Sequence record: MZ956763.1
DNA length: 64,000 nucleotides
Reading direction: 5' to 3' (one strand)
Source of the DNA: a phage
In this document: in pieces, positions 1 through 64,000 of the stretch
Layout: the number at the start of each line of letters is the position of its first letter
How positions within the stretch are numbered: the first letter of the stretch is position 1
The notes under the pieces: generated by a model
What the model was told of the DNA's origin: nothing
The model's database searches: none
The model's input: only the letters and a program-made list of their open reading frames with translations
Program-made: the position numbers and the translations under genes

Positions 1-45
1 GTAAAGTTGTCCCTGTTAAGTCTCGTCGTGTTAATTATTGTGAAT
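1..45 (+). pseudogene. 3' fragment of a ligase-like ORF on the plus strand, running in from the window edge (encodes ...KVVPVKSRRVNYCE*)
   Basis: nt 1-30 are the exact reverse complement of nt 264-293 (3' end of ligase CDS); translated peptide matches ligase C-terminus KVVPVKSRR then diverges. Confidence 0.35.
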
Positions 46-293
46 AGTTTTATGAAACAGATGAAAATATGGTTGTTTCTAATATTTAATGTTGAATTTA
101 AAGTTAAATAAATTAATAATACAAGAAATTGTGTTTTATAAGAAAATAAATCTTTTTTAACACCCCCACCCCGCAAACCCCCAGGCGCGGCTTGGTCTGG
201 TGGGCTCGGACATGTTTAAAACACACAGATCATGAGCTTAAAAAAACTCTACCCAATAATTACCACGACGAGACTTAACAGGGACAACTTTAC
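1..293. repeat. 30-bp perfect inverted repeat (1-30 vs 264-293) flanking a GC-rich spacer
   Basis: direct comparison; arm at 1-30 touches window edge so repeat may extend further left. Confidence 0.7.
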
Positions 294-978
294 AGCCATC
301 TCTAAAGTCATTCAATGGTGAAGTCTCAATGATATCTCTACGCTCAGGCCACGTCTTAGTACTGTCACAGATATCATACCAGTAAAACTTGAGTAGGTGT
401 CTGTCAGGATTGTCTTCATTTTTAATCATGGAGACGATATCTTCTAAGTCCCACCCATGAGCATAAATCTCTCCATCAAATTCATCAACATCTTTGTGGA
501 GCCTTAACATTGCCATAATGTCAGGTATTAGTTCAGTAGGGATTTTGTAAACAGTATTCTCACGAGAATATGCTGTAAATACACTGCCAATACTCAAGTG
601 CCTTGAAATCCTACAACGGACACCATCAAGTTTCGGTTGAGCATCAGCAGGGAACTTTAGATACTTTGCATGACTAACCTTTGCAGCATCATGAGCAAGC
701 TGTACACCTATCTTCTCAGTATTCTGTGCAGACTCTTTTGTGTAAGCATAACCTTTGCGGTCAACCTGCTTTTTATACTTTGCAGCAACTTCAAAGAGAG
801 CTTGCTGTTCAGCGTTACGCTCATTCTTTTTACCGATGTTTTTAGGTTCTGCTGTATACTCTTCAAACATCATCTTGCCATTTTCTTTGCCATAGGTTGT
901 AATAACTTTGTCGCCTACAGCAACGCATGACCAGACGTTAAAAGAGCCATCTTTATTTTGTTTGTACAGTATTGTCAT
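238..978 (-). CDS. ATP-dependent DNA ligase (small, single-domain type)
   Basis: ORF 246 aa; adenylation motif I PKLDGVRC (KxDG) present. Confidence 0.8.
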   Translation of the reverse strand: MTILYKQNKDGSFNVWSCVAVGDKVITTYGKENGKMMFEEYTAEPKNIGKKNERNAEQQALFEVAAKYKKQVDRKGYAYTKESAQNTEKIGVQLAHDAAKVSHAKYLKFPADAQPKLDGVRCRISRHLSIGSVFTAYSRENTVYKIPTELIPDIMAMLRLHKDVDEFDGEIYAHGWDLEDIVSMIKNEDNPDRHLLKFYWYDICDSTKTWPERRDIIETSPLNDFRDGCKVVPVKSRRGNYWVEFF

Positions 979-1057
979 TTATTTCTTGCCTCACAAGCTA
1001 TACATCCTTTTGAGTAGAATGAGTGCCAAGCACATCCACCAAAGTCTTCTTCAGTTA

Positions 1058-1306
1058 TTAAATTGAATTTATTGCTTCCATGTGTTTTTCGTAGAAGTCT
1101 AAACATTTTTCATCTTGCTCCTTTATGTAACTCTCATAAAATTCCGGTGATTCTGGTCTTTCGCCAAAGGAAATAACCTTCAGGTAGTACTTCCCATATG
1201 CTGAGCTATCTAACCAAGAATCAAATAGTAATTTCTTAGTGTTAGTCTTTGGAGGGATTACTAAGCTTTTTTCATACAATTCCTTCATTTCTTGAGTTAT
1301 CTTCAT
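1058..1306 (-). CDS. hypothetical protein
   Basis: 82 aa ORF, tightly packed with neighbours on same strand. Confidence 0.45.
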   Translation of the reverse strand: MKITQEMKELYEKSLVIPPKTNTKKLLFDSWLDSSAYGKYYLKVISFGERPESPEFYESYIKEQDEKCLDFYEKHMEAINSI

Positions 1307-1506
1307 TGCATATCCTTAACCTTACCTAAGAACCTTACACCACAGCTATTACACTCATATATGTCTAAATTTGTGTTATCAGGTTTATGAAAACACTTTG
1401 ACCCGCAACGACACCTGAATAGCTTACCATCAACACGAAGAATGAATGTTTCAAGCTCACCATCTTCTGTAAGGACGGCGTTCTTAAACTTATCTTCTAC
1501 AGTCAT
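1303..1506 (-). CDS. hypothetical zinc-ribbon protein
   Basis: 67 aa; CRCGSKC...CNSCG cysteine pairs; start overlaps upstream stop. Confidence 0.45.
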   Translation of the reverse strand: MTVEDKFKNAVLTEDGELETFILRVDGKLFRCRCGSKCFHKPDNTNLDIYECNSCGVRFLGKVKDMQ

Positions 1507-1724
1507 TTTCTCTTACCACCAATCTCTACGTCGATAACCTGAACATCACCAGCAACATCAAACTTATGAATGATGCTTTCCACAGTGTAAGTCCAACCCT
1601 CAATTCGAACCAACTCACCTTCTCGTGGGACGATTGGGTTACGTTGAGCTACGGTTGTAGTGGAGTGAACAACATCATAACAGTAGATATAGTTTACTAG
1701 GACTTCCATCGTAAAAAACCTCAC
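1503..1724 (-). CDS. hypothetical protein
   Basis: 73 aa ORF in operon-like overlap chain. Confidence 0.45.
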   Translation of the reverse strand: MRFFTMEVLVNYIYCYDVVHSTTTVAQRNPIVPREGELVRIEGWTYTVESIIHKFDVAGDVQVIDVEIGGKRK

Positions 1725-1957
1725 TCAATAACCGTAGTGTGTGATTGACTATTTTTACCATAGATATAAGATGTTGTTGTTTGAGAGTTTGGACATCTGA
1801 CAACAACAATATCTGTGCTTATTGCATCCCCATTTAACTTATAGACTTTGCAATCTTGCATCTCTGGTGGGAGACTATAAGAAGCATTCTTATCTTCATA
1901 AGAAGGGTTGCAGCCAGTTAGAAAAATAACACCAAGTGCAATTACTACTTTCCACAT
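1721..1957 (-). CDS. putative lipoprotein
   Basis: 78 aa; N-terminal hydrophobic stretch ending in lipobox-like LTGC. Confidence 0.45.
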   Translation of the reverse strand: MWKVVIALGVIFLTGCNPSYEDKNASYSLPPEMQDCKVYKLNGDAISTDIVVVRCPNSQTTTSYIYGKNSQSHTTVIE

Positions 1958-2145
1958 AACACATCTCCTGTTTTATTGTTCACGATGTTCTACTTCTCTG
2001 TATGTACGCTGGTAGCTTATGATGAGTTGTGCTAATTCGTTGCTTTTAACATCTGAGCGTAGCAGTTGCCAATCAAAACCTTTACCGACTCTCCCATATA
2101 AGCTAAATAGTTTTACTTTGCGTTTCATTTTGGTATCCCCAATAC

Positions 2146-2373
2146 TCAAAGGTCAATACTGATACGTTCACCTTTAAGGACTCCTGTACGGTCTCTTGCA
2201 ATCTTACCATCAATGATAATGATATGCGCAGACATTAAAGAATCACGATTAAAACCTTTTACGAACTTGCTAGGCATCACTACAATAAGCATCTCCTGAA
2301 TCAACTCTGGAGTATAGCAATTGTCGTGAAGTTGCTGGATAACGTCTGCAAGTGTCATTTTTGGTGTCTCCAA
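2146..2373 (-). CDS. hypothetical protein
   Basis: 75 aa ORF. Confidence 0.4.
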   Translation of the reverse strand: METPKMTLADVIQQLHDNCYTPELIQEMLIVVMPSKFVKGFNRDSLMSAHIIIIDGKIARDRTGVLKGERISIDL

Positions 2374-2564
2374 TATTCAATATCAATAAGCTCTTGTGCA
2401 ATGCTTTTCAGGTTACCTTTCAAGAAAACCTTCTCAGAACCTGAAAGAGATGAATTGTCAATTAGTCTGTTCATCCTCTCAAACAACTTCTGCTTACGGT
2501 TCTTGATAGTTTCCTTTGAAGCACCTTTCATCATCGCTGCATGGGTTCTTCCACGGTGGCTCAT
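2355..2564 (-). CDS. hypothetical basic protein
   Basis: 69 aa, Lys/Arg rich. Confidence 0.4.
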   Translation of the reverse strand: MSHRGRTHAAMMKGASKETIKNRKQKLFERMNRLIDNSSLSGSEKVFLKGNLKSIAQELIDIEYWRHQK

Positions 2565-2615
2565 AAGCCCTCCTATATAAGATATTGTATAAGGTACTCT
2601 TCCATGAGCACCTTG

Positions 2616-3143
2616 TCAACTTAGTTTTGCAAACTCTCCGTGGAGTTTCATAGCAGCTTCACAGTAAGCTTTGTGGGCTTCTTCAGGTGTGTCATAAGTA
2701 CCTACATGTATCTTCCTTTTTTTATAGTTAATTTGTGCAATCCATTTCCCTGTTTTCTTCTTCAATGACACCCCTTTGAATCCTGACTTATTGGTTGCTA
2801 ATTTACCCTTATTCCAAGCACTTTGGAAATCATCAACTACCCTCAAGTTAACAATTCTGTTGTCTAAAGAATCACCATTGATATGTTCAATGATACCATC
2901 TGGTAATTCTCCATAGACATACAGCCATGCAAGTCTATGAGCTTTATAGCTTTTCTTGTCAACAAAAATTACTACTTGCTTATGCCCTGTGGAGTCTACT
3001 TGAACACTCCCAGCTACTTTACCTGCGTACCTGCTGTTAAAAACTTTTGACGACCGTGTATTTCCATTTCTGGGTAGCCAAGTAAAGACCCCGCTATCGG
3101 GGTCATAACTGAGTAGCTCCTTTAAACGATTTTCTGTAAGCAT
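2616..3143 (-). CDS. HNH homing endonuclease with AP2-type DNA-binding domain
   Basis: HNH-like region HRLAWL...EHINGDSLDNRIVNLR; C-terminal AP2-like GFKGVS...GKWIAQI...GTYDTPEEAHKAY. Confidence 0.7.
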   Translation of the reverse strand: MLTENRLKELLSYDPDSGVFTWLPRNGNTRSSKVFNSRYAGKVAGSVQVDSTGHKQVVIFVDKKSYKAHRLAWLYVYGELPDGIIEHINGDSLDNRIVNLRVVDDFQSAWNKGKLATNKSGFKGVSLKKKTGKWIAQINYKKRKIHVGTYDTPEEAHKAYCEAAMKLHGEFAKLS

Positions 3144-3152
3144 TTCAACACC

Positions 3153-5852
3153 TTAGTGAACTTCCAACCAGCTCTTTCCAACTTTACCTGTGCCAGTTAC
3201 CAGTGTTTCACTCTTAAGCCCTAAGTTCTTAGAGGCTTGTCCGTAATACCAATCAGTGACAGCTTTCACCTCTGCCGTCATACTTTCTGGGCATTCCCAA
3301 CTTGTCTCGTCGTGATAGGAGCACAATAAACGAGCACCTATAGCTGGTTTGCGACCGTTTAACTTCATCAAACCTTCGTCAATCATACGACGGCAAGCGA
3401 GGTTAATTGCCTCGTTCTGAATCTGGCTTTCCGAACCCATGAGCAAATAATTCAATAACTTATGTGGAGATTTACACCACAACCAAGCTCCAGCAACCTT
3501 TACAAAACCCCCTTTAGAGATTGCAGCAGTCTTACCAAACACCTCTTCAAGTGCCTTTTTAGTCGCTTTGTAGTCAGCTTCCAAGTCATCTAGCAGTTTC
3601 TTAATTTTAGGCAAACGAATAAAGTAAGTCTGTTTAGTCAGTGCGCCTTCCTGAGTAGTTGCAGCTTTAATCGTCTTAGCAAACTTCTCATCACCTGCAC
3701 CGAACAGCAGTGCATAGATACCATTCTTAGCTTTCTTACGACCCTTGCTAATCTCATGGAGAAGGTTCTCATCCTGAGTAGCTCGACAAGTTAAGATATC
3801 CTGCTCATCATTCAAGCTAAAGTAAATGCTGTTCAATGTGTGTGCATCAGTCCCTGAATAGACAACGTAAAGGTCATTCTCAGAGTCATAGCGAAGGTAC
3901 TTATCAATCTCTGGGTTGAGGTACTCATCAAAGTGTTTGCAGTAATAGCGTCCATCTTCTTGACGAATAAACTCAATCTCTTCTTTACCTTGCGTTACCG
4001 CTTTGGTGAAGTCTTTGTCACCCATAAAGTTACAAAGAAGAACTAGCTGGGCTGAGTTCATATCTACAGAGACAACGTTAGTGCCTTCTTCACAAATCCA
4101 CACTGCCCTCATTGGTTCCCCATAGACAGCAGCACCAGACGGTACGTTTACAATACCATATTGTGTCATACGTCCAGTTGAAGTACCAAACACCATTGCA
4201 CCAGCACTAAGGCGACCATCAGGACGAATCTGGTTCAACCAACCTTTTTCATCATCCTTTGAGTTCTCAATAGTTCTGCGTCGGTGCATCAAAGTATAGT
4301 ATTTCGCAATCTTCTGTCCAAGCTCACCTTCAATCGTATCATAAGATGATTCAGTAAGTTTTGGTGAAGTACGGATTAAGCAAGGCTCAAGCAAATCTGT
4401 GTATTTCTTCACAGACCAGTTATGCTCAATGTACTGGACACCTTCGTGTTCAACATAACTCAAACCACACCGTTCCACCATCTCCTGCCACTTAGGATGT
4501 TTTGTAATCATCTTTTTGTTGTCTTTGAAACGACAAACTTTGACAGGACGACCATCCGAGTCTTTCTTGTAGTTCCAGTCATCTGGAATCCAACCAACTG
4601 ATTTCAGGTAGTCTTTAACAACTGCTACCTGAGTCATACGAGAAACTTCGAACTCAATTGGTGTATATGGTGCATCAATCAAACCTGTGTAGCGACTTGA
4701 CTCAAGTTCAAAGTGGTTAACAACATGACTGTTATAGTACTTCACAGTCTTAACTGTTTTTACTGGCTTCCAGTCTTTGCATTTCTTACCAATCTTTGCA
4801 TTCAACTCATTGCAAATTGCACGAGCATCCTTCATTGCTACAAAGCCTTCCTTGTACTCTTCACCAGTTACAGAGTTGGTTGGTGTGTAGCAATTCCGCT
4901 TTTCAATGTTAAAAATCTTTGTAGTTGGCTTACCAAATGGCTTGATTTCATATGTCTGCATCTCACCGTTACGTACCTGTTGGCGATACTTTGTCTTAGG
5001 GTACTTGGTAATTCTCTTCAGTCCATCTGCATGACCGAATGCTTCAACATACTCATTCCAAGCTTTTGCAAATTCTTCTCCAGTGACTTTACCTTTAGTC
5101 TTAATAGTTGGAGGAAGATGTGGTTCAACTTCTGAAGCAAGCTCGTTAGTCAACTTGTCAAGTTCCTTTACATGAAACTCCATAAGCTCTTTATCAGCTT
5201 TCCAACCATTGATAGCTTGTTGACTCATCCAGAAAGATGTTTCTTTAGCTCGCATGTAGGTTTCATAAGTATCTACGCCACACTTCTTTAACTTCAGATA
5301 TTCATTATCCAATGCACGTTTAGTTTTGGCGTTAATACGGATATCCTCTACAACACGAGTGAAGATTTCTGCATTCCACACACCCCAATGTTCAATCTCT
5401 GGTTTACGGACACCAACACGAGCACCCCATGCAGCCAAACCATGAGCACCTTTATAGCCCTTTGGAGTTGGTCTATCCATCCACTGAACACGAGACTGAA
5501 TAAGAGAATCCTGAAAGAAATTACTCCACGGCTTACACTTTGGATTATCAAAGTTCCACAAATCAGGTGCAATGTGATTGAAAACCCACCAGTCATACCC
5601 CAGACCATTATGGATGCAAAGTCGTTTTGCCTTTAACGCAAACTCAACACCTTCACGCAAGCCACCCTTAATGTACTTGGTATACTTGTGACCGAGGATA
5701 GGCTCATCTGTAAAGACCCATACAGGTGGCTCTTCATCGTCAGATTTATAGTCTGCGAAAGCCATTACGTGCACTTTAGTGAACTCAAGGAGTAAACCAT
5801 CAGTTTCTGTATCACCAACTAAATGTAAGTTTTTAAAATCTACGTTTTCCAT
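3153..5852 (-). CDS. DNA polymerase, family A, with 3'-5' exonuclease domain
   Basis: Exo motif VGDTETDGL near N-terminus; motif-B-like KAKNGIYALLFGAG; motif C YHDE; start set at second ATG (MENVDF) which has GAGGGAG SD; ORF track starts at 5882. Confidence 0.85.
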   Translation of the reverse strand: MENVDFKNLHLVGDTETDGLLLEFTKVHVMAFADYKSDDEEPPVWVFTDEPILGHKYTKYIKGGLREGVEFALKAKRLCIHNGLGYDWWVFNHIAPDLWNFDNPKCKPWSNFFQDSLIQSRVQWMDRPTPKGYKGAHGLAAWGARVGVRKPEIEHWGVWNAEIFTRVVEDIRINAKTKRALDNEYLKLKKCGVDTYETYMRAKETSFWMSQQAINGWKADKELMEFHVKELDKLTNELASEVEPHLPPTIKTKGKVTGEEFAKAWNEYVEAFGHADGLKRITKYPKTKYRQQVRNGEMQTYEIKPFGKPTTKIFNIEKRNCYTPTNSVTGEEYKEGFVAMKDARAICNELNAKIGKKCKDWKPVKTVKTVKYYNSHVVNHFELESSRYTGLIDAPYTPIEFEVSRMTQVAVVKDYLKSVGWIPDDWNYKKDSDGRPVKVCRFKDNKKMITKHPKWQEMVERCGLSYVEHEGVQYIEHNWSVKKYTDLLEPCLIRTSPKLTESSYDTIEGELGQKIAKYYTLMHRRRTIENSKDDEKGWLNQIRPDGRLSAGAMVFGTSTGRMTQYGIVNVPSGAAVYGEPMRAVWICEEGTNVVSVDMNSAQLVLLCNFMGDKDFTKAVTQGKEEIEFIRQEDGRYYCKHFDEYLNPEIDKYLRYDSENDLYVVYSGTDAHTLNSIYFSLNDEQDILTCRATQDENLLHEISKGRKKAKNGIYALLFGAGDEKFAKTIKAATTQEGALTKQTYFIRLPKIKKLLDDLEADYKATKKALEEVFGKTAAISKGGFVKVAGAWLWCKSPHKLLNYLLMGSESQIQNEAINLACRRMIDEGLMKLNGRKPAIGARLLCSYHDETSWECPESMTAEVKAVTDWYYGQASKNLGLKSETLVTGTGKVGKSWLEVH

Positions 5853-6109
5853 TTTTACTCCCTCTAAAATCATTAACCTCATACATTACTGCAAAAAATT
5901 ATAAAAAGCAAGTTGACAATGTGCTTGACAAGGTGTTAATCTTTGCGAAGTGGGTTTTTACTTAAAAGGTTACTTAACAGTTTAACTATACAGATACTTT
6001 AAAACTCTTAAAAGATTATTTAATAGCTTTTAAAAAGCTTTAAAGTATAACGTATAGAATACGTTAAGATAAAAGATTAAAACTTAATAGTTACTTAAAA
6101 GAGGCTTAC

Positions 6110-6532
6110 ATGCAGAAAATGTTTGTTCACCCAGACATAGCTGACTTTGTTAGAGCTTTGCAGAAGTTGGAAGAACTTGACATTGCTGCTCAACGGGAAT
6201 ATGCTCACCATCACAGGAGAATGGTTGATATACAACATGAGATAGAGTTGTCTGAAAACTATGAAGATGACTTAAAATGCTCTGTATTTGAGCATATGAA
6301 AGATGTTGCTACAGCGAGACGTAAAGCTAAAGACACAGTTGCTTTACTAGATTCTCTTAAAAAGAGGTTGCAAAGTGGTACAGACCTGTGTAATCTAGCG
6401 TCACTGATTAACGATGTTGAAACTTCTTGGGATAGACATTACTATCCACGTTCTGAAAAGACACTTGACTTTTCTTCATCAGAAAACTTAAAATGTTCTA
6501 GAAAGAAACTTAACCAACTGAGAGAGAAATAA
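6110..6532 (+). CDS. hypothetical protein
   Basis: 140 aa ORF, first gene of plus-strand block after divergent promoter region. Confidence 0.45.
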   Translation: MQKMFVHPDIADFVRALQKLEELDIAAQREYAHHHRRMVDIQHEIELSENYEDDLKCSVFEHMKDVATARRKAKDTVALLDSLKKRLQSGTDLCNLASLINDVETSWDRHYYPRSEKTLDFSSSENLKCSRKKLNQLREK

Positions 6533-6533
6533 T

Positions 6534-7346
6534 ATGAACACTACTGTAGACCAAATGCTTAAAGAAAAAGGTATTGACGAAGCATTCTTAATCAATGCCG
6601 TAGAAAGCATGGCTATGATTCTTCGTGGAAACAACTACACAGAACGGTTTATGCCTGCAAGCTATAACTTGCCTAAAGACAAGTCTGATAACGGTGCTTT
6701 TGCAGAACAGGTTAACATGATGTTGACAGACACTTCACTAGCTCTGGCATCTATCGCTGTTGGTGTTGACGCACTTGCTGAGTTCATTTTTTATGAAATG
6801 CAAAAGAATGACTATATCAGGATGTCAGACGAAAATAAAGAACTGTTGCTGACTCAGGATAATGATTCCCTTATTGATACAATCATTGCATCAACAAGTG
6901 CTGTTATGGCTGCTCTTGAGAAGCGCATGGAAGAGAAGCTTTCACGATATGAAAAGTTTGATTGGGGTGTAGAAGAGTTAACCCCACGAATCAGAGAGAT
7001 TATCCAGCAAACTAAAGAGTCTTTAGCAGAAGCTGTGAAAGATGATTCTGTAGCTGATGTAGAACCACTACAGGTGAAGGTCGCTCTGATGATTCCAGCT
7101 ATTTCTACAATGATGAATATCGTTGCACTAATCCAACTTGCTCAGATGTTGGGTGTAACCATTGAGTTCGTTGAGGAGATGACTGGTGGTGTCAGTATGC
7201 AAGCAATCAATGATGTTTTGGTAAACATTGGTGCTTCAATCATTGAAGAGAAGCTTCGCATTCACTTTGGTGACGATTTTGTGAAGCAAGTCTCAGCTAT
7301 GGCTGAAAAAGAGCACTCACAAATTACTAGTGAACAACTTCACTAA
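6534..7346 (+). CDS. hypothetical protein
   Basis: 270 aa ORF, followed by hairpin+T-run. Confidence 0.5.
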   Translation: MNTTVDQMLKEKGIDEAFLINAVESMAMILRGNNYTERFMPASYNLPKDKSDNGAFAEQVNMMLTDTSLALASIAVGVDALAEFIFYEMQKNDYIRMSDENKELLLTQDNDSLIDTIIASTSAVMAALEKRMEEKLSRYEKFDWGVEELTPRIREIIQQTKESLAEAVKDDSVADVEPLQVKVALMIPAISTMMNIVALIQLAQMLGVTIEFVEEMTGGVSMQAINDVLVNIGASIIEEKLRIHFGDDFVKQVSAMAEKEHSQITSEQLH

Positions 7347-7364
7347 GCATTTATAAATCTTACA

Positions 7365-7388
7365 AGCCTCCTTAATTGGGGGCTTTTT
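7365..7388 (+). terminator. intrinsic terminator
   Basis: AGCCTCCTTAATTGGGGGCTTTTT. Confidence 0.45.
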
Positions 7389-7406
7389 AGTAATTAAGGG
7401 GATAAA

Positions 7407-8150
7407 ATGAGTAATATTATTGCGTTTACTGGAAAGGCACGTTCTGGAAAAGATACCTCATGTTCTATTGTTAAGAATATCTTAGAAGATGAGTATGGCT
7501 ACAATGTTGCAGTAATGGCCTATGCAGACAATCTTAAGCTGTCTGCATCAAAGATATTTGACTTGACATGGAATGACCTGTACGGTGAAACTAAAGAGAC
7601 TCCACAGGTTTTTGATTTATCATACTCTGAACTGATGTTCAAAGTTACGGAAGCTATGGAGTTCACCTTCAGAGATGAACGTTACCATATGGACTTTAAG
7701 CTTATGTCAGAGTTAACCGGACGATTAATCATGGAACTTAAGAAGGTTGCTAAACCAACCTTATTAACACGTCTGGGATTTAGTAAAAAGTATAAATTCT
7801 CATCAAGACAAATTCAACAGATTTGGGGAACTGAAGTTATCCGTAAAGTTATGGGTGACAAATTCTGGGCTAAAGACCTCGAAAAACGGATGGCTCGATT
7901 CTTTGAATCTTGTTCACTTAGAAATCAAGAAGGTGTTGTTTTAATCAGTGACTTAAGGTTTGACTCTGAAGCTGAGTGGTTGAGCAGATTTGCACACCAA
8001 ACTATTGAAGTAAAAAGAGACAATGTGGATAAAGTTTCATCACATGTTTCAGAAAATGGAATTTCTACCAAATATGCACGTGACATTATCCATAATAATG
8101 GTACTCTTGAAGACCTTGAAAGTAAGCTAAGAGCTATCCTGAAAATTTAA
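7407..8150 (+). CDS. deoxynucleoside monophosphate kinase (P-loop)
   Basis: N-terminal IAFTGKARSGKDT Walker A resembling T4 gp1-type dNMP kinases. Confidence 0.65.
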   Translation: MSNIIAFTGKARSGKDTSCSIVKNILEDEYGYNVAVMAYADNLKLSASKIFDLTWNDLYGETKETPQVFDLSYSELMFKVTEAMEFTFRDERYHMDFKLMSELTGRLIMELKKVAKPTLLTRLGFSKKYKFSSRQIQQIWGTEVIRKVMGDKFWAKDLEKRMARFFESCSLRNQEGVVLISDLRFDSEAEWLSRFAHQTIEVKRDNVDKVSSHVSENGISTKYARDIIHNNGTLEDLESKLRAILKI

Positions 8151-8158
8151 AAGAGAGA

Positions 8159-8359
8159 ATGAAGATGAGAGTAAAAGATAATTTCAAAGTTATTGACCAT
8201 CGTTTAGTGGAACTCTCATCTCTTTCCAATGAGGTAATGATTGAACGTCTTAAGAGAGTTGAATCACGAAGGAAAGAGATTGCAGATGAAATTCATGAAC
8301 TGGACAAGATTGAAAATGGATTGAAGGCAGAACTACAACGAAGAGGTGCTAATGTCTAA
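8159..8359 (+). CDS. hypothetical protein
   Basis: 66 aa ORF. Confidence 0.4.
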   Translation: MKMRVKDNFKVIDHRLVELSSLSNEVMIERLKRVESRRKEIADEIHELDKIENGLKAELQRRGANV

Positions 8360-10337
8360 AGGTCGTAAATTAAAAGAGGCTGGTCAGTTTATTGGTCATT
8401 GTGCATGTCCACGTTGTGGTTCATCAGATGCTGGTTCAATCTACCATCATGACGATGATTCTTATTCAATGACTTGCTTTAGCTGTAACAAAGGTTTCCC
8501 AGAGTGGGATTTTGATAAAGGACAAATCGTGAGCACTTATTCTACCGGTTCAGATAATAAAAACCGTACTTTCCGTGGAATGGATTTAGATGATGTAAAA
8601 GAAAACCTAGAAGCAATGGACTTGAAAGACAGGAAGATTCCTGCAAAAGTCCTTGAGCGTTTAGGCATCAAGGTTGACATTGACAGTGACGGTGAAATTG
8701 ACGCACATTTCTACCCAACTTACAAACGCAATGAAGATGGCAAGCTAGAGCATGTTGGTTACCGTGTTCGTCACCGTTACCCAGAAGACCACCCAAAAGA
8801 ACATCTACGTGGAAAGTTAAAAGACTTTTCAGGTGGTGTTGGAGACATTAAAGGTGAACTGGCAATGTTCGGTTCATGGATTGCTCCAGAAGGTGGTAAC
8901 CGTCTATTCATCTGGGAAGGTGAGATGGAGTGTGCCACGGCAATCTACATGACTTCTCTGGCAATTAAAGATAAGTCTCGTCGTAAGAATTACTGTCACG
9001 TATCTGTTCCATCAGGTGCAAACATTAAGTCTATCAAAGACAACTATCAGTACATCACATCATTTGATGAGATTTACTTGTGCTTTGATAACGATGAAGC
9101 AGGTGCTAAAGCTACCAAAGAGGCTGCTGGTATCCTACCTATTGAGAAGGTTCGTTTGTTCCAGTATCCAGAAGGTGTAAAAGACCTCAATGAATGGTGG
9201 ACAAAGTTCTATAAAGAGAAAGATACAGTTCTGGAAGGATTTAAGCAGCGTATCTACAATGCACCTCGTTACTGCCCTGCTGGTATCAAAAACTTCGCAG
9301 ATGGTTTTGAGGCAATGAAGAATCGTGGTCAGATTCCATTGATTCCTTTCCCAGAGTCTTTCGGAGATTTGAACAGGCTGACTTATGGTGGTTATGGTTT
9401 AGGTGAGATTACAACTATTGCAGCACCATCTTCAGTAGGTAAGTCAGCTTACACTCGTGAGATGATTTATTCAGCTTGGAAAGAAACTGACTATAATATC
9501 GGTGTAATTCCTGTAGAAGATACCTATGAAGAGTTGATGGAGATGCTCTGTGCAATCCACCTGAGCAAACAGATTTCTGAGATTCCTTATGATGAACGGG
9601 ATTGGGATGAATTAAAAGGAGCACACGCAGAACTGTCTAAAGGTCGTCGTATCCATATCGTTGACCATCAAGGGGCAATTGACCAAGATAACCTGCTAGA
9701 GTTTGTTGACTATCTTGTTAACAGTTTAGACTGTAAGATTATTATTCTTGACCCTATTACATTGGCTCTGTCACGTTCAGATACGGATGAAGAGGAAGTT
9801 TTGTCTGAACTATTGCGTCGTTGCAAACGCTACCAGTATGCACAGGTAAACGTATGTCACGTTCGTAAGAGTGCAGGTGGTCAGAAAGCTAACTCTGAAG
9901 GTGGAGATATCTCAGAAGAGGATATTAAGGGTTCTGGTGCGTATTTCCAGATTTCTATGAATAACATCCTGTTAATGCGTAACAAGGTTGACCCAGACCC
10001 TGTTAAGAAAAACTTGACAAAAATCAAGTTAACTAAGTGTCGTCGTCATGGTAAGTCAACAGGTATTGCTGGTCATACTTGGTACAATCCAGATACAGGA
10101 CGTCTTATCAAAGCTTCTGGATGTGGTGTTGATATTGATGGTGCAGCAGAAAATATTCGCCAGCAGTTTGGTATTGGTGAAGCTGAAGACCATTACGATG
10201 ACTCTTTACCTCATTATGAGGATGAAGTGTTTGACCGTGAGACTGGTGAAGTTTATACTGAAGAGCAGCGTCAAAGCTCAACGATTCCACCTGTATTAAG
10301 TGAGGATGCAGATGACTGCCCGTTCGAAACTGAGTGA
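8352..10337 (+). CDS. bifunctional DNA primase/helicase (T7 gp4-like)
   Basis: N-terminal zinc ribbon CPRCGSSD...CFSCNKG; C-terminal DnaB-like Walker A APSSVGKSAY; track start 8346 is GTG, first ATG at 8352. Confidence 0.8.
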   Translation: MSKGRKLKEAGQFIGHCACPRCGSSDAGSIYHHDDDSYSMTCFSCNKGFPEWDFDKGQIVSTYSTGSDNKNRTFRGMDLDDVKENLEAMDLKDRKIPAKVLERLGIKVDIDSDGEIDAHFYPTYKRNEDGKLEHVGYRVRHRYPEDHPKEHLRGKLKDFSGGVGDIKGELAMFGSWIAPEGGNRLFIWEGEMECATAIYMTSLAIKDKSRRKNYCHVSVPSGANIKSIKDNYQYITSFDEIYLCFDNDEAGAKATKEAAGILPIEKVRLFQYPEGVKDLNEWWTKFYKEKDTVLEGFKQRIYNAPRYCPAGIKNFADGFEAMKNRGQIPLIPFPESFGDLNRLTYGGYGLGEITTIAAPSSVGKSAYTREMIYSAWKETDYNIGVIPVEDTYEELMEMLCAIHLSKQISEIPYDERDWDELKGAHAELSKGRRIHIVDHQGAIDQDNLLEFVDYLVNSLDCKIIILDPITLALSRSDTDEEEVLSELLRRCKRYQYAQVNVCHVRKSAGGQKANSEGGDISEEDIKGSGAYFQISMNNILLMRNKVDPDPVKKNLTKIKLTKCRRHGKSTGIAGHTWYNPDTGRLIKASGCGVDIDGAAENIRQQFGIGEAEDHYDDSLPHYEDEVFDRETGEVYTEEQRQSSTIPPVLSEDADDCPFETE

Positions 10338-10407
10338 TAGTTATAAAAGAGAGGGGTTCATACCCTTCTTTGAAGAAAAAAGTTTAAATAAATTTCAGGA
10401 AGAGTGT

Positions 10408-10436
10408 TTGACAAAGGTTGATAGGTTCTATAGAAT
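10408..10436 (+). promoter_or_regulatory. sigma70-like promoter
   Basis: TTGACA, 17 bp spacer, TAGAAT; upstream of small ORF and SSB-like gene. Confidence 0.55.
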
Positions 10437-10589
10437 GCTCTACATGAAATGTGATGGAGGTGTTGAGGTAGAAGAAAAGTTCCATCACAGCCTTATCACA
10501 GTCACTATTACTATACCTCAACATAATATTTGTTGGCTGTTTGTAATAAAAGAAAATGTGTTTGAATATCAAATATATCGGAGAATATC

Positions 10590-10739
10590 ATGAAACACTC
10601 TAAAGCATTTGAAAAAGTTTTTGGGGATTCCTTAAAAGCCACTGCTGGCAAACCAGCAAAATACTATGAAGAGAAGCGTGTAAGAACTGGAAAAACTGCA
10701 CGTAAAGCAGCTTCTAAAGATAAGCACAACTTCCAGTAA
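10590..10739 (+). CDS. small basic hypothetical protein (49 aa)
   Basis: ATG with GGAGAA SD, downstream of strong promoter; below 60 aa cut-off of ORF track. Confidence 0.35.
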   Translation: MKHSKAFEKVFGDSLKATAGKPAKYYEEKRVRTGKTARKAASKDKHNFQ

Positions 10740-10811
10740 TTAATATTTGACAATAGAGTATCAACAAACTAGAATTGGTACTCTTCATAAATTGAGATAG
10801 AGGTTTAAATA

Positions 10812-11669
10812 ATGTCTAAAGTTGTTAAAATGAAAGCTCCGGTAGAGAAGTACAATGGTACTGAACGTCAAACTCTGCGTTACCTGCTGAAAGATGTTTG
10901 GTTTTATTACCTGAACACTTCACCACGTCCGGGGAAAGGTAAATCCATTGATAAGAAATTCCCAGGCAAAGACTGCAACTACAGTGTTTCAATTCTGGCA
11001 GAAGATGGTAACAAACTGTTTAAAGAGTTTACTAAGTCTAAGAAAAACCCAGAAGGTTGGGATAAAGTTACTACTGAAGCAGTTGATGCAGATGACTTCG
11101 AAGAGAAGTTTGGTTGCAAACCACCATTTGAAGCAGACACTTACTACATCCTGAAAGTAAGTCGTGCAGCAGCTTATAAGGATGGTGCTGTGTGGACAGC
11201 TAAACAGTCATTCCCTGTAATGCTGATTGAAGAAGTAAATGGTAAGCGTGTAGCTGTTAAACAGCCGATGAAGAAAATCAAAGCTCAAGCATCTGATAAA
11301 CATGAAGATGACAAGAACTATGATGTAATTCATCCAGATATTGCAGTCGGTAACGGTTCTTTCGGTAGTGTGATTCTTTCTACTCACTTCTACACTTTTG
11401 AGAACAATGTTCTGACAAAACCTATTCAGGAACAGTTTATCATTGATACTCTTGTACCTTACACTGGTGGTAACGGTGCTAACGGTGAACCTGAACTGGA
11501 TGAAGACGAACTGGCTATGCTTGGTCTTGATGGTGTTGAAGATAACGGTGAAATTACTGAAGAAGACGCAACAGACCACAAACCTTCTAATGCTTCTGAT
11601 GATGGCGACGATGAAGACTTGCCAGACCCAGATGATGAAGAAGATGAAGACTTCGATACAGAAGACTAA
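10812..11669 (+). CDS. putative single-stranded DNA-binding protein
   Basis: 285 aa with strongly acidic C-terminal tail (...DEEDEDFDTED) as in T7 gp2.5-type SSBs; placement after primase-helicase. Confidence 0.5.
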   Translation: MSKVVKMKAPVEKYNGTERQTLRYLLKDVWFYYLNTSPRPGKGKSIDKKFPGKDCNYSVSILAEDGNKLFKEFTKSKKNPEGWDKVTTEAVDADDFEEKFGCKPPFEADTYYILKVSRAAAYKDGAVWTAKQSFPVMLIEEVNGKRVAVKQPMKKIKAQASDKHEDDKNYDVIHPDIAVGNGSFGSVILSTHFYTFENNVLTKPIQEQFIIDTLVPYTGGNGANGEPELDEDELAMLGLDGVEDNGEITEEDATDHKPSNASDDGDDEDLPDPDDEEDEDFDTED

Positions 11670-11687
11670 TCTCTAAAAGTTACTTTA

Positions 11688-11716
11688 AAGCCCTGTACTT
11701 AGTATGGGGCTTTTTC
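11688..11716 (+). terminator. intrinsic terminator
   Basis: AAAGCCCTGTACTTAGTATGGGGCTTTTT after SSB-like gene. Confidence 0.55.
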
Positions 11717-11731
11717 ATATGGAGAGTCACA

Positions 11732-12772
11732 ATGGAGAAGTATACGCTAACAAAACTTCCCGATTCAGTTACACATGTCTTTATTGACTCTGACAGTATT
11801 GCCTATAAAGGTGCTTGTGTAGTTGAGAAAGCAAAATATAAATACGTCAATAAACTCACAGCAGAAGAGTCTGAACCATTTGATAATGCAAAAGATGCTG
11901 CAAGATGGTTAGCAGACCAGAGAATCTTTGTGGAAGAGCTTGGCCTAACATTTGATGAGGATGAATGGGAAAGACAGACTTGGAAAGAAGCTAAGAGTGA
12001 AAAAGAAGCTATCATGGCTACTCAGCAGGTTCTTCAGGAATGGCTTAAGGTTGTTGGTAAAGAAAGAATTTGGGTAGGTTACTTAACAGAGAAAGGTGTA
12101 CATAAACATAAAGACGTTAAAGGTCTTGAGCACCAATATCAAGGTAACCGTAAAGATGCTGTCACACCAACACACTTAGTCGCTTGTCGTGAATATCTTT
12201 TATCCAGACCAGAGTTCAAGCTCTTAAGGGGTGGCTTCGAAGCCGATTCAATCGTAATTGCTAAAGCTGAAAAGATGGGTAAGAAAGCTGCTCTTATGAG
12301 CATTGATAAAGACCTTCGACAAGCTGAAGGTACTTATTGTATTGATATGACTTATGAAAAGTCACCACTAATTTTTATTGCTGACAATAACGTTGGTGAT
12401 ATCTGGGATTGCCCAATAAAATCGACACCAAAAGCTAAAAAGACAGTAGGGGTAGGTTTTAAATTTCTTTGCTACCAAGCTGTGGCTGGTGATAATGCGG
12501 ATAATTATTTTGGTTTGAAGGGCGTTGGTAAGGCTACTATAATGAAAGCCCTTGAAGGTAAAACCACTTACAAAGAGTGTCTTGATGCAATTTATGAGCT
12601 TTATGCTAAGAAAGAGTCATACACCTATGTATCGTGGGATGGTCAGACAATCACCAGAACACCTTTAGAATTAATGCAGCAACACTTTTTCTTAGCTTAT
12701 CAGGAAAGAAACAAGAAAGACGATTTCTCTTTTAAGAAATATAATTGGGAGCCGTGTATGAATGAAGATTAA
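11732..12772 (+). CDS. 5'-3' exonuclease / flap endonuclease (FEN-like)
   Basis: 346 aa; H3TH-like GLKGVGKATIMKAL; acidic N-terminal region DSDSIAYKG. Confidence 0.55.
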   Translation: MEKYTLTKLPDSVTHVFIDSDSIAYKGACVVEKAKYKYVNKLTAEESEPFDNAKDAARWLADQRIFVEELGLTFDEDEWERQTWKEAKSEKEAIMATQQVLQEWLKVVGKERIWVGYLTEKGVHKHKDVKGLEHQYQGNRKDAVTPTHLVACREYLLSRPEFKLLRGGFEADSIVIAKAEKMGKKAALMSIDKDLRQAEGTYCIDMTYEKSPLIFIADNNVGDIWDCPIKSTPKAKKTVGVGFKFLCYQAVAGDNADNYFGLKGVGKATIMKALEGKTTYKECLDAIYELYAKKESYTYVSWDGQTITRTPLELMQQHFFLAYQERNKKDDFSFKKYNWEPCMNED

Positions 12773-13259
12773 AGGATTTGGCAATTGCCCTACCTATGGT
12801 CATTGGGTATCTTTATGTGGGGAAGTTGACCCCACTAAACATTTTGGTTTTGTCTATTTAGTACACTGTAAGAAAACCGGACAGTATTATATTGGAAAGA
12901 AACAGCTTAATAGTGTGACCAAAAGAAAAGTTGCTGGCAAGACTCGGAAGAAGGTAGTCACTAAGGAGAGTGATTGGATGACTTATGAGACTTCTTCTGA
13001 GTATATTAAAAAAGATATCGAGAGCTTTGGAAAAGAATTTTTTGACTTTTACATTATCCAAACCTACTACACGAAAGGTGGCCTAGTTTATGGTGAAGCA
13101 AACCTCCAACATAAATTCGATGTAATGACAAAAAGGATTGACTCTAAGCTCAGACTCTTCTACAATGCCAATATTGCAGCAATTAAGTTTATTACTAAAG
13201 AAACTTATGAAGATGCTGAAAAAAGAATCCATAAGGTAATGAAAGCAAACTGTGCTTGA
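12762..13259 (+). CDS. GIY-YIG nuclease (putative homing endonuclease)
   Basis: FGFVYLVHCKKTGQYYIGKK matches GIY-(x10)-YIG spacing. Confidence 0.6.
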   Translation: MKIKGFGNCPTYGHWVSLCGEVDPTKHFGFVYLVHCKKTGQYYIGKKQLNSVTKRKVAGKTRKKVVTKESDWMTYETSSEYIKKDIESFGKEFFDFYIIQTYYTKGGLVYGEANLQHKFDVMTKRIDSKLRLFYNANIAAIKFITKETYEDAEKRIHKVMKANCA

Positions 13260-13280
13260 TAACTATTGAGAGAGAATAAA

Positions 13281-13529
13281 ATGTTTAACAAAAGTAAAGC
13301 TGTGAGTCATGTAGCAAAAGTTGACAGCAAGATTGAAGAACTTGAGCGCCTTCTTGCAAATGCCAGAGAGTCAATAATTAAAGAAGTTGAAGCTGTTGAA
13401 TCTCAAATGCAGCACCTAATGCTTAAACGCCAAGAGCTACGTGAGCATCTGGAATATATTGAAACACGAGAGCTAAAGGTTAACAGATATTTTAAGGAGT
13501 CCGAATGTTTAACTCAAGAGAATCAGTAA
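13281..13529 (+). CDS. hypothetical coiled-coil protein
   Basis: ORF; start moved to ATG with GAGAGA SD. Confidence 0.4.
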   Translation: MFNKSKAVSHVAKVDSKIEELERLLANARESIIKEVEAVESQMQHLMLKRQELREHLEYIETRELKVNRYFKESECLTQENQ

Positions 13530-14260
13530 AAAACTGGAATCTTCGTTGCGGAAACACCCAAAAGCAACCTTACAGTGATGAGTATTGGGAATCTTTGAAA
13601 TCCCAGTCTCTGTGTATGCTTGAAGAAGCAAAAGAGCTTGTAAAAGCAATTGAAGAGAAAGACCCCATTGAGACACTGGATGCTCAGGCAGATTTGCAAT
13701 ATGTTCTTGACGGTTTGATTTACCTGTCACAACATGACCATAACGGTGCTATGAAAGCTGTTTGCCATAATAATGACCTGAAGTACACAGACGACTATGA
13801 AGAAGCTTTAAAACGTCTTGCAGATGTTGAGAAGCGTACTGGTCAAGAGTGTGTTATCAGAATGTCAGTAGTTGATGGTAAAGAGTGGTATGCGATTGTT
13901 CGTGCAGCCGATGGGAAGATTATGAAGCAATCAAATCTCCCTAAAGTACAGCTTGGTGAATACATTGTAGAGCTTGAAAGCCAAGAACTTTTTGTGGTAG
14001 TATCTGAGACATGCGTTATCTGCAAAGGTATTGTAGGTAGCTTAAAGGATTTGGGTGTAGATGGTTTTGTAGAAGTTAATCCAATTACCTCTAAAGCAGA
14101 TAAAGATTTCTGTAAAGAGAATGGACTATGGATTGCAGATATTGTCTACTACGATGGTGAGCAGCTCCATGTAACCTCATACCCGAAACTGAATTATGAT
14201 GCTAATAACCTGAAGTGCTGGTTAAAAGGGGTTGGTTATAATGGATTCACAGAACATTAA
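13505..14260 (+). CDS. hypothetical protein
   Basis: 251 aa ORF. Confidence 0.5.
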   Translation: MFNSRESVKNWNLRCGNTQKQPYSDEYWESLKSQSLCMLEEAKELVKAIEEKDPIETLDAQADLQYVLDGLIYLSQHDHNGAMKAVCHNNDLKYTDDYEEALKRLADVEKRTGQECVIRMSVVDGKEWYAIVRAADGKIMKQSNLPKVQLGEYIVELESQELFVVVSETCVICKGIVGSLKDLGVDGFVEVNPITSKADKDFCKENGLWIADIVYYDGEQLHVTSYPKLNYDANNLKCWLKGVGYNGFTEH

Positions 14261-14564
14261 TAAAGAAGGTGTGGCTCAGAAGAGCCACTTCTCAAACTAC
14301 AATATCTCTATGACGGTGTTTATGTATGACCCGTTACTTGAGAAGTATGGTGAGACTCCAGATACACTTCTGGATAATGAACAAGTTTTAAAAGCAGTCC
14401 TGTACAAATATGGGATTGATATTGAGAAAGAGTATTCATTTGAAATCTGCCTACACAGAAATACTTTTGGGAAAGTTGTGATGGCTCCACTCTTCATGGG
14501 TGTAGAAAGAACTGACTATGGTTGGTTATATCTAAAAAGAAACTTGGAGAAATACCGTGTCTAA
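14232..14564 (+). CDS. hypothetical protein
   Basis: 110 aa ORF. Confidence 0.4.
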   Translation: MVIMDSQNINKEGVAQKSHFSNYNISMTVFMYDPLLEKYGETPDTLLDNEQVLKAVLYKYGIDIEKEYSFEICLHRNTFGKVVMAPLFMGVERTDYGWLYLKRNLEKYRV

Positions 14565-14895
14565 AGCAAAAAAGTTATCTTATGATGACATTATCTCAGG
14601 TGCTAAGTTAGGTGTTGACAGTATCGGACAAGATGTTAAGCACGGAGACACAGTTATGTACTGTGATGACCGAAGAGGTAGAAGTGCAATCTTGTTTGGA
14701 AGAGTTGTTTGCAAAATGCGAGGCAATTACGTTGTTGCAGACATGGATGTGAATGTCACACAAAAACTTGAAACAATTATGGATAATAATACATCATCAT
14801 GGTTCTCCCTGAATTGTATGCACACATCTTCAGTCACAAAGGTAAGTGATAAGTTTTACGATATGTGGCAGAATGAGCAAATTTTCAAGATTTAA
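14557..14895 (+). CDS. hypothetical protein
   Basis: 112 aa ORF followed by terminator. Confidence 0.45.
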   Translation: MSKAKKLSYDDIISGAKLGVDSIGQDVKHGDTVMYCDDRRGRSAILFGRVVCKMRGNYVVADMDVNVTQKLETIMDNNTSSWFSLNCMHTSSVTKVSDKFYDMWQNEQIFKI

Positions 14896-14899
14896 ACTA

Positions 14900-14925
14900 G
14901 GGAGCCTCTTCGGAGGCTCTTTTCA
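14900..14925 (+). terminator. intrinsic terminator
   Basis: GGGAGCCTCTTCGGAGGCTCTTTTC. Confidence 0.6.
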
Positions 14926-14941
14926 TCTGTAGGATTTAAAA

Positions 14942-17176
14942 ATGATTAAGACAATTAAAAAATCAAACGGTACAGTAGTAAACTTTGACCCAGAAAGACT
15001 GAATAAGTGGGCATCATGGGCAGATAAGCGTGGAATTATCTGGTCAGAAGTCACTATGGAAGCCATGAAACGTGTCTACGAGGGTTGCACTACAAAAGAG
15101 ATGCACCAAGCCATGATTGATGTTTGTGTTGATAAACAAACTCAAGAGTACTCAGACATGGCTGGACGGCTACTTCTGGGGATTATCTACAAAGAAGCCT
15201 TTGGAGGCTTTACTAAGGTTCCTACGCTGGTTACCTTCGTTAAAAATATGGAGAGAGCAGGACTTTGGGAGAAGATGGACTATTCTCAGGAAGAGCTTGA
15301 ATATCTGCAAGGGTACATTGTGCACTCAAAAGACATCTCTTACGGTTATGCAGTCCTGAAACAGTTTAGAGACAAGTATGGTATCCGTGATATTAAAACA
15401 GGAAGACTTTTTGAGTCACCACAATTTATGTTTATGGGTATGGCTATGAAAGCCTTTGAGAAGCAACCAAAGCACCGTAGGCTGCAAGATGTGATTAAGC
15501 TGTACACTTACCTATCTGACCTGAAGATTAACGCTCCTACGCCTTATCTGAATGGTTTAAGAGCCACTAAATCAGGTTATGCGTCATGCTGCTTGATTAA
15601 GGCAAATGATACTGCTGAGTCACTTGGTATTGCTGCAAAGGTAGCTTATGATATGACTACAAAGCAAGCTGGTATTGGTATGCTGATGGAGACTCGCACT
15701 ATTGGTGATGGTATCCGTCAAAATACTATTGAGCACATGGGTAAACTGCCTTATTACAAGCTTGTACGCTCATCTGTAGAGGCAAACAAACAGAAGAGTC
15801 GTGGTGGTTCAGCTAACAACTTCTACACTGCTCTAGACCCACAGATTGAAGATTTACTGCGTTTGAAGCACCCTACAACGGTTCCTTCGAAACGTATTAA
15901 CGAGATGGACTACTCATTTGGTACAAATGATTACTTCTGGCAGTGTGTTCAATATGATACAGACTGGTTGTTATTCTCTTACAAGGATGCACCAAAGCTC
16001 TATGACATGTTCTACACAGCATCTGCTGATGAGTTTGCTATGGCAGTTGGTCATGCAGTGCATTCAGGTGTTAAGCACAGACGAGTAAAGGCTCGTGAAA
16101 TTGCTAAACTGTTTATCCAGCAGCGTTATGCAACAGGCCGTGTGTATCCATTCTTCACAAATAATGCAAACACACATACACCATTTAAAGAGCCTTTGAA
16201 GATGTCAAATCTTTGTATGGAAATCGTGTTGCCAGTGTATGGATTTGAGAAGGAGACAGACCTTTACAGAGACGATGCTGTGAAAGAGGATGGTGAGGTA
16301 GCTCTTTGCTTCCTAGCTAGTTTGGTTGCAGGGAGAATTTCAGAAGATGAATACGCTGACGTTGCTTATTATGCTCTTGCAATGGTTGACTCCGTTATTG
16401 ACCTTATGGATTATCCGTATCCGTCGATGCGCAACCATGTTCAGAAGCGTCGTTCTGTTGGTATTGGCCTTACAAATGTGGCTCATTACCTTGCGAAAAA
16501 CTACGTGAACTACTCTTCAAGAGCAGGTAAGACAAAGCTCCATGAGCTTGCTGAAATGCACTCTTACTACTTACACGAAGCCTCTTTAAGACTTGCTAAA
16601 GAACGTGGTGTGCCTGAGTATATGCAGTTCACTAAGTATCCTGAAGGTTGGGTTCCTCCAAAGACAGCTAACAGGAAGATTGATGAGAAGCATGATGCAA
16701 AACTTCGTTATGATTGGGATGACTTAGCACAACGTATTAAAGAAAATGGTGGAATCCGTAACTCTGTATTAGAAGCTTACATGCCTAATGAGAGTTCTTC
16801 ACTGGCAACTAATACGACAAACGGCTTGTATCCAATTCGTGACTTTATTTTAACTAAAAAGTCTGCAACTGGTAACGTACTGTTTATTGTTCCAGATTAC
16901 GAAGAGTTGAAGTATGTCTATGAAATTGCTTGGGATATTGACACCTTTGACCTGATTGATTGTTATGCAATTGTTCAAAAGTTCACTGGTCAAACTATCT
17001 CTTCAGATTTCTATGTTGACTATGCAAAGTCTAAGAAGGTATCATTGGCTCAAGCTTTGAAGTACATGATTTATGCCAACTCAGTAGGTATGAAAACCAT
17101 GTACTACCTTAACAGTCGCATTGGTGTAGGTAAATCTGCACTGCAAGATGCTTATTGCGAGGGTTGTGGTGTTTAG
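14942..17176 (+). CDS. nrdA: ribonucleotide reductase class I large subunit
   Basis: 744 aa; N-terminal ATP-cone-like region; active-site NLCMEIVLP. Confidence 0.85.
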   Translation: MIKTIKKSNGTVVNFDPERLNKWASWADKRGIIWSEVTMEAMKRVYEGCTTKEMHQAMIDVCVDKQTQEYSDMAGRLLLGIIYKEAFGGFTKVPTLVTFVKNMERAGLWEKMDYSQEELEYLQGYIVHSKDISYGYAVLKQFRDKYGIRDIKTGRLFESPQFMFMGMAMKAFEKQPKHRRLQDVIKLYTYLSDLKINAPTPYLNGLRATKSGYASCCLIKANDTAESLGIAAKVAYDMTTKQAGIGMLMETRTIGDGIRQNTIEHMGKLPYYKLVRSSVEANKQKSRGGSANNFYTALDPQIEDLLRLKHPTTVPSKRINEMDYSFGTNDYFWQCVQYDTDWLLFSYKDAPKLYDMFYTASADEFAMAVGHAVHSGVKHRRVKAREIAKLFIQQRYATGRVYPFFTNNANTHTPFKEPLKMSNLCMEIVLPVYGFEKETDLYRDDAVKEDGEVALCFLASLVAGRISEDEYADVAYYALAMVDSVIDLMDYPYPSMRNHVQKRRSVGIGLTNVAHYLAKNYVNYSSRAGKTKLHELAEMHSYYLHEASLRLAKERGVPEYMQFTKYPEGWVPPKTANRKIDEKHDAKLRYDWDDLAQRIKENGGIRNSVLEAYMPNESSSLATNTTNGLYPIRDFILTKKSATGNVLFIVPDYEELKYVYEIAWDIDTFDLIDCYAIVQKFTGQTISSDFYVDYAKSKKVSLAQALKYMIYANSVGMKTMYYLNSRIGVGKSALQDAYCEGCGV

Positions 17177-17231
17177 TTTTAATAACTACGAGGGTCGTAA
17201 AAGACCCTCTAAAATTAACTTTGGAGAAACT

Positions 17232-17489
17232 ATGAAAGACTTAATAGAAAAACATGAGTGGCCTATATACTTGCTCCATAAACCTCGGAAAACGCTATAC
17301 TATGTGAGTAGCACAGATATGATGATAAAACAGAATGATGACTCATGGGTCGCTGGTGTCTCTTACATCTCTACAGCAGATGGTAAAATCTATGCAAGAC
17401 CTTATGACATGTTTAACAAAGAAAATTGGGAAGTTTTAGACAGAAAACAAGCCTTAGAGATGATAAAGAAAGGAGAAATCACACTATGA
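17232..17489 (+). CDS. hypothetical protein
   Basis: ORF between nrdA and nrdB; start at ATG after GGAGAA. Confidence 0.4.
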   Translation: MKDLIEKHEWPIYLLHKPRKTLYYVSSTDMMIKQNDDSWVAGVSYISTADGKIYARPYDMFNKENWEVLDRKQALEMIKKGEITL

Positions 17490-18559
17490 TTAACCAACAC
17501 CCAATCTTTTTAGGTGGTGAGAGAAAAACATTTGACTCACTTAATAAGCACTACCCAAAAATCTTTGAACTCTATAAACAACAAAAAGCACAAGATTGGT
17601 CAGAAGATGAGTTCCCTTTTGAGCAATCACGTCTTGATTTTGAGAGTGTGCCAGCATCAATGTCAGGTGTAATGCTTGAGATTCTTAAGTGGCAGTGGGA
17701 AGCAGACACTCAAGTTGCTAAGAGCTTAGCATTTGCCTTTGCACCATTTATCTCTGATGACATTTATGCAACTGCAATTATGAAGCAGTCTGAGATTGAA
17801 AACCTACATGCTCTTACTTACTCGGAGATTGTAAGACAATGTATTAAAAATCCTGAAACAATCTTAGATGAGATTAACCAGAATATTGCTGTACAAGACC
17901 GATTAAAAACTGTGAATCGTGTTCTTGAAGAATTACTAGATGAAGGTATAAACTATCGGCTAAACTATGTCCGTGACTCACTTCTGGACAAAGACCCTTT
18001 GCACTTCCATAAAGTGATTCTAAAAGGACTATTTGCAGTGACTGCACTTGAAGGCATTTCTTTTATGGCATCCTTTGCATGTACTTTTGCACTTGATGCT
18101 CAAGATAAATTTCAAGGTATTGCTCAAGCTGTCCAGAAAATTATGCTTGACGAAATCCTTCACACTAAAATTGATATTGAAGTTTTAAAAGAAACTTTAA
18201 GAGATGATGAGTGGCAAAAAGCTTTCCAACAAATTCTTCCAGAGATTAAAGTAATCTTAGATGAAGTAGTTGAAAGCGAAGAGAAATGGTCGTATTATAT
18301 CTTCTCCGAAGGACGCGCTGTAGTTGGATTAAATACAAAGCTTCTTCATGAGTGGGTCTACTATAATGCTGCCCCACTGTATGATATGTTTGGCATTCCC
18401 AGAGATTTTGTAGCTCCTAAAGAACCACCTTTGAAGTATATGATTAAGAAGATGGAAATTGATAAAGAGCAGAATGCTAATCAGGAGCAACAGAACGGTG
18501 CGTATTTATTGAATACTGTTGTAGATGATTTGAATAGTGGATTTTTAGAGGTTCCTTAA
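17486..18559 (+). CDS. nrdB: ribonucleotide reductase class I small subunit
   Basis: 357 aa from ATG with AGGAGA SD; position after nrdA; ferritin-like helical protein. Confidence 0.75.
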   Translation: MINQHPIFLGGERKTFDSLNKHYPKIFELYKQQKAQDWSEDEFPFEQSRLDFESVPASMSGVMLEILKWQWEADTQVAKSLAFAFAPFISDDIYATAIMKQSEIENLHALTYSEIVRQCIKNPETILDEINQNIAVQDRLKTVNRVLEELLDEGINYRLNYVRDSLLDKDPLHFHKVILKGLFAVTALEGISFMASFACTFALDAQDKFQGIAQAVQKIMLDEILHTKIDIEVLKETLRDDEWQKAFQQILPEIKVILDEVVESEEKWSYYIFSEGRAVVGLNTKLLHEWVYYNAAPLYDMFGIPRDFVAPKEPPLKYMIKKMEIDKEQNANQEQQNGAYLLNTVVDDLNSGFLEVP

Positions 18560-18801
18560 TGACTTATGTAATTTACTCCAAAACTGGATGCCCTCAGTGT
18601 GAGACTGCAAAGAATTTTGCAAAAGCTCGTGGTATTGACCATGTTGTGAGAATGTTAGGGCAGGATTATGAGCTGTCAGACCTGATGGATATTGCACAGA
18701 TGCCAGTTCGTCAGATGCCATTCATCATGAAAACTGACGGTCAAAACCTAAAACCTGTTGGAACGCTACAGAATTTCATGACAGAGGTGAATAATGCTTA
18801 A
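18559..18801 (+). CDS. glutaredoxin/NrdH-like redoxin
   Basis: 80 aa; N-terminal YSKTGCPQCETAK (CxxC) thioredoxin-fold signature. Confidence 0.7.
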   Translation: MTYVIYSKTGCPQCETAKNFAKARGIDHVVRMLGQDYELSDLMDIAQMPVRQMPFIMKTDGQNLKPVGTLQNFMTEVNNA

Positions 18802-19000
18802 ACGCCTTTGGGAAGGTTTGGTTGTTGATGCACCAGCTATTGTGATTGGTATGCTTGTTGTTAACCTATTTACTGATTTTGAACAAGGTTCGTTGTTCGG
18901 AGCTATGTTACTATGGGTTATCTTTGAGATATTAGAGATACAGTTAGGTATCACTGAAAAACTAAGAGAACTCTTTTCGAAGTTTTCTAAAAAGATTTAA
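18794..19000 (+). CDS. hypothetical small membrane protein
   Basis: 68 aa, hydrophobic. Confidence 0.35.
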   Translation: MLKRLWEGLVVDAPAIVIGMLVVNLFTDFEQGSLFGAMLLWVIFEILEIQLGITEKLRELFSKFSKKI

Positions 19001-19004
19001 AATG

Positions 19005-19030
19005 AAAGGGTCTCTTCGGAGACCTTTTTA
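19005..19030 (+). terminator. intrinsic terminator
   Basis: GGGTCTCTTCGGAGACCTTTTT. Confidence 0.6.
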
Positions 19031-19048
19031 GCATGTAAAGGGGCAATA

Positions 19049-21193
19049 ATGAACAAAGTACAAATTATTAAAAAGAATGGCTCACTTGAAGAACCGGATA
19101 TCAAAAAAGTTTTAGCAGCAGTAACTAAGTCAGCTAACAGGGTTGGATATAAAGAACTGCCACCAGATGTTACCCAAGCTCTTGAATCAGCATTTATGAG
19201 GATTCTGGTAAAGTCCACTAAGCAGAATAATTTACTCATCTCAGTAAACGATATTCACAGCATTGTTGAGGGTGCTTTGGCAGAAGTAAATCACGAGATT
19301 TATGAGTCTTACGCAACATACAGAAATTACCGTAAAGAAGTTGCTCAAAATTGGGATGAGCTTTACCAAAAGACCAGAGACACGCTCTTCTTAGGTGACC
19401 GTGAAAATGCTAACTTTGACAGTAGTTTAATTTCTACAAAAGGTTCAATTATTCGTGGTTATCTGACTAAAGAAATCTTTAAACAGTACCATTTAACACC
19501 AGAGGAACTCGAAGCCATTGAGAAAGGGTTTATCTATATCCATGATTTAAGAGACCTAATTTTTGGTGGTATCAACTGTTGCCTGTTTGACATTGGTAAA
19601 GTGCTGAAAGGTGGCTTTGAAATGTCTGGCATCGAATACTGTGAACCAAAGTCTGTGCTGTCAGCCTTACAGGTTATCGGTGATGTAGTTCTTTCAGCAA
19701 CTGCACAGCAATTTGGTGGTTTTACTTTAGCAGAGATTGATAAGGTGCTTGTACCGTATGCTAAGAAGTCTCTACGCTATCATGCTGAGAAAGCAGCATC
19801 TTACAGTATTCCTAAAGAACATTACCATAATTATGTCATGGAGCAGCTACAGATTGAATTAACTCAAGGTTTCCAGTCACTAGAGATGAAGCTAAACACT
19901 GTGCCTTGTAGCCGTGGTGATTTTGCATTCACAACTTTAACATTTGGTTTACTTGACTCAGACATGTCTAATGAAGACAACCGACTACAATACATGATTG
20001 CAAGTACTCTCCTAGATGTTCGTATGAATGGGCAAGGTAAGAGCAAAAAACCTGTTGTATTCCCTAAACTGGTTTATATCTACGACCAGAAGAGACATGA
20101 TGAAAATATCTGTCAAGGCCACTTGTACAGTAAAGCTATTGAGTGTTGCTCTAAAGCGATGTATCCAGATTTCTTAAGCGTATCTGGTCATGGTGCTGTA
20201 GCAGAAGCTTTTGAGCGTTCTGGCAAGGTAATTTCACCGATGGGTTGCAGAGCTTTCTTATCCCCATATCTTAACGAGAATGGAGAAGAGTTCTACGTTG
20301 GACGTGCTAACATTGGTGCTGTATCTTTGAACTTGCCAATGATTTACCAGTATTCTAAAGAGAATGGTTTAGATTTCTGGAAAGAGCTTGATAAGTACCT
20401 AGAGATGATTCGCAGCTTCCACAAGAAACGCTACGAAATGATTGCTAATATGCCAGCAAGTTCTAACCCTCTTGCATTCACACAAGGTGGTCTGTACAAA
20501 GGGACTAAGAAACCTACTGACAAGGTTGGTTGGGATATCGTGAAGTCCTTCACAGCTTCTTTTGGGGTTACTGCTCTTGATGAGCTGTCTGTTCTTGCTG
20601 AAGGTAAACGGCTTCATGAAGTTGGAAGCTATAGTTTTGCATACGATGTTCTGGCATACATTAACATGAAAACTGAAGAGTTTAAGAATGAAGATGGCTT
20701 CTTGTATGCGGTATATGGCACTCCAGCAGAGTCATTATGTGGAACTCAGCTAAAACAATTCAGAGATATGTTTGGCGTTATCAAAGGTGTCTCTGATAAG
20801 GAATACTTTACAAACAGTTTCCATATGAATGTTGCAGCAGACATCTCACCATTTGAGAAGCAGGACTTAGAAGAACCATTCTTCCATATCTGTAGAGGTG
20901 GCAGAATCCAGTATGTAAGGGTGGCTAACCCAGAAAACTTACCAGCACTTAAAAGTTGTATTACAAGAGGGATGTTGAAGGGTTTTTATCAAGGACTTAA
21001 CTTTGACTTAGCAATCTGTGAGCATTGTGGTAACAGACCAAAGGCTGATGTTGAAGAATGTGAGGTTTGCCATTCACATGATATCTCTGTGATTAATAGG
21101 GTATGTGGGTATCTTGGATGGACTAAGATTAAAGGTGAATCCCGAATGAACGATGCAAAAATCGCTGAGATTCGTGATAGAATTTCTATGTAA
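19049..21193 (+). CDS. nrdD: anaerobic ribonucleoside-triphosphate reductase (class III)
   Basis: 714 aa; C-terminal Cys cluster CEHCGNRP...CEVCHSHD, typical zinc-ribbon region of NrdD. Confidence 0.8.
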   Translation: MNKVQIIKKNGSLEEPDIKKVLAAVTKSANRVGYKELPPDVTQALESAFMRILVKSTKQNNLLISVNDIHSIVEGALAEVNHEIYESYATYRNYRKEVAQNWDELYQKTRDTLFLGDRENANFDSSLISTKGSIIRGYLTKEIFKQYHLTPEELEAIEKGFIYIHDLRDLIFGGINCCLFDIGKVLKGGFEMSGIEYCEPKSVLSALQVIGDVVLSATAQQFGGFTLAEIDKVLVPYAKKSLRYHAEKAASYSIPKEHYHNYVMEQLQIELTQGFQSLEMKLNTVPCSRGDFAFTTLTFGLLDSDMSNEDNRLQYMIASTLLDVRMNGQGKSKKPVVFPKLVYIYDQKRHDENICQGHLYSKAIECCSKAMYPDFLSVSGHGAVAEAFERSGKVISPMGCRAFLSPYLNENGEEFYVGRANIGAVSLNLPMIYQYSKENGLDFWKELDKYLEMIRSFHKKRYEMIANMPASSNPLAFTQGGLYKGTKKPTDKVGWDIVKSFTASFGVTALDELSVLAEGKRLHEVGSYSFAYDVLAYINMKTEEFKNEDGFLYAVYGTPAESLCGTQLKQFRDMFGVIKGVSDKEYFTNSFHMNVAADISPFEKQDLEEPFFHICRGGRIQYVRVANPENLPALKSCITRGMLKGFYQGLNFDLAICEHCGNRPKADVEECEVCHSHDISVINRVCGYLGWTKIKGESRMNDAKIAEIRDRISM

Positions 21194-21202
21194 AACTTGA
21201 CA

Positions 21203-21243
21203 AGGTGATGTGGGTCTTGATAGGCTTACATCACCTTTTTTAT
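21203..21243 (+). terminator. intrinsic terminator after nrdD
   Basis: GGTGATGTGGGTCTTGATAGGCTTACATCACC then TTTTTT. Confidence 0.55.
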
Positions 21244-21347
21244 TGGATGTTAGACATGGCAGAGAGTATTATTGGGTTGTTCATAGGTTCTGTCTTACTA
21301 GGGTTCTTTTTAGGGCTTTCTTATTGTGAATTGAGAGATAAGTTAAA

Positions 21348-21548
21348 ATGTTTAAAATATCAAAAACGTTGATATACATACTCCACATTCTAATCTTCTT
21401 CTTTGGGGTTAGTGTTATGGTATGGGGTTTTTCAGACCCACAATGGAGTTTATCATATCATGGACAAATGGATTTATGGTCATGCTTCAAACCATTTTTA
21501 GGGTTAGCTATAGCATTCAGTGCATTACCAACTAGGGTGAAATTATGA
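21348..21548 (+). CDS. hypothetical small membrane protein
   Basis: 66 aa hydrophobic ORF. Confidence 0.35.
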   Translation: MFKISKTLIYILHILIFFFGVSVMVWGFSDPQWSLSYHGQMDLWSCFKPFLGLAIAFSALPTRVKL

Positions 21549-21940
21549 TTAAGTTGAACCAAAAACAGTTAGAGTGGGTTAAAGACTACGCCTCAGAGTG
21601 TGGCTCTTGCGAAAAGAATCACGTAAAATACTCAACATTCCATACAGTCTTCACATTGTACATCAGCGACAATGTTCTAAGTGATTCCGTAGAAGACGGT
21701 GTAGCATTGCCTAATGAGTTACTTGATAAATTAGCTGTAGTCACTGGAACTTGGTCTGAAGAAGATGGTCATGAATTATCTGACGATGTTGTCTTCTACA
21801 GTCTTGAAAATATTATGAATCCAGAGTACATTATGCTAATGACTTGTGCACAAGACTGTGTGCCATTACAAAACTTCATTAAAGAGCACTGTGAAGAATT
21901 TATTACTAAACAGGTTCCTTGTCAGGTGGTGTTTGAATGA
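21545..21940 (+). CDS. hypothetical protein
   Basis: 131 aa ORF, Cys-rich. Confidence 0.45.
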   Translation: MIKLNQKQLEWVKDYASECGSCEKNHVKYSTFHTVFTLYISDNVLSDSVEDGVALPNELLDKLAVVTGTWSEEDGHELSDDVVFYSLENIMNPEYIMLMTCAQDCVPLQNFIKEHCEEFITKQVPCQVVFE

Positions 21941-22236
21941 GTAAAACAATTCGAAGAAAAGGTTTAAAGAACGTTCATGGACTCTATGAGTGGAGAAATG
22001 AGGTACGTAACAGAGAAAATGCTTCAGATGTCTACTTCCATTCTGATATGATGTCCAGAAAAGGTGGCTCTTATGACTTTACAAGCCAGCCTTGTAGAGA
22101 GATTAAGAAGGCTACTAAACGTCTTACAAGAACACAAATAAGGCAGCTTTCTAAGACATCCTTCTTAGATGAAGACTTTGACATTGATAGCAAGTCTCCA
22201 AAGAAAGCCGCTAATAGCACTTATATGTATTGGTGA
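21937..22236 (+). CDS. hypothetical protein
   Basis: 99 aa ORF. Confidence 0.45.
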   Translation: MSKTIRRKGLKNVHGLYEWRNEVRNRENASDVYFHSDMMSRKGGSYDFTSQPCREIKKATKRLTRTQIRQLSKTSFLDEDFDIDSKSPKKAANSTYMYW

Positions 22237-22245
22237 GGTAACTAG

Positions 22246-22731
22246 ATGAATTACATGGAGATTCGACCATTTGACACAGCTAATGGTGAAGGGGTTCGTG
22301 TGAGCCTCTTCGTAGCTGGCTGTAAACATCACTGTGAAGGCTGCTTTAACAGGGAGTCTTGGAAGTTTAATGCTGGTAAAGAGTTTACCTATGCAAACCT
22401 CTACGGCATCATTAAGCTAATGGATGATAATGCTATCAGTGGACTGTCAATACTTGGTGGGGAGCCTCTTGATGATAGAAACATTCAAGAGGTCACCAAC
22501 ATATGTAAACGTATTAAAACTGTTTACCCAGAAAAATCTATCTGGCTCTGGACAGGTTTTCAGTTACACGAAAAAATTCACCTAGATGTGATGAAATATG
22601 TTGACGTGGTGATTGATGGTAAGTATGATTCTTCTAAACCAACAGTTAAACCATATCGTGGTTCTGATAACCAAAACCTCTGGAGGAAAGAGTATGGGTG
22701 GCAAGGCGATTGTCAATGGCGAGCAGAATGA
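22246..22731 (+). CDS. nrdG: anaerobic RNR activating protein (radical SAM)
   Basis: 161 aa; CKHHCEGC (CxxxCxxC) near N-terminus. Confidence 0.8.
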   Translation: MNYMEIRPFDTANGEGVRVSLFVAGCKHHCEGCFNRESWKFNAGKEFTYANLYGIIKLMDDNAISGLSILGGEPLDDRNIQEVTNICKRIKTVYPEKSIWLWTGFQLHEKIHLDVMKYVDVVIDGKYDSSKPTVKPYRGSDNQNLWRKEYGWQGDCQWRAE

Positions 22732-22969
22732 TTATTCTGGTAAGTGGACTTACGACATCAACAAGTTAGATGCTTGGATGGTTTATACGAGAGAAAAATT
22801 TGGTTCACGTTCATTATGTGCTCTTGCAACGATTGTAAAGAATGTCACGTTTGTCATTCATGAATCAGATAAATTTGGAGACTTCTACAGGATTCAAAAC
22901 ATCAGAGAAGGTGTAACTCCAATTGGTATCACTGAAGAAGAACTTCATAAGTTCTGTATTAAACTTTAA
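22694..22969 (+). CDS. hypothetical protein
   Basis: internal ATG with GGAGGAAAG SD chosen; overlaps nrdG 3' end. Confidence 0.35.
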   Translation: MGGKAIVNGEQNDYSGKWTYDINKLDAWMVYTREKFGSRSLCALATIVKNVTFVIHESDKFGDFYRIQNIREGVTPIGITEEELHKFCIKL

Positions 22970-22984
22970 TGAGAGAGACTAAAA

Positions 22985-23251
22985 ATGGGAATTTTAGGTA
23001 ATATGAAGGCTGGCTTCTTGAAGGCACTAACAAAAGCAGCAGCAGTCATTTCTATGACTGGAAAGCAGGTTGGTGTAGATGCTTCAGCAGTTGCACAAGT
23101 TCTTGCAAGCCAAATTGAACAACAGCCTTACATCCACGTAGGACGTGGAAAAGGTGGTAAAAAACAAGCACATCGACCAACTGGTGCAGCAGCAATTAAA
23201 CGTGCAGCTAAGAAAGCTCGTAACCGTAAACGTAACAAGAAGGCTAAATAA
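22985..23251 (+). CDS. hypothetical highly basic protein
   Basis: 88 aa; C-terminal RAAKKARNRKRNKKAK. Confidence 0.45.
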   Translation: MGILGNMKAGFLKALTKAAAVISMTGKQVGVDASAVAQVLASQIEQQPYIHVGRGKGGKKQAHRPTGAAAIKRAAKKARNRKRNKKAK

Positions 23252-23253
23252 TC

Positions 23254-23574
23254 ATGAGCAAAGTTTATAACACTCGTAAATTACAGATTTTCGTACTGTG
23301 CCAATTTATGGCTAAAGAGTATAACTACTACTACTGCGGTACAGGGTTCATTAGCGATGATGACGGCTCATATCTACCATTCAAAGAGGCTGTAAAACTC
23401 TTCAATGAAGAGGAAAGCTCTAAGAAAGATATTGAAAAGGTCAAGCTAACCTACAGCAAGAAAGATAAGAAGATTATCTGCCTAGATAACTTTGTAAAAG
23501 TTACTGGAGAAGCAAAAGAGTTTATGGATGAGAGTGAAATCTCGTTCACAAGCATCTTGAAAGTAGCCCAGTAA
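23254..23574 (+). CDS. hypothetical protein
   Basis: 106 aa ORF followed by terminator. Confidence 0.45.
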   Translation: MSKVYNTRKLQIFVLCQFMAKEYNYYYCGTGFISDDDGSYLPFKEAVKLFNEEESSKKDIEKVKLTYSKKDKKIICLDNFVKVTGEAKEFMDESEISFTSILKVAQ

Positions 23575-23625
23575 ACAGATACTATAAGGGGACTGTAAAG
23601 GTTCCCTTTTTATTTTGGAGATAAT

Positions 23626-24141
23626 ATGTATCTGTCAAACCTGAAACGTTCGGCTGCAATGTCAGTTCTAAGACTAAGCTTTGAGGAACGTCAAGAGTTC
23701 ATTGACTCCCACCAATACGACCCTTCTAACTCAAATCACATGATTCTCTGGAATCGCGACAGTACTCGTGAAAGAGCACTATTCCGCTATTATCCACATT
23801 ACACCATAGATAACCTGTATGAATGTTTTGTTGTTAAGAACACCATTGCAGTGCTCAATAAGCTTTGTAGGTACACAGGTAACCAGTCCTTCACATTAGG
23901 TCACCACAAGCCTGTTACAAAAGGTGGCGAGCATCACTGTGCAAACTGGTTTATCCAAACTAAAGCCGATAACCAGAAGCAAGGAGATAGTCTTCTAAGC
24001 ATCCCTAAGATGACCTACGAAGAGCAAGAGAAATATATCAAAAATAATATGCCAGATGTGCTTGACAACAACTATACAGATTTGGCAATATCTCTCCTGT
24101 TGAAGTTTGAGACAGTTTATAGGGCAACTTACAATGGCTAA
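23626..24141 (+). CDS. putative HNH endonuclease
   Basis: GHHKPVTKGGEHHCANW...N pattern resembles HNH core. Confidence 0.45.
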   Translation: MYLSNLKRSAAMSVLRLSFEERQEFIDSHQYDPSNSNHMILWNRDSTRERALFRYYPHYTIDNLYECFVVKNTIAVLNKLCRYTGNQSFTLGHHKPVTKGGEHHCANWFIQTKADNQKQGDSLLSIPKMTYEEQEKYIKNNMPDVLDNNYTDLAISLLLKFETVYRATYNG

Positions 24142-24412
24142 AGAGAAGTGGGAGATTTTACCACTAGTCAGTGAGGGTGGCAATGGTTGTGAAATGTACA
24201 TGATACGAGGTCATGTTCCAGAACCAATTGCACTTGAGATGGTAAACAATTTTACAGATGGCTCTTACAAAGACTTAGGAGAACCAACTGTCAAGCAACA
24301 ATGGGTTAAACCTGTACCAGACAGCACAGGTAACTGTAGTGTACTTTATCACGTTGTAGACCCTGCAAAATGCAAATCTGCAATGGCAGTAACAAACGTA
24401 ACTTTTGATTGA
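24134..24412 (+). CDS. hypothetical protein
   Basis: ORF, start at internal ATG (MAKEKW). Confidence 0.4.
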   Translation: MAKEKWEILPLVSEGGNGCEMYMIRGHVPEPIALEMVNNFTDGSYKDLGEPTVKQQWVKPVPDSTGNCSVLYHVVDPAKCKSAMAVTNVTFD

Positions 24413-24421
24413 GAGAAAATT

Positions 24422-24877
24422 ATGATTTTTTGCAGCTTCCAAAAAAGAATTATTGAGATTCTATACAATAAGTTTGGGACAGATAACACATTTGACTCAA
24501 ATGAAGCTATCGAAGCCCTACAAGAAGGAAGTGATTACATCAAAAAACAGCCAATAGCCAACATCAGATACTACTTGACTCAGATGAGAAAGTGGGGTGT
24601 GCTCATCGTGGTAGGACAGATTAAGCAACAAGGGAGGATGCTCATCAACCAATTAAATAGAGGTTTTATTGAGAAGCACATTCAGCTAGACTATTTACTT
24701 AAAGAGCCACGAAATCAACGTGAAGAGCAGCAAAAAGACTTAAGTGATGGTGTAGGTGTGTCTCCAGACATAAAATTCTTTATTGGTGAGTTGATGTTTG
24801 ATACACTCCAAGATGCTGTTGAACACTGCAAAAAGTATATTATCAAAGTAAAACGTGCAAAAATTATTTGGGAGTAA
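24422..24877 (+). CDS. paralog family member A1 (unknown function)
   Basis: 151 aa; shares IEILY..FG.D.TF.S.EAI and C-terminal EHCKK.IIKVKRAKIIWE with three downstream genes. Confidence 0.6.
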   Translation: MIFCSFQKRIIEILYNKFGTDNTFDSNEAIEALQEGSDYIKKQPIANIRYYLTQMRKWGVLIVVGQIKQQGRMLINQLNRGFIEKHIQLDYLLKEPRNQREEQQKDLSDGVGVSPDIKFFIGELMFDTLQDAVEHCKKYIIKVKRAKIIWE

Positions 24878-24881
24878 TAAC

Positions 24882-25277
24882 ATGTTTGAGCTTCTGAAGG
24901 TTCTGTATATAAATTTTGGCTATGATAAAACATTTTCTGGCTCACAGCTAACTAAGGTTTTTAATAAATATCTACCACATGCTTCAATCAGGGATAAAGC
25001 TAATTGGTCTCACAGATTACGTAAAAGTGGGTATATTAGCGTTGTTGGAGCGACAGGCTTTAATAATGAGTATCTTATGAGAATCAATGAAAGCAAAGCT
25101 AAAAAGGTGCTTTTAAATTGTAATAACCATCAACAAAAGGATGAAGAGGTTAGTGTAGGTGAAGTAGGGTACTTCATAGGTGACATACACTTTACCAGTA
25201 TGGAGGCAGCAGTTGAGCATTGTAAGAGAACGGTTATCCAAACAAAAAGAAAGCGTATTGTTTGGGAAGAAGTTTAA
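24882..25277 (+). CDS. paralog family member B1 (unknown function)
   Basis: start at ATG after upstream stop; LLKVLY..FGYDKTF and C-terminal AVEHCKRTVIQTKRKRIVWE. Confidence 0.55.
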   Translation: MFELLKVLYINFGYDKTFSGSQLTKVFNKYLPHASIRDKANWSHRLRKSGYISVVGATGFNNEYLMRINESKAKKVLLNCNNHQQKDEEVSVGEVGYFIGDIHFTSMEAAVEHCKRTVIQTKRKRIVWEEV

Positions 25278-25298
25278 ACATTTGATTAGGAATACACT

Positions 25299-25763
25299 AT
25301 GATTTTTTGCAATTTACAGAAGCACGTAATAGAGATTTTATACAAAACCTTCGGGACAGAAAACACTTTTGACTCTAATGAAGCAATTGACGCATTAAGA
25401 GAGAATAGCCTCTTTATACGAGGCCAGTCAATCAGTAATACCCGTGGGTATCTAACAATGTTAAGACAGTCTGGTGTACTACTGACTGTAGGGCAGGTAA
25501 AAAGCAAAGGTAGACTAAGTATTAATCAATTAAATCGAGCCTTTATGGAGAAGCATATACAACTGTCAAGGATGCTAGATAATACGCGTGAAGAGTTGGG
25601 GAGTTCACAAAAAGCAAGTTCATCTGATGTTAAAGATGTGGATGTACAACCTGATGTAAGATACTTTATTGCTGATGTTATGTTTAAAACACTCGATGAA
25701 GCTATTGAGCACTGCAAAAAGCACCTTATTAAAGTTAAACATGCAAAAGTTATTTGGGAGTGA
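25299..25763 (+). CDS. paralog family member A2 (unknown function)
   Basis: 154 aa; roughly half of positions identical to 24422..24877 by eye. Confidence 0.6.
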   Translation: MIFCNLQKHVIEILYKTFGTENTFDSNEAIDALRENSLFIRGQSISNTRGYLTMLRQSGVLLTVGQVKSKGRLSINQLNRAFMEKHIQLSRMLDNTREELGSSQKASSSDVKDVDVQPDVRYFIADVMFKTLDEAIEHCKKHLIKVKHAKVIWE

Positions 25764-25767
25764 TGCT

Positions 25768-26148
25768 ATGATTGAACTGTTAAAAGTCCTATATAATGAG
25801 TTTGGTTATGATAAAACTTTTACTTGTTCACAGATACGTAGTATCCATGATAAGGAATTTCCAAATGTATCCAAGACAAACAAGTCAACTCGGTTCAATC
25901 GTCTTCGCCAGAGAGGTTACATTAAAATAGTTGGATACAAGAATAACTCTTTCGAGTATGTAATGCAGATTAACAGAGAAGTTTCAAGTAAAATACTTGA
26001 AGAGCCAACAGCCGAAGAACAAAAGATACAAGATGGTGAAGTTCGCTTCTTTGTGGAGAAGGAAAGTTTTGGGTCAATAGATGAAGCTATCGAATATTGT
26101 AAAAAGAACATTATCCAGATAAAGCGTAGAAAGGTTATTTGGGAATAA
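25768..26148 (+). CDS. paralog family member B2 (unknown function)
   Basis: start at ATG after upstream stop; MIELLKVLYNEFGYDKTF and C-terminal AIEYCKKNIIQIKRRKVIWE. Confidence 0.55.
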   Translation: MIELLKVLYNEFGYDKTFTCSQIRSIHDKEFPNVSKTNKSTRFNRLRQRGYIKIVGYKNNSFEYVMQINREVSSKILEEPTAEEQKIQDGEVRFFVEKESFGSIDEAIEYCKKNIIQIKRRKVIWE

Positions 26149-26165
26149 AGAGAGAGAGAGAAACT

Positions 26166-27047
26166 ATGAAAACATCTATCCGTGTTACAGTTCATTCACC
26201 GACTAAAGGGACTCACGAAGAAGAGTTTAACATTATCCAATTCCCTTCTGGTGAGATTGGTGGACACTTTTCACAAGAGCTTGTTGATTTCACTGCTTAT
26301 GCAGCATCATCTATCAACAATGTAATCATGATTGTGAAAGGTTATGATAAGGACACATTGTTTGCTGTGGCACTCGCTAAAGAAGCAATTGATGATTTAA
26401 TTCCTCATGATTATGCCTTAAAGACTGTCATCTTTTACTACTTACCAAATGCACGATATGACCGTCACATGTTTAAAGGTGATGCAGCAGCTTTGAAGGT
26501 TTTTGCTAAACAGGTTAATGCAATGGGGTTTGGTGCAGTCTGTGCAGTTGACCCTCACAGCTATGTACCAGATAACCTGTTTAACTGCTTCCAAAGTATT
26601 CCTCAAAATGAAATTGCAGTCCACTATGCAAATGACCCACTGGTTGATTACTTAGTAGCCCCAGATGCAGGTGCTGCTAAGAAGATTGCAGAGACTGCTA
26701 AAGAGGTGGATAAACCATATATCACAATGTCTAAGGTGCGCAACCTTAAGACTGGCGAAATTACTGGTATGCGAATCCTTGATGATGTTGATTTGACAGA
26801 TAAAACCGTCATGATTCTGGACGATATCTGTGATGGCGGTCGAACATTCATAGAAGCAGCTAAACATCTTCGTGAAGCAGGTGCAAAACGTGTGGAACTC
26901 TATGTAACACATGGTATCTTTTCTAAAGGTGTTGAAAACCTTCTTGACAATGGTATTGACCACATCTACACTACAAACTCTTTAGGGGAAGCTAAAGACC
27001 GTGGTTTAACACATTATGGTCAAGTTACTGTAGCAAACCTTGATTAA
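26166..27047 (+). CDS. ribose-phosphate pyrophosphokinase-like protein (PRPP synthetase family; candidate Adps of NARP1)
   Basis: PRTase-type motif VMILDDICDGGRTF; about 295 aa. Confidence 0.7.
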   Translation: MKTSIRVTVHSPTKGTHEEEFNIIQFPSGEIGGHFSQELVDFTAYAASSINNVIMIVKGYDKDTLFAVALAKEAIDDLIPHDYALKTVIFYYLPNARYDRHMFKGDAAALKVFAKQVNAMGFGAVCAVDPHSYVPDNLFNCFQSIPQNEIAVHYANDPLVDYLVAPDAGAAKKIAETAKEVDKPYITMSKVRNLKTGEITGMRILDDVDLTDKTVMILDDICDGGRTFIEAAKHLREAGAKRVELYVTHGIFSKGVENLLDNGIDHIYTTNSLGEAKDRGLTHYGQVTVANLD

Positions 27048-27093
27048 AACTTTATAGGGGGCTTTTAAGCCCCATTTTGAGAGAGATTAAAAG

Positions 27094-28875
27094 ATGACTA
27101 AATCACTTTATGCAGTACCAGCAGGTTTAAACGCAGATGCTTACAAATCTGGTCATGTTTACCAGTACCCTAGTGCAACAGATTACTTGATGTTTAACCT
27201 GACACCACGTAGTGATAAATGGTTTAACAGCCCTTTAGCAATTGATGGTGTAGTAGCTTTTGGTATTCAACGTTTTGTTAAAGATTACTTGATAGACCAC
27301 TGGAACGCCACCTTCTTTGAACGTGACAAAAAAGAAGCAATTGACGAAATCTTAGAAGTCATGAACGGTGTTCTGGGTAAAGATGCTATTGGTCGAGAAC
27401 ATTGGGAAGCACTTCACGACTTAGGTTATCTACCAGTTGAGGTATACGCTGTAGAAGAAGGTACAGTTGTCCCTATGCGTGTTCCAATGATTGTATTCCA
27501 GAACACTGTTTCAGGTTTCCATTGGGTAGCGGGATATCTGGAAGATGCTTTCTCTGCTGAGATTTGGAAGGCTTGTACCATTGCAACTATTGCATTGCAC
27601 TACAAACGTATCTGTAAGAAGTGGTCTGACCTTACTTGTGACAATGACTTGCATTTACCTTATCAGTGCCATGACTTCGCTATGCGTGGTATGTCCGGCT
27701 TTACCGATGACGCATTTAACGCTGTAGGTCACTTAACCAGCTTTAAAGGGACTGATAGCTTCCCTGCTGTGTATACAGCTAAACGCATCTATGGGCAGTC
27801 CTATCCAATTTCAGATATTGGTGGCTCTGTACCAGCCACTGAACACTCTGTCATGTGTGCAAACATTGCTTGGGAAGGTGGGGATGAGTTGATTGAAGAA
27901 GAAAGACGCTTTAAAGGTGAGTTACAAACCTTCCGTCGTTTCTTAACAGAAACTTACCCAACTGGTATTGTAAGTATTGTTTCAGATACTTATAATTTCT
28001 GGAGAACTGTATCAGTGATACTACCAGAACTCCGTAAAGAGATTATGGAACGTGATGGCAAACTGGTAATTCGTCCTGACTCTGGAGACCCTGTACATAT
28101 TGTCACAGGTTATAAAGCAATACATTTAGAGTGTGCTAAAAAGGCTTATTACGAACACCTAAGCAAGCTGGAAGCCAGCGACACAATGTTGAATGCTGTT
28201 CTGAACATGAAGCTTGAAAACATTAGCTATGGTATTGCTGGGTGGCTACTGTCAGAAGGCTACGAAATGGTTGTTGACAGAGAAGACTTTGAAGTTGCTG
28301 ATACAGTGATGTTGAAAAACGCTTATATGGTTGGTTCTGCAAACGTTGTAACACGTCCTGTAGCAGAGATTGATGGAGCTATCAAGACACTGTATCACAT
28401 CTTTGGAGGAACTATCAACTCTAAAGGTTTTAAAGTACTGGATGAGCACATTGGCCTTATTTATGGTGACTCTATCACGTTGGAACGTGCAAACGAAATC
28501 CTGAAGCGTTTGTATGAAATGGGTTTTGCAAGCTCTAACGTAGTGTTTGGTGTAGGTTCTTACACTTACCAGTACATGACTCGTGACACCTTTGCATTTG
28601 CTGTCAAAGCAACTCTTGCAAGCATTGGTGGTAAAGAGATTATGCTTGCAAAAGACCCTAAAACAGATAGTGGTGTTAAGAAATCTGCCTTTGGTGGTGT
28701 AGCACCTATGTGGGATGGTGATAAGCTGAAAGCTGTAGATGGCTATGGATTCCAGAGTTTTGCAGATGTACTTGACCACCCAGCTTGTGCCTTACGTTTA
28801 GTCTTTAGTGACTCTGAGCAGTTCGGTTACACGACTCTTGGTGATATTCGAAATAATATTGACAAGCAGCTTTAA
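27094..28875 (+). CDS. nicotinamide phosphoribosyltransferase-like protein (NAMPT family; candidate Namat of NARP1)
   Basis: 593 aa; N-terminal LYAVPAGLNADAYKSGHVYQYP typical of NAMPT/NadV family. Confidence 0.75.
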   Translation: MTKSLYAVPAGLNADAYKSGHVYQYPSATDYLMFNLTPRSDKWFNSPLAIDGVVAFGIQRFVKDYLIDHWNATFFERDKKEAIDEILEVMNGVLGKDAIGREHWEALHDLGYLPVEVYAVEEGTVVPMRVPMIVFQNTVSGFHWVAGYLEDAFSAEIWKACTIATIALHYKRICKKWSDLTCDNDLHLPYQCHDFAMRGMSGFTDDAFNAVGHLTSFKGTDSFPAVYTAKRIYGQSYPISDIGGSVPATEHSVMCANIAWEGGDELIEEERRFKGELQTFRRFLTETYPTGIVSIVSDTYNFWRTVSVILPELRKEIMERDGKLVIRPDSGDPVHIVTGYKAIHLECAKKAYYEHLSKLEASDTMLNAVLNMKLENISYGIAGWLLSEGYEMVVDREDFEVADTVMLKNAYMVGSANVVTRPVAEIDGAIKTLYHIFGGTINSKGFKVLDEHIGLIYGDSITLERANEILKRLYEMGFASSNVVFGVGSYTYQYMTRDTFAFAVKATLASIGGKEIMLAKDPKTDSGVKKSAFGGVAPMWDGDKLKAVDGYGFQSFADVLDHPACALRLVFSDSEQFGYTTLGDIRNNIDKQL

Positions 28876-28888
28876 AAGTATATGATAA

Positions 28889-28912
28889 GAGGCTCCTACG
28901 GGAGCCTTTTTT
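28889..28912 (+). terminator. intrinsic terminator after NAMPT-like gene
   Basis: GAGGCTCCTACGGGAGCCTTTTTT. Confidence 0.6.
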
Positions 28913-28929
28913 AATTTCTGGAGAATGCT

Positions 28930-29274
28930 ATGGACAACCTTTCCATATGGTTTAACAAGAAACCTGTGCAACCGAAATACTTACAAGTTGCCTATACAGA
29001 CATCCTTGAAGTTCTCGGTAAAGAAAAGTTTGAAAAGTTTTGTGAAGGTATCTACAATCACCACTGCCAATTTGCTACAAAAGAGGGTATGTTTGTCATA
29101 GAACAGTTCTTTGGCAGAGACCAAGATGACTATGAAGAGATTAGCTTTGTAATGAAATACATGATAGAGTATATTGAAAATCGTGGATTCGAAGTTAATC
29201 CTGAATTTTATGAACATGAGGGTGTACCTTTAGCAAAAGGTTTCGATGGCATACTCGTTAACTGGACTTGGTGA
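28930..29274 (+). CDS. hypothetical protein
   Basis: 114 aa ORF after terminator. Confidence 0.45.
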   Translation: MDNLSIWFNKKPVQPKYLQVAYTDILEVLGKEKFEKFCEGIYNHHCQFATKEGMFVIEQFFGRDQDDYEEISFVMKYMIEYIENRGFEVNPEFYEHEGVPLAKGFDGILVNWTW

Positions 29275-29615
29275 AAATTATGAAAATCAAAGAGATGAAC
29301 ATCAACATTGTCTTAGAAGAACGTTGGGAGAACATTAAGAGAACTGAGGACGGTCATAAGTTCCTCAACAAAATCTTAGTAGCAGCTAAAGAAGAACTGA
29401 CTGGGAAGATTGCAGCAGCAATCACAATAAAGGTGTGTGTAAAAGGTCTTCCAGACAATCACCAATTTGCACTTGACGAGTTTAAAGAGAGCTTCTACAA
29501 TCCAAACAAACAGATGCTTGAAAGTAACTTTGCAGTGTCTACAAGTATCGTCCATGACAGAAGCTTTATCCTTTACAAGAATATGAGAGGTGAGCCATGC
29601 AAGCATATTGGATAG
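29268..29615 (+). CDS. hypothetical protein
   Basis: 115 aa ORF. Confidence 0.45.
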   Translation: MVKIMKIKEMNINIVLEERWENIKRTEDGHKFLNKILVAAKEELTGKIAAAITIKVCVKGLPDNHQFALDEFKESFYNPNKQMLESNFAVSTSIVHDRSFILYKNMRGEPCKHIG

Positions 29616-29773
29616 AAATTTTACTGTCACTTGGTAGTGTAGCAGTATTTGTATACCTTCTTTGCAAGTACTATGCAGAGCACAAAAAATGTGACTTCTG
29701 TGATGGAGAAGGGTACACAAGAGCAGGTTGTTGCCCTATGTGTGGTGGTTCTGGTAAAATGTTTAATAAGTAA
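29597..29773 (+). CDS. small membrane-anchored zinc-finger protein (58 aa)
   Basis: N-terminal TM-like segment then CDFCDGEGYTRAGCCPMCGGSG (DnaJ-type CxxCxGxG pair); below track cut-off. Confidence 0.35.
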   Translation: MQAYWIEILLSLGSVAVFVYLLCKYYAEHKKCDFCDGEGYTRAGCCPMCGGSGKMFNK

Positions 29774-29801
29774 TTTAACAGTAAACTAAGAGGAAAGTAT
29801 T

Positions 29802-32168
29802 ATGCGCATGGTAAACGACCACGCAGAAGTGATTAAGAGTTCAACTTCTTTAGAGACGTCTCAAGCACAGATTACAATGACACCTGAAATGTTCAGCCTT
29901 TTGAGTTCAGGTGTATACACATTCAAAGAAAGGGCAGTGATTCGTGAACTGTCATGTAACGCAGTAGATGCTCAAAAAGAAGCTGGAAAAGAGAACATCC
30001 CATTCCATGTGCATTTACCTACTCGTTTTGAGCCTTACTTTGAAGTTCGTGATTTTGGAACTGGTTTAACCCATGACAAAGTAATGAGTTTGTATCTGAA
30101 CTACGGGGCTTCTACGAAGAATGACTCTAATGATTACATTGGTGCAATGGGTATCGGCTCAAAATCCCCATTTGCAATTGCTCAGTCATTCACAGTATCT
30201 AGCTATGTTGATGGTGTTGCTAATAAGTACTCTGTTTACCTTGAGAATGGTATCCCTCAAGTAACTAAGCTTACTACCAACCAAACAAATGAACCCAATG
30301 GTTTAGCTGTACGTGTAGCAGTTGCTGACCATCGTATTTCAAAGTTCTTTGAAGAGGCTGGTCACGTATACTCATACTTTGCTGTAAAACCAGAAAGTAA
30401 CATTGTATATGATGATGTATTAGCAGATATGAATGTCATTGCCCGTGAAGAGGGTGTTTATGATGCTATGATTCATAAGCAAAGCTGGCGTTCTAGTGGC
30501 AACAGGACAGAGTTTAATGTGGTGATGGGTAATATTGCCTACCCAGTGAACATGGAAGCATTACTTGGTGATGATTTCTTCAAAGTCTTGCCAGAGTTTT
30601 TCCGTAGGAGCGTAGACCTTGTAAACATCTACATGCCTATTGGTTCAGTGGCTATTGCAGCTTCTCGTGAAGCATTGCAGATGAATGACACGACAAAAAA
30701 TGTTATCATTGAGGCTACTAAAAAGATAACTGAAGCCATTACAAAGGATGTTATCAAGAAAGTTAATAGCCAACCTACACTCATGGATGCTGCACAGGCT
30801 TATGCTGAGTTACGTTTGAACTCACGAGAGATGTTTAATGCTGTGTGTCCAAAGCTAGAGTGGGGAGGCGTTAAGCTTGATTCTCTGGAAGAAGAATTAC
30901 TAAATATTCGTCGTGGAATTATCTACGCAGAAGACGGCTCAGTCATTTATGAACGTGACGGTAAAGGTAATATTAAGGTTGATAGGAACGGGAACAATAT
31001 CCCTAAAGTAGATTATCTTTATGACCCAGTTGCTTATGTCAAGTTCAACTCTTTAGAGAGTAAGATTCGTGCAACATCGCTTTCCTACACTCAAGAGGCA
31101 AGTATGTTCAATATCTTTGGCGCAATGCGTAAAAGCCAAATTGAACAGTTTTTGTTTGTTATCAATGACCGTCGCAATAAAAATGGTACTGAGAAGACTG
31201 TAGGACGCAATCAAATCTTGCGTGGTGCATGTCGAGACTATGCCAGTGAGTCAAATCTGTTTCACAGATACAACGGTATTGTCTTTGTATTCTCTACTGA
31301 GAAAGAGTTAGACGACTTAATCAATCTGCACAAACTTGATAAAAGCTTGTTAAAGATTGTGAAGATGTCTGATAAGGAACACCATTATCAGCGTAAAGAA
31401 GCTGTAAGAGGTGTTGTAAAACTCTGGAAAGCTGTTCCAGCAGAAGGTGTAGCTTCATACACAGAGGTGTCAGAAGACTTAGACACAATTGAAGAGCCTC
31501 AACTTTATATCAAGGCAGTAGGTGATACTGTTGATGGTGAATGTTTTTGCTCATCTCCAGATGATGTAGCTAAGTCAGTTGCCAATGTCATTGGAAAGAC
31601 AGTCTATGTTTTCCGAAAAGCAAATTGGAAAAAGATACCAGAAGACTGGATTGAAGTAGATGAGAAGCTCTTGAACGACAGCTTAACTGATGTTCACTGG
31701 ATTAACCATAACAGATATATGACACGTATCTACATGAATGGTGTCCTTGACCTCACAAGCAGTTGGATTATTGCCAGAAACTTTACGTTCAATAACAAGA
31801 AGATTTCTCGTGGCTATTGCTATTCACGAGACACAAACAAAACTATCTTCTTAGAAGGTAATGAAGATGCTGTTGATGCAATGTTTGGTAAAATCCAATA
31901 CGTTGCTGCACCGTTTGCATACACTTACACTATTAGCGTGTTGCAAGATTTGAAAAGTTGTCTTGATAATGATACAAAGCTTTACAAGAAAATTAAGAAA
32001 GCTGGTGACCGCATGGTCATTAAGGTGACAAACTACCTTTCAAAAAGAAAACAAGAAAACTTCTTGCTTTCTCATTTAGATTGGAATAAAGTGTCACCCA
32101 TCGAAGTGAGTAAGTTCTTAGGCTTTGATGTGAAGTGTGTTCCAGAAGGGACTACAATTTACGATTAA
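29802..32168 (+). CDS. rIIA-like protein (GHKL/HATPase_c-type ATPase fold)
   Basis: 788 aa; N-box-like RELSCNAVDA and G1-box DFGTGL near N-terminus. Confidence 0.55.
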   Translation: MRMVNDHAEVIKSSTSLETSQAQITMTPEMFSLLSSGVYTFKERAVIRELSCNAVDAQKEAGKENIPFHVHLPTRFEPYFEVRDFGTGLTHDKVMSLYLNYGASTKNDSNDYIGAMGIGSKSPFAIAQSFTVSSYVDGVANKYSVYLENGIPQVTKLTTNQTNEPNGLAVRVAVADHRISKFFEEAGHVYSYFAVKPESNIVYDDVLADMNVIAREEGVYDAMIHKQSWRSSGNRTEFNVVMGNIAYPVNMEALLGDDFFKVLPEFFRRSVDLVNIYMPIGSVAIAASREALQMNDTTKNVIIEATKKITEAITKDVIKKVNSQPTLMDAAQAYAELRLNSREMFNAVCPKLEWGGVKLDSLEEELLNIRRGIIYAEDGSVIYERDGKGNIKVDRNGNNIPKVDYLYDPVAYVKFNSLESKIRATSLSYTQEASMFNIFGAMRKSQIEQFLFVINDRRNKNGTEKTVGRNQILRGACRDYASESNLFHRYNGIVFVFSTEKELDDLINLHKLDKSLLKIVKMSDKEHHYQRKEAVRGVVKLWKAVPAEGVASYTEVSEDLDTIEEPQLYIKAVGDTVDGECFCSSPDDVAKSVANVIGKTVYVFRKANWKKIPEDWIEVDEKLLNDSLTDVHWINHNRYMTRIYMNGVLDLTSSWIIARNFTFNNKKISRGYCYSRDTNKTIFLEGNEDAVDAMFGKIQYVAAPFAYTYTISVLQDLKSCLDNDTKLYKKIKKAGDRMVIKVTNYLSKRKQENFLLSHLDWNKVSPIEVSKFLGFDVKCVPEGTTIYD

Positions 32169-32173
32169 AGTGT

Positions 32174-32203
32174 TTGACAAGGGGCTTCAAAGCCCCTTAG
32201 AAT
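32174..32203 (+). promoter_or_regulatory. sigma70-like promoter with hairpin in spacer
   Basis: TTGACA, 17 bp spacer containing GGGGCTTCAAAGCCCC, then TTAGAAT. Confidence 0.45.
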
Positions 32204-32247
32204 AGCCTTACAAAATGATTTATTAACTAACAAGAGAGAGTAATAAG

Positions 32248-33357
32248 ATGACTACTAAAACTAAAGCACAGATTGACGCAGAAATTTACGAACTGGTTAA
32301 AGAAGGTAAGCTGACTAAAACAGCTATTGCACAGAAGTTCAATACTTCAACCCGTTCAGTTGGTCGTGCTGTAGAGCGTCACGAAGCAACCTTAAAAGGG
32401 AAGAAGAAGGTGACTTCTAAGCCAGCTAAGAAGACTTTGAAGCAAGTTGCTAAATCAGTTAAAAAGAAAGCTGACAAACCAGTTGAAAAGGCCGTTAAAG
32501 ACGCTGTACAGAAAGCTCCAGTAAATAAACTGCATGAAGCTATGCAGAAAGATGACAAGATTGAGTACATGATTACTGGTGACTCTGTAATTATGACTTA
32601 CGGTTCAGAATCTGAAATTGTTGAGTCTACTCATCCGAACTATCAAGAGATTGTAGTTCATGTTGTGAAAGGTGAGTTCAAGAAAGCATTTGAACTGATG
32701 AACATTCGTAAGTCTATCGAAAACTTCACTCAGGGTGCTATCACAATCAAAGGTGACAAGCTCTTCTACGGTGCTGTTGAGATGCGTTCTACTCTGGTTG
32801 ACCGTATTCTTCATATGATGAAAACTGGTGATAAAGGTTTTGAACGACTTGTAATGTTCTTCGAAAAACTGATGGAAAACCCATCTAAAGATTCTGTAGA
32901 ACAACTTTGGGGATTTGTATCACACCTTGATGTTGAAATTGATGAAGAAGGCTACATCATTGGTTGGAAGAAAGTCTCTACTCGTGAAGGCAAGCTGGTT
33001 GACTCTCACACCTACAAAGTGCCTAATGATTTGGGTAACATTGTAGAGATGCCACGTTGGATGGTTGATAACAACCGTAACGTAACTTGCTCTCAAGGTC
33101 TTCATGTTGGTGCTTGGGATTATGTTCGTTGCTTCTCAGGTGATACCATCCTGAAGGTTCGTGTCCATCCACGAGATGTTGTATCTGTTCCGACTGATTA
33201 CAACGATATGAAGATGCGCTCCTCTCGTTATGAAGTTGCAGCAATCGTTGATAATCAACGTAAAGTGCTGAAAGCATGGGATGGTAAGACTGAAGCTTTG
33301 CATGTCATCGTTGGCACTGCTGGTGAACTCATCTCTCAACGTAAACGTGAAATCTAA
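32248..33357 (+). CDS. rIIB-like protein
   Basis: 369 aa directly downstream of rIIA-like gene; N-terminal HTH-like TKTAIAQKFNTSTRSVGRAV; own promoter upstream. Confidence 0.45.
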   Translation: MTTKTKAQIDAEIYELVKEGKLTKTAIAQKFNTSTRSVGRAVERHEATLKGKKKVTSKPAKKTLKQVAKSVKKKADKPVEKAVKDAVQKAPVNKLHEAMQKDDKIEYMITGDSVIMTYGSESEIVESTHPNYQEIVVHVVKGEFKKAFELMNIRKSIENFTQGAITIKGDKLFYGAVEMRSTLVDRILHMMKTGDKGFERLVMFFEKLMENPSKDSVEQLWGFVSHLDVEIDEEGYIIGWKKVSTREGKLVDSHTYKVPNDLGNIVEMPRWMVDNNRNVTCSQGLHVGAWDYVRCFSGDTILKVRVHPRDVVSVPTDYNDMKMRSSRYEVAAIVDNQRKVLKAWDGKTEALHVIVGTAGELISQRKREI

Positions 33358-33372
33358 TAAGTAATTTCTTAA

Positions 33373-33397
33373 AAGGCTGCTTCGGCGGCCTTTTTTA
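33373..33397 (+). terminator. intrinsic terminator after rIIB-like gene
   Basis: AAGGCTGCTTCGGCGGCCTTTTTT. Confidence 0.6.
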
Positions 33398-33457
33398 TTT
33401 GTATTTTGTGCAGAGTGCTGTATAATTGTTGACACGATAAACTAAACAGGAGAACCA

Positions 33458-34006
33458 ATGAAGAAATTGATTCTAGGATTGTGCTTAATGTTTACAGCAC
33501 ATTTATCTTATGCAGTTGACTGCCCAGAGCTATCAATTAGCCAAAAAGTTAACATGTTAAAAGCTTACCAGTATGGTGAGAACAACATGGGGAAAGGCTG
33601 GGGTATTACTCTAGCAGCTATAGCCTTACAAGAGTCAGAGTTAGGTCTGAAGGTAGAGAATAAAAAGACACATGATTATGGTATTTTCCAGAATCACTTG
33701 AAGACTGTTGTAAAGCGTAACAAAATTAGTCCTAATGTGGCTAAAAAGAAACTCTTAAAAGACTTTGACTATGCTGCGAAGGAAACCCACAAAGAGCTTG
33801 AGTTTTGGACTAAGGTGCATGGTCACCCGAAGTCAAAGAAGACTTTACAAAAAGTTTTAGCATCATATAATGCTGGGTATTCGTACAGAATCCCTAAAGC
33901 TAAGAAATATTCTCAAGATGTCTATAACAACATGAAAGTTATTGCTCAATGTGAATTTGCAACAAACATTTCTAAGGTAAACCATGAAAAAATTAAGAAA
34001 GTTTGA
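33458..34006 (+). CDS. secreted lytic transglycosylase-like protein
   Basis: signal peptide MKKLILGLCLMFTAHLSYA; SLT-like AIALQESELG...DYGIFQN. Confidence 0.55.
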   Translation: MKKLILGLCLMFTAHLSYAVDCPELSISQKVNMLKAYQYGENNMGKGWGITLAAIALQESELGLKVENKKTHDYGIFQNHLKTVVKRNKISPNVAKKKLLKDFDYAAKETHKELEFWTKVHGHPKSKKTLQKVLASYNAGYSYRIPKAKKYSQDVYNNMKVIAQCEFATNISKVNHEKIKKV

Positions 34007-34679
34007 CGAAGTGCTGTGTCATGCTTATGACTTACATCCCCATGAATTAGGTATTGATTCTGACATATGGACTCCAGAGCAGTGTAGAGACTTTGAAGAT
34101 ACTGCAAGAGAGGTTGTATGCTCACTTGAAGAGTTCCACACACCGGAGCCAATTGTGAATGTTATCGATAAAGAGACTGGGAAAGCCATAGGTGTAAGAC
34201 GTGATAGTCTAGTCATAGTCAATAAAGACCTTGTAGAGAAAGGAAATCTTATCCTAGCAGATATTGATGGTGTTCTAACATATTTTAATCACGAAGCTTA
34301 CTCAGCAGAGTTGACTGATGGGTCATTTTCACAGTACACCAACTTACTTGATGCTGTAAGAGCAAAACCAACATATGTTTTCCACATCATTGATGCAATT
34401 GCAAATCATGCAGCCGTTGGGTTCTTGACAGCAAGAGGTGAGACTCAGAGAATACCTACTGAGATGTTTTTAAGACACAATATAGAACATGATTACTTGC
34501 TTTTTATGCGTGGCTTTGGAACAAATTCTCTAAGTGCAGAAAGTTTAAAGGTTAGGATGATTCAGTCTTGCATTCTTCCTTATTTTAATATAGTATGTTT
34601 TATAGAAGATACAGAGAAGAATGTTCAGAAGGTAAACAGAATCCTTCCACACATCAAAACCATGTTAGTTAAACATTGA
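33984..34679 (+). CDS. hypothetical protein
   Basis: 231 aa ORF. Confidence 0.45.
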   Translation: MKKLRKFDEVLCHAYDLHPHELGIDSDIWTPEQCRDFEDTAREVVCSLEEFHTPEPIVNVIDKETGKAIGVRRDSLVIVNKDLVEKGNLILADIDGVLTYFNHEAYSAELTDGSFSQYTNLLDAVRAKPTYVFHIIDAIANHAAVGFLTARGETQRIPTEMFLRHNIEHDYLLFMRGFGTNSLSAESLKVRMIQSCILPYFNIVCFIEDTEKNVQKVNRILPHIKTMLVKH

Positions 34680-34689
34680 GAGAAAACTT

Positions 34690-35154
34690 ATGAACAATAT
34701 CATTACGGTAGCACTGGACGTTACGGCAAACAAATCTGAAGTGGTTCGTAACATTATCAAGAACAACTTCGAGGGTAAAATCTTTCGTGCTGTCAACGTA
34801 AAAGCAGACGGTAACGTTCGAGAGTATCGTGCTCTTTTGAATGTTAAGAAACACGTAAAAGGTTCTGGCTCAACGACAGCACACAAAGAAAACCTGATGA
34901 CTATCTATGATATGGGTATGGCTTCAGAATTAGGTGCTGAAGGTATTGTTAAAGAAGGTGCTCCGTATCGCTCTTTCAATCTGGAAACTGCTCTCATGCT
35001 TTCCTTTACAAGTGGTTCTAAAACAACCACTTATCTCTTTACTGATGCTGCAACGGTATCTGCTATTAAGGATAGCACTGTCAAAGCTGGCGTAGTTGCT
35101 GCTGCAAAAGCTTCTTCGATGGCTGCGAATATCCTTGCTAAAGTCCTCGGTTAA
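34690..35154 (+). CDS. hypothetical protein
   Basis: 154 aa ORF followed by terminator. Confidence 0.5.
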   Translation: MNNIITVALDVTANKSEVVRNIIKNNFEGKIFRAVNVKADGNVREYRALLNVKKHVKGSGSTTAHKENLMTIYDMGMASELGAEGIVKEGAPYRSFNLETALMLSFTSGSKTTTYLFTDAATVSAIKDSTVKAGVVAAAKASSMAANILAKVLG

Positions 35155-35165
35155 GGTTAAGATAC

Positions 35166-35188
35166 AGGCTCCTTCGGGAGCCTTTTTC
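35166..35188 (+). terminator. intrinsic terminator
   Basis: AGGCTCCTTCGGGAGCCTTTTTC. Confidence 0.6.
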
Positions 35189-35206
35189 ATTTCAGGAGAT
35201 TGTTAA

Positions 35207-35554
35207 ATGACATTTAAAGAGTTCTGTCAAGCTACTTTCATAATTGTTTTCTTAGTTGGGGCAGGTGTCTGGGGAGGATACTCTTACAGAGACTACCAAG
35301 TTGCTGAAACTGAGCTAAACAATCAAAAGCTCATAAGTGTTGCTAAAGATGCTTATCAGGAAGGATTAGTCACACTGAGCACCAATTACAAAAATGATTT
35401 GAAAGATGTGCTTGCTAAGAATAAGCATACAAAAGAGGTACTAACATATGAAAAAACTAAGCCAGAGTTTTATAATGTTTGTGTTACTGATAACTATGTC
35501 AGGGTGTTCAACGAACAAAGTGAACAGTACATTCAAAAACTCCCAAGTAAGTGA
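35207..35554 (+). CDS. putative i-spanin (N-terminal TM protein)
   Basis: 115 aa; N-terminal TM helix FIIVFLVGAGVWGG; 3' end overlaps a lipoprotein ORF in another frame. Confidence 0.45.
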   Translation: MTFKEFCQATFIIVFLVGAGVWGGYSYRDYQVAETELNNQKLISVAKDAYQEGLVTLSTNYKNDLKDVLAKNKHTKEVLTYEKTKPEFYNVCVTDNYVRVFNEQSEQYIQKLPSK

Positions 35555-35717
35555 GAGTGATAAGTACACTCAAGAAGAGACAAGATTCATTGTCAAAGGT
35601 AATACTGGCAGTGATGTGGCAGCAGCCCTTGAGTTTTATCGTGATGGTTTTTACCAGTGCACAATAAAAGCTAATAACCTTATTGATATGATTTTATTAG
35701 GAAACAAACAGCAATGA
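35448..35717 (+). CDS. putative o-spanin (lipoprotein)
   Basis: 89 aa; signal peptide with lipobox ITMSGC; overlaps 35207..35554. Confidence 0.45.
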   Translation: MKKLSQSFIMFVLLITMSGCSTNKVNSTFKNSQVSESDKYTQEETRFIVKGNTGSDVAAALEFYRDGFYQCTIKANNLIDMILLGNKQQ

Positions 35718-35983
35718 CAGATAATGAAGACACTTTCTATGTAGAAGGGTACTTACTGCTACCACGACCAAAAGAAACTTATATGCGGTTTGATTTCTCA
35801 CCAACCATTATGGATAATGTGATGTGTCATATCTTTATGCAAGGTGTCACAGCACAGCTTAAGCATGTTGGTAAAGAGTGCAAAATAAAGGTTGACACTC
35901 ATCCAGAAATCAAAGAGAATCACTACACGTGGTTCTTACCAGACTCTAAAGAAATCTTAGCAGTTCTTAAAACGAGGAAGTAA
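35714..35983 (+). CDS. hypothetical protein
   Basis: 89 aa ORF. Confidence 0.4.
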   Translation: MTDNEDTFYVEGYLLLPRPKETYMRFDFSPTIMDNVMCHIFMQGVTAQLKHVGKECKIKVDTHPEIKENHYTWFLPDSKEILAVLKTRK

Positions 35984-35985
35984 CT

Positions 35986-36312
35986 ATGCAGATTAATGGA
36001 AGAGACTTTGTAGCCGTTTACTACGAGAAAGATAAAGAAGTTGGCGTAGCACAAGTATCTTATGGCAATGGTAAGTGGCTATATGGAACAATTGCAGTAG
36101 TCGGAACAAGGAGCGATACAAAAACTTTCAAAGATTGTGTTGACCTTCTTGAAGAATCCATACAGAATCATTGGTGTCTGATATGGATGACTGATAACGA
36201 AGTGATGGAGCGTTTCAAAAAGATTGATATCAACATTGACAGTATTGAGCATGTTGATTTATATGAGCTAACTGAGAAGGTAAACTATGAAAGTAATACT
36301 AGCCAGAGATAA
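35986..36312 (+). CDS. hypothetical protein
   Basis: 108 aa ORF. Confidence 0.4.
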   Translation: MQINGRDFVAVYYEKDKEVGVAQVSYGNGKWLYGTIAVVGTRSDTKTFKDCVDLLEESIQNHWCLIWMTDNEVMERFKKIDINIDSIEHVDLYELTEKVNYESNTSQR

Positions 36313-36514
36313 AAAGACACGAAAGCTTATCAGGTCAGCAGTGTTCATTGGACGAAACGAGGTCATCCCATTTACAGCAAATGATGTGATAGCTTACAGG
36401 GAGAACTTAGTATTCACTGACTGCTTACGTGGCTTCATCTCTGAACCATTGGAAGATTTTAAAAGTCGTTGTGGTAAAGGTATCATCATTCAAGAGGCAA
36501 TTATTCATGGCTGA
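36287..36514 (+). CDS. hypothetical protein
   Basis: 75 aa ORF. Confidence 0.35.
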   Translation: MKVILARDKKTRKLIRSAVFIGRNEVIPFTANDVIAYRENLVFTDCLRGFISEPLEDFKSRCGKGIIIQEAIIHG

Positions 36515-36707
36515 TTTCTGCAAGAAGTGTGCAATAGAACATTTTGGTGTTGATACAGGGGACTTGAAAGGTCTCTTCACCAAAGAAGAGTTTGAATCTG
36601 GTTCAGCTATGCCAGTTATCTGTGAAGGTTGTGGTGCAGGTTATGTAGACCATGAGGGTAACCGTGTAAAACCATCCGAAGACATGCAACGTTGGGAGTA
36701 TTATTAG
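36507..36707 (+). CDS. hypothetical zinc-ribbon protein
   Basis: start at internal ATG (MADFCKKC...CEGCGAG). Confidence 0.4.
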   Translation: MADFCKKCAIEHFGVDTGDLKGLFTKEEFESGSAMPVICEGCGAGYVDHEGNRVKPSEDMQRWEYY

Positions 36708-36708
36708 T

Positions 36709-37494
36709 ATGGGTATTGTAAAAATTATTAACGGTGATATCTTTTCAGCATTTGATAAAGGTAAGTTTGACATCATCGGTCAGGGTTGCAACTGTATGAA
36801 TTTAATGGGTGCAGGTATCGCTGACAAGATTTCTAAACTTTACCCAAAAGCATATGAGACCGATACAGAAGTTTATCTATATGCAGGTGGCATTCGTCAC
36901 AAACCCTGTGAAAATTTACTGGGTAATTTCTCTGTAGCACGTTTAAAACAAGGTCGTATAGCTAACCTTTACACCCAACTTCATACTGGTAAAGATGCCC
37001 GATACAGTGCTTTAGAGTCATCTTTGAAGCAACTTAACAGATACTGTGAAGTCAATCAGTTGAAGAAAGTTGGTCTGCCTATGATTGGTGCAGGTATCGG
37101 TGGACTTGACCCTCAAGCTGTCACAGTTATCATTAATCAGGTGATGAAGGGTGTAGATGTATATCTGTATGTCTACGAGACAGAGATGTACAACGAGTTA
37201 CACTCAGGTTGGAAGAACTACTGTGAACCAGAATACTTTGCAGGTGTAGCAGTGTTCACAGATAACGCAGTTACCCTCTTCAGACGAAGAAAAGGTAAGA
37301 TACATCAAAGTAACCCTCCGGTTGAAAAGATGTCTCTAAGTAACGCTCTAGTTACCCACCTGTCGAAGAGCAATCACAGGATTGCAGTAACATTTGGCAG
37401 TGATGCAGATGCTTACATCTATGCAAGAACTGATGAGGATATCGAGACGATTTTCTCTTCACCAGAAGTTACCTTCTTAGACGCAAAGAACTAA
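36709..37494 (+). CDS. macro-domain protein (ADP-ribose binding/processing)
   Basis: N-terminal IINGDIF...IIGQGCNCMNLMGAGIADKI resembles macro-domain glycine-rich loop. Confidence 0.5.
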   Translation: MGIVKIINGDIFSAFDKGKFDIIGQGCNCMNLMGAGIADKISKLYPKAYETDTEVYLYAGGIRHKPCENLLGNFSVARLKQGRIANLYTQLHTGKDARYSALESSLKQLNRYCEVNQLKKVGLPMIGAGIGGLDPQAVTVIINQVMKGVDVYLYVYETEMYNELHSGWKNYCEPEYFAGVAVFTDNAVTLFRRRKGKIHQSNPPVEKMSLSNALVTHLSKSNHRIAVTFGSDADAYIYARTDEDIETIFSSPEVTFLDAKN

Positions 37495-37570
37495 GAAACT
37501 CTGTAAAATATTCACAATAGACTAAGCCTTTCTTATCTGGTAAATTTTTCAGGTAAGGAGGGCTTTTTTA

Positions 37571-37750
37571 TTTCAGAATTGTGCAGGTAGAGTTCTGTAG
37601 AGAAATCTGTAGAGAAAATTTTGAACTCCAAAGGGAAAATTCATTTTCAAGTTGTGCAGGTAATCTCCAAAGAGCTTTTTCATTTTCAAAACGTGCAGAG
37701 AAAAATCAGGTCGGGCAAGAAAAATCATTTTAGAATTGTGCAGGTAGGTG
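37571..37750 (+). repeat. four direct repeats, consensus about ATTTTCARAAtTGTGCAGGTA
   Basis: copies near 37571, 37643, 37681, 37725, plus duplicated CTGTAGAGAAA; upstream of small-gene array. Confidence 0.55.
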
Positions 37751-38003
37751 GGTGTAGGTGGGGATGTCGCCATTTCTCACAAGGCTACCACATCCGAAAA
37801 GAAAAGTCAACAGAAAAATTTGTAGCGGATTGAAAAATAATTCTTGATTTGTGTTCTGTTTTGTGGTATTCGCGCGCACCCGTTTCATTACATTTTTGCC
37901 AAAAATATTTTTAAAATTTTTCTTGACTATTCGAACGGGGTTATCTAGTATTTGCATCAACGGGGCGACAAGCCCGATAGCCTTAAACTAGGAGAATCTA
38001 AAA

Positions 38004-38210
38004 ATGCTATACGGTCGTGAATTGATGGTTACAACTAACGTTAACACAAATGTAAAACGTTTTTACATGCAAATTTGTGGCGTATGGTCTAGAATATCAG
38101 AGGCTGACTATTGCAACTATGTAGAAACGGCAATCAACTCTGATTGCTACCTTACAAGGAATACAAGAAAGCACATAAGACAGACAGCAGTTTACTACTA
38201 CGATATCTAA
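38004..38210 (+). CDS. small hypothetical protein (array gene 1)
   Basis: ORF preceded by conserved leader CCTTAAACTAGGAGAATCTAAAAATG. Confidence 0.5.
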   Translation: MLYGRELMVTTNVNTNVKRFYMQICGVWSRISEADYCNYVETAINSDCYLTRNTRKHIRQTAVYYYDI

Positions 38211-38298
38211 TAAAGTACTTTACAAGGGGCTTAAAAGTTGATATCTTAAGCCCCAGATAAAGAGCTTTATCAACAACCTTAAACTAGGAGATTCAAAA
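38211..38298 (+). repeat. class-1 intergenic leader repeat (representative copy)
   Basis: TAAAGTACTTTACAAGGGGCTTA..TAAGCCCCAGATAAAGAGCTTTA..CTAAACTAGGAGATTCAAAAATG; copies also at about 38680-38769, 39028-39115, 40096-40180, 40890-40976. Confidence 0.6.
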
Positions 38299-38679
38299 AT
38301 GGCATATCGTGCACCTAAATTCATCAATAAAGACAATTTCCGCAATGCACTGGAAAAATCACTTGATGAGAATTTTACAGGTCGGGTTATTGTTGTACAC
38401 GCATTCAATTTTAAGTATGATATTAACGGGAATAAAATCAACCATTACACGGCAACCATGTTAGATGGTGCGCTTTCAAGTGAAAAAGCCGTACTGAATG
38501 CACTTGCTGGACGTGGTAAAAACCTGATAAAATGCAATAAGAGACGTTATCAGGGCGGCGCATATGGTTACGATGATGCTGTTTATCATCTTGAGAATAT
38601 GGGCTATTCAGTGGAAAAAGCTGGAGCGCCGCAAATCATTGGTAGCGATGGTTATGTAACAATTTTCAAAATTAAATAA
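38299..38679 (+). CDS. small hypothetical protein (array gene 2)
   Basis: conserved leader and SD. Confidence 0.55.
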   Translation: MAYRAPKFINKDNFRNALEKSLDENFTGRVIVVHAFNFKYDINGNKINHYTATMLDGALSSEKAVLNALAGRGKNLIKCNKRRYQGGAYGYDDAVYHLENMGYSVEKAGAPQIIGSDGYVTIFKIK

Positions 38680-38769
38680 TAAAGTACTTTACAGGGGGCT
38701 TATAGTTCGATAAAGTAAGCCCCAGATAAAGAGCTTTACCACTAAATCCTAAATTGGAGAATCTGAAAA

Positions 38770-39027
38770 ATGGCTATTATCAAAAACGTTGTAGTTCCTG
38801 CAAAAACTCGTGATGACGCTCGCGTTATGGCTAAAAAGTTATGTGGGAGAGTGGTTGACAACGGGAAACAATCTGCTGTAAGATGGGGTGTAAAGGTTGA
38901 TAAACATTTAACCTTAAAACGTAGTTCAAACAACCTTTTTAAAGGTGTAAAATCACTCGGTAAAGTGAACGTTTTTACCAAAAAAGGTTATAAAATGCAC
39001 TTATCATTAACTGGCAATTTAATCTGA
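38770..39027 (+). CDS. small hypothetical protein (array gene 3)
   Basis: conserved leader and SD. Confidence 0.5.
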   Translation: MAIIKNVVVPAKTRDDARVMAKKLCGRVVDNGKQSAVRWGVKVDKHLTLKRSSNNLFKGVKSLGKVNVFTKKGYKMHLSLTGNLI

Positions 39028-39115
39028 TAAAGTACTTTACAAGGGGCTTAAAAGTTGATATCTTAAGCCCCAGATAAAGAGCTTTACCACTAAATCCTAA
39101 ACTGGAGATTCAAAA

Positions 39116-39412
39116 ATGAAATTATCAAATAAAGTTAGGGAAAACCTTAGCAAATTACTCAATAAAATTGATTTTATCGAGACATCAAGAAATAGTCATG
39201 ATGTTATGGAATGGTTACACGGCAAAATAAAAGGCCGTCGTGTGGTGATTTGCTTATGGAATAGTTGCAGGGAGTATAAAAAACCTGTATTACAAGTTAA
39301 TATATACGATAATACTTTTAAAAGCCCTGTAAAGTCTAAAAGCGATTTATTAGAATCTTATGAGATATCTGTAAATGGTAAAGTATCACGTAAAGAGGTA
39401 ACACCATGCTAA
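39116..39412 (+). CDS. small hypothetical protein (array gene 4)
   Basis: conserved leader and SD. Confidence 0.5.
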   Translation: MKLSNKVRENLSKLLNKIDFIETSRNSHDVMEWLHGKIKGRRVVICLWNSCREYKKPVLQVNIYDNTFKSPVKSKSDLLESYEISVNGKVSRKEVTPC

Positions 39413-39738
39413 TGACTGGCATCACCGCAATCATAGCCATTATAGCACTTTATAAGGCATATAAAGCCTATAATCTGGCAAGTAAGGCAATCACGCAGCA
39501 GGTTAGCAATAGCCTTGTAGAGAGCTTTCTAGGGCGCCTCAGTGATGAGCAAATAAAGCGGCTAGAGATGAGCTTCAGATATAAAGCGAAAACCTATCAG
39601 ATAAGTGACATCTTCAAAGATGATTTTCAGCTTGTCGATGATTATAATGCTCTGATAAATGCTTTAAATATCAGTGACTTAAAAGACTACTACGCTGTAA
39701 TTGTTCAAGAACTGAGCAAACGAAAACAAAATGCTTGA
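39406..39738 (+). CDS. small hypothetical membrane protein
   Basis: 110 aa with N-terminal TM-like segment; translationally coupled to previous gene, lacks the conserved leader. Confidence 0.45.
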   Translation: MLMTGITAIIAIIALYKAYKAYNLASKAITQQVSNSLVESFLGRLSDEQIKRLEMSFRYKAKTYQISDIFKDDFQLVDDYNALINALNISDLKDYYAVIVQELSKRKQNA

Positions 39739-39822
39739 CACTGGTTTTTAGATAGATTAAATTACACATCAACGGGGGGCGATAACCCCACTACATAAAG
39801 CCCTTAAACTAGGAGATTCAAA

Positions 39823-40095
39823 ATGTATACTACTAACAACGGTCGCACCTTAAACGTAACCCTACGCCACTATGTAAACGGGGTGATGCACTTCGAGGAT
39901 TTACGGGCTGAACAGCATATTTTGGATTGGCAACTTGCAGGACTCCAAAAAACTGCTACAGGATACGGGAAAAAGATTTCAACTAGTTGGAAAGTATACT
40001 ACGAGGGACGTTTGCGCAGAATTTATCAAGATGTGTACAGTAATAGCGCATCAAGTTACATCATGGTAAAAGGTAAAAAACTGCATTTAGTATAA
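39823..40095 (+). CDS. small hypothetical protein (array gene 5)
   Basis: promoter-hairpin-SD leader. Confidence 0.5.
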   Translation: MYTTNNGRTLNVTLRHYVNGVMHFEDLRAEQHILDWQLAGLQKTATGYGKKISTSWKVYYEGRLRRIYQDVYSNSASSYIMVKGKKLHLV

Positions 40096-40180
40096 AGTAC
40101 TTTACAAGGGGCTTATAGTTCGATAAAGTAAACCCCAGATAAAGAGCTTTACCACTAAATCCTAAATTGGAGATTCAAAA

Positions 40181-40585
40181 ATGGCTATTAATAACCGTGA
40201 ATTATCAATCTTAAAAGCACGTTTGACCGTCAACCGGATTAATGTTATTACATCATCAGCCCCAGACGAAACACTGCAAAACATTATTGGGAAGATTCAA
40301 AGTGTTATCTTAGACGTTGAAAGCGTAAAAAACTCACTGGCTGACGTTGCAGCAGGTATCACGCTAGACGGTGCACAATATGAAATGACCGACATGTTAG
40401 GCAAATCTAAGGTAATTAATAGGGAGTTAGATTTGAAAATGTTTCGTTTTGCTGTTAAAGTGTGGCTATCTGTCGAGTATGACGCAAATTTTGCAATCGC
40501 TGACTTTTTTGCAACATGGTTGCAACGTAATTTAACAAATCACGATTTTCGTGATATCTGCGATGTAATTTACGCAGAACTATAA
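40181..40585 (+). CDS. small hypothetical protein (array gene 6)
   Basis: conserved leader and SD. Confidence 0.55.
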   Translation: MAINNRELSILKARLTVNRINVITSSAPDETLQNIIGKIQSVILDVESVKNSLADVAAGITLDGAQYEMTDMLGKSKVINRELDLKMFRFAVKVWLSVEYDANFAIADFFATWLQRNLTNHDFRDICDVIYAEL

Positions 40586-40596
40586 AATTTCTCTTG

Positions 40597-40685
40597 ATTT
40601 TGTTTTTTAAAGCAAGTAAATTACTAATCAACGGGAGGTCATCACCTACCCACTACATAAAACCCTTAAACTAGGAGATTCTAAA
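40597..40685 (+). promoter_or_regulatory. class-2 leader of small-gene array: promoter, 5'UTR hairpin and SD (representative copy)
   Basis: TTGATT, 17 bp, TAAATT then TCAACGGGAGG...CCTACCC hairpin then CTTAAACTAGGAGATTCTAAAATG; similar copies end at about 39822, 41907, 42468, 43064, 43393. Confidence 0.5.
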
Positions 40686-40889
40686 ATGGCTATTATTAAC
40701 GGTTTAAACATTGAGACTACTCACATCAAAGATATCAAAGTCGGTGATATAGTCCTTTTTCACGGCGTAGAAAAAACCGTCACGGCGAAAGATATCAAGG
40801 AGGATTCATTCATGGGCCGAACCCTCTTCGGTGATTCCTATTGCTTAGGTTACCTTGCAGTTTTAAAAGTTGTCAAAAATAATCGTTAA
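40686..40889 (+). CDS. small hypothetical protein (array gene 7)
   Basis: promoter-hairpin-SD leader. Confidence 0.5.
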   Translation: MAIINGLNIETTHIKDIKVGDIVLFHGVEKTVTAKDIKEDSFMGRTLFGDSYCLGYLAVLKVVKNNR

Positions 40890-40976
40890 AGTACTTTACA
40901 AGGGGCTTATAGTTCGATAAAGTAAGCCCCAGATAAAGAGCTTTACCACTCAATCCTTAAACTAGGAGATTCAAAA

Positions 40977-41519
40977 ATGAAATGCTTTCACGGTACTACT
41001 CAAGAAAACTTCATCAACCTGATTAATAACGGTGATAAGCCATCAGGTGCATGGAATTGTTCGGATATGGACGGCAATTTTTACGTGTATCCAGAGAATA
41101 AAATCTATGGCGACGATGAGGAAGAGATAACATCTGAAGGCATCCAGCAAGCGTTAGGCAATGCCACTATCACGGCAGCTTTCCAGATGAAAACCCAAAA
41201 TATTGTTATCTTAGAACTTGATATCCCAGAGGATGACCTGAATGATGATTATTCTTGCGATAATATGTCTGGCGTAGCAAGTTTTACAGAATACTTCGAT
41301 TTGAATTGGATTAAAAAGGTTTACGTAACTGAGTTTAATGCGATGTTTTCGCCTTTTTGTCTTCCTTCATTGGATAACCCAAATTTAAACTATCTTGACG
41401 AGTCTCTGGAACTTCTTGCTAAAAGTGTTCAACAGTCGGACAGTATTCAGGTTTTTTGTGACATCATGGATACACTAACGGGAAACATCGCAGAAGAGGA
41501 TTTAAAGAGCTTTTTTTAA
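40977..41519 (+). CDS. hypothetical acidic protein (array gene 8)
   Basis: 180 aa; conserved leader. Confidence 0.55.
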   Translation: MKCFHGTTQENFINLINNGDKPSGAWNCSDMDGNFYVYPENKIYGDDEEEITSEGIQQALGNATITAAFQMKTQNIVILELDIPEDDLNDDYSCDNMSGVASFTEYFDLNWIKKVYVTEFNAMFSPFCLPSLDNPNLNYLDESLELLAKSVQQSDSIQVFCDIMDTLTGNIAEEDLKSFF

Positions 41520-41585
41520 AAACCTATGCAATCACCTTATAAACACTAATCAGCCCCTTACAGGGGCTTTTAAGGGGCTTAAATC

Positions 41586-41819
41586 ATGCTTATAACCGTT
41601 TATCTTATCCTTTCTATTTGTAATGGCCATTCATGTGATTTTAAAGGGCTTGAGGAGTTCACAGGAAGTAAAGAAAATGCTGTTCAGGTCTGTCAGATAG
41701 CAAGGCAAGACTACCCCGCCAGTGATGACATACAATGTTATTTTAAGACAGAAGATGAAGATGGTATCTATTTCGATAGTGTAGACGGTCAATATGAAAT
41801 AATTATAGAAAAAGACTAG
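41586..41819 (+). CDS. small hypothetical Cys-containing protein
   Basis: 77 aa ORF, no conserved leader. Confidence 0.4.
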   Translation: MLITVYLILSICNGHSCDFKGLEEFTGSKENAVQVCQIARQDYPASDDIQCYFKTEDEDGIYFDSVDGQYEIIIEKD

Positions 41820-41907
41820 ACAAGCCTGATAAAAATCTGTAAATTGTCAATCAACGGGAGGGATGACCTCCCAACTAAACAAAGTCCTTAAACTAGGAGA
41901 TTCAAAA

Positions 41908-42249
41908 ATGGCTTATGTAACCGTAATTACCAATAAAGAAGATTCATCTTGGTCAACTCAAGTAAGTGACAAGATGTCACCTATGCAGTGCCTAAAATAC
42001 TTTGAGCAATGGAACAAAGGTGAGGAAACAAGCCCCTTTCAAGTAATGCAGATTATTCATACAGACAACGAAGGGAATAAAACTGTTTTGAATAGTGAGT
42101 ACTATGCAACCAGATTAGAAACGAGAAGTAAAGCAATGAAGCTCTTACGTGAATCCGGTTATTCTCATATTGCCGCGCTAATCTGGGATGACCTCCTAAA
42201 AAGTCAGCGTATCAGCTATGTAAAACCTGAAAAAATATTCATCAGTTAA
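41908..42249 (+). CDS. small hypothetical protein (array gene 9)
   Basis: start at ATG directly after conserved leader; track ORF begins upstream inside leader. Confidence 0.5.
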   Translation: MAYVTVITNKEDSSWSTQVSDKMSPMQCLKYFEQWNKGEETSPFQVMQIIHTDNEGNKTVLNSEYYATRLETRSKAMKLLRESGYSHIAALIWDDLLKSQRISYVKPEKIFIS

Positions 42250-42468
42250 TCAATAACTTACAAAAAACTTTTAAAAAAATGTTGACAATCCCTCTTGACA
42301 TTGGTAACTTTGTTCGAGGGGGCTTATCTAAAAGGGATTCACTTAAAAGATTCTTTATAGATAAGCTCAAAAATTGCTTGCAATCAGCTATCAAAACAAG
42401 TAAATTACTAATCAACGGGAGGGATAACCTCCCCACTAAGTAAAGTCCTTAAACTAGGAGATTCAAAA

Positions 42469-42999
42469 ATGAACAAGTTCAAAGCTATCAACTTCATTCG
42501 TTCAAATAGTGTTATGTCTAAGCCTGTTAAAGACACCTATGAATTTCGTTGTAATGGTGTACACTTTGCAACCATCACTAAATCAGAAAACGGGGCTTAT
42601 TACATTCATCGTCGTAATGTTGCAACCGTTGTAGTCTCTCACTTTATGCAAGCCGTTGCGGAACTCCTCCCGATGTTTTTAGGGCTTTACTTAGATGAGT
42701 GTAAAAACGTTCACAATCACGTTAAAAACCTTTTAAACAGTTATAAAATGGCTTATGAACGTTCTATCAAGTCCTTAAACAAGTTCTATAAAGCCCCTGT
42801 AAATACTGTTTCAATGGCCTACGCTGCAAATGGTGAAAGAGTAAGCCTATCCGATGTGGAAGATATCGAGCTTTACGACCATCGTCCTAACGGTTACTCT
42901 CAGACCCTCGGTGAAGGTTTATCATTCAATATCAAGAACTTAGAAAAAACTTTAAAAGATATTGAAAAAGATATTGACGAGACAATCAAAAATCTGTAA
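42469..42999 (+). CDS. hypothetical protein (array gene 10)
   Basis: 176 aa; conserved leader. Confidence 0.55.
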   Translation: MNKFKAINFIRSNSVMSKPVKDTYEFRCNGVHFATITKSENGAYYIHRRNVATVVVSHFMQAVAELLPMFLGLYLDECKNVHNHVKNLLNSYKMAYERSIKSLNKFYKAPVNTVSMAYAANGERVSLSDVEDIELYDHRPNGYSQTLGEGLSFNIKNLEKTLKDIEKDIDETIKNL

Positions 43000-43064
43000 A
43001 TTACTAATCAACGGGAGGGATGACCTCCCTACTAAATAAAGTCCTTAAACTAGGAGTTATCAAG

Positions 43065-43328
43065 ATGGAAAACGTAGAATTAACCACACTTTTACAAATT
43101 GCAACCGACAAAGAAAACGTAGCATTAATTCACCGCATCGAAAGTGATTTGTTCAATGGTGAAATCATCAAAGAGTCTTACGAAGTTGTCGGATTCAAAG
43201 ATGGTAAAACGTTTGGATTCTTTGACCTCGAAAAAGGCAACGCTATTACAAAATATGATGTTNTATCTTGTGAGATTCTTACAAAATACAACGAAAAAAG
43301 GCTTGCAACATACGCNAACATGCAGTAA
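43065..43328 (+). CDS. small hypothetical protein (array gene 11)
   Basis: start after conserved leader; contains ambiguous bases (N) at 43263 and 43316. Confidence 0.45.
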   Translation: MENVELTTLLQIATDKENVALIHRIESDLFNGEIIKESYEVVGFKDGKTFGFFDLEKGNAITKYDVXSCEILTKYNEKRLATYXNMQ

Positions 43329-43393
43329 ATTACTAATCAACGGGAGGGATGACCTCCNTACTAAATAAAACCNTTAAACTAGGAGATTCAAAA

Positions 43394-43642
43394 ATGGCAA
43401 CTATCCGCGCAACCGTTAACNAATTNNGCTTCTACTCTCTGGATGTTAAATTTGACCTTGTGGGCACTGATAACGCCTTTGAAATGGTGAAAGGTCTTAT
43501 CAGTCAGACCATCAAAGACTATAATCCTTCTGATGAGTTCTGGAAAGAAACAAAACAGGAAGTTCTTAAAGATGGTTATTCTTTTCACTATTGGGGTGAA
43601 AAAATTGTCTCTCTGTACTACGATAAAGAAGGCACTAACTAA
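43394..43642 (+). CDS. small hypothetical protein (array gene 12)
   Basis: start after conserved leader; Ns at 43421 and 43426-43427; followed by terminator. Confidence 0.45.
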   Translation: MATIRATVNXXXFYSLDVKFDLVGTDNAFEMVKGLISQTIKDYNPSDEFWKETKQEVLKDGYSFHYWGEKIVSLYYDKEGTN

Positions 43643-43680
43643 ACGCCGCAGCGGGGCTAAATAGCCCCAGATACCTTTAC

Positions 43681-43707
43681 AGCCCCTCTGAATAGGGGCT
43701 TTTTTAC
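43681..43707 (+). terminator. intrinsic terminator closing small-gene array
   Basis: AGCCCCTCTGAATAGGGGCTTTTTT. Confidence 0.6.
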
Positions 43708-43710
43708 GTC

Positions 43711-45300
43711 TTATACAATCCTTATACAAACCCTTTCCCTTTCCTTCCTAGAATCTTACTAGACCTTAAAAGCAATAACTCTATAGTCTACTCTATAGCC
43801 TTTTATCAAATCAACTTAAATATAAGCCCATAACCCGAAAGGGAAGGGCAACCATTTAAACGCTCTATAAAGCCCTATAACAACCTTATTAACCCAACTT
43901 AAGGGATTGCATTATCTCACCCTTAAAAGCCCTTTATAAAGCTTCCTAGAGCCTTAAAAGAATCTTATAAGGGTGTAAGCTTTATTATCTCGTTAGCTAT
44001 CTTGTGAATAACTAAAAAGGGCTATGAGATAGATTCTATCGAATCCTATTGTTAGTGTCTTAAAAGTATGTTATAGGGGCTATGAAGTAGCTTAAAAGTT
44101 GCTTAAAAGTTACGTAAAAGAGGTTATAAAGTTACGTAAATGCTAGCCCCCTTAACATTTTCTTAACAATTTCTTAACAATCCCTACATAGTTATGCTTT
44201 TAAGGCACTTGTTAGCAACTTGTTAGCCCCTTGTTAAATCTCTGTTAAGACCACGTAAAAGCCTTGTAAGAGTCTTTGACATAGCCTTAAAAGCTCCTGT
44301 AAAGCCCTATAAAGAGCTATCCATACAGTTGAGGGGTAGATACTAGGAAGAGACTTAAAAGGGCTTATAAGGGGCTATAGAGAGCTTTTAAGAGATATGT
44401 TTAGAGATTCACTAAGAGGAAAGGGAATGATAAGAAAAGAGATAGTGACCATGTTAATAGCTTGTTAAAAAGATTAAACACTTGTTAGGAACTTGTTAAT
44501 TATCTTTACAAAATAACCCTTAAAAATTAACTTGTTAGCTCTTGTTAGTCATCTGTTAAGATTCTGTAAAGCCTATTCAGTACTTGTTAGAAAACTGTTA
44601 CAACCTTGTTAGTTCTGTTAAGAATATGTTAAGACCTCTGAAGAGATGTTAAAGAGATGTAGCAACTGTTAAGAGATTGTTAATGATATTTTAAAATTTT
44701 GCAAAGGGGGTGTTAAGGGGCTGTTAAGGGCTACCAAGCAGATATACATCCTAATCAGATATTTTTGAGTTCCTTCAAAGACCCTAAAAAATGACTTGAT
44801 AGTCCTATTTTATAAAAATTTTAAAATTCTGAATAATTACCTATACAGTCTTCTAAAAATACAGGCATAAACAGGCTTATAAGATACCTTGTTAGTACCG
44901 TGTTAGACCTTGTGAGATAAGGTCTGTAAAGATATTCCTGTTAAGTTTGCTAAAACAGTCTATATAGAGGCTTAGTAATACCTAGTGAACATCTATAGAG
45001 GGTATCATAGGTAACCTAGAGATTAAGAGGTGTATAGGAGCTTCTAAGAGGGTATAGAGAGGTGGTTAAGGTGATTGTATAGGTTGTTAAGAAGGCTTGT
45101 TAGGAGAGTGTTTAGAAGGCTTGTTAGAGGGCTAGTTAGAAGGGTTATACAGAGGGGCTATTAAGACCACTAGATAGTTACTAAGATACTATATAGTACT
45201 ATATAACTATATAGAGAGTAAGATTAAGAAGGTTGTTAAGAAGGATAGATATTTTATTCACATATGATGGTGACCCAGAGGTTGGGACAACCGATAAAAT
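43711..45300. repeat. ORF-free region dense in degenerate short motifs (CTTGTTAG, CTGTTAAG, CTTAAAAG, CTATAAAG)
   Basis: about 1.6 kb with no ORF of 60 aa or more in any frame; dozens of motif copies at irregular spacing; between convergent gene blocks. Confidence 0.6.
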
Positions 45301-45312
45301 TTTATAAAAATT

Positions 45313-45338
45313 AAAAAGCCCCCAATTAAGGAGGCTCT
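45313..45338 (-). terminator. intrinsic terminator closing minus-strand block
   Basis: minus strand reads AGAGCCTCCTTAATTGGGGGCTTTTT; same 23-nt core as terminator at 7365. Confidence 0.5.
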
Positions 45339-45347
45339 TAAGATATT

Positions 45348-45941
45348 TTAAATCAGTGTTTCCAGAACTGTTTTTAATGATGACTTGGTTGTCTGATAAA
45401 AATGAGTAAATCCATTGTTGTTATCAAATACCTGCATCATGATATCATCTCCCTTGATTGGGTACACTCGGATATCATAGTGGAAACCGTTAAAGACACA
45501 AGAACCACTACAGAATGCTCTAAAATCATCCACTGAGATATACTCTTCATGACCTGTGATTTTTATACAAACACCTTTACTCGGCCTCTTAGGGTTGATA
45601 TCTTCCATCACAGACATATTCTGCCCACCAAGAGATACCATAGTGACCACTTTACGGTTCTTCTGTTTAAAGTACATTTTAACTTTCTGTAAAGTGTCTT
45701 CATAGAACGGATAAGACTTCTCTACAAAGATTCCTTCTAATGGCTCTTTACCGTTTACAATACCTCTGGTATGACGTACTGAGAAGATAAGTTGCTCTAG
45801 TATGTCAAGGCTTTCTTCGGAGAGTGCTTCCCGAATATCATTCCAGTCAAGTACTAGGTAGTTACCTTCAACTTCTTTTAAGTTATCTTTTTCCATATCT
45901 ATCACGCCATTATCGTAAAACTTGGTAAGCTGGAACTGCAA
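45348..45941 (-). CDS. hypothetical protein
   Basis: 197 aa ORF; last gene of minus-strand block. Confidence 0.5.
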   Translation of the reverse strand: MQFQLTKFYDNGVIDMEKDNLKEVEGNYLVLDWNDIREALSEESLDILEQLIFSVRHTRGIVNGKEPLEGIFVEKSYPFYEDTLQKVKMYFKQKNRKVVTMVSLGGQNMSVMEDINPKRPSKGVCIKITGHEEYISVDDFRAFCSGSCVFNGFHYDIRVYPIKGDDIMMQVFDNNNGFTHFYQTTKSSLKTVLETLI

Positions 45942-46374
45942 ACTTGTTGCCGTTGTTCTTAATGAGGTCTTCTTCTGTTACTAAGAATGTAATCCCACAC
46001 AAGTGTGTGTAGTGGCTATCATACTCAAATATTTTAAGTAAGTATTTACCATCGTGATAAACAGACTCTACTACACCTTTTGCAACAATCTTTCCAGTCT
46101 TGAAATCTTTAAGAGGGTATGTATTACCGACTCTAGGGACTGTTTTCATCTCAGGCTCTTTTAGCTTATCACCAGCTTCTACATCACCTAGCAAGTGAGA
46201 ACTTTCAAACGCTACATATTGCATATAGGCTTCTGAGCATTCCCAGATAAAGCAATGTACAAGAACCTTAGCAGCATGTCTTGAACAATTCAACTTATCA
46301 CAAATCTCTTTGTACATTTCATCTTTAATTGAGTTGTCAAGCATTGCTTTTTGGACTACTTCTTTAATTTTCAT
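45910..46374 (-). CDS. hypothetical protein
   Basis: 154 aa ORF. Confidence 0.5.
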   Translation of the reverse strand: MKIKEVVQKAMLDNSIKDEMYKEICDKLNCSRHAAKVLVHCFIWECSEAYMQYVAFESSHLLGDVEAGDKLKEPEMKTVPRVGNTYPLKDFKTGKIVAKGVVESVYHDGKYLLKIFEYDSHYTHLCGITFLVTEEDLIKNNGNKFAVPAYQVLR

Positions 46375-46426
46375 TTCGCTACCTTCTAAGTTTCTACAAA
46401 GGGGCTATCAAGTAACCCCTAAGCTA

Positions 46427-46651
46427 TTACTCAGACTTTTCAGTCTTCTTATCGGATTTCTTACTAGTCTTCTTCTCAGCTTTCTGCTCAGGTTCCTTCT
46501 CAGAAGTTGCCTTGATAACCATATCAAGAAGCTCTGATAAGTCACTCTTCAGCAAAGTAACAGGCTGCTCGTTGTAGAAGTTTTTGTCAAGATAAACTTT
46601 AAACTCTTCTATAGAAGGAAATCCAAAAATTGGTACAGGTGTCTTAATCAT
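46427..46651 (-). CDS. hypothetical protein with lysine-rich acidic tail
   Basis: 74 aa ORF. Confidence 0.4.
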   Translation of the reverse strand: MIKTPVPIFGFPSIEEFKVYLDKNFYNEQPVTLLKSDLSELLDMVIKATSEKEPEQKAEKKTSKKSDKKTEKSE

Positions 46652-46727
46652 TACTTAGTTTCTCCATAGGCATCTTTTAAGATTGCCTTGTTAATCATTT
46701 CAGCGATTGCAAAACGAACACATATAG

Positions 46728-47261
46728 CTATAATTGTAGGTTGCATTCTTTACTTACCTCTTCAAGTTTAACCTCAGAATCCTTAAGTCGTTTCTTATGA
46801 ACTCTGAACCTTATTAGTGAGATGATGATACCAGCTAAAGGAACAGCATACAAGTACCAGATATCATGTACCTTTGCAGTAATCTGTGTAATGGTCAAAT
46901 CTTGAGCTATGCAGCTTATTGCTGATACTGCCAGTAACATTGCTAAGAAGAACGCCAGTACCATAACAATACTTAGGCAACCTCTGGCATGGTGTTCATG
47001 CTTAATGCACTTATTCTTTTCGTCAACAACTCTGTTGTAGTCATTTGCAAAGTCTCTGTAGAAAGCTTTCAGGTATTCTTGAGTGTAGCCTTCAAAGCAA
47101 CCTGTACCATACCAATAATCACCACCAAAATGTGCTATGATACCAGTCTCTCCATTTGGTTTCGTCACTCTTAAAGAAGTATGATGGCAAGTATCCTGAA
47201 AATCTATCTTGTATCTTTCTTCGTAAATCATTTTCAAACCCCTCTCAATCGTTTGTTCCAC
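46728..47261 (-). CDS. hypothetical membrane protein
   Basis: 177 aa; two hydrophobic segments. Confidence 0.5.
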   Translation of the reverse strand: MEQTIERGLKMIYEERYKIDFQDTCHHTSLRVTKPNGETGIIAHFGGDYWYGTGCFEGYTQEYLKAFYRDFANDYNRVVDEKNKCIKHEHHARGCLSIVMVLAFFLAMLLAVSAISCIAQDLTITQITAKVHDIWYLYAVPLAGIIISLIRFRVHKKRLKDSEVKLEEVSKECNLQL

Positions 47262-47446
47262 TCAAGGTCAACAAGTCTTTGCAGGACTTTCCCTCTAGGT
47301 GTTACGCCTTTTAAATCTGCATCATAGCAACGGTAAAAGTCACCTTCAGCGTGTTTACCATAGCATTTTCTGATATTCTGGCTTCTACGATACTGTTCTA
47401 ACAGGGAAAGTTTGTAGTAATCTTCAACTGTAGTTAACTTTTTCAT
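47234..47446 (-). CDS. hypothetical protein
   Basis: 70 aa ORF. Confidence 0.35.
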   Translation of the reverse strand: MKKLTTVEDYYKLSLLEQYRRSQNIRKCYGKHAEGDFYRCYDADLKGVTPRGKVLQRLVDLEWNKRLRGV

Positions 47447-47529
47447 TCTTTTACCATGTCTCTTATCTAGAAACTAAAAAGGGAACTACCTCTCGATAGC
47501 TCCCATCATAGTCAATATTGTATACTCGG

Positions 47530-48111
47530 TCAAGAGTATTTTTTAGGCAGTAATGCACTGCGTTTGTTACTCTCTTCACTCAATAGTGCAATGAAGTCAT
47601 CACTTTTACCTTTCCACGGGCTGAATGAAGGGATATGTTCACGGATAGCCTCAATCACTGTTTTAAGTGCTGTGTTCTTCATCCACCAATCAGAATCTGC
47701 TGATGCTACCACGTAGTATCCACCGTCATCAGTTAAAATTGGCTCTGAAATACATGGTGAAATCAAAGTGGTGATAATTGAACCATTGTTCATGTAGTAT
47801 GTACGCTTCATAACCTTTTCAAGAAGCTTGTGAAGGTCACCAAACAGTGTTACAAGTTCTTTGTGGTCGATGTCTTTTTCTAGGCTTGCTCGGTACTTCA
47901 ATAGTGCAGCATCAACCTCTCTGTCATTAAACTTGAAATATTGAACTTCATCAACAAGGCAAACACTGATGTTGTTAACATTCATAGTCAGCTTGCAAAC
48001 TTTTGCAGGAGAGTTGATGCTTGGTTGAAAAAGTGCAACACATCCTTCAATATTTCCAAAGTGTTGTACAAGTGTAACTTGTGGAATGATATCCTGTTGC
48101 TCTTCGGACAT
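47530..48111 (-). CDS. hypothetical protein
   Basis: 193 aa ORF. Confidence 0.5.
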   Translation of the reverse strand: MSEEQQDIIPQVTLVQHFGNIEGCVALFQPSINSPAKVCKLTMNVNNISVCLVDEVQYFKFNDREVDAALLKYRASLEKDIDHKELVTLFGDLHKLLEKVMKRTYYMNNGSIITTLISPCISEPILTDDGGYYVVASADSDWWMKNTALKTVIEAIREHIPSFSPWKGKSDDFIALLSEESNKRSALLPKKYS

Positions 48112-48455
48112 TACAGTTTCCTCATTAAATACTTTTTAAGTTGTGTGTTAGGTTTCTCAAAAACTTCTATAGAAGATATCTTAACAGACTCACCACGCAT
48201 ACCTGTATGTTTGAATATGTAGTACTCTAACATCCCTATATACTTTGCTGGTAAGTCATGCTTGACATATACCGTCACAGAATCTTCAAATTCAACAACC
48301 TTTGTACCATCTTTGTAGTTAAACTCTTTAGGATGGTTGTAGTTATCTATGTCATACATTAAAAAGAGTCTTTTACGTTGTAAGTCAAGCTTATTTGTTA
48401 AAGACTCTTTGATATCTGAGAAGTTTTTGTAAACTGTGACATGGAGCTTACTCAT
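48111..48455 (-). CDS. hypothetical protein
   Basis: 114 aa ORF. Confidence 0.45.
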   Translation of the reverse strand: MSKLHVTVYKNFSDIKESLTNKLDLQRKRLFLMYDIDNYNHPKEFNYKDGTKVVEFEDSVTVYVKHDLPAKYIGMLEYYIFKHTGMRGESVKISSIEVFEKPNTQLKKYLMRKL

Positions 48456-48741
48456 CGTTAAACTCTCTGACGAAGAAATAGTTGACTTTGTTATTGCCTA
48501 CCATAAGGTCAAAGCAGGTATTCTCAAAAGGTTTGTTGTAGGCATCATATGAAACATATGGGTCAGCTACTTGCTTAGTGCTTAACTTCTTACTTGATGG
48601 GTTTAAGAGGCCACCATATAGTTTCTTGATAGCCTCTTCTACAACAGACCAGATAATTTCGTCAGTAATTTCTTCGTACAGGTCAAGTTCACGCTCTAGT
48701 GAGAAGTCACAAATAGGGAAAACAACCTGTACTTTACTCAT
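48448..48741 (-). CDS. hypothetical protein
   Basis: 97 aa ORF. Confidence 0.45.
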   Translation of the reverse strand: MSKVQVVFPICDFSLERELDLYEEITDEIIWSVVEEAIKKLYGGLLNPSSKKLSTKQVADPYVSYDAYNKPFENTCFDLMVGNNKVNYFFVREFNDE

Positions 48742-49136
48742 TAACGAATAACCTGTGATACTTGAATTGCTTCAGTTACAGACAAATCACCAACTTTCTC
48801 TTCTTTGATAAAAGTGAAGGTGATTTCAACAGGCTCTTGCTCTTCTTGCTCAACTGGAATGCCATTAAGCTCATCAAAGATTGACTGAGTTGTCCAGTCT
48901 TCTCCACCATCTGGATAGTGGATTGCATAAAGAGGAAACTCTAAATTATACCAAGCAAAAACAGGGCAACCATCGGCATCATCTCGGCATCTGTGGAGAT
49001 ATGTGTTTGTACCTTCAAAATGCAAATGCAGATTGCCATTCTTCTCAAATAGAAGAGCATCTTGCAGGTCTAGCTCCTCATTTTCGCTGTAACGACTAAC
49101 ATCAACTTTAACGTGGATATGACTGTTATTATTCAT
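48741..49136 (-). CDS. hypothetical protein
   Basis: 131 aa ORF. Confidence 0.45.
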   Translation of the reverse strand: MNNNSHIHVKVDVSRYSENEELDLQDALLFEKNGNLHLHFEGTNTYLHRCRDDADGCPVFAWYNLEFPLYAIHYPDGGEDWTTQSIFDELNGIPVEQEEQEPVEITFTFIKEEKVGDLSVTEAIQVSQVIR

Positions 49137-49527
49137 AAAAACCTCTCTCTGCTTGTTCGATTTTTGCTCTTAAAGCTTCGCAATGTTGTAAATGGTAGTT
49201 AGCTTCTTGTTCATGTGTTGCTAACTGCCTTTCAAGAACAGTTTTATAATAACCTGCAAGTTGCTCTTTTGTCAATGGGTGCTCTGAAATAATATCAAGT
49301 CCACTTTCACCAAGAGGGTTGAATTGTCCATGTTCGTTGACATTGTAAGTCTCAAACTTGAACAGACCATTGTTCACAGACTCAATAGGTGACAGTTCAA
49401 CAAGCTCTACAGTAAATCGTGTATACACCTTATCACCTCTTGAAACTACATTGTTTCCAACAATGCGTACAAGCGAGCCATTACGAGTGTACTTAAAAGT
49501 TCCAAAGTCACTAGCCCAAAGTTTCAT
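49129..49527 (-). CDS. hypothetical protein
   Basis: 132 aa ORF. Confidence 0.45.
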   Translation of the reverse strand: MKLWASDFGTFKYTRNGSLVRIVGNNVVSRGDKVYTRFTVELVELSPIESVNNGLFKFETYNVNEHGQFNPLGESGLDIISEHPLTKEQLAGYYKTVLERQLATHEQEANYHLQHCEALRAKIEQAERGFYE

Positions 49528-49542
49528 AGTTTTCTCCTTAGA

Positions 49543-49570
49543 AAATAAAAAAGGCTCCCGAAGGAGCCTA
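49543..49570 (-). terminator. intrinsic terminator after lysozyme
   Basis: minus strand reads GGCTCCTTCGGGAGCC then TTTTTT. Confidence 0.55.
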
Positions 49571-49578
49571 TGAAGATA

Positions 49579-50043
49579 TTACTTTGGATATACACTGTCA
49601 AGATAAATGTCAGCTTCCATTCTACGTCTGTTTTTCAGACCGTTTGAAGTGACCTTCTTACCTTTGACTGTAACCTTGTTCCACCATTGCATAGCTTCTG
49701 CACAACCTGCCTTATTACCATCGTTGTGGCGCTTGATAAATGTAGAGTCCTGCATAGCTGTGATGCCAATGTTGTATGTTTCACTTACAAGTGCATCAAA
49801 CTCGTTCTGAGAAGTTGGAACCTTGACGGATTTATTCACTGCTGCAACGAACTTTTCAACATCTGCGAGAAGATACTGTTCAGCTTGTTCAGCCGTGATT
49901 CTCATACCCATCTTAACAGGTTTACCAGCAATACGGATTGTCCCATACCCAATTGTAGGGATTCCGGCAGAATCTTCGTAAGCCTCTAGCTTAAGACCTT
50001 CAAAGAACTTAATAGCTTCTAAGCCTTTTCTTGAGAGTTGCAT
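49579..50043 (-). CDS. endolysin, T4-type lysozyme (GH24-like)
   Basis: 154 aa; N-terminal LEAIKFFEGLKLEAYEDSAGIPTIGYGT matches T4 lysozyme catalytic region. Confidence 0.75.
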   Translation of the reverse strand: MQLSRKGLEAIKFFEGLKLEAYEDSAGIPTIGYGTIRIAGKPVKMGMRITAEQAEQYLLADVEKFVAAVNKSVKVPTSQNEFDALVSETYNIGITAMQDSTFIKRHNDGNKAGCAEAMQWWNKVTVKGKKVTSNGLKNRRRMEADIYLDSVYPK

Positions 50044-51428
50044 TATGCCTCCCCTGCTGGGTTAACTGTAACTGTTGCCGCATTAGATGTTACAGAGCCA
50101 CCTGCACCAGTCACTACACAAGTGTAGCTTCCTGAATCAGCAGTGGTTGCACCTTCTTTGGTGTAAGTTGCAGCAGTTGCATCGAGGATGTCTTCCTCAC
50201 CTTTCTTCCACTGGTAACCTGTCGCACCTGTTGCCGCAACATTCAGCGTTAAGGTCTCACCTTCAGTGATTTCTTGATTGGTTGGCTGTTGAGTGATTAC
50301 TGGAAGTGCATTCACAGTAACCGTTGCTGCGTTAGATGTGACTGTTGTACCACCAGCACCAGTAACTACACAGGTGTAGGAACCAGCATCGGCAGGAACT
50401 GCGTTAGCTTTCGTGTAAGTCGCACCAGTTGCGCTAGGGATGTTCACATTGTCCTTTTTCCACTGGAAACCTTCCGCACCTGTCGCCTCAACACTCAGTG
50501 TCAAAGAGTTGCCCTCATTAACTACCTGATTGGTTGGCTGCTTGGTAATAACTGGCAAAGCATTTACCGTGACAGTTGCAGGGCTAGAAGTAACAGAACC
50601 ACCTGCACCTGTTACAACGCAAGTATATGAACCTGCATCTGCTGGAAGCGCACCAGACTTGCTATAGGTAGCGTTTGTAGCTGAAGGAATGTCAGAGCCA
50701 TCTTTCTTCCATTGGTAACCTGTTGCACCTGTTGCAGTCACTTCCAAGTTGATGTTCCCACCCTCATTAACGGTCTGACCAGAAGGCTGCTGTGTAATCA
50801 CAGGCAGTGCGTTGACAGTAACTGTTGCCGCATCTGAGGTAACACTTGTTCCAGCCTCTCCAGATACAACACAAGTGTATGAACCTGCATCAGAAGGTAA
50901 TACAGACTGTTTTGTGTAGGTTGCAGAGGTGGCACTAGTGATATCCTCACCACCCTTTTTCCATTGATATCCAGTGGCATTCGTTGCAACAACACTTAGG
51001 GTAAGCGTACCACCTTCATTTACTGTTTGATTGGTTGGCTGCTGAGTGATTGCTGGTGGCTTGATAGCATCCTTCAACTTAGCATTCAACATTGAGAATG
51101 GTTTAACTCTTGCCAGCCATTCACAATAAACTGTATCAACATCTTTACCATTGATAATTGCATATTGTAAGTCCATGAAGAAGTCAGAAGTTCTCATTTG
51201 AGCACCAATGCTGTAAAGCAACTCATCACTAAATGGAACTTTGTAGTCTGGTTTGTAGTCAAACTCCTCAACTTCTGCAATATCAGCTTCAGGCCAATAC
51301 GAACTATAGGTAAGCGGTAAAATAGCCTCTTGATATGTTCTAAAATCATATCTCTTACCAGCTTTTACGTTTGCAATGAAGCCCTTCACAAACTCTTTGA
51401 AGTCTGGGTAAGTCTTTGCTTTAATCAT
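50043..51428 (-). CDS. Ig-like domain repeat protein (possible capsid decoration or adhesin)
   Basis: 461 aa; N-terminal about 130 aa domain followed by four tandem repeats of about 80-85 aa each (ITQQPTNQ..NEG..LTL.V.ATGATGYQWKK...DAGSYTCVV). Confidence 0.6.
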   Translation of the reverse strand: MIKAKTYPDFKEFVKGFIANVKAGKRYDFRTYQEAILPLTYSSYWPEADIAEVEEFDYKPDYKVPFSDELLYSIGAQMRTSDFFMDLQYAIINGKDVDTVYCEWLARVKPFSMLNAKLKDAIKPPAITQQPTNQTVNEGGTLTLSVVATNATGYQWKKGGEDITSATSATYTKQSVLPSDAGSYTCVVSGEAGTSVTSDAATVTVNALPVITQQPSGQTVNEGGNINLEVTATGATGYQWKKDGSDIPSATNATYSKSGALPADAGSYTCVVTGAGGSVTSSPATVTVNALPVITKQPTNQVVNEGNSLTLSVEATGAEGFQWKKDNVNIPSATGATYTKANAVPADAGSYTCVVTGAGGTTVTSNAATVTVNALPVITQQPTNQEITEGETLTLNVAATGATGYQWKKGEEDILDATAATYTKEGATTADSGSYTCVVTGAGGSVTSNAATVTVNPAGEA

Positions 51429-51796
51429 TTCTTTTTAGCCTCTAAATGTGCGTTTAGTCTAAAATAACCTTTGTGATGCGGAGATACGTCACCAACAACA
51501 ATACCTTTCACCTTATAACCTTTACCAATTACATACTGGATATCCATAAGAAATCTTCCAAGACCAACAATATGGAACATTGGATATAATAGATTCTCAG
51601 AGTCTGGAATATTGATTTCAGGTTTGTAGGTGCGTTGTTCGCTTGTTGGTGTAATATCTTCTTCAGGCCATTTGCTGAGTCTCCATGTCAAAGGTGTTGG
51701 TATAACATCATTAAGGCTGTACCTTTCACCATTTTGCACGGAATTGATATAGGATTGTAGGAAGCAATAAAAGTCTTTTGCACTCTTAGCTTTCAT
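51425..51796 (-). CDS. paralog of the N-terminal domain of the Ig-like repeat protein
   Basis: 123 aa; shares Y.DF..F....I..V..G.RY....Y........W..W with the N-terminus of 50043..51428. Confidence 0.5.
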   Translation of the reverse strand: MKAKSAKDFYCFLQSYINSVQNGERYSLNDVIPTPLTWRLSKWPEEDITPTSEQRTYKPEINIPDSENLLYPMFHIVGLGRFLMDIQYVIGKGYKVKGIVVGDVSPHHKGYFRLNAHLEAKKK

Positions 51797-51843
51797 TAAA
51801 TATCCTTATAAATAGTTAAAGGGGCATCAGCCCCTATTCACAC

Positions 51844-52434
51844 TTAAGCTTTGGTCTTAAGTAGGTTCTTAAGTTTTTTAAGATTCATACTCTCATCAAA
51901 CTTAAAACCAAATCCATTGACATAATCAATGAACTCGGATTTCTTACTGAGTGACAATGCGTAACTCATATCAAAGTTCTTACTCGTTTCTGCGTCTGGA
52001 CTAGAGTTCACATCAAATGAAATTTCTGTAGGCTCTTGCTTACTTTTCCTCATATTATCAACCAACAAACATGTATAGTTTGCTGGATAGAAGTTTACAC
52101 TGCCATCAACGTAGCTGTACTTATTATTATGGATAAGGTTGGAAAATACCTTAAGGAATGTTTCTGAGTCGTGGCAAACAAGTTTGAATTGGCTGCTCTC
52201 TCCAAGCGCAACTAATGAGTACGGACTTTCACTATCAAAGTTATAATTTGGATTTGATGCCGTCACTGTTACACGCATCAAGTTATTAGCAATAGTCTTC
52301 TGTTTAAAAGAATTTTGAACATAGTGAAGACCTCTATCACATTGATTGACTAGCTCTTTAAGTAGGTCATTTGCATATGGTGAATTAATTGATACAGAGC
52401 CATCACTATTGTAATTAAAACTTACTGTTAACAT
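51844..52434 (-). CDS. hypothetical protein
   Basis: 196 aa ORF. Confidence 0.5.
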   Translation of the reverse strand: MLTVSFNYNSDGSVSINSPYANDLLKELVNQCDRGLHYVQNSFKQKTIANNLMRVTVTASNPNYNFDSESPYSLVALGESSQFKLVCHDSETFLKVFSNLIHNNKYSYVDGSVNFYPANYTCLLVDNMRKSKQEPTEISFDVNSSPDAETSKNFDMSYALSLSKKSEFIDYVNGFGFKFDESMNLKKLKNLLKTKA

Positions 52435-52661
52435 TTTTCAGTTCTCCTGCGATTTATAATTTTGCTGCAATAGAGAAACGAAGTAAACTCACTGGAAGAA
52501 ACCATTAAGTGTTGTTCACTAGATTGAGCCATTGCCCTGAAATACATTCCAGTCAAAGCATCATAGTGACTATTCTTTCCAATTGAGGTTATATAGCCAT
52601 GACTCTTTGCAGTTTGATATAAATCTATAATATCTGCGATTTCTAATTGGGAACTACACAT
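52428..52661 (-). CDS. hypothetical protein
   Basis: 77 aa ORF. Confidence 0.4.
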   Translation of the reverse strand: MCSSQLEIADIIDLYQTAKSHGYITSIGKNSHYDALTGMYFRAMAQSSEQHLMVSSSEFTSFLYCSKIINRRRTEKC

Positions 52662-53053
52662 AGATAATCCTCTTGTCTTCTGTAATTTTGAAAGAACAGG
52701 TACAGACCAATTTCAGAGGATGAATAGTAGATTAACTCTACCCTTTTTGATTCCTTACAGTGATTGGTATTCTTACCTTTCTTCGGTTTATTTGATTTTC
52801 TCATTAAGTCTCCTTTGTAGAACAAGGCAGACCTACAGCTTTAAGTAAGATGGTACAGTAATCCATACAACAAGTCAAGAACTATTGCAAGTTAAAAAAG
52901 TTGTTGACAAAGTACTTGACAAGGTGTAGGCTTATAAATACTTAGAAGATAACTTAAAAGGTTCCTCTAAAAAGGCTATTTAAACAGATATCTTTCTGGA
53001 TATCTATCTTTTATCTTAAAAGCCTTTTAAGAGGTCTTATAAGAGGCACACCA

Positions 53054-53425
53054 ATGAAAAACAGAACAAACAAAGGCCAGTTTAAAAAAGGCCAGTCTGG
53101 AAACCCATCTGGAAGACCCAAAGGCTCTCGTAACAAAAGTTCACTCGTAAAAGCTCAACTGACCATTGATAATTCTGCTGAGTTTGCTGCAAAGTTGTTT
53201 GAGGCGATTGTTACAAGGGACGCTGCTAAGCTTGCAGAGTTCGGGTTAAACACAGATGACGTAACCATCAAGAGTATGATTGAGGTCGGTAAAACTATCT
53301 TTACTCACTCAGCAGGTGAGATGAAAGCACTTGCAGCAGACACTAAGAAGACTCCTGATAATGGTGGTCAACAACAGACAGATAACAAACCAACGTTCTC
53401 TGCTGTAGCGACTCTCAAAAAATAA
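53054..53425 (+). CDS. hypothetical protein with basic N-terminus
   Basis: 123 aa; N-terminal KGQSGNPSGRPKGSRNK. Confidence 0.45.
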   Translation: MKNRTNKGQFKKGQSGNPSGRPKGSRNKSSLVKAQLTIDNSAEFAAKLFEAIVTRDAAKLAEFGLNTDDVTIKSMIEVGKTIFTHSAGEMKALAADTKKTPDNGGQQQTDNKPTFSAVATLKK

Positions 53426-53506
53426 TTTTAAAAGGTGTTGACAGACTCTACAAAGTTACTCTAAAGTCTGTCACATCAAACAACAAATGAGAGAAGAGAG
53501 TAAAAT

Positions 53507-54922
53507 ATGAGCGAGTTATTTAAACATGCGCACCTTCATGCAGGTCGAACTGAAAATGGTGCTGTAAACCATACTTCATCAATGTCTGCTCTGGTAGACT
53601 TCTACAAAGCTGCTGGTTCAAGCCGTAGCAATGTAGAAATCTTACCAGACCTGTTCTACAAAGCTTTGCATGAGGATGTTGATGTTGCAGTTCGTATTTT
53701 ACTGCATATGCGAGATGTACGAGAAGGTATGGGTGAGCGTAAAGCCTTCAGGACTGTTTTGCTTCAAGCAATTGAAGATAAAGTTTTAGAGTCTACACAG
53801 GTTCTTCGCATTATGGATAAGATTGCAGAACTTGGTCGTTTTGATGACTTCAAAATCTTCGTAGGTACTCGCTTCGAGACAGATGCCTTCAAACATTTAG
53901 AAGCAGCATTACTAGACCCTGCAACAGCAGGTTTGGCAGCTAAGTGGTTGCCACGAGTCAAACCACGTCACAAACAGTTTGTAAAACGTTTCTGCAAGTT
54001 TGCCAACTTGAGTGAGAAAGAGTACCGCACACTGTTGTCTGCACTATCTGATACAGTTGAGCAAAAAATCTCTGCTAATGAGTTTGGCAAGATTGACTAC
54101 AGCAAGATTCCTTCACTTGCTGCTGCACGTTACCAAAAACTGTTTAACCGTAAAGATGGAGAACGCTACAAAGCTTACATTGAGTCTTTATCAAAAGGTG
54201 AGACTAAGATTAACGCTGGTGCTGTTTACCCATACGATGTGATTAAATCTGTCAAGCATGGTAATGCAGATGTTGCTAATGAGCAGTGGAAAGCACTACC
54301 AAACTGGATGGCAGAAGGTGAAAACATCTTGTGTATGACTGATGTTTCAAGCTCAATGTCTTGGGTGAATTTTGGCTCCATTACTGCTCTGGATATTGGT
54401 GTATCACTTGCATTGTATGTGGCAGAACGCAATACAGGTTGCTTTAAGAATGAGTTGATGGTTTATTCAACAAACCCTCACTTCATCGAACTTAGTGGTG
54501 ATTTACGAAACCGCCATCGTCAGGTGATGCGACATGTTGAATATGGTTCAACTAACTTACAAGCAGCTTTTGACCGTATTCTTGAGACAGGTAAAAGAAA
54601 CAACTTGACTCAGAAAGATATGCCAAGTAAGCTTATCATCTTCTCCGATATGGAGTTCAATCAGGTTGATGGAGCTAACGGTCGTACAAACTTTGAAGCA
54701 ATTCAGAGTAAGTACAAGAAAGCTGGATACGAAATGCCACAACTGGTATTCTGGTACTTAGCAAACCGTAATGGTACTTGCGAAGTGTCTGTTAAGGATA
54801 ACGGTGTAGCAATGGTATCTGGTTTCTCTCCAGCCACTTTAAAAGCTCTGCTTGGTGGTGAGAAGTTTGACCCAATCAGCGTAATGCTCAAAGCAGTAAT
54901 GATTGACCGCTATATCTGGTAA
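53507..54922 (+). CDS. vWA-domain protein, possible Ro60/TROVE-like RNA-binding protein
   Basis: 471 aa; C-terminal MIDAS-like DVSSSMS; sits immediately upstream of the tRNA/ncRNA cluster; TROVE assignment is inference. Confidence 0.4.
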   Translation: MSELFKHAHLHAGRTENGAVNHTSSMSALVDFYKAAGSSRSNVEILPDLFYKALHEDVDVAVRILLHMRDVREGMGERKAFRTVLLQAIEDKVLESTQVLRIMDKIAELGRFDDFKIFVGTRFETDAFKHLEAALLDPATAGLAAKWLPRVKPRHKQFVKRFCKFANLSEKEYRTLLSALSDTVEQKISANEFGKIDYSKIPSLAAARYQKLFNRKDGERYKAYIESLSKGETKINAGAVYPYDVIKSVKHGNADVANEQWKALPNWMAEGENILCMTDVSSSMSWVNFGSITALDIGVSLALYVAERNTGCFKNELMVYSTNPHFIELSGDLRNRHRQVMRHVEYGSTNLQAAFDRILETGKRNNLTQKDMPSKLIIFSDMEFNQVDGANGRTNFEAIQSKYKKAGYEMPQLVFWYLANRNGTCEVSVKDNGVAMVSGFSPATLKALLGGEKFDPISVMLKAVMIDRYIW

Positions 54923-54939
54923 AAAGTTTTAAAAAGGGT

Positions 54940-54968
54940 ATTGACAATGTGTTTGATACCCTTTAATA
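54940..54968 (+). promoter_or_regulatory. sigma70-like promoter upstream of tRNA cluster
   Basis: TTGACA, 17 bp, TAATAT. Confidence 0.5.
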
Positions 54969-55087
54969 TGTTCTACATAGAAACGAAACGAGAGCTTTTC
55001 TAAGATACTGAAAAATATTTTAAAAAAGTTCTTGACAATCACTAAAAAATAATGTTAAAGTGGTTACATAGAGTTTGAAAAGTTTAT

Positions 55088-55164
55088 CTCTGTTTAGCTC
55101 AGCTTGGTAGAGCGTTCCGTTTGGGGCGGTAAGGCCGGAGGTTCAAGTCCTCCAACAGAGACCA
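55088..55164 (+). tRNA. tRNA-Pro(TGG)
   Basis: manual fold: 7-bp acceptor, D-arm TAGCTCAGCTTGGTAGAGC, anticodon loop TTTGGGG, T-loop TTCAAGT, CCA encoded. Confidence 0.65.
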
Positions 55165-55171
55165 AATTAAT

Positions 55172-55249
55172 GTTCCAGTAGACAAAATGGTAAAGTCACC
55201 ACTCTTTCAAAGTGGATATCTGAGGGTTCAAATCCCTTCTGGAACGCCA
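55172..55249 (+). tRNA. tRNA-Glu(TTC)
   Basis: manual fold: acceptor GTTCCAG/CTGGAAC, anticodon stem CCACT/AGTGG, loop CTTTCAA. Confidence 0.6.
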
Positions 55250-55254
55250 GTTTT

Positions 55255-55330
55255 GACAGAAGACCAATTACAGCAAACTTAATCTTATTCATCTGAAGGT
55301 AAATCGGACAAAGAAGAGATTTGGTCTGGT
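55255..55330 (+). ncRNA. stem-loop element A of a 5-member family
   Basis: 5' CAGAAGACCAATTACAGCAA pairs with 3' TTGGTCTGG; between tRNA-Glu and tRNA-Met. Confidence 0.4.
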
Positions 55331-55340
55331 CATTAAGAAT

Positions 55341-55417
55341 TGCGGGTATAGAGAAAGGGCGTCTCACATGTCTCATTAGCATGGTATCGGCAGGTTCGAC
55401 TCCTGCACCCGCCTCCA
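55341..55417 (+). tRNA. tRNA-Met(CAT), possibly initiator (1-72 mismatch)
   Basis: anticodon stem CATGT/GCATG, loop CTCATTA; T-arm GCAGG-TTCGACT-CCTGC; position 1 unpaired. Confidence 0.5.
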
Positions 55418-55420
55418 AAT

Positions 55421-55488
55421 TTACAGAAGACCGTTTACAGCAATATTTATTAAATTTTTAGCGGAAAAATTGAAAGATACGGTCTGGT
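55421..55488 (+). ncRNA. stem-loop element B
   Basis: 5' CAGAAGACCGTTTACAGCAA, 3' ACGGTCTGG; internal hairpin AATTTTTAGCGGAAAAATT. Confidence 0.4.
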
Positions 55489-55500
55489 AATACTAAACAT

Positions 55501-55577
55501 GGTTAGGAAGCACATAAGGTATGTGCGGTCGCCTGTTAAGCGAATGGCACAGGGTTCGAATCCCTGACTAACCGCCA
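55501..55577 (+). tRNA. tRNA-Asn(GTT)
   Basis: D-stem GCAC/GTGC, anticodon loop CTGTTAA, T-loop TTCGAAT. Confidence 0.65.
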
Positions 55578-55646
55578 AATTTAGGAGAGAAGCGATTGCT
55601 CACCGATTTGTAAGGTGCAAGTCCTTAGCCTGAATAGAAATTAAAT

Positions 55647-55734
55647 GTGTCGTTATCCCGTAGATGGTAGCGGTGGGGACTGTAAATCCCTTGTCATTGA
55701 GACTCGGTAGGTTCGACTCCTACACGGCACACCA
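55647..55734 (+). tRNA. tRNA-Tyr(GTA), long variable arm
   Basis: 88 nt; anticodon stem GGGGA/TCCCT, loop CTGTAAA; acceptor GTGTCGT/ACGGCAC. Confidence 0.55.
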
Positions 55735-55739
55735 ATAAA

Positions 55740-55817
55740 GGCTATGTAGTTTAATAGGGTTAAAATACTCCCCTGTCACGGGAGATGATGTGAGTTCAAG
55801 TCTCATCGTAGCCGCCA
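55740..55817 (+). tRNA. tRNA-Asp(GTC)
   Basis: acceptor GGCTATG/CGTAGCC, anticodon stem CTCCC/GGGAG, loop CTGTCAC. Confidence 0.65.
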
Positions 55818-55902
55818 AATTATAATAAGTATTTCAAAATGATGTTTTGAGAGGGCTATTTAGCCCCTCCCTTAAAGAGTTCTTACGAGTATTCTTTAAA
55901 GG

Positions 55903-55979
55903 AGCAGAAGACCAAATACAGCAAGTTACTTAAAATTTCAAGCCAATTTAATTTTGAAAAATTTAAAACTTGGTCTGGC
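55903..55979 (+). ncRNA. stem-loop element C
   Basis: 5' CAGAAGACCAAATACAGCAA, 3' TTGGTCTGG. Confidence 0.4.
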
Positions 55980-55988
55980 TCAACAAAT

Positions 55989-56123
55989 TTACAGAAGACC
56001 GTTTACAGCAAAACTTAAACAATCTATTTCTCGGTAAAGAAAAGGAGAAGGTTCGATTCCTTCACTCGGCAGATGTCGAGTTGGTGTAATGGTAGCACTT
56101 AAGATGGTAAACAACGGTCTGGT
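55989..56123 (+). ncRNA. Y-RNA-like (YrlA-type) tRNA-mimic element D
   Basis: terminal stem AGACCGTT/AACGGTCT encloses T-arm-like GAAGG-TTCGATT-CCTTC, acceptor-like hairpin ACTCGGC-AGAT-GTCGAGT and D-arm-like GTG-TAATGGTAG-CAC, i.e. tRNA modules in permuted order with no anticodon arm. Confidence 0.45.
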
Positions 56124-56271
56124 AATTATCTTTGTAGATAAGTTATTAAGCTTACCTGTGAGTATGCGACCACAAAGGGTGAAAGGGTAAATTCTAGATT
56201 TAAACCCAAAAAGGCACATCGCTACAGACCTTAAGCAAGTCTGGGTAGCTTATCTACAAAGATAATTTAAT

Positions 56272-56347
56272 GGAAGTGTAGCAGAATGGTGATGCGGCAG
56301 ACTTTTAATCTGACAGGCGATGGGTTCGAATCCCTCCACTTCTACCA
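56272..56347 (+). tRNA. tRNA-Lys(TTT)
   Basis: anticodon loop CTTTTAA; acceptor GGAAGTG/CACTTCT; weak T-stem. Confidence 0.55.
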
Positions 56348-56351
56348 AAAT

Positions 56352-56428
56352 GGTTCAGTCGCAGATAAGGTAATGCAAGGGTTTCATAAGCCCTATGAAT
56401 GTGGGTTCGATTCCCATCTGAACCTCCA
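56352..56428 (+). tRNA. tRNA-Met or Ile2 (CAT)
   Basis: acceptor GGTTCAG/CTGAACC; anticodon stem AGGGT/GCCCT, loop TTCATAA. Confidence 0.55.
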
Positions 56429-56430
56429 AT

Positions 56431-56505
56431 TGTGGGTTAGCATAAATGGTAATGCAAACGGCTGATAACCGTTAGAAGAGGGTTCGATACCCTCACCTAC
56501 AACCA
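56431..56505 (+). tRNA. tRNA-Ile(GAT)
   Basis: anticodon stem AACGG/CCGTT, loop CTGATAA; T-arm GAGGG-TTCGATA-CCCTC. Confidence 0.6.
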
Positions 56506-56520
56506 ATTTCAATAGAGTTG

Positions 56521-56549
56521 TTGACATTGAGATGTGACTACTTTATAGT
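56521..56549 (+). promoter_or_regulatory. sigma70-like promoter inside tRNA cluster
   Basis: TTGACA, 17 bp, TATAGT. Confidence 0.55.
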
Positions 56550-56842
56550 AACTAAAATACTTCACAATATGTATAATTCAAACACCAATACATGAGCGTT
56601 AGACGTAACACAATGTGGGGAAATTTGTTGTACATATTCTGAATAGTTTTCGTTGCGTAGCGTCTATTTTGCAAATTTAAAATAAATGCAAACGACAATG
56701 TTTTTCTGGCAGTAGCTTGATAGGCTAAACACCAGTGAGGTCTTCCAATCCCTCATCAAAGAATTTGGCGTACTCGCCCACGGTATGATTAATAAGGTGG
56801 GCATCTTTAAGGGCTTTCTAAGAGAGTCTTTAAAGATAATTA

Positions 56843-56924
56843 CGGGGCGTATCTCAGCGGTCTTCTAAACCGCCGTTAACCGAGTAAGTGGAGTATGCGG
56901 GTTCGAGTCCTGCCGCCTCGACCA
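56843..56924 (+). tRNA. atypical tRNA-like gene, possibly tRNA-Arg(TCT)
   Basis: good acceptor (CGGGGCG/CGCCTCG), T-arm and a perfect hairpin GCGGT-CTTCTAA-ACCGC, but no canonical D-arm and a 23-nt region before the T-arm. Confidence 0.3.
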
Positions 56925-57067
56925 ATTTAGTTAGCAGATTACTTAGACGACCTAAGCGGGTCTTCCTGTAGGGAGGTGGTCTGTATCTCATGTTTTCCAG
57001 AACATGTAAATAATCTGAGAAGGGGCTTTACAGTGTTGAGATAATACGGTAAGCTTCGAATTATAGT

Positions 57068-57150
57068 GTGGGACGATGTTAAGACTCTAAGGCATGAGCA
57101 ACGGCCTCCAAAACCGTTTCAAAGGGGTTCAACTCCTCCGTCCCATGCCA
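57068..57150 (+). tRNA. atypical tRNA-like gene, possibly tRNA-Trp(CCA)
   Basis: acceptor GTGGGAC/GTCCCAT, T-loop TTCAACT, anticodon-like loop CTCCAAA on stem ACGG/CCGT; D region about 7-8 nt too long. Confidence 0.3.
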
Positions 57151-57163
57151 AAGTCTTATTAGG

Positions 57164-57251
57164 GGTAGGTAGCGGCTAATGGCAGCCAAACAGTCTTGAA
57201 AACTGTTGCCACTGTAGAGATACGGTGAGGGTTCGACTCCTTTACTTACCG
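57164..57251 (+). tRNA. tRNA-Ser(TGA), long variable arm
   Basis: anticodon stem ACAGT/ACTGT, loop CTTGAAA; D-loop TAATGGCA; CCA not encoded. Confidence 0.55.
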
Positions 57252-57407
57252 CCTAATAAGATTTAAAGCCAAGCTTCATTCGGATGTCGCTTTGGTATCC
57301 CGCGTGTATTGTCGTACACACTGATAAAACACCTAGTAGGTGTCACGGAGAAGAGATAATATCAAGCTCTCCAAAGGTTCTAGTCACCGGATTAAACAAG
57401 ACTATGC

Positions 57408-57429
57408 AAAGACCTTTTTAGGTCTTTTT
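57408..57429 (+). terminator. intrinsic terminator inside tRNA cluster
   Basis: AAGACCTTTTTAGGTCTTTTT. Confidence 0.5.
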
Positions 57430-57508
57430 AGAGGGCTTCTAAGGTTATTACAGCTTGTTGTGGAACCTTGTTGCTTAGGTTCTTAGAAGTTCTCTAAAAA
57501 GATTTAAT

Positions 57509-57586
57509 GGGAGATTGACGGTAATTGGTAAACCTACCATCCTTAGAAGTTGGTGTTTGAGGGTTCGAATCCCTTGTCTCCTACCA
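57509..57586 (+). tRNA. tRNA-Leu(TAG), short variable loop
   Basis: anticodon loop CTTAGAA; A73 discriminator; T-arm GAGGG-TTCGAAT-CCCTT. Confidence 0.5.
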
Positions 57587-57593
57587 AATTAAT

Positions 57594-57669
57594 GCAGGTG
57601 TAGCAAAATGGTTATGCGGCTGACTCTTAATCAGTAAGACGATGGGTTCAATTCCCTCCACCTGTACCA
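57594..57669 (+). tRNA. tRNA-Lys(CTT)
   Basis: same scaffold as tRNA-Lys(TTT); anticodon loop CTCTTAA. Confidence 0.55.
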
Positions 57670-57675
57670 GACATT

Positions 57676-57751
57676 GGGGTCATAGTTTATATGGTTAAAA
57701 TTCGAGTTTTGCAAACTTGGGAACTGAGTTCAATTCTCAGTGACTCCACCA
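57676..57751 (+). tRNA. tRNA-Ala(TGC)
   Basis: anticodon loop TTTGCAA; T-arm CTGAG-TTCAATT-CTCAG. Confidence 0.6.
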
Positions 57752-57757
57752 ATTAGT

Positions 57758-57832
57758 GCATCCATAGTTTAAACGGGAAAATTACAGTCTTCCAAACTGA
57801 GGTTGAGGGTTCGATTCCCTCTGGATGCTCCA
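57758..57832 (+). tRNA. tRNA-Gly(TCC)
   Basis: perfect acceptor GCATCCA/TGGATGC; anticodon loop CTTCCAA. Confidence 0.6.
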
Positions 57833-57839
57833 AATTAAT

Positions 57840-57915
57840 GCTCCTATCGTATAATAGGCTATTACGGTTGCCTTGTAAGCAACTTATCAGGGTTCGAATC
57901 CTTGTGGGAGCACCA
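57840..57915 (+). tRNA. tRNA-Thr(TGT)
   Basis: anticodon stem GTTGC/GCAAC, loop CTTGTAA. Confidence 0.65.
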
Positions 57916-57916
57916 A

Positions 57917-58006
57917 TTCAGAGGTCAAGTGAAAGACCGCTGGTGTCAACTGAAGACCGTAACAAATTCCACGGAGTTGAGTTAGCGGCACAACTTCAGA
58001 CCTCTT
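57917..58006 (+). ncRNA. stem-loop element E (related to A-D)
   Basis: outer stem AGAGGTC/GACCTCT; contains GAAGACCGTAACAAA resembling the family 5' motif. Confidence 0.3.
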
Positions 58007-58010
58007 TCAC

Positions 58011-58085
58011 ACTCGCTTAGTTTATATGGTAAAACACCACCCTTACAAGATGAAGAAAAAGGTTCAAGTCCTTTAGTGAGTACCA
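58011..58085 (+). tRNA. tRNA-Val(TAC)
   Basis: acceptor ACTCGCT/AGTGAGT, D-stem GTTT/AAAC, T-arm AAAGG-TTCAAGT-CCTTT, anticodon loop CTTACAA on a weak stem. Confidence 0.45.
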
Positions 58086-58086
58086 T

Positions 58087-58164
58087 GTTCCAGTATCCCA
58101 ATTGGCAGAGGATGCAAGCTCAAACCTTGTATTAGTGACGGTTCGAATCCGTCTTGGAACACCA
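58087..58164 (+). tRNA. tRNA-Leu(CAA), short variable loop
   Basis: Leu-like D-loop CAATTGGCAGA; anticodon loop CTCAAAC; A73. Confidence 0.5.
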
Positions 58165-58183
58165 ATTTTAAGAGGCTATTTAG

Positions 58184-58741
58184 ATGAGATATTTGAAGTA
58201 TGCTTCATGGATTTTCCTAGCTTTACTAGAGCCATTTGCAGCAACCCTATCAGTCATCTTAGCACCTTTCGTAGTTCCATTCTACAGTGAGAAGAAAGGA
58301 CACCTACCTTTTGGATTCAGATGGATGGAGACCTATGACAACCCAATTGATGGTGATGAAGGTCACGTTAAAAGATGGGCTAAGATTAGAAAGATTGGTA
58401 AGCTGGGTGTCTACATGCAGAGAGTTGGATGGCTCTGGAGAAACAAAGCTTATAACTTCTCTTACCATGTATTAGGAAGAGATGTAAAAGATGTTACTAA
58501 GTGGAAAGGTAATATCAACGTAAGTTCTGACCCTGAAGATAATCAGACAGGTTATCTCCTAATGTGGAACAACAATGCTTGGGGATTATTCGCTTTTATT
58601 CCGTCAATTAAAATCTTTGGTAAACAGTTTTACTGGAGAATTTATGTTGGATGGAAACTAAAAAGTGTTGTCCCAGAAGAAAGAGCATTCTCAAGGGAAA
58701 GAGTTATGTTGGCATTCTTTATTCATCCACTGAGAAAGTAA
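58184..58741 (+). CDS. hypothetical membrane protein embedded in tRNA cluster
   Basis: 185 aa ORF starting just after a tRNA; N-terminal hydrophobic segment. Confidence 0.5.
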   Translation: MRYLKYASWIFLALLEPFAATLSVILAPFVVPFYSEKKGHLPFGFRWMETYDNPIDGDEGHVKRWAKIRKIGKLGVYMQRVGWLWRNKAYNFSYHVLGRDVKDVTKWKGNINVSSDPEDNQTGYLLMWNNNAWGLFAFIPSIKIFGKQFYWRIYVGWKLKSVVPEERAFSRERVMLAFFIHPLRK

Positions 58742-58749
58742 AGATTTAA

Positions 58750-58825
58750 AGGGGATTAGTTTACAAGGTTAAAACCTCGGTCTTTGAAATCGAAGAAGTT
58801 GGTTCAATTCCAACATCCCCAGCCA
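58750..58825 (+). tRNA. tRNA-Gln(TTG)
   Basis: D-stem GTTT/AAAC; anticodon loop CTTTGAA; T-arm GTTGG-TTCAATT-CCAAC. Confidence 0.55.
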
Positions 58826-58827
58826 AT

Positions 58828-58906
58828 GCTCCATTACTCCAATTGGCAGAGAGGCCAGACTTAAAATCTGTGTTATGTATCGGTTCGAATCCGATATGGA
58901 GTACCA
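58828..58906 (+). tRNA. tRNA-Leu(TAA), short variable loop
   Basis: D-arm CTC-CAATTGGCAGA-GAG; anticodon loop CTTAAAA; A73. Confidence 0.5.
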
Positions 58907-58911
58907 ATTTT

Positions 58912-58987
58912 AGCGGTATAGCATAATTGGCAATGCAACAGTCTCTGAAGCTGTCCTATTAAGGTTCAAATCCTTATACCGCTGCCA
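58912..58987 (+). tRNA. tRNA-Gln(CTG)
   Basis: perfect acceptor AGCGGTA/TACCGCT; anticodon loop CTCTGAA. Confidence 0.6.
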
Positions 58988-59018
58988 CTTCTAAGGGTTC
59001 TTACGAGAGTCCTTAAAT

Positions 59019-59094
59019 GTGGCCTTATCATAAATGGTAATGACCCATGCTGTGAACATGGTCTATACGGGTTCAAATCCCGTAGGTCACCCCA
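59019..59094 (+). tRNA. tRNA-His(GTG)
   Basis: anticodon stem CCATG/CATGG, loop CTGTGAA; C73 discriminator. Confidence 0.65.
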
Positions 59095-59099
59095 ATTTA

Positions 59100-59177
59100 T
59101 AGTCCAAGTAGCTTATATGGTTAAAGCGCGTGTCTGAAAAACATGAGAAGAGGGTTCAAATCCCACTGGACTACCAA
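59100..59177 (+). tRNA. tRNA-Phe(GAA)
   Basis: perfect acceptor TAGTCCA/TGGACTA; anticodon stem CGTGT/ACATG, loop CTGAAAA; 3' end reads CAA. Confidence 0.5.
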
Positions 59178-59192
59178 TTTCAAAGGTGCTTA

Positions 59193-59927
59193 ATGAAAGA
59201 GATGACAGAACAAGGTAAGGAGATTTTTAATCTCTTAAAAACCGGTAAAGGGTTTTCTAACCCACTTATTACTGGTGCAGCAGTTCTCGGTGGAACCGTA
59301 GCTGCCTCTACATCACTTGTAAGCTCTATTAGCTCTGTAACAGACCCTACAATGAATGAGAAACTTGTTGCTGCTGGACTTACAACAGTCCTTCTAAACA
59401 GCTTTACAACAAGCCTGACAAGCACTACAGCAACTACTAAGACCCTAACAGACTATGGTCAAAAGTCTATTGATGAGTTTTCATCACGTATGCAGGTAGC
59501 AAAGGGATACTCCAATGTTATGGGTGCAGCAGGAGAACAAGTTGGTTGTACACCGTTCAGTGGTATTATGGGTGTTGCTACAGAATATGGTCAAAAAGCT
59601 ATTGATACGATTAACAGTACACTAGAGAGTGTTAACGATGTATTAAGTGACTTACAAGACGCTATTGACAAGGGTCTTGATACTGTTTCTGATTTAGCTA
59701 ACCAAGCTGTCAGTAAGATTAATGAAGGTATCTCAAAGATTACAGCTTATGCAGATGAAGTTGTGCAGATGATTGAAGAAGAAGCTGCCCTTATTGCAGA
59801 GTACCTTAAAACGAATATCAATGGGTTCTTAGCAGGTATCTTACCAGACTGGTTTGATGATGCTTGTAAAACTGGTGTGATTGACACTATTGCAACACCA
59901 GAAATGAAGAACGCATTACAGAAATAA
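59193..59927 (+). CDS. hypothetical Ser/Thr-rich protein
   Basis: start set at ATG after tRNA-Phe (MKEMTEQ); track ORF start 59130 would overlap the tRNA. Confidence 0.5.
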   Translation: MKEMTEQGKEIFNLLKTGKGFSNPLITGAAVLGGTVAASTSLVSSISSVTDPTMNEKLVAAGLTTVLLNSFTTSLTSTTATTKTLTDYGQKSIDEFSSRMQVAKGYSNVMGAAGEQVGCTPFSGIMGVATEYGQKAIDTINSTLESVNDVLSDLQDAIDKGLDTVSDLANQAVSKINEGISKITAYADEVVQMIEEEAALIAEYLKTNINGFLAGILPDWFDDACKTGVIDTIATPEMKNALQK

Positions 59928-59928
59928 T

Positions 59929-60021
59929 GGAAGATTAACCCTAAAAGGTAAGGGAGCAGTTTGCTAAACTGCCAGTAGCTGAGAAATCGGTGTACCAGTT
60001 CAAGTCTGGTATCTTCCTCCA
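59929..60021 (+). tRNA. tRNA-Ser(GCT), long variable arm
   Basis: 93 nt; anticodon stem GCAGT/ACTGC, loop TTGCTAA; T-arm ACCAG-TTCAAGT-CTGGT. Confidence 0.6.
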
Positions 60022-60025
60022 ATTT

Positions 60026-60101
60026 GAATCCGTGACAGAAATGGCTATGTGCCTGTCTGCAAAACAGGTTTATAAGGGTTCGAGTCCCTTCGGATTCTCC
60101 A
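60026..60101 (+). tRNA. tRNA-Cys(GCA)
   Basis: anticodon stem CCTGT/ACAGG, loop CTGCAAA; U73 discriminator. Confidence 0.65.
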
Positions 60102-60138
60102 AGTTATTTTACTCTCTCTCAATTAAAATAATAATAAT

Positions 60139-60199
60139 GCCCTGCTATAAGTATTCTTCCTTTCGCTACCGAAGAGTATTTTTAGACAGGGCTTTTTTA
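60139..60199 (+). terminator. long-hairpin intrinsic terminator ending tRNA cluster
   Basis: GCCCTGCTATAAG...TTTTTAGACAGGGC then TTTTTT. Confidence 0.55.
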
Positions 60200-60323
60200 C
60201 AGAGTTATACTTTATAAGAAGACTTATACAGTATGTCTCTGACGTACATTGTGGTTTCTCCTTGACGGTCTCTGTGCCGTCTTTTTTAAGGAGAAACAAA
60301 ATTAATTATTTGGAGAAAACATA

Positions 60324-60524
60324 ATGAGCGAGACCGTTTATAAAGAACTTTATGAAGCTAATAAAAAGCTAGAATTTATGCAGAATACTATCATGGCAAT
60401 TGCAGACAGATTGTCTGTAGCAACAGGTATTGATATTAAAGAAGCATCTATGGATGCACTTCTTGATGCTGTTGATGCAAAGTTCGAAGTTAAGAAAGAA
60501 GAGACTGCGACAGACTCTGAATAA
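60324..60524 (+). CDS. hypothetical protein
   Basis: 66 aa ORF upstream of terminase. Confidence 0.4.
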   Translation: MSETVYKELYEANKKLEFMQNTIMAIADRLSVATGIDIKEASMDALLDAVDAKFEVKKEETATDSE

Positions 60525-60545
60525 TTCTATTTGCGGAGGCGCTTA

Positions 60546-62147
60546 ATGGACTTAAATGCTGTTAAGCAGAAGCGAGTGGAAGATGTTAGGAAAGTCCTAG
60601 CTGGAGAGTTGGGGCTTTCTGATGAAGTAAAAGAAATTATCAAATCATTCGGTAAAGACCCCTCTAAATTCCTTCCAACTCAAATTCTGACTTTATTAAG
60701 ATACACACCAGACCAAGTTCGCCTTATCTTTAAATTGATGACTGATAAGAACTATGTAGCCCCTCAGCCGGGTTCTCAAGAGGTCTTTTTAAACACTAAT
60801 GCTGACTTGGTTCTCTATGGTGGTGCTGCTGGTGCTGGTAAGACTGCTGCATTGTTAATGGACTCTTTAAGATTTATTGAAGACCCTAACTATAATGCTG
60901 TGTATTTCCGTCGAAATACAACACAGCTACAAGGTGGTTTATGGCCTGCTGCAAAGAAACTATTTGGTAAGTTTGGTGGGGTCCCTCACGAGCAGAAAAT
61001 GACTATCACATTCCCTTCTGGGGCAACTATCAAGTTTACCTACCTAGAACTTGAAAAGCACGCTGAAGGTCATCAGGGTATTGAATACTCAGCTATTTAC
61101 TTTGACGAAGGTACACACTTCTCCGCTTCACAGATTTCATACCTACAAACACGTCTACGTTCTGGTGCTGAAGGTGATTCATACATGAAAATTTCCATGA
61201 ACCCAGACAGAGACCACTTTATTTACGATTGGGTAGAACCATTCTTAGATGAAGAAGGTTACCCAGACCCTGAAAAGTGTGGTCGTATTCGTTGGTATGT
61301 AATGAATGATGGTGTGATGGTTTCTGATTGGGAGAGAGACAAGATTCTTGAAATGTTCCCTCTTGAGATTCCTCAAACATATACATTCATCTCTGGTACG
61401 ATTGATGATAACCCAATTCTTGACTTCTTAGAACCAAAGTATCGCGGTAAGTTGGAAAACAACACTCCTGTAAACGTTGCAAGACTTCGTTTCGGTAACT
61501 GGAAGGCTCGTGCAGAAGGTTCAAACTATTGGCAAAGACAATGGTGTGAAATTGTTGATTCACTCCCAGAAGATGTATTCGATGTCAGAGCATGGGACTT
61601 AGCAGCAACTTTACCATCTGAGGTTAACCCTAATCCAGACTGGACAGCGGGTGTTAAGATGGGTAAATCTAAAAAAGACGGTTGCTATTATATCATTGAT
61701 GTAGTAAGATTTAGAGATAGACCCTCTGGAGTCGAAACACAAATTAATTTGACTGCTGAAAGTGACGGTAAGCGAACTGGTATTTTTATCCCTCAAGACC
61801 CAGGCGCTGCTGGTAAATCCTACGCAACATCCCTCATCAGGAAACTTGCCGAGAAAGGCTATCGTGCAAGAGCTAAACCAACAAATAAAGATAAAGTTAC
61901 CCGATTTGCGGGGTTTTCTGCTGCTTCTGAAGCTGGACTTGTAAAAGTTTTGAGAGGTAGTTGGAACGAAGCTTATTTCCAAGAGCTTGAAGGCTTTTGT
62001 GGTGATGGCAAAACTAAAGATGACCAAGTGGATGCTACCAGTGATGCTTTCAACAGTCTTAACGAAGTTAAATTATTCAAGCCACCATCAATGGGTGCTC
62101 ACACAGACTTAGTGAGAGGAAACCCATATGAGGGGCTTAGACGTTGA
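60546..62147 (+). CDS. terminase large subunit
   Basis: Walker A LYGGAAGAGKTAAL near N-terminus; start set at ATG with GGAGG SD; followed by portal-like gene. Confidence 0.7.
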   Translation: MDLNAVKQKRVEDVRKVLAGELGLSDEVKEIIKSFGKDPSKFLPTQILTLLRYTPDQVRLIFKLMTDKNYVAPQPGSQEVFLNTNADLVLYGGAAGAGKTAALLMDSLRFIEDPNYNAVYFRRNTTQLQGGLWPAAKKLFGKFGGVPHEQKMTITFPSGATIKFTYLELEKHAEGHQGIEYSAIYFDEGTHFSASQISYLQTRLRSGAEGDSYMKISMNPDRDHFIYDWVEPFLDEEGYPDPEKCGRIRWYVMNDGVMVSDWERDKILEMFPLEIPQTYTFISGTIDDNPILDFLEPKYRGKLENNTPVNVARLRFGNWKARAEGSNYWQRQWCEIVDSLPEDVFDVRAWDLAATLPSEVNPNPDWTAGVKMGKSKKDGCYYIIDVVRFRDRPSGVETQINLTAESDGKRTGIFIPQDPGAAGKSYATSLIRKLAEKGYRARAKPTNKDKVTRFAGFSAASEAGLVKVLRGSWNEAYFQELEGFCGDGKTKDDQVDATSDAFNSLNEVKLFKPPSMGAHTDLVRGNPYEGLRR

Positions 62148-62154
62148 TAGCTAG

Positions 62155-63630
62155 GTGAGAAGAATGGCAGATATTACAGAAACACAAGAAAGCTTACCAC
62201 CATTTAGAATGGGTGAAGTAGGTTCTTTGGGTCTGAAGGTTAAGAATGGAAGAATCTATGAAGAACCTCGTCAGGCACTAAGGTTCCCTGAAAGTATTAA
62301 AACTTTCCAATTAATGATGCGTGACCCTGCTGTAGCAGCATCTGTAAATATTATTAAGATGTTTGTCAGAAAAGTCAACTGGAGATTCGTACCTCCAAAG
62401 GGAAAAGAGCAAGACCCTAAAATGCTTGAAAGAGCAGACTTCTTTAATTCTTTAATGGATGACATGGAGCATGATTGGGCAGATTTTATTAACTCTGTAA
62501 TGTCATTCTGCACTTATGGGTTCTGTGTTAACGAGAAAGTTTATAAGAAGCGTCAGGGTAAAAAAGGAAAGTACCAGTCAAAATTTGATGATGGTCTAAT
62601 TGGATGGGCTAAATTACCAATCAGAAACCAATCAACACTTGATAAGTGGTATTTTGACGAAGACTTTAGAAAAGTTACTGGTGTTAGACAGAATCTGAGA
62701 AATGTTTCACATATTGCTGGAGCAATTAATCTTGGAGAAAGACCACTAACAAGAAAACTTCCACGAGCTAAATTCATGCTGTTTAAGTATGATGATGAGT
62801 ATGGAAACCCAGAAGGTCGTTCACCATTACTTAATGCCTATGTACCGTGGAAGTATAAAGTTCAGATTGAAGAGTACGAAGCTGTTGGTGTTTCAAGAGA
62901 CTTGGTAGGCATGCCAAAAATTGGTTTACCACCAGATTATCTGGATGAAAATGCAGAACCTGAAAAGAAAGCTTTCGTACAATACTGCAAAACTGTTGTT
63001 AACGATATGATTGCTAATGATAGAGCAGGTTTAATCTGGCCTAGATATATCGACCCAGATACTAAAGAGGATATTTTCGAGTTCTCATTAGTTTCTAGAC
63101 AGGGTGCTAAAGCATATGATACAGGTTCTATCATTGACAGATATTCCAAGCAAATTATGATGGCATTTATGTCAGATGTTCTTGCTATGGGTCAGTCAAA
63201 ATATGGTTCGTTCTCTCTTGCAGATTCTAAGACAAGCCTATTAGCAATGTCAGTAGATATTCTGCTGAAGCAAATTAAGAACGTAATTAACCGTGATTTA
63301 GTTGCACAGACTTACGCTCTTAATATGTGGGATGATGAAGAACATGTACAAATCACATATGATGATATCGAAACTCCAGACCTTGAAGCAATTGGTTCTT
63401 ATATTCAGAAGACTGTTGCAGTAGGTGCTTTGGAAGTTGACAAAGAGCTATCTAACAAACTTAGAGAGCATATTGGTCTTCCTCCTGCTGATGAGTCTCA
63501 GCCAGTATCTGAAAAGCTTTCTCCAAATAGCCAAAGCCGTTCAGGAGATGGTTATAAGACCGCTGGGGAAGGTACTGCAAAGACACCTTCAGCGAAAGAC
63601 CCAAGCACAGCAAATAAGGCAAATAAATAA
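62155..63630 (+). CDS. putative portal protein
   Basis: 491 aa, directly downstream of terminase large subunit; call by position and size. Confidence 0.5.
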   Translation: MRRMADITETQESLPPFRMGEVGSLGLKVKNGRIYEEPRQALRFPESIKTFQLMMRDPAVAASVNIIKMFVRKVNWRFVPPKGKEQDPKMLERADFFNSLMDDMEHDWADFINSVMSFCTYGFCVNEKVYKKRQGKKGKYQSKFDDGLIGWAKLPIRNQSTLDKWYFDEDFRKVTGVRQNLRNVSHIAGAINLGERPLTRKLPRAKFMLFKYDDEYGNPEGRSPLLNAYVPWKYKVQIEEYEAVGVSRDLVGMPKIGLPPDYLDENAEPEKKAFVQYCKTVVNDMIANDRAGLIWPRYIDPDTKEDIFEFSLVSRQGAKAYDTGSIIDRYSKQIMMAFMSDVLAMGQSKYGSFSLADSKTSLLAMSVDILLKQIKNVINRDLVAQTYALNMWDDEEHVQITYDDIETPDLEAIGSYIQKTVAVGALEVDKELSNKLREHIGLPPADESQPVSEKLSPNSQSRSGDGYKTAGEGTAKTPSAKDPSTANKANK

Positions 63631-64000
63631 TGGCTGAAGTTATCTCTATTTCAAATGCTACACGAGTGCATTCGTATAGGGGTGTCCTTATCATTACTGA
63701 CAAGTTATCTGTAGAGGCTGGCTCAAGGGTCAGCCTTTCAGGTTATGTTAGTGATGGTGGAATCTCTGACGTTTTCACTATTTGCAGGTTACTTGATGCA
63801 CCAATGAGTGGAAAACCGTTTATTTCAGGAAATTGTAGTGAAATTGTTAAAATTCCATTTGACAGTTCATGCCTTTTGGGTGTAAAGTTATATAACTGCG
63901 AGAATAAACGTATCAATGTTAATAGCATTGAAGCCGCTTTCATTACCCTCGATACTGCATTTCAATCTCCAATGACAGTTAATAAAGAAACAAACAGACT
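63630..64000 (+). CDS. hypothetical head-morphogenesis protein, 3' end outside window
   Basis: ATG overlapping portal stop; open frame to end of window. Confidence 0.4.
   Translation, partial: MAEVISISNATRVHSYRGVLIITDKLSVEAGSRVSLSGYVSDGGISDVFTICRLLDAPMSGKPFISGNCSEIVKIPFDSSCLLGVKLYNCENKRINVNSIEAAFITLDTAFQSPMTVNKETNR

Follow-up and report, generated by a model that had tools for sequence, protein, structure and literature searches.

A probable hyperplastic early-gene array with PeSL-type composite regulatory cassettes in a Felix O1-type phage

A 5.7-kb region of the phage sequence MZ956763.1 is most likely, with a probability that we put at about 0.7, a hyperplastic array of early genes associated with composite regulatory cassettes of the PeSL (promoter-early stem-loop) type in a Felix O1-type myovirus (Ounavirinae). 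Each cassette would comprise a sigma-70-like promoter and a stem-loop, together with a leader that carries a standard Shine-Dalgarno sequence. This reading builds on direct observations: repeats restricted to the array, covariation in their stems, conservation of the promoter positions, presence or absence of whole cassettes in relatives and junctions located within the repeated units.

Genes and boundaries of the array

The window analyzed here, a stretch of 64,000 nucleotides, belongs to a Felixounavirus (90% identity to phage HK3), matches 255 Felixounavirus records in a megablast search and is colinear with Felix O1. Between positions 37923 and 43700, it contains 14 small ORFs, all on the plus strand, as are the units and boundary hairpins described below. 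On the left, the array is bounded by a terminator-like hairpin with a T run, at which the preceding unit, that of a macro-domain gene, ends (37524..37565; t13 of Felix O1, PMC3185647), and on the right by another such hairpin with a T run (43681..43700; t23 of Felix O1, PMC3185647). Outside the array, the window aligns with Felix O1 in blocks of 6-9 kb at 92-97% identity, and within it in blocks of 1.2-2.3 kb at 88-91% identity. The 2010 Felix O1 paper saw the repeats and gave no explanation for them. By RT-PCR, the Felix O1 array ORFs 16, 20, 21 and 22 peak 5 min after infection; these data are noisy and the timing is weak because structural genes were also scored 'early' (PMC3185647). The literature searched yielded no transcript mapping for the Ounavirinae.

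The 14 array proteins (67-180 aa) belong to separate PHROGs, all of unknown function, in accord with the lack of mutual similarity noted in the initial annotation, and none of them has a Pfam match. In order, they are encoded by genes A (68 aa, phrog_5293; 38004..38210), B (126 aa, phrog_4495; 38299..38679), C (85 aa, phrog_5089; 38770..39027), E (98 aa) and F (110 aa; together 39116..39738), G (90 aa, phrog_3436; 39823..40095), H (134 aa, phrog_4327; 40181..40585), G' (67 aa, phrog_3623; 40686..40889), J (180 aa, phrog_3303) and K (77 aa, phrog_4640), which form a two-gene cassette (40977..41819), L (113 aa, phrog_4318; 41908..42249), M (176 aa, phrog_4725, PF26821 in homologues; 42469..42999), N (87 aa, phrog_7022; 43065..43328) and O (82 aa, phrog_4559; 43394..43642). 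Gene F (39406-39738) overlaps the preceding gene E by 7 nt and encodes an N-terminal hydrophobic segment. Genes J and K are separated by a hairpin (41552-41568), and the region upstream of K (41586-41819) is unlike the units of the other array genes. One apparent similarity, of the G protein (90 aa) to the G' protein (67 aa), arose artefactually from translated leader sequence. ORF finders start gene L at 41863, reading through its leader. The cargo genes may have early or host-directed roles; host takeover and anti-defence, proposed in the initial annotation, are candidate functions.

The leader CCTTAAACTAGGAG is present in nine copies with at most 2 mismatches, all on the plus strand between 37981 and 43385 (chance expectation 0.5), and the leaders number 12 once the variant CCTAAAyTGGAG (y, [CT]) is counted with it. 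The array of small genes with near-identical leaders that the initial annotation described is thus real, as are its dozen leaders; the ORFs, however, are 14, and 12 of these have a leader, with F overlapping E and K following a different upstream region. Outside the array, the window contains zero copies of the leader and of both unit classes, and in the complete 86,155-bp Felix O1 genome none of these motifs is found beyond 8.4-12.1 kb, where all copies lie. The two classes do not strictly alternate, as had been supposed, but run in the order 2,1,1,1,(coupled),2,1,2,1,(other),2,2,2,2. In every leader, GGAG is followed by AUUCAAAA, and folding predicts that the leader is mostly unpaired. The two leader variants form a patchwork across orthologous positions, and spacer positions without function are also near-identical among unit copies.

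Two classes of regulatory units

Both unit classes look like sigma-70 promoters, and each unit most likely initiates transcription of the downstream gene by the host RNA polymerase; a consensus scan of the region gave 45 promoter-like sites, only slightly above the 32 expected by chance. In class 1, represented in the window by four copies of GGGGCTTA..TAAGCCCC and one copy with a mismatch, a promoter-like element, CTTTACA-17-TAnnnT, is embedded in a covarying interrupted hairpin of about 21 bp. These units are located at 38210..38298 (-35 at 38219-38224, -10 at 38242-38247, extended hairpin at 38210-38270, then the leader), 38679..38769 (promoter-like element at 38688-38716, hairpin core at 38695-38723, leader variant CCTAAATTGGAG), 39027..39115 (element at 39036-39064, core at 39043-39071), 40092..40180 (40101-40129 and 40108-40136, with one mismatch) and 40886..40976 (40895-40923 and 40902-40930). 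Among 70 class 1 units from 15 genomes, the -35 sequence CTTTACA is invariant, and TAnnnT, in 10 hexamer variants, lies 17 nt 3' of it in 69, the remaining unit having an 18-nt spacer. The -10 hexamers match TATAAT weakly; T25, A26 and T30 are invariant, and the adjoining loop bases are variable.

The class 1 hairpin lies directly 3' of the upstream stop codon. It spans about 61 nt, forms about 21 bp interrupted by internal loops of 1x1 and 3x3, and has predicted folding energies between -21 and -25 kcal/mol (z between -1.7 and -3.6). In a comparison of 35 genomes, with 72 distinct arm sets, 94.3% of the cells pair compared to 87.7 +/- 0.4% after shuffling, a value reached by 0 of 500 shuffles, statistics that overstate independence because the arm sequences are mutually related; when the arms are slid out of register, pairing is at most 56%. 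Compensatory changes are found at 7 of the 21 pairs, among them GC<->UA exchanges in the lower stem. U-G pairs, which account for 20 of 72 at one pair, function on the sense strand only and point to RNA-level selection. The conserved hairpin by which the initial annotation defined this class is present, but it is larger, with the lower stem included, and the promoter-like element is there as well. In the lower stem, the bases at the start of the transcript (GAUAAAGAGCUUU) would pair with the upstream stop codon and the -35 region, and the -10 element lies in the loop and in the arm on the 3' side. Such a hairpin would form only in read-through RNA from upstream, where its effect on the upstream message would be capping, processing or attenuation, with the new transcript predicted to begin just 3'.

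In class 2 units, as first described, TTGnnn-17-TAAATT precedes a hairpin; this hairpin covaries and lies at the predicted 5' terminus of the transcript. All 58 distinct class 2 5'UTRs fold into a hairpin that begins 5-6 nt into TCAAC|GGGG (-3.6 to -15.9 kcal/mol). The TAAATTACTAATCAACGGG-like sequence is present in 6 copies in the window, and A-tracts lie 5' of the -35. The units, each with a hairpin and the leader, map to 39735..39822 (TTGACA-17-TAAATT at 39735-39763, 5' hairpin at about 39774-39789), 40594..40685 (TTGATT-17-TAAATT at 40594-40622, hairpin at 40633-40651), 41817..41907 (TAGACA-17-TAAATT at 41817-41845, hairpin at 41856-41872), 42378..42468 (TTGCAA-17-TAAATT at 42378-42406, hairpin at 42417-42433), 42974..43064 (-35 TTGACG inside the end of gene M, -10 TAAATT including the M stop codon, hairpin at 43013-43029) and 43303..43393 (TTGCAA-17-TAAATT at 43303-43331, -10 including the N stop codon, hairpin at 43342-43358). 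Ahead of genes N and O, the -35 region of each unit consists of gene-specific coding sequence. The first unit of the array (37923..38003) is class 2-like, with TTGACT-17-TAGTAT, a 5' hairpin at 37961-37976 and the leader. The predicted class 2 transcript start lies 2-5 nt 5' of the stable GC hairpin, which would serve as a 5' stabiliser. The conserved spacer between L and M (42250..42377) contains hexamers resembling TTGACA and an interrupted hairpin of 18 bp (42321-42367).

Cassette turnover and alternative explanations

The 28 complete arrays show 22 gene architectures with a constant gene order. Genes A, G' and N are missing in 11, 8 and 13 of the 28 arrays, respectively; E, F and O are present in all 28; J and K, never apart, are jointly present in 24; and a further cassette, D (170 aa), is inserted at the 39027..39115 unit in 17. 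Ends of alignment blocks fall within 10 nt of a unit in 69 of 70 cases (37 of 38 distinct positions; p ~4e-19), the units making up 29% of the region. Some units are chimeric or have switched class: gene L stands behind a class 1 unit where cassette k1 is inserted, gene J stands behind class 2 where G' is lost, and a duplicated leader is found on both sides of the f1 insertion. Judged by sequence, the relatives differ mainly by whole cassettes lost or gained at units. The modular character proposed in the initial annotation is thereby upheld; gene order is indeed the same throughout the genus (0 of 34 arrays depart from colinearity), but the divergence goes beyond the ordinary, and the leader is confined to the array instead of being spread over the genome.

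The near-identical units of ~65-115 nt may supply recombination homology, both within a genome and between co-infecting relatives; such recombination would delete, restore or replace whole cassettes and homogenise the units. Repeat-mediated deletion together with ordinary homologous exchange would explain the pattern without true cassette mobility. Erwinia phage phiEa21-4 (Kolesnikvirus) has the same unit design with its own consensus and mostly different cargo: only 5 cargo families are in common with the Felix O1-type array, in the order D-G-J-E-M versus D-E-G-J-M. All its class 1 copies carry an identical compensatory change (GGGG/CCCC to GGUG/CACC, that is, GGTG/CACC in DNA) and the AAGGAA leader.

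This concerted evolution of units is among the observations that make it improbable that the array merely reflects ordinary strong expression signals, with selection for one optimal early promoter and ribosome site, unrelated deletions and no role for the repeats in recombination. Strong consensus signals are often common to phage early genes, and both the fixed gene order and the coding -35 regions before N and O would fit; however, the junctions lie in units far above chance, some leaders are chimeric, others are duplicated as scars, units switch class, and the near-identity extends to non-functional spacer positions. Somewhat less improbable, yet still unlikely, is a T7-style processing array, in which one polycistronic early RNA would start at the first promoter (37923-37951) and class 1 elements would be RNase III or other processing hairpins with incidental promoter likeness. 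RNase III cuts T7 early RNA at five intergenic sites, and the class 1 hairpin matches the size of the 60-nt T7 R1.1 substrate (PMC4858673); the U-G pairs, the strong first promoter, terminators at the two array ends only and the additional hairpin in the L-M spacer agree with such processing. Yet in the hairpin loop, which is free of pairing constraint, the putative -10 has an invariant TA and an invariant last T, always 17-18 nt from the invariant CTTTACA, and the good TTGACA-17-TAAATT class 2 promoters within the array argue against a single-promoter operon. Processing does not preclude promoter function; this alternative really concerns the role of the hairpin.

We consider it very improbable that the uniform leader is mainly the common target of a phage post-transcriptional regulator, either a RegB-like nuclease acting at GGAG plus the A-rich tract or a RegA-like translational repressor, that would shut off the array coordinately. 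The mostly unpaired leader, with GGAG and the tract in every copy, does resemble the T4 RegB/S1 target, an 11-nt single strand in early mRNAs with a GGA start and an A-rich 3' part (PMC1702504), but the Felix O1 annotation contains no RegB or RegA homologue, and a GGAG Shine-Dalgarno with an A-rich spacer behind it is also just what a good ribosome site looks like.

Comparison with known systems

In archaeal viruses, one study (PMC11065993) reports anti-defence genes found via common regulatory sequences; as here, a common upstream motif marks small, diverse accessory genes, but the viruses and motifs are different, and the anti-defence activity was shown for the archaeal virus genes. Like lambdoid phage morons and integron gene cassettes (both treated in PMC2839356), the units of the array are associated with single accessory genes gained or lost as units, and morons carry their own promoter and terminator. 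Morons, however, are without conserved flanking repeats, and integron cassettes lack their own promoter and require attC sites, which the array units do not resemble, and an integrase; no integrase is annotated in Felix O1. The RNase III hairpins of T7 early mRNA (R1.1; PMC4858673) are likewise interrupted, ~60 nt long and located between small early genes, and would leave the upstream message with a hairpin at its 3' end. In contrast to the array, with its hairpin-embedded promoter-like element, internal promoters and putative cleavage, the T7 sites are not promoters. Emory, Bouvet and Belasco reportedly described, in 1992, stabilising 5'-terminal stem-loops of E. coli mRNAs of the ompA type. 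The class 2 hairpin is similarly GC-rich, located a few nt from the predicted 5' end and variable in sequence with its structure kept, although its transcription start is a prediction only.

The closest counterparts of the array are the PeSL cassettes in the hyperplastic regions of T4-type phages, a name that the initial annotation overlooked (Arbiol et al. 2010, PMC2839356; Comeau et al. 2014, PMC4122927). Their promoters follow TTTACW-N17-TAYWAT, the stem-loops, often GGGG..CCCC, are located between -35 and -10, over -10 or after -10, and PeSLs mark indel sites of ORFans (PMC2839356; PMC4122927). The array shares with them an intergenic upstream stop codon, an AT-rich stretch, sigma-70-like -35 and -10 elements with a 17-nt spacer, a GC stem-loop, a Shine-Dalgarno and ATG, as well as the placement of the stem-loop relative to -35/-10, frequent GGGG..CCCC, multiple copies clustered among small ORFans, indels or replacements at the motifs in close relatives and a lineage-specific consensus. 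It differs in belonging to Ounavirinae rather than T4-like phages, in having just two sharply defined classes, in a class 1 stem that reaches ~21 bp via pairing of the -35/stop region with the transcript start, and in showing presence or absence only, with no reordering, within the genus. Furthermore, neither hairpin class is followed by a T run, which makes terminator activity, measured for PeSLs, doubtful in this array. Thus, a design already known and named in T4-type phages appears to be found here in the Ounavirinae.

Extent and specificity of the repeated units

The array (37923-43700) comprises 14 small plus-strand genes, denoted A-C, E-H, G' and J-O, and 12 of the 14 are preceded by a leader, a near-identical stretch with GGAG just before the start codon. 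The sequence matches the description of the small-ORF and leader region in the initial annotation, with two amendments: the count of ORFs is 14 rather than about 12, including a 110-aa gene that overlaps the preceding gene and a 77-aa gene with its own, different upstream region, and the strict alternation of two leader classes is not seen. The leader sequence CCTTAAACTAGGAG occurs in 9 copies compared to 0.5 expected by chance, and inclusion of the variant CCTAAA[CT]TGGAG brings the number of leaders to 12, all on the plus strand between 37981 and 43385. The leaders belong to larger intergenic units that combine promoter-like, hairpin and Shine-Dalgarno elements: about 116 nt are common to five units of class 1, where the promoter lies within the hairpin, and about 81 nt to six or seven units of class 2, where the hairpin follows the -10 element. 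An upstream stop codon is located in or beside each unit, and GGAG lies 8-9 nt before the ATG.

Such uniform leaders could reflect merely a promoter and Shine-Dalgarno consensus shared throughout the genome, which, together with a fixed gene order in relatives, the initial annotation had named as the observations that would speak against a cassette region. The gene order is indeed fixed within the genus, but the leader is confined to the array: neither the leader nor either unit core is found elsewhere within the 64-kb window, and in the complete Felix O1 genome every motif copy falls within 8.4-12.1 kb, so that a genome-wide consensus is ruled out. A tandem array of paralogues is rejected as well, given that all-against-all BLASTP places the proteins in separate families and each is assigned to a different PHROG, which bears out the lack of mutual similarity that had been judged by eye; the sole BLASTP link, between G and G', is an artefact of ORFs extended through the translated leader ('LNKVLKLGDSKM'). 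Finally, the units might be intrinsic (rho-independent) terminators. Terminator-like hairpins with a T run are located at the array ends (37524 and 43681) and, in our scan, at a few other, non-unit places; what comes after the units is AGATAAAG or ACTAAATAAAG, and neither class has a T run, so this identity was dropped for both classes, and classical termination at the units is doubtful.

No Rfam family was matched in 37400-45400. The spacer between genes L and M is unusually long (219 nt), is kept in relatives and contains an 18-bp interrupted hairpin at 42321-42367 that is preceded by two TTGACA hexamers (fold z = -3.8 for the 125-nt stretch 42276-42400); this hairpin-bearing spacer may represent a cassette remnant, a small RNA or a further element for processing.

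Anatomy of the two unit classes

Among 70 class 1 units collected from 14 relatives and the window itself, the -35 sequence CTTTACA does not vary, and TAnnnT is found 17 nt past it in 69 units and 18 nt past it in the remaining one. The TAnnnT element comes in ten variants (for example, TAAAGT, TATCTT, TAAGAT and TAGTAT), and three alignment positions, T25, A26 and T30, stay constant amid variable loop bases, as predicted for a -10 element and not for a hairpin loop. By sequence and conservation, class 1 units appear to be sigma-70-like promoters of the form CTTTACA-17-TAnnnT. The GC stem GGGGyUwn/nwArCCCC, positioned between the -35 and -10 elements and extending over the latter, consists of 7-11 bp (-6 to -16 kcal/mol) and is represented by 26 sequence variants with compensatory changes. 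The hairpin described in the initial annotation is present but larger than described there; folding of the whole unit reveals a lower stem: AUAAAGUACUUUA, which includes the upstream stop codon and the -35 element, is predicted to pair with the invariant UAAAGAGCUUUAU located 3' of the GC stem. The predicted hairpin spans about 61 nt (7+5+9 bp, interrupted by 1x1 and 3x3 internal loops), with whole-unit folding energies of -21 to -25 kcal/mol and z-scores down to -3.6. The invariance of GATAAAGAGCTTT from Felixounavirus to Kolesnikvirus is accounted for by its complementarity to the -35/stop region in the lower stem. The AAAGnnCTTTAC boxes that flank the hairpin, all 9 copies of which are within class 1 units, were considered as operator repeats for a DNA-binding protein; this possibility was dropped because folding and covariation indicate that the boxes pair with each other as the lower stem.

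We examined the pairing in 72 distinct arm sets derived from 166 class 1 units of 35 genomes, including Erwinia phage phiEa21-4. In this set, 94.3% of the cells pair compared to 87.7 +/- 0.4% after shuffling (0 of 500 shuffles reach the observed value), although these statistics overstate independence because the sequences are related and partly pattern-selected; the double changes themselves are clear. Sliding the partner columns lowers the pairing to 56% or less, and double-sided changes are detected in 7 of the 21 pairs, including GC<->UA exchanges in the lower stem. U-G pairs, which are compatible with the sense strand only, are frequent in the stem and point to selection on RNA. With its predicted, covarying stem, the class 1 unit has the form of an RNase III site, that is, an interrupted double-stranded RNA hairpin of about 20 bp between cistrons.

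Class 2 units have a constant order of elements: an A-tract, the -35 element (TTGACA, TTGATT, TTGCAA or TTGACG), a 17-nt spacer and TAAATT, which is replaced by TAAAGT in Mooglevirus-like genomes; next comes ACTAA-TCAAC, with a GC hairpin after it. Conservation and sequence suggest a sigma-70-like promoter, TTGnnn-17-TAAATT. All 58 distinct class 2 5'UTRs fold into a hairpin that starts 5-6 nt into TCAAC|GGGG; the stems are diverse in sequence (-3.6 to -15.9 kcal/mol), covary and are sited after the -10 element, and the leader past the hairpin is predicted to be mostly open. Given that transcription usually starts about 7 nt from the -10 element, the class 2 hairpin would lie 2-5 nt from the predicted 5' end. 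Hairpins near the 5' end protect E. coli mRNAs from 5'-end-dependent decay, as in the case of ompA. In the units before N and O, the preceding gene overlaps the promoter-like sequence: its end contains the -35 element, and its stop codon is supplied by the TAA of TAAATT.

In some variants, an ATG in the class 2 hairpin loop is in frame with the gene (41863-41907, 43020-43064 and 43349-43393; also Felix O1 ORF19), so that gene callers are misled: L, N, O and G are lengthened by about 15 false codons (MTSxLNKVLKLGDSKM...) in the output of ORF finders and in some GenBank records. In other variants, the loop ATG starts a mini-ORF of 6-7 codons.

Cassette turnover, cargo and genomic setting

The region 37900-43700 matched 255 phage records in a megablast search, nearly all from Felixounavirus infecting Escherichia, Salmonella or Shigella, with phage HK3 as the best match (full length, 90% identity). 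Colinearity with the genome of Salmonella phage Felix O1 (58.3 kb to the end and on to 34 kb) extends over the entire window, which also includes a cluster of 24 tRNA genes, as expected; the Felix O1 counterpart of the array consists of ORFs 15-23. The two genomes align in blocks of 6-9 kb with 92-97% identity outside the array and of 1.2-2.3 kb with 88-91% identity within it. Further breaks of colinearity, at 12742-12755, 24425-26219, 27046-27079 and 56431-58140, match Felix O1 HNH endonuclease genes or differences in tRNA content and are a second source of mosaicism, unrelated to the array units. Records labeled 'Campylobacter phage A132' and 'Staphylococcus' match the Felixounavirus array with about 88% identity at the record end and are probably contamination or chimeric public assemblies. 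All 7 ambiguous bases of the window fall within 43263-43427, in cassettes N and O and their units; possible causes are a sequenced population of mixed variants and trouble with repeat assembly.

A cassette, as defined here, is a unit with the gene or genes behind it. Comparison of 14 GenBank relatives and 19 IMG/VR contigs yielded 17 cassettes (a0, A, a1, B, C, D, E+F, f1, G, H, G', J+K, k1, L, M, N and O, among which a0, a1, D, f1 and k1 were found in relatives) that hold 19 gene families because E+F and J+K are two-gene cassettes. The modular cassette organization that had been proposed from the sequence is supported: whole cassettes differ among relatives, with 22 architectures in 28 complete arrays, where only E, F and O are universal. 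No permuted gene order was seen within the genus, the differences being limited to presence or absence. When the window was compared to 14 relatives, 69 of the 70 BLASTN block ends (37 of 38 distinct positions) fell no more than 10 nt from an intergenic unit (p ~4e-19), with units making up 29% of the region. The units themselves change with the cassettes: gene L follows a class 1 unit in arrays with the k1 insertion, class 2 units precede J and H when the cassette upstream is absent, a duplicated leader borders the f1 insertion, a tandem scar is seen in one L leader, and two leader variants form a patchwork over orthologous positions.

The homologous array of phiEa21-4 (Kolesnikvirus; genes 15-31) has the same design with a consensus of its own, including a GGTG/CACC stem in all class 1 copies and the leader CCCTTATAAAGGAA. 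Only D, G, J, E and M are shared with Felixounavirus, in the order D-G-J-E-M as opposed to D-E-G-J-M, so that cargo turnover and reordering appear at a deeper evolutionary scale. The comparison further indicates that units are more alike within a genome than orthologous units are across genera, a pattern of concerted evolution that implies exchange among units.

All 14 proteins map to different PHROGs, each labeled 'unknown function', and none has a significant Pfam match. For the 180-aa J and the 176-aa M, all contigs that encode homologs have the size of Ounavirinae genomes. The structural model of M (pLDDT 75) combines a small beta domain with long helices and gives only generic matches; F has a hydrophobic N-terminus and K a signal-like one. 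J (40977-41519) begins with MKCFHGT and has weak matches, at the level of fold, to ADP-ribosyltransferases; a macro-domain gene, of a type implicated in ADP-ribose binding or removal, immediately precedes the array, and the presence of the two together is at most suggestive. RT-PCR of Felix O1 showed expression peaks at 5 min for ORFs 16, 20, 21 and 22 and later peaks for ORFs 17, 19 and 23 (PMC3185647), which is weak evidence because the same table scores structural genes as early; no association was detected between promoter class and this timing.

The array is flanked on one side by this macro-domain 'phosphatase' gene (36709-37494; Pfam Macro) and on the other side by a 1.6-kb non-coding stretch (43700-45340) that separates it from convergent minus-strand genes. 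The interval 37566-37760, past the terminator of the macro-domain gene and ahead of the first promoter of the array, contains 3-4 copies of a TTTTTCATTTTCAAnnTGTGCAGGTA-like unit, 37-45 nt apart (repeat families D10 and D12), and phiEa21-4 has a similar four-copy set in the same position (repeat family D9). The non-coding stretch is dense with short repeats in both orientations at 10-11-nt spacing (CTTGTTAA/G, CTTAAAAG and CTATAAAG); phiEa21-4 has a similar repeat field (repeat families D8, D12 and D17). These repeats resemble a phased set of binding sites for a protein, as might be expected at an origin of replication or a packaging site. Elsewhere in the window (~26200-28930), colinearity with Felix O1 ORF127 and ORF129 places a PRPP-synthetase-like and NadV-like gene pair; in Bas63, the corresponding genes 79-80 make up NARP1, an anti-defence pathway of NAD+ reconstitution (bioRxiv 10.1101/2024.02.11.579819).

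Proposed working and relation to known systems

In the most likely model, the host polymerase would initiate at every unit, with the class 1 start predicted at or near the A of AGAUAAAG, past each class 1 hairpin. Upstream read-through RNA would fold into the class 1 hairpin, which would cap, process or attenuate the upstream message, and class 2 messages would begin with a protective hairpin. Homologous recombination between the repeats would lead to cassette loss, re-acquisition and homogenization of the units. The leaders may have a different or additional role, in that GGAG followed by an A-rich tract is a RegB-type target (PMC1702504), making a RegB-like shut-off possible. A more specific reading joins two claims, namely, that class 1 units are promoters combined with an RNase III-type read-through hairpin and that the array is a system of integrase-free cassette exchange; we consider this conjunction unlikely (probability of roughly 0.15). 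Under the joint reading, the upstream stop codon and the -35 box would pair with the first bases of the following transcript, so that termination of each message would be coupled to initiation of its successor, and recombination between units would free and recapture cassettes, so that early host-directed genes would have moved among Ounavirinae genera.

The Felix O1 genome paper reported repeats of 57 bp and 39 bp in the intervals of genes 15/16, 19/20 and 18/19, 20/21, without interpretation, and described promoters and temporal control as unknown (PMC3185647); the units account for these direct repeats and are candidate early promoters for this phage group. Among the searchable later Felixounavirus papers, we found software promoter counts only or mention of a block of hypothetical genes, and the literature search retrieved no paper applying the concept of promoter-early stem-loops (PeSLs) of T4-type phages to Ounavirinae and no Ounavirinae transcriptome. 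Felix O1-type phages are widely used in Salmonella and E. coli typing, biocontrol and therapy, and the approximately 19 small, variably present gene families are a natural first set for tests of host takeover, superinfection exclusion and anti-defence.

Among the known systems, integron gene cassettes possess attC and a tyrosine-recombinase integrase and lack promoters of their own, whereas each array cassette carries a promoter-like unit and no integrase is present in the Felix O1 annotation; an integron was accordingly rejected. The R1.1 site of T7, one of the five such sites at which RNase III cuts the early RNA, is 60 nt long (PMC4858673), comparable in size to the class 1 hairpin. The closest likeness is to PeSLs, composites of a sigma-70 promoter and a stem-loop with a Shine-Dalgarno sequence and ATG that cluster in hyperplastic regions, with stems, often GGGG..CCCC, located between the -35 and -10 elements, over the -10 element or after it; ORFans are inserted, deleted and replaced at PeSLs, and formation of mini-circles has been demonstrated experimentally (PMC2839356). 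The T4/PST consensus TTTACW-N17-TAYWAT (PMC4122927) is close to class 1. The array units likewise combine a promoter-like sequence, a stem-loop, a stop codon or AT-rich 5' end and a putative Shine-Dalgarno sequence with ATG, their copies are confined to a single 5.7-kb ORFan-rich array, and the junctions of indels and replacements fall in the units. Compared to T4-type PeSLs, the array stems lack a T run, which makes classical termination doubtful, the class 1 stem is lengthened to the size of an RNase III substrate, and only presence or absence of cassettes is observed within the genus. The PeSL term was coined for T4-type phages, and the array belongs to a Felixounavirus, which is a difference of taxonomic scope and not of mechanism. 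Because its design matches that of T4-type PeSL cassettes, we assign the array to the PeSL-type systems, in a different subfamily: it is a real and tidy instance of a known design, not a new principle. It extends the PeSL idea past T4-type phages, and large virulent phages may in general rely on promoter/stem-loop repeats for both the expression and the recombination of their accessory genes.

Follow-up and report, generated by a model that had tools for sequence, protein, structure and literature searches.

A covarying hairpin in the early-gene leaders of a Felix O1-like phage is part of a recurring promoter/stem-loop/RBS cassette

The window analyzed here is a 64,000-nt stretch of phage DNA (sequence record MZ956763.1) from a Felixounavirus. 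Within 5.8 kb it carries a cluster of 12 promoter-plus-leader cassettes of two classes (Table 1); the phage is Felix O1-like, and its small early genes each come with a cassette copy of their own. The cluster lies between two canonical terminators with a stem plus a T-run, the first of which (t13 in the Felix O1 genome paper) closes the preceding operon and is followed by ~360 nt of non-coding DNA before the first cluster promoter. The region is 88-92% identical to ~90 Felixounavirus genomes, and the cassette regions are ~70-80% identical between the three genera Felixounavirus, Mooglevirus and Suspvirus. A Pfam search returned no match for any of the 14 cluster ORFs; in an Rfam search the gathering score was reached by tRNAs alone, and relaxing the cut-off to E ≤ 1 gave no relevant match in positions 37800-43800. 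In the Felix O1 genome paper, the promoters of the early region were not identified, its temporal control was left unexplained, and the cassette sequences were entered merely as direct repeats; in Felix O1, RT-PCR at 5 min detected ORFs 16, 20, 21 and 22. The literature searched contained no transcriptome or start-site study of a Felix O1-like phage.

Table 1. Cassettes, terminators and indels of the early cluster (positions in the window)
Feature	Position	Strand	-35	-10	TCAACGG	Hairpin	ATG	Remarks
Class-2 cassette 1	37923-38006	+	TTGACT 37923-37928	TAGTAT 37946-37951	37957-37963	GGGC-GACAA-GCCC, 37963-37975	38004	first promoter of early cluster; SD between hairpin and ATG
Class-2 cassette 2	39735-39825	+	TTGACA 39735-39740	TAAATT 39758-39763	39769	GGGG-GGCGATAA-CCCC (GGGGGGCGATAACCCC), 39774-39789	39823	-35 overlaps stop codon of upstream gene
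Class-2 cassette 3	40594-40688	+	TTGATT 40594-40599	TAAATT 40617-40622	40628	GGGAGGT-CATC-ACCT(A)CCC (GGGAGGTCATCACCTACCC), 40633-40651	40686	single bulged A
Class-2 cassette 4	41817-41910	+	TAGACA 41817-41822	TAAATT 41840-41845	41851	GGGAGG-GATGA-CCTCCC (GGGAGGGATGACCTCCC), 41856-41872	41908	upstream stop codon inside -35; predicted +1 A at 41853
Class-2 cassette 5	42378-42471	+	TTGCAA 42378-42383	TAAATT 42401-42406	42412	GGGAGG-GATAA-CCTCCC (GGGAGGGATAACCTCCCC, from 42417), 42417-42433	42469
Class-2 cassette 6	42974-43067	+	TTGACG 42974-42979	TAAATT 42997-43002	43008	GGGAGG-GATGA-CCTCCC (GGGAGGGATGACCTCCC), 43013-43029	43065	TAA of -10 is stop codon of upstream gene
Class-2 cassette 7	43303-43396	+	TTGCAA 43303-43308	TAAATT 43326-43331	43337	GGGAGG-GATGA-CCTCCN (GGGAGGGATGACCTCCC), 43342-43358	43394	TAA of -10 is upstream stop codon; single N in sequence
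Class-1 cassette	38188-38303	+
Class-1 cassette	38657-38772	+
Class-1 cassette	39005-39120	+
Class-1 cassette	40070-40185	+
Class-1 cassette	40864-40979	+
Canonical terminator	37524-37565	+						closes preceding operon
Canonical terminator	43681-43700	+						AGCCCCTCTGAATAGGGGCT then TTTTTT; ends early cluster
Indel vs Felix O1	38302-39034
Indel vs Felix O1	40692-41849
Indel vs Felix O1	43057-43324

The motif TCAACGG occurs eight times in the window (3.4 expected), and seven of these occurrences lie in class-2 leaders. All seven leaders share one order of elements, in which a sigma70-type promoter is followed by ATCAAC, a G-rich/C-rich hairpin of 4-7 bp, an A-rich spacer, a Shine-Dalgarno (SD) sequence and the ATG, and in cassettes 2, 4, 6 and 7 the upstream stop codon overlaps the -35 or the -10 element. 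Class-1 cassettes read TTTACA-N17-TAAAGT, with a GGGGCTTA...TAAGCCCC stem-loop across the spacer and the -10 element, and share the RBS block with class 2. An ATG within the class-2 loop was rejected as the true start codon: it lies 1-2 nt after GGAGG, beside the stem, many copies have ATAA or ACAA instead, and it is in frame only because the spacing is conserved.

The original prediction placed a hairpin directly after TCAACGG in each class-2 leader, and this observation was confirmed. The four hairpin sequences it quoted are present at their positions and cover six leaders, and cassette 1 provides a further copy outside the region it had described. In RNAfold predictions, all window copies form this hairpin, and its position does not shift between them. 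Since z-scores were -1.1 to -2.9 for whole leaders and -3.7 for the hairpin alone, single copies are only modestly unusual, and the strength of the observation lies in its recurrence. Four of the seven stems are identical (GGGAGG/CCTCCC), whereas the other three are shorter or bulged versions in which pair 4 switches from A-U to G-C or C-G. Because four copies share one stem, covariation within the window is thin; taken alone, these seven copies match the textbook picture of covariation (stems that differ but still pair) only in part, and the claim became solid once relatives were added.

For the comparison, 160 instances were collected from the window and from loci L001-L059 of Felixounavirus, Mooglevirus and Suspvirus. 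Nearly all of them fold into one hairpin at the same place, with 59 distinct hairpin cores, 26 stem types of 4-8 bp that start with GGG and end with CCC, and 36 loop sequences of 3-9 nt; weak copies (4 bp, -3.6 to -7 kcal/mol) exist. A tblastn search with the neighboring macro-domain protein, aimed at distant Ounavirinae, returned mainly T4-like phages. Plain MAFFT alignments put the stems out of register, so a structural alignment made by hand, padded with N and given constant artificial flanks, was used instead; as it was fitted to each sequence's own fold, the percentage of paired positions was not taken as evidence and only covariation relative to shuffles was counted. Six of the eight populated pairs are altered on both sides. 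The aligned leaders contain 47 doubly changed cells versus 11.8 ± 2.7 in shuffles (0 of 500 shuffles reached 47), and the covariation score is 0.261 versus 0.104 in shuffles and ≤0.094 when the partners were slid, although these statistics overstate the number of independent events owing to own-fold alignment, the relatedness of the sequences and recombinational exchange. Moreover, 25 G.U cells stand against two A.C mismatches, which indicates that selection for the structure acts in the sense strand; GGGGAGGG/CCTTCCCC, the most frequent variant, has -13.7 kcal/mol in the sense and -10.3 in the antisense orientation. At the first cluster promoter, the hairpin is kept in all 22 genomes examined with at least eight different stems, including GGGC/GCCC, GGGA/TCCC, GGGGC/GCCCC and GGGGAGGG/CCTTCCCC. 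Selection therefore acts on sense-strand pairing and not on sequence: arms and arm lengths change together, G.U pairs are tolerated, and loops are free. The proposal of a functional RNA structure is thus partly supported: a structure under selection in the transcribed strand is backed by compensatory changes, arm-length compensation and the G.U bias, while the three candidate functions put forward (stability element, processing site or regulator target) are not separable in silico.

The original prediction overlooked the setting of the hairpin, which is a module of a duplicated promoter/stem-loop/RBS cassette that borders ORFan early genes and marks indel breakpoints. Each of the three indels relative to Felix O1 has both ends inside cassettes, which offer ~80-115 nt of homology. 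Judged by sequence, the closest known system is the PeSL (promoter-early stem-loop), described in the T4-type phages phi1, RB49, PST and nt-1 and defined as a sigma70-like early promoter with a polyG/polyC stem-loop in variable position and an SD/ATG, flanking ORFans (Arbiol et al. 2010, PMC2839356; Comeau et al. 2014, PMC4122927). The likeness extends to the upstream stop codon in an AT-rich stretch, the sigma70-like -35/-10 elements, a polyG/polyC stem-loop with G-T pairs, the SD and ATG downstream, and the many repeats, which lie on either side of ORFans in a plastic region where cassettes delimit the indels. The position of the stem-loop relative to the promoter also varies, as among the three cassette types found here. 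The differences are that these phages belong to another subfamily (Ounavirinae), with no sequence homology seen, that the class-2 stem-loop follows the predicted start and would thus be transcribed into the 5' end of its own message, and that it has no T-run behind it, which makes a terminator role doubtful. The class-2 hairpin thus resembles the T4-type promoter/stem-loop cassettes; it is not a new kind of RNA and reveals no new mechanism. Given this PeSL-like architecture, part of the likeness among the paralogous leaders stems from cassette duplication and recombination, and ORFan genes would be gained, lost and swapped between cassettes as in T4-type phages.

Across 117 unique upstream sequences, the promoter profile is T99 T89 G98 at -35, a 17-nt spacer and T100 A100 A87 A85 t T100 at -10, and the hairpin begins at the 11th nucleotide past the -10 element. 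The cassette consensus reads A-tract, -35 TTGAca, 17 nt, -10 TAAAtT, ACnnATCAAC, stem-loop, A-rich unstructured spacer, SD and ATG. From this profile, the most likely start site for host sigma70 RNA polymerase is the A of TC-A-AC, the eighth nucleotide past the -10 element and preceded by a pyrimidine. With this predicted +1, 74 of 87 distinct leaders would have three unpaired nucleotides (AAC) ahead of the stem and another 11 would have 4-5 nt, and the stem-loop would span ~+4 to +16/+24 of every mRNA from class-2 promoters.

Our preferred interpretation, to which we assign a probability of about 0.5, is that the hairpin forms the stem-loop part of an early-gene cassette repeated in Ounavirinae phages and may act as a sequence-independent 5'-proximal structure that limits 5'-end-dependent decay. 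It would restrict the access of RppH and RNase E to short, strongly expressed early mRNAs, by analogy with the ompA and T7 gene 10 5' stem-loops. In transcripts reading through from upstream cassettes, it would come directly after the preceding ORF and could there double as an exonuclease barrier or attenuator between cistrons. The leader of phage T7 gene 10 is GGGAGACCACAACGGUUUCCC and has a 5'-terminal stabilizing stem-loop; its overall layout and length (~55 nt) are similar to those of the class-2 leader. Like the ompA and papA 5' UTRs, whose stabilizing stem-loops were reported by Emory, Bouvet and Belasco (1992), Bouvet and Belasco (1992) and Bricker and Belasco (1999), as cited in PMC3997798, the class-2 leader is predicted to place a short G/C hairpin close to the mRNA 5' end, with an A/U-rich unstructured spacer and a strong SD behind it. 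In all of these, structure counts and not sequence, and the retention of pairing through 26 stem types and 36 loops is the evolutionary counterpart here. In contrast, those hairpins begin 0-2 nt from the 5' end, whereas ~3 unpaired nucleotides are predicted for class 2, whose transcripts are predicted to be made by host RNA polymerase. RppH and RNase E require at least two unpaired 5' nucleotides and prefer at least three (PMC8833179), so protection would be partial at best. Of the three functions originally put forward, a stability element fits best, but imperfectly, as about three unpaired 5' nucleotides would be left.

A second interpretation, clearly less probable, is that of a PeSL-type attenuator or 3' barrier, by which the hairpin would terminate or attenuate the transcripts arriving from upstream cassettes, or stop 3'-5' exonucleases once they are processed, and so insulate each ORF. 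The hairpin follows the upstream stop codons by only 14-40 nt. A phi1/RB49 PeSL stem-loop placed between promoter and lacZ lowered expression as much as the rrnB T1 terminator, and here, too, every intergenic cassette has one G/C hairpin whatever its place in the promoter (after the -10 element in class 2, spanning it in class 1, inside the spacer in the Mooglevirus type). In the latter two types it lies upstream of the predicted start, so that any function common to all cassette hairpins would have to be exerted on upstream transcripts or the DNA and could not be that of a 5' cap. Against attenuation, the class-2 hairpin is followed by ACTAAATAAAG or AACAATCC rather than a T/U-run, whereas canonical terminators with a stem and T-run are what the phage employs on either side of the cluster. 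Furthermore, the first promoter has no upstream gene and stands behind a strong terminator and non-coding DNA, yet it keeps the hairpin by compensatory changes, which argues for a role in its own transcript. A canonical intrinsic terminator was rejected: ACUAAAUAAAG or AACAAUCC follows the hairpin with no U-run, and the terminator scan called none of the seven.

It is improbable that the hairpin is a regulator site at which a phage early/middle protein or a host RNA-binding protein (N-like on a boxB-like loop, or CsrA on GGA) would read ATCAAC plus the hairpin and switch the early class. The ATCAAC-GGG junction is highly conserved, which the retrieval pattern partly enforced, the loops GATGA, GATAA, GACAA, GAAA and GAGA look GNRA- or boxB-like, and the shut-off of early transcription in Felix O1 was left unexplained by its genome paper. 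However, the diversity of loops and stem types weakens a regulator target, the junction variants ATCAGAC, ATCAACA and ATCAACT occur, and no early protein with a recognizable domain was found. Lambdoid nut boxB, in which a 5-bp stem preceded by boxA carries a conserved GNRA-like pentaloop, likewise places a short stem of G/C pairs with an A-rich loop (compare GACAA, GATAA and GAAA) near an early promoter, but here the loop is unconserved in sequence and size, no boxA, N-like protein or Rfam match was found, and each gene has its own copy; as loops vary freely, the boxB reading was dropped. CsrA-type sites were rejected, with GGA at the stem-loop junction in just 47 of 87 distinct leaders. A related and similarly improbable idea is that junction and hairpin form a dedicated recognition element, either an RNA target for a phage factor that would shut off or process all early mRNAs of the class together, or a single-stranded DNA target that would make ORFan cassettes mobile between Ounavirinae via site-specific, PeSL-like mini-circles. 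The Mordin genome note compared a 26-bp RBS repeat of this phage group with start-associated sequences (SASs; PMC4611695). In cluster K mycobacteriophages, the SAS and extended SAS (Pope et al. 2011, PMC3203893) likewise form a conserved repeat around the RBS of some non-structural genes, and in about half of the cases an imperfect inverted repeat whose spacer varies stands in front of it. Those phages and their host belong to unrelated lineages, though, the inverted repeats are 17 bp of conserved sequence, and there is no associated promoter.

We consider it equally improbable that the pairing has no function of its own, the G-run and C-run being inherited with the duplicated cassette, drifting by slippage and complementary by chance and common descent. 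Most variants do go back to one ancestor and differ in the length of their G-run and C-run, the pairing is very weak in some copies (GGC/GCC in Felix O1), and a related promoter type upstream of a 46-aa gene has little or no hairpin. Nevertheless, the arms covary beyond column composition, GGGGC/GCCCC, GGGA/TCCC and GGGAGGC/GCCTCCC are not simple run-length variants, and pairing is retained in ~160 instances across the three diverged genera. Least probable is a DNA-level element, that is, an inverted repeat serving as recombination hotspot or protein target for cassette exchange or mini-circles, or as operator of a dimeric repressor: indel breakpoints do fall inside cassettes, and the PeSL authors, who mapped one crossover to a loop, speculated that GGGG...CCCC stems might serve as recombination targets, but the 25:2 excess of G.T over A.C makes an imperfect palindrome in duplex DNA that pairs well on one strand only, variable arm length and spacing ill suit a dimeric DNA-binding protein, and the flanking homology is enough for recombination without a hairpin.

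Several specific candidates were also rejected. An RNase III site of the T7 early type is a double helix (interrupted) of ~20 bp, and with stems of just 4-8 bp the originally suggested processing site is unlikely in this sense. An anti-SD switch, in which the CCUCC of the 3' arm would pair with the SD once the 5' arm is removed, was discarded, as the leader folded without the 5' arm leaves the SD unsequestered and many stems have no CCUCC. For a RegB-like nuclease, the 'endoribonuclease' annotation in phage mistaenkt belongs to a neighboring gene, and its best-guess counterpart here, a 182-aa ORF at 33458-34006, has just a sub-threshold SLT (lysozyme-like) match.

Felix O1 is a classic diagnostic and biocontrol phage, and recognition of about a dozen near-identical promoter/stem-loop/RBS cassettes provides a ready map of the early transcription units and corrects start codons that had been set in the hairpin loop. 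Recombination from cassette to cassette explains the differing ORFan content of this region among otherwise similar phages, and the PeSL idea is extended from T4-type phages to another myovirus subfamily. In addition, the cassette may be usable as a compact, strong expression module.

The class-2 hairpins fall within a 5.8-kb block (~37.9-43.7 kb) of 14 small ORFs on the + strand, none of whose proteins has a Pfam match. The stretch 39400-43800 is matched by 252 records in total and shows 88-92% identity over its full length to ~90 Felix O1-like myophages of Escherichia, Salmonella, Shigella, and Citrobacter. Of the Felix O1 homologs of these ORFs, ORFs 16, 20, 21, and 22 reach their peak 5 min post infection, whereas the peak of ORFs 17, 19, and 23 comes at 25 min. 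The genome paper on Felix O1 gave the two repeats of this region merely as direct repeats and stated that its promoters and temporal control were unknown.

The four hairpins quoted in the original prediction were all found at their positions. The window contains seven class-2 leaders rather than six, and the first of them (TCAACGG at 37957) lies outside the range then given. Each leader has a promoter with a TTGACA-like -35 element, a spacer of exactly 17 nt, and a -10 element TAAATT (TAGTAT in the first), followed by 10 nt ending in ATCAAC, a G-rich/C-rich hairpin, ACTAAATAAAGTCC, and then CTTAAACTAGGAGATTCAAAAATG. RNAfold places the hairpin at an identical location in all class-2 leaders, with z-scores of -1.1 to -2.9 for whole leaders and -3.7 for the hairpin alone. 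The covariation claimed for the window copies proved to be limited: four stems are identical (GGGAGG/CCTCCC), and only the other three differ while keeping their pairing (GGGG/CCCC, GGGC/GCCC, and a bulged GGGAGGT/ACCT-A-CCC).

Further class-2 instances were collected by a pattern scan of IMG/VR, by blastn with one leader, and from nine annotated early regions of Felixounavirus, Mooglevirus, and Suspvirus. The blastn search had matches in 241 phage records, 240 of which are named as Escherichia, Salmonella, Shigella, or Citrobacter phages or as Felixounavirus (the exception is named Staphylococcus phage SA1). Nearly all of the 160 instances obtained form a single hairpin directly after ATCAAC, a motif whose conservation is partly imposed by the retrieval pattern and which is not invariant (ATCAGAC, ATCAACA, and ATCAACT are present). 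There are 26 stem types, the commonest being GGGGAGGG/CCTTCCCC and others including GGGAGG/CCTCCC, GGGGC/GCCCC, GGGA/TCCC, GGGC/GCCC, and GGGAGGC/GCCTCCC, together with 36 loop sequences of 3-9 nt. Four small IMG/VR contigs (L017, L020, L025, and L034), apparently unrelated to Ounavirinae and retrieved solely for containing TCAACGG, carry GTGCTC-AACG-GAGCAC ahead of an A-rich leader, and they too have the TTAAACTAGGAG RBS block.

A total of 59 distinct hairpin cores were aligned by hand, each from its own fold, so that the 98.9% pairing in this alignment follows from the way it was built. Of the eight populated pairs, six were changed on both sides. Doubly changed cells numbered 47, compared to 11.8 ± 2.7 after shuffling (none of 500 shuffles reached 47); independent compensatory events are far fewer than such counts imply, because the sequences are related and have been exchanged by recombination. 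The covariation score was 0.261, versus 0.104 for shuffled alignments and at most 0.094 with partners slid. Moreover, there are 25 G.U cells versus two A.C mismatches, and in the commonest variant the sense strand folds with a 3.4 kcal/mol advantage over the antisense strand. Taken together, these results show that selection acts on the hairpin in the + (sense) strand, be it RNA or ssDNA of that strand, and not on a duplex palindrome. The proposed structure is real. A processing site of the RNase III kind is unlikely, as the stem is too short.

E. coli RNA polymerase usually starts 7-8 nt after the -10 element, at a purine preceded by a pyrimidine. In the profile of 117 unique upstream sequences, the -10 element reads T100 A100 A87 A85 t T100, C and A are the 7th and 8th nt after it, and the hairpin starts at the 11th. 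By these rules, class-2 mRNA should start with AAC-GGG. Among 87 distinct leaders, this predicted +1 leaves three unpaired 5' nt in 74, four or five in 11, and two in the remaining two.

With a probability of about one half, the hairpin would be a structural element close to the 5' end of its own mRNA, and possibly also an intercistronic barrier, within a cassette like the promoter-early stem-loop (PeSL) of T4-type phages; the function itself is inferred. The first early promoter, separated by ~360 nt of non-coding DNA from a strong terminator upstream, retains a hairpin in 22 of 22 genomes (with at least eight different stems), which argues that the hairpin serves its own transcript. Class-2 leaders also resemble the ompA and papA 5' stabilizers and the T7 gene 10 leader in their 5'-proximal G/C hairpin, A-rich unstructured spacer, and strong SD. 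A strong stabilizing effect is disfavored, since at least two unpaired 5' nucleotides suffice for RppH and RNase E (PMC8833179) and ~3 are predicted here. Also against such an effect, the hairpins in sibling cassettes lie upstream of their own predicted start sites, which points to a role in read-through transcripts as an attenuator or 3' barrier, the view taken by the PeSL authors (PMC2839356; PMC4122927). An attenuator or barrier directed purely at upstream transcripts is considered less likely, given the hairpin kept by the first promoter behind its terminator. Less weight still is given to a regulator site, as a boxB-like or other loop-reading partner would require less variable loops, and likewise to a DNA-level recombination element or a functionless hitch-hiker. 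A canonical terminator was rejected: no copy has a T-run after the stem, the scan calls none, and true terminators flank the cluster.

Two other features were noted in the leaders. A mini hairpin, UCCU-UAAACU-AGGA (41885-41898, with the block repeated in every leader), weakly sequesters the SD; Mooglevirus and Suspvirus have UCC-UAAACU-GGA, in which one pair is gone on both sides and the loop is retained. This block is the 26-bp RBS repeat of phage Mordin, which was likened to mycobacteriophage start-associated sequences (PMC4611695). In addition, an ATG in the hairpin loop (GGGAGGGATGACC) at 41863, 43020, and 43349, and at 4621 of the retrieved Felix O1 locus (ORF19), shares the reading frame of the downstream gene. 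Both mechanical ORF calling and the Felix O1 annotation of ORF19 use this ATG as the start; this is probably a mis-annotation, with the true start 45 nt further downstream.

Several other features were observed in the window. Three copies of a ATTTYAGAATTGTGCAGGTAG-like motif occur at 37570-37760, in the ~360-nt non-coding stretch between the upstream terminator and the first early promoter. An inverted repeat, GCTTATCTA...27 nt...TAGATAAGC (42322-42368), lies directly upstream of the fifth class-2 cassette; Mordin and other Mooglevirus/Suspvirus phages have a similar one (TTATCTA...TAGATAA) at the corresponding place, followed by a gene for a 46-aa membrane protein. Between the early-cluster terminator on the + strand and the first gene on the - strand, ~1.6 kb (43730-45340) contains no ORF of at least 40 aa and has dense short repeats in both orientations at ~10-11 nt spacing (ACTTGTTAG / TGTTAAG / CTTAACA, GGGCTTATAAGGGGCT). 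GenBank records of several relatives begin or end here, and the region may be a replication origin or a genome-end region. The 23 tRNA genes clustered at 55088-60098 (+ strand) are expected for Felix O1-like phages.

Terminators flanking the early block and indels relative to Felix O1
Feature	Coordinates	Content	Cassettes at ends
Stem-plus-T-run terminator, upstream side	37524-37565		
Stem-plus-T-run terminator, downstream side	43681-43700		
Indel	38302-39034	One ORF replacing two	Class 1 to class 1
Indel	40692-41849	Three ORFs	Class 2 to class 2
Indel	43057-43324	One ORF	Class 2 to class 2

The five class-1 cassettes in the window (38188-40979) have the RBS block in common with class 2, a promoter-like TTTACA-N17-TAAAGT, and an 8-bp stem-loop, GGGGCTTA...TAAGCCCC, across the spacer and -10 element. 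Its 3' arm forms a GC-rich stretch between the -10 element and the predicted start, so this hairpin would occur solely in read-through RNA. Mooglevirus genomes have a third cassette type with the hairpin within the promoter spacer (TTGACAaGGGGTGTAAAAGCCCCTacTATTTA). Stop codons of upstream genes overlap the -35 or -10 element, and both ends of each of three indels relative to Felix O1 lie within cassettes. PeSLs combine a sigma70-like early promoter, AT-rich on its upstream side, with a polyG/polyC stem-loop that varies in position and contains G-T pairs, and with an SD plus ATG; they border ORFans in hyperplastic regions, where they bring about modular shuffling (PMC2839356; PMC4122927). We found no paper on this hairpin or on the PeSL concept applied to Ounavirinae. 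The Ounavirinae cassettes have the same parts, likewise flank ORFans, and bound indels. The hairpin is one module of an already known kind of phage regulatory cassette, previously undescribed for this subfamily.

Follow-up and report, generated by a model that had tools for sequence, protein, structure and literature searches.

The concatemer junction of phage T7 is, judged by organisation and not by descent, the closest described analogue of the locus reported here. In T7, three copies of the word CCTAAAG lie within the repeat of 160 bp and eight immediately to its right, and the right-hand repeat has more of them on its left side; these short-repeat arrays were reportedly named SRL and SRR by Dunn and Studier in 1983. 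A model of staggered nicks with fill-in synthesis has been proposed for T7. Arrays of sites recognised by the small subunit of terminase are represented by the R sites of lambda cosB and the pacL/pacR boxes of SPP1, and phased 11-bp arrays by the parC iterons of plasmid R1, which are bound by ParR. The function of the T7 short-repeat arrays is itself not established, and most single insertions at the T7 genome ends are tolerated (10.1101/2024.10.10.617714). The PhageMaP data for the Felixounavirus Bas63 refer to genes, which were the only targets.

Direct terminal repeats (DTR) are already known for the genus Felixounavirus. For UAB_Phi87, Bal31 digestion combined with run-off sequencing located the ends and gave a DTR of 608 bp; no cos ends were seen in heat-treated digests, and the loss of two defined fragments on Bal31 treatment indicated fixed ends (PMC4837284). 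In the same study, Felix O1-like phages are placed in a DTR group by their large terminases. For Pr103Blw, another Felixounavirus, a DTR of 581 bp was obtained with PhageTerm (PMC8303462). In the Felix O1 genome paper, short terminal repeats were merely inferred, and the gap described below was not discussed (PMC3185647).

A non-coding gap between converging gene blocks

The window, that is the whole stretch of 64,000 nucleotides of phage DNA that was analysed (MZ956763.1), is of the Felixounavirus (Felix O1-type). The last plus-strand gene stops at 43642 and the first minus-strand gene at 45348, leaving a gap of 1,705 bp (43643-45347). An earlier sequence-only reading had described the region as devoid of ORFs of 60 aa or more and as lying where plus-strand and minus-strand gene blocks converge. 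Both statements hold: even ORFs of at least 30 aa are absent from all frames of the gap, and terminator-like hairpins bracket it. The longest gap ORF (29 aa) is read from a variable 12-bp tandem repeat. Three ambiguous bases (N) at 43421 and 43426-43427, inside the last plus-strand gene to the left of the gap, point to an imperfect assembly or consensus there. The gap divides into four zones (left flank, repeat, AT-rich block and right flank), which are listed here together with the bracketing hairpins.

43653-43705, plus strand: two terminator hairpins ending the plus-strand block, GGGGCTAAATAGCCCC and then AGCCCCTCTGAATAGGGGCT with a T run
43701-44145, plus strand: left flank, 445 bp, top strand C-rich, with the words CTTAAAAG, CTATAAAG, CTTATAAG and CTCTATAG
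44146-44735 (±2), plus strand: predicted DTR, 590 bp, from alignment to UAB_69 and ZX4221, present as a single collapsed copy
44736-44870, plus strand: AT-rich, conserved, motif-free block, GC 0.26, beginning with AAGCAGATATACA
44871-45312, plus strand: right flank, 442 bp, top strand G-rich, with the words CTTGTTAG, GTGTTAG, TATAGAG and GTTGTTAAG
45314-45339, minus strand: terminator hairpin ending the minus-strand block, from the terminator scan

On the plus side, the terminator scan placed a terminator-like hairpin at 43681-43700. The hairpins of the plus-strand block (43653-43705), with folding energies of about -20 kcal/mol, are the sole strong consensus structures in an alignment of 21 genomes; for this evaluation we relied on absolute folding energies, since the z-scores of the terminators are inflated by near-zero energies of the shuffled sequences. 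Outside the terminators, sliding consensus folding of the 21 genomes gave energies near zero throughout the gap. A search of Rfam gave no match with E<0.1 in the gap, and a permissive scan gave three matches at chance level, all located at the terminators. The sequence-only reading had itself named a conserved small protein or RNA as what would speak against its proposals; by ORF search, Rfam and consensus folding, we found no conserved small ORF, RNA family or consensus RNA structure in the gap.

Identification of the direct terminal repeat by homology

As one of the candidate roles of the region, the sequence-only reading had proposed a packaging or terminal-repeat boundary, and among its proposals this is the one that gained support from related phages. 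The gap matches 257 phage records, nearly all from Felixounavirus or relatives, of which 187 cover at least 80% of the query. The 618 bp DTR annotated in the UAB_69 record aligns to positions 44144-44737 of the window. In the ZX4221 record, an exact repeat of 591 bp stands at each end; the left end (GCCCCCTTAACA...) corresponds to 44146 and the right end (...GTTAAGGGCTACC) to 44735. The opening point of the pEP20 record coincides with this right boundary. At both boundaries, the limits taken from UAB_69 and ZX4221 are 2 nt apart. Together with the experimentally mapped UAB_Phi87 ends (PMC4837284), these records show by homology that 44146-44735 is the repeat of about 590 bp found at both ends of the virion DNA. 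For this isolate, the DTR limits are placed by homology.

The second copy of the DTR is absent from the window, and the repeat sits in mid-window between converging, terminated units because the assembly, which is circularly opened, collapsed two copies into one. The DTRs of UAB_Phi87, UAB_69, ZX4221 and Pr103Blw (581-618 bp) are about 90% identical to the window repeat, share its boundary sequences and are located between the same converging genes, without any essential difference. The repeat is not a new kind of element. Some related records mark only bare 'repeat_region' features. The internal word architecture of the repeat, described below, appears to be undescribed; the papers and records examined give coordinates for the repeat without an analysis of the arrays.

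Short-word arrays in the gap

The dozens of related short words that the sequence-only reading had noted were recovered by counting. The degenerate word CTDDWWAG (CT[TGA][TGA][TA][TA]AG) is present 43 times on the plus strand of 43701-45312, against 4.3 (sd 2.0, maximum 13) in 1000 dinucleotide shuffles, and its density is 26.7 per kb, compared with 2.1 per kb in the other 62.4 kb, a roughly 13-fold difference. Among individual words, CTTGTTAG has 10 copies in the gap and 2 in the other 62 kb, and CTATATAG has 6 copies in the gap and 0 elsewhere in the window (both strands counted); CTTAAAAG has 8 plus-strand copies in the gap, where 0.42 would be expected. A literature search for the short words themselves gave nothing relevant. 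The quoted tandem string was confirmed at 44207-44249 as four 11-bp units, and the TATATA-rich patch at 45187-45215 as three ACTATATAG units. The latter lie in the right flank, which also holds a 12-bp tandem repeat at 45084-45143; this repeat (TTGTTAGAAGGC, about 4.9 copies) is the source of the spurious 29-aa ORF. Local features of the gap are as follows.

44026-44046, plus strand: E1 mini-cassette GAGATAGATTCTATCGAATCC, overlapping palindromes, single copy in the window
44144-44181, plus strand: left DTR boundary, TA followed across the boundary by GCCCCCTTAACA, with two further CTTAACA units 11 bp apart, as in ZX4221 and UAB_69
44207-44249, plus strand: four tandem 11-bp units, ACTTGTTAGCA, ACTTGTTAGCC, CCTTGTTAAAT and CTCTGTTAAG
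44452-44728, plus strand: main array of 17 plus-oriented TGTTA(A/G) cores on one helical face
44703-44735, plus strand: right DTR boundary, GGGGGTGTTAAGGGGCTGTTAAGGGCTACC up to the boundary, as at the right end of ZX4221 and the start of the pEP20 record

A large-scale inverted symmetry of the two flanks was considered and dropped, the local alignment score of 26 against 21.5±2.7 in shuffles being not significant; only the base-composition skew mirrors between left and right flank. The GC content is lowest at 44800-44849 (0.18), inside the AT-rich block. Two matches to the DnaA-box sequence TTATNCACA flank the DTR in inverted orientation. Elsewhere in the window, two divergent promoter regions (5900-6110 and 52890-53050) have the same layout, with tandem TTGACA (...GTTGACAAnGTnCTTGACAAGGTGT...) and a leader carrying several copies of CTTAAAAG/CTTATAAG.

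Two tiny palindromic cassettes, E1 (GAGATAGATTCTATCGAATCC) and E2 (TTGGTATTGTTACCAATCCC), were recognised in comparisons of related phages, the window carrying one E1 and no E2. In 36 related loci, many of them from IMG/VR, both cassettes are confined to the 1.6-kb gap, where each occupies at least 5 different positions in both orientations, and their presence varies even among close relatives. E1 and E2 resemble miniature mobile or shuffled elements in their behaviour.

Phased TGTTA(A/G) cores and the boundaries of the repeat

The word TGTTA occurs in the gap 30 times on the plus strand and 4 times on the minus strand, and no plus-oriented run of it is present in the left flank (43701-44145). 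Three of the minus-strand copies, seen as CTTAACA units 11 bp apart, stand exactly at the left DTR boundary and represent TGTTAAG words in minus orientation (conservation 0.94 at 44144-44181), and two plus-strand copies stand at the right boundary. With minus copies at the left and plus copies at the right, the two ends of the DTR are imperfect inverted copies of TAGCCC(CC)TTAACA, one reading TAGCCCCCTTAACAnnnnCTTAACA and the other, on the opposite strand, TAGCCCTTAACAnnnnCTTAACA.

The commonest distance between successive TGTTA(A/G) cores is 11 bp (12 of 29 spacings), and the spacings within the main array are 9-11, 20, 31, 33 and 39 bp. The sequence-only reading had proposed an analysis of motifs and of their periodicity; besides the excess of words over chance, this analysis revealed that the 21 cores within the DTR are phased with a period of 10.4 bp (R=0.79). 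The phasing is highly significant against random placement (p<0.0005) but only modestly so (p~0.03) under a stricter null in which the 11-bp tandems are retained and the remaining spacings are jittered, and indels in multiples of 11 would be expected from unequal crossing-over in 11-bp tandems alone. The conservation within the DTR is 0.97 for the cores and 0.835 for the remainder, and core positions range over 0.93-0.97 against 0.75-0.83 for the spacers (MWU p=4e-12). The core words are therefore shown to be more constrained than the DNA between them, and their layout is tied to the DTR boundaries. A scan of viral contigs for three spaced TGTTAAG says nothing on specificity; many of the matches listed were unrelated, including giant-virus bins.

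Conservation of the gap across genera

Suspvirus (SUSP2) and Mooglevirus (Mordin, Sf13 and SFPB) have the same gap in the corresponding position, with a length of 1.60-1.67 kb. In these genera the gap DNA is 77-82% identical to that of the window, whereas for the 197-aa protein encoded next to it the amino acid identity is only 47-59%. In the alignment of 21 genomes, the conservation per 50 bp is mostly 0.75-0.95 in the gap and 0.46-0.85 in the flanking coding ends. The gap is thus better conserved between genera than the neighbouring genes. Two stretches of the gap dip to 0.56-0.63, where indels lie. One is in the left flank (43701-44145), which is mostly conserved at 0.75-0.94 but at only 0.59-0.63 around 43993-44092, partly because the E1 cassette is missing from the other genomes; the other, 45093-45142, is the least conserved block (0.56) because of 12- and 24-bp indels, which are copy-number differences between relatives. 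The AT-rich block at 44736-44870 is conserved at 0.90 though it is motif-free. The 10.4-bp period was also detected in SUSP2, Mordin, Sf13 and SFPB, in which the word counts and polarity are likewise the same.

A more distant comparison was provided by the Erwinia phage phiEa21-4 of a fourth genus, Kolesnikvirus, which has a syntenic gap of 1.44 kb (L042, 16472-17912). TGTTAAG is found 11 times in this gap, against 8 times in the other 43.5 kb examined, and the AAGCAGATATACA box is kept together with a related left-boundary motif; in the comparison of boundaries, the inverted motif was absent from the right boundary of phiEa21-4. In its flanks, CTTCTAA(G/A) (9-12 copies) and CTTCTCAG (4 copies) replace the CTTAAAAG-type words. 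That the flank word is swapped while TGTTAAG is kept suggests separate readers for the two word classes. The presumptive repeat of phiEa21-4 is shorter, about 440 bp.

Search for the binding protein

The sequence-only reading had also raised the possibility of a binding array for a phage DNA-binding protein. Such a role fits the conserved cores, their helical phasing and their strand polarity, but the binder itself was not found among ten neighbouring proteins, for none of which was a function recognised by comparison with PHROGs and Pfam. The packaging genes that could be assigned lie outside the gap; they are the large terminase gene listed here and, directly after it, the portal gene (62155-63630).

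60531-62147, plus strand: large terminase subunit, which would be expected to act at the junction (phrog_979 'terminase large subunit', E=8e-234)

A small terminase was not recognisable in the window, and neither a small terminase nor its recognition site is annotated in the related records and papers examined. The protein encoded at 53054-53425 and containing DUF5681 was considered as a candidate for the small terminase, and was dropped as no supporting match was obtained: its 60 homologues carry no informative names, and no sequence match was found in NCBIfam or PDB. Its AlphaFold model is of low confidence (pLDDT 69, pTM 0.36), with a helical hairpin only, and a Foldseek search of the model gave no match with E<1. 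This basic protein is the first one after the promoter region at 52.9 kb and is followed, within 53054-55000, by a protein with DUF2828 and DUF7788, which is assigned in PHROG to 'RNA-binding protein' and is homologous to a gene called Ro60-like in a published screen. The DUF2828/DUF7788 gene is followed by 24 tRNA genes in 55088-60101, and then by the large terminase and portal genes.

Discussion

We consider that the gap probably serves this Felix O1-type myovirus as its concatemer junction, its DNA being packaged with short exact direct terminal repeats. Replicating genomes would be joined head to tail through the DTR, and a terminase complex would recognise the junction and cut at both DTR boundaries. 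The inverted TAGCCC(CC)TTAACA at the two boundaries would fit a scheme in which opposite strands are nicked and the repeat is then duplicated by fill-in synthesis, leaving every genome with a complete repeat, as in the staggered-nick model for T7. The TGTTA(A/G) cores, about 30 in number and nearly all in one orientation, are putative binding sites by which copies of a phage protein would be lined up along a single face of the helix. This protein could be the small terminase or another factor for packaging or end processing, and the resulting nucleoprotein structure would position the terminase cuts. The arrays in the flanks, CTTAAAAG/CTATAAAG on the left and TATAGAG/GTTGTTAAG on the right, might then act like the short-repeat arrays beside the T7 repeat.

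The likeness to T7 lies in a short exact DTR in non-coding DNA and in an A/T-rich word of 7-8 bp ending in AAG, which is repeated in direct orientation within the repeat and in both flanks; even in appearance the words are similar (CCTAAAG in T7, CTTAAAAG and CTATAAAG in the window). The two phages differ in virus family and terminase, and no sequence homology was found, the matches of the gap being Ounavirinae-type records and the words not being the same; in addition, the window repeat is 3.7 times longer, carries a second and dominant class of words, TGTTA(A/G), phased at 10.4 bp, and has an inverted pair of boundary motifs that is missing in T7. The T7 region holds promoters and starts the early genes, whereas the blocks flanking the gap in the window are transcribed towards the ends. 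With lambda cosB, SPP1 pac and R1 parC, the arrays share several short sites near helical spacing, an arrangement in which an oligomer can bind one face and bend or wrap the DNA, but no homologous protein or site sequence was found in the window, and its sites, about 30, are far more numerous than those of cosB and pac.

A replication origin was also among the roles proposed from the sequence, with the repeats as iterons and 44736-44870 as the unwinding element. That the gap is, or also contains, an origin seems unlikely to us. Phased direct repeats do adjoin a block of GC 0.26 (0.18 at 44800-44849) that is conserved at 0.90 though free of motifs, and the gap holds two of the window's four TTATNCACA matches, at 44003-44011 (minus) and 45254-45262 (plus); both DnaA-like boxes are, however, lost in UAB_69 and in the other genera. 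Iterons are typically 17-22 bp in length, whereas the unit here is a core of 5-6 bp with a pitch of 11 bp. No initiator-like gene is recognisable nearby, and the change in cumulative skew at the gap tracks the switch of gene orientation. An origin would in any case not exclude the documented role as terminal repeat.

Alternatively, the arrays might be sites of a transcription regulator or of a nucleoid-like protein, serving as a reservoir or silencer instead of as packaging signals. The location of CTTAAAAG and CTTATAAG words, which cluster in the leaders of both divergent promoter regions (about 5950-6100 and 52950-53045), shortly after the tandem TTGACA promoters, suggests a regulatory role for the CTTAAAAG class, and the exchange of the flank word for CTTCTAA(G/A) in phiEa21-4, with TGTTAAG retained, is as expected if the two classes have different binders. 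For the gap as a whole, we regard this explanation as quite improbable: words of the TGTTA class hardly occur outside the gap, and their arrangement is linked to the DTR boundaries; the gap is enclosed by two terminators and has no gene downstream that could be regulated; and no regulator was found. It is very improbable indeed that the gap represents a small protein, a non-coding RNA or a decaying, functionless minisatellite. Tiny 'hypothetical proteins' are annotated in some GenBank records (for instance, of 25 and 49 aa in UAB_69), but ORFs of at least 30 aa are absent and the longest ORF lies in the indel-rich repeat, while an RNA is opposed by the lack of Rfam matches with E<0.1 and by consensus folding energies of about zero except at the terminators. 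The tandem copy number does vary at 45084-45143, as in a minisatellite, but the conservation of the gap across genera above that of the neighbouring genes argues against neutral decay.

Returning to the concatemer junction, a more speculative extension, which we think unlikely, is that the phased cores, about 30 in number, and the inverted end motifs could build a large, wrapped nucleoprotein structure specific to Ounavirinae, in which one unannotated protein would coat about 0.5 kb of the DTR and have tasks beyond guiding the cuts. Such a structure, if true, might for instance pair the repeat copies for concatemers, prime end replication or shield the incoming DNA ends from host nucleases; it would also explain why 1.6 kb of non-coding DNA is more constant than the surrounding genes.

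Felix O1-like phages are widely used in diagnostics and biocontrol of Salmonella and E. coli, and most of the deposited genomes are opened arbitrarily, with spurious small ORFs in the gap. The DTR at 44146-44735, as predicted here, fixes the true ends, which matters for annotation, rebooting, engineering and packaging-based vectors. The result is a testable model of a packaging signal for a feature that was already known in the genus. A testable handle on how the terminase of this subfamily may find its site and cut is offered by the TGTTA(A/G) array, which is conserved and phased, and by the inverted motif at the boundaries.
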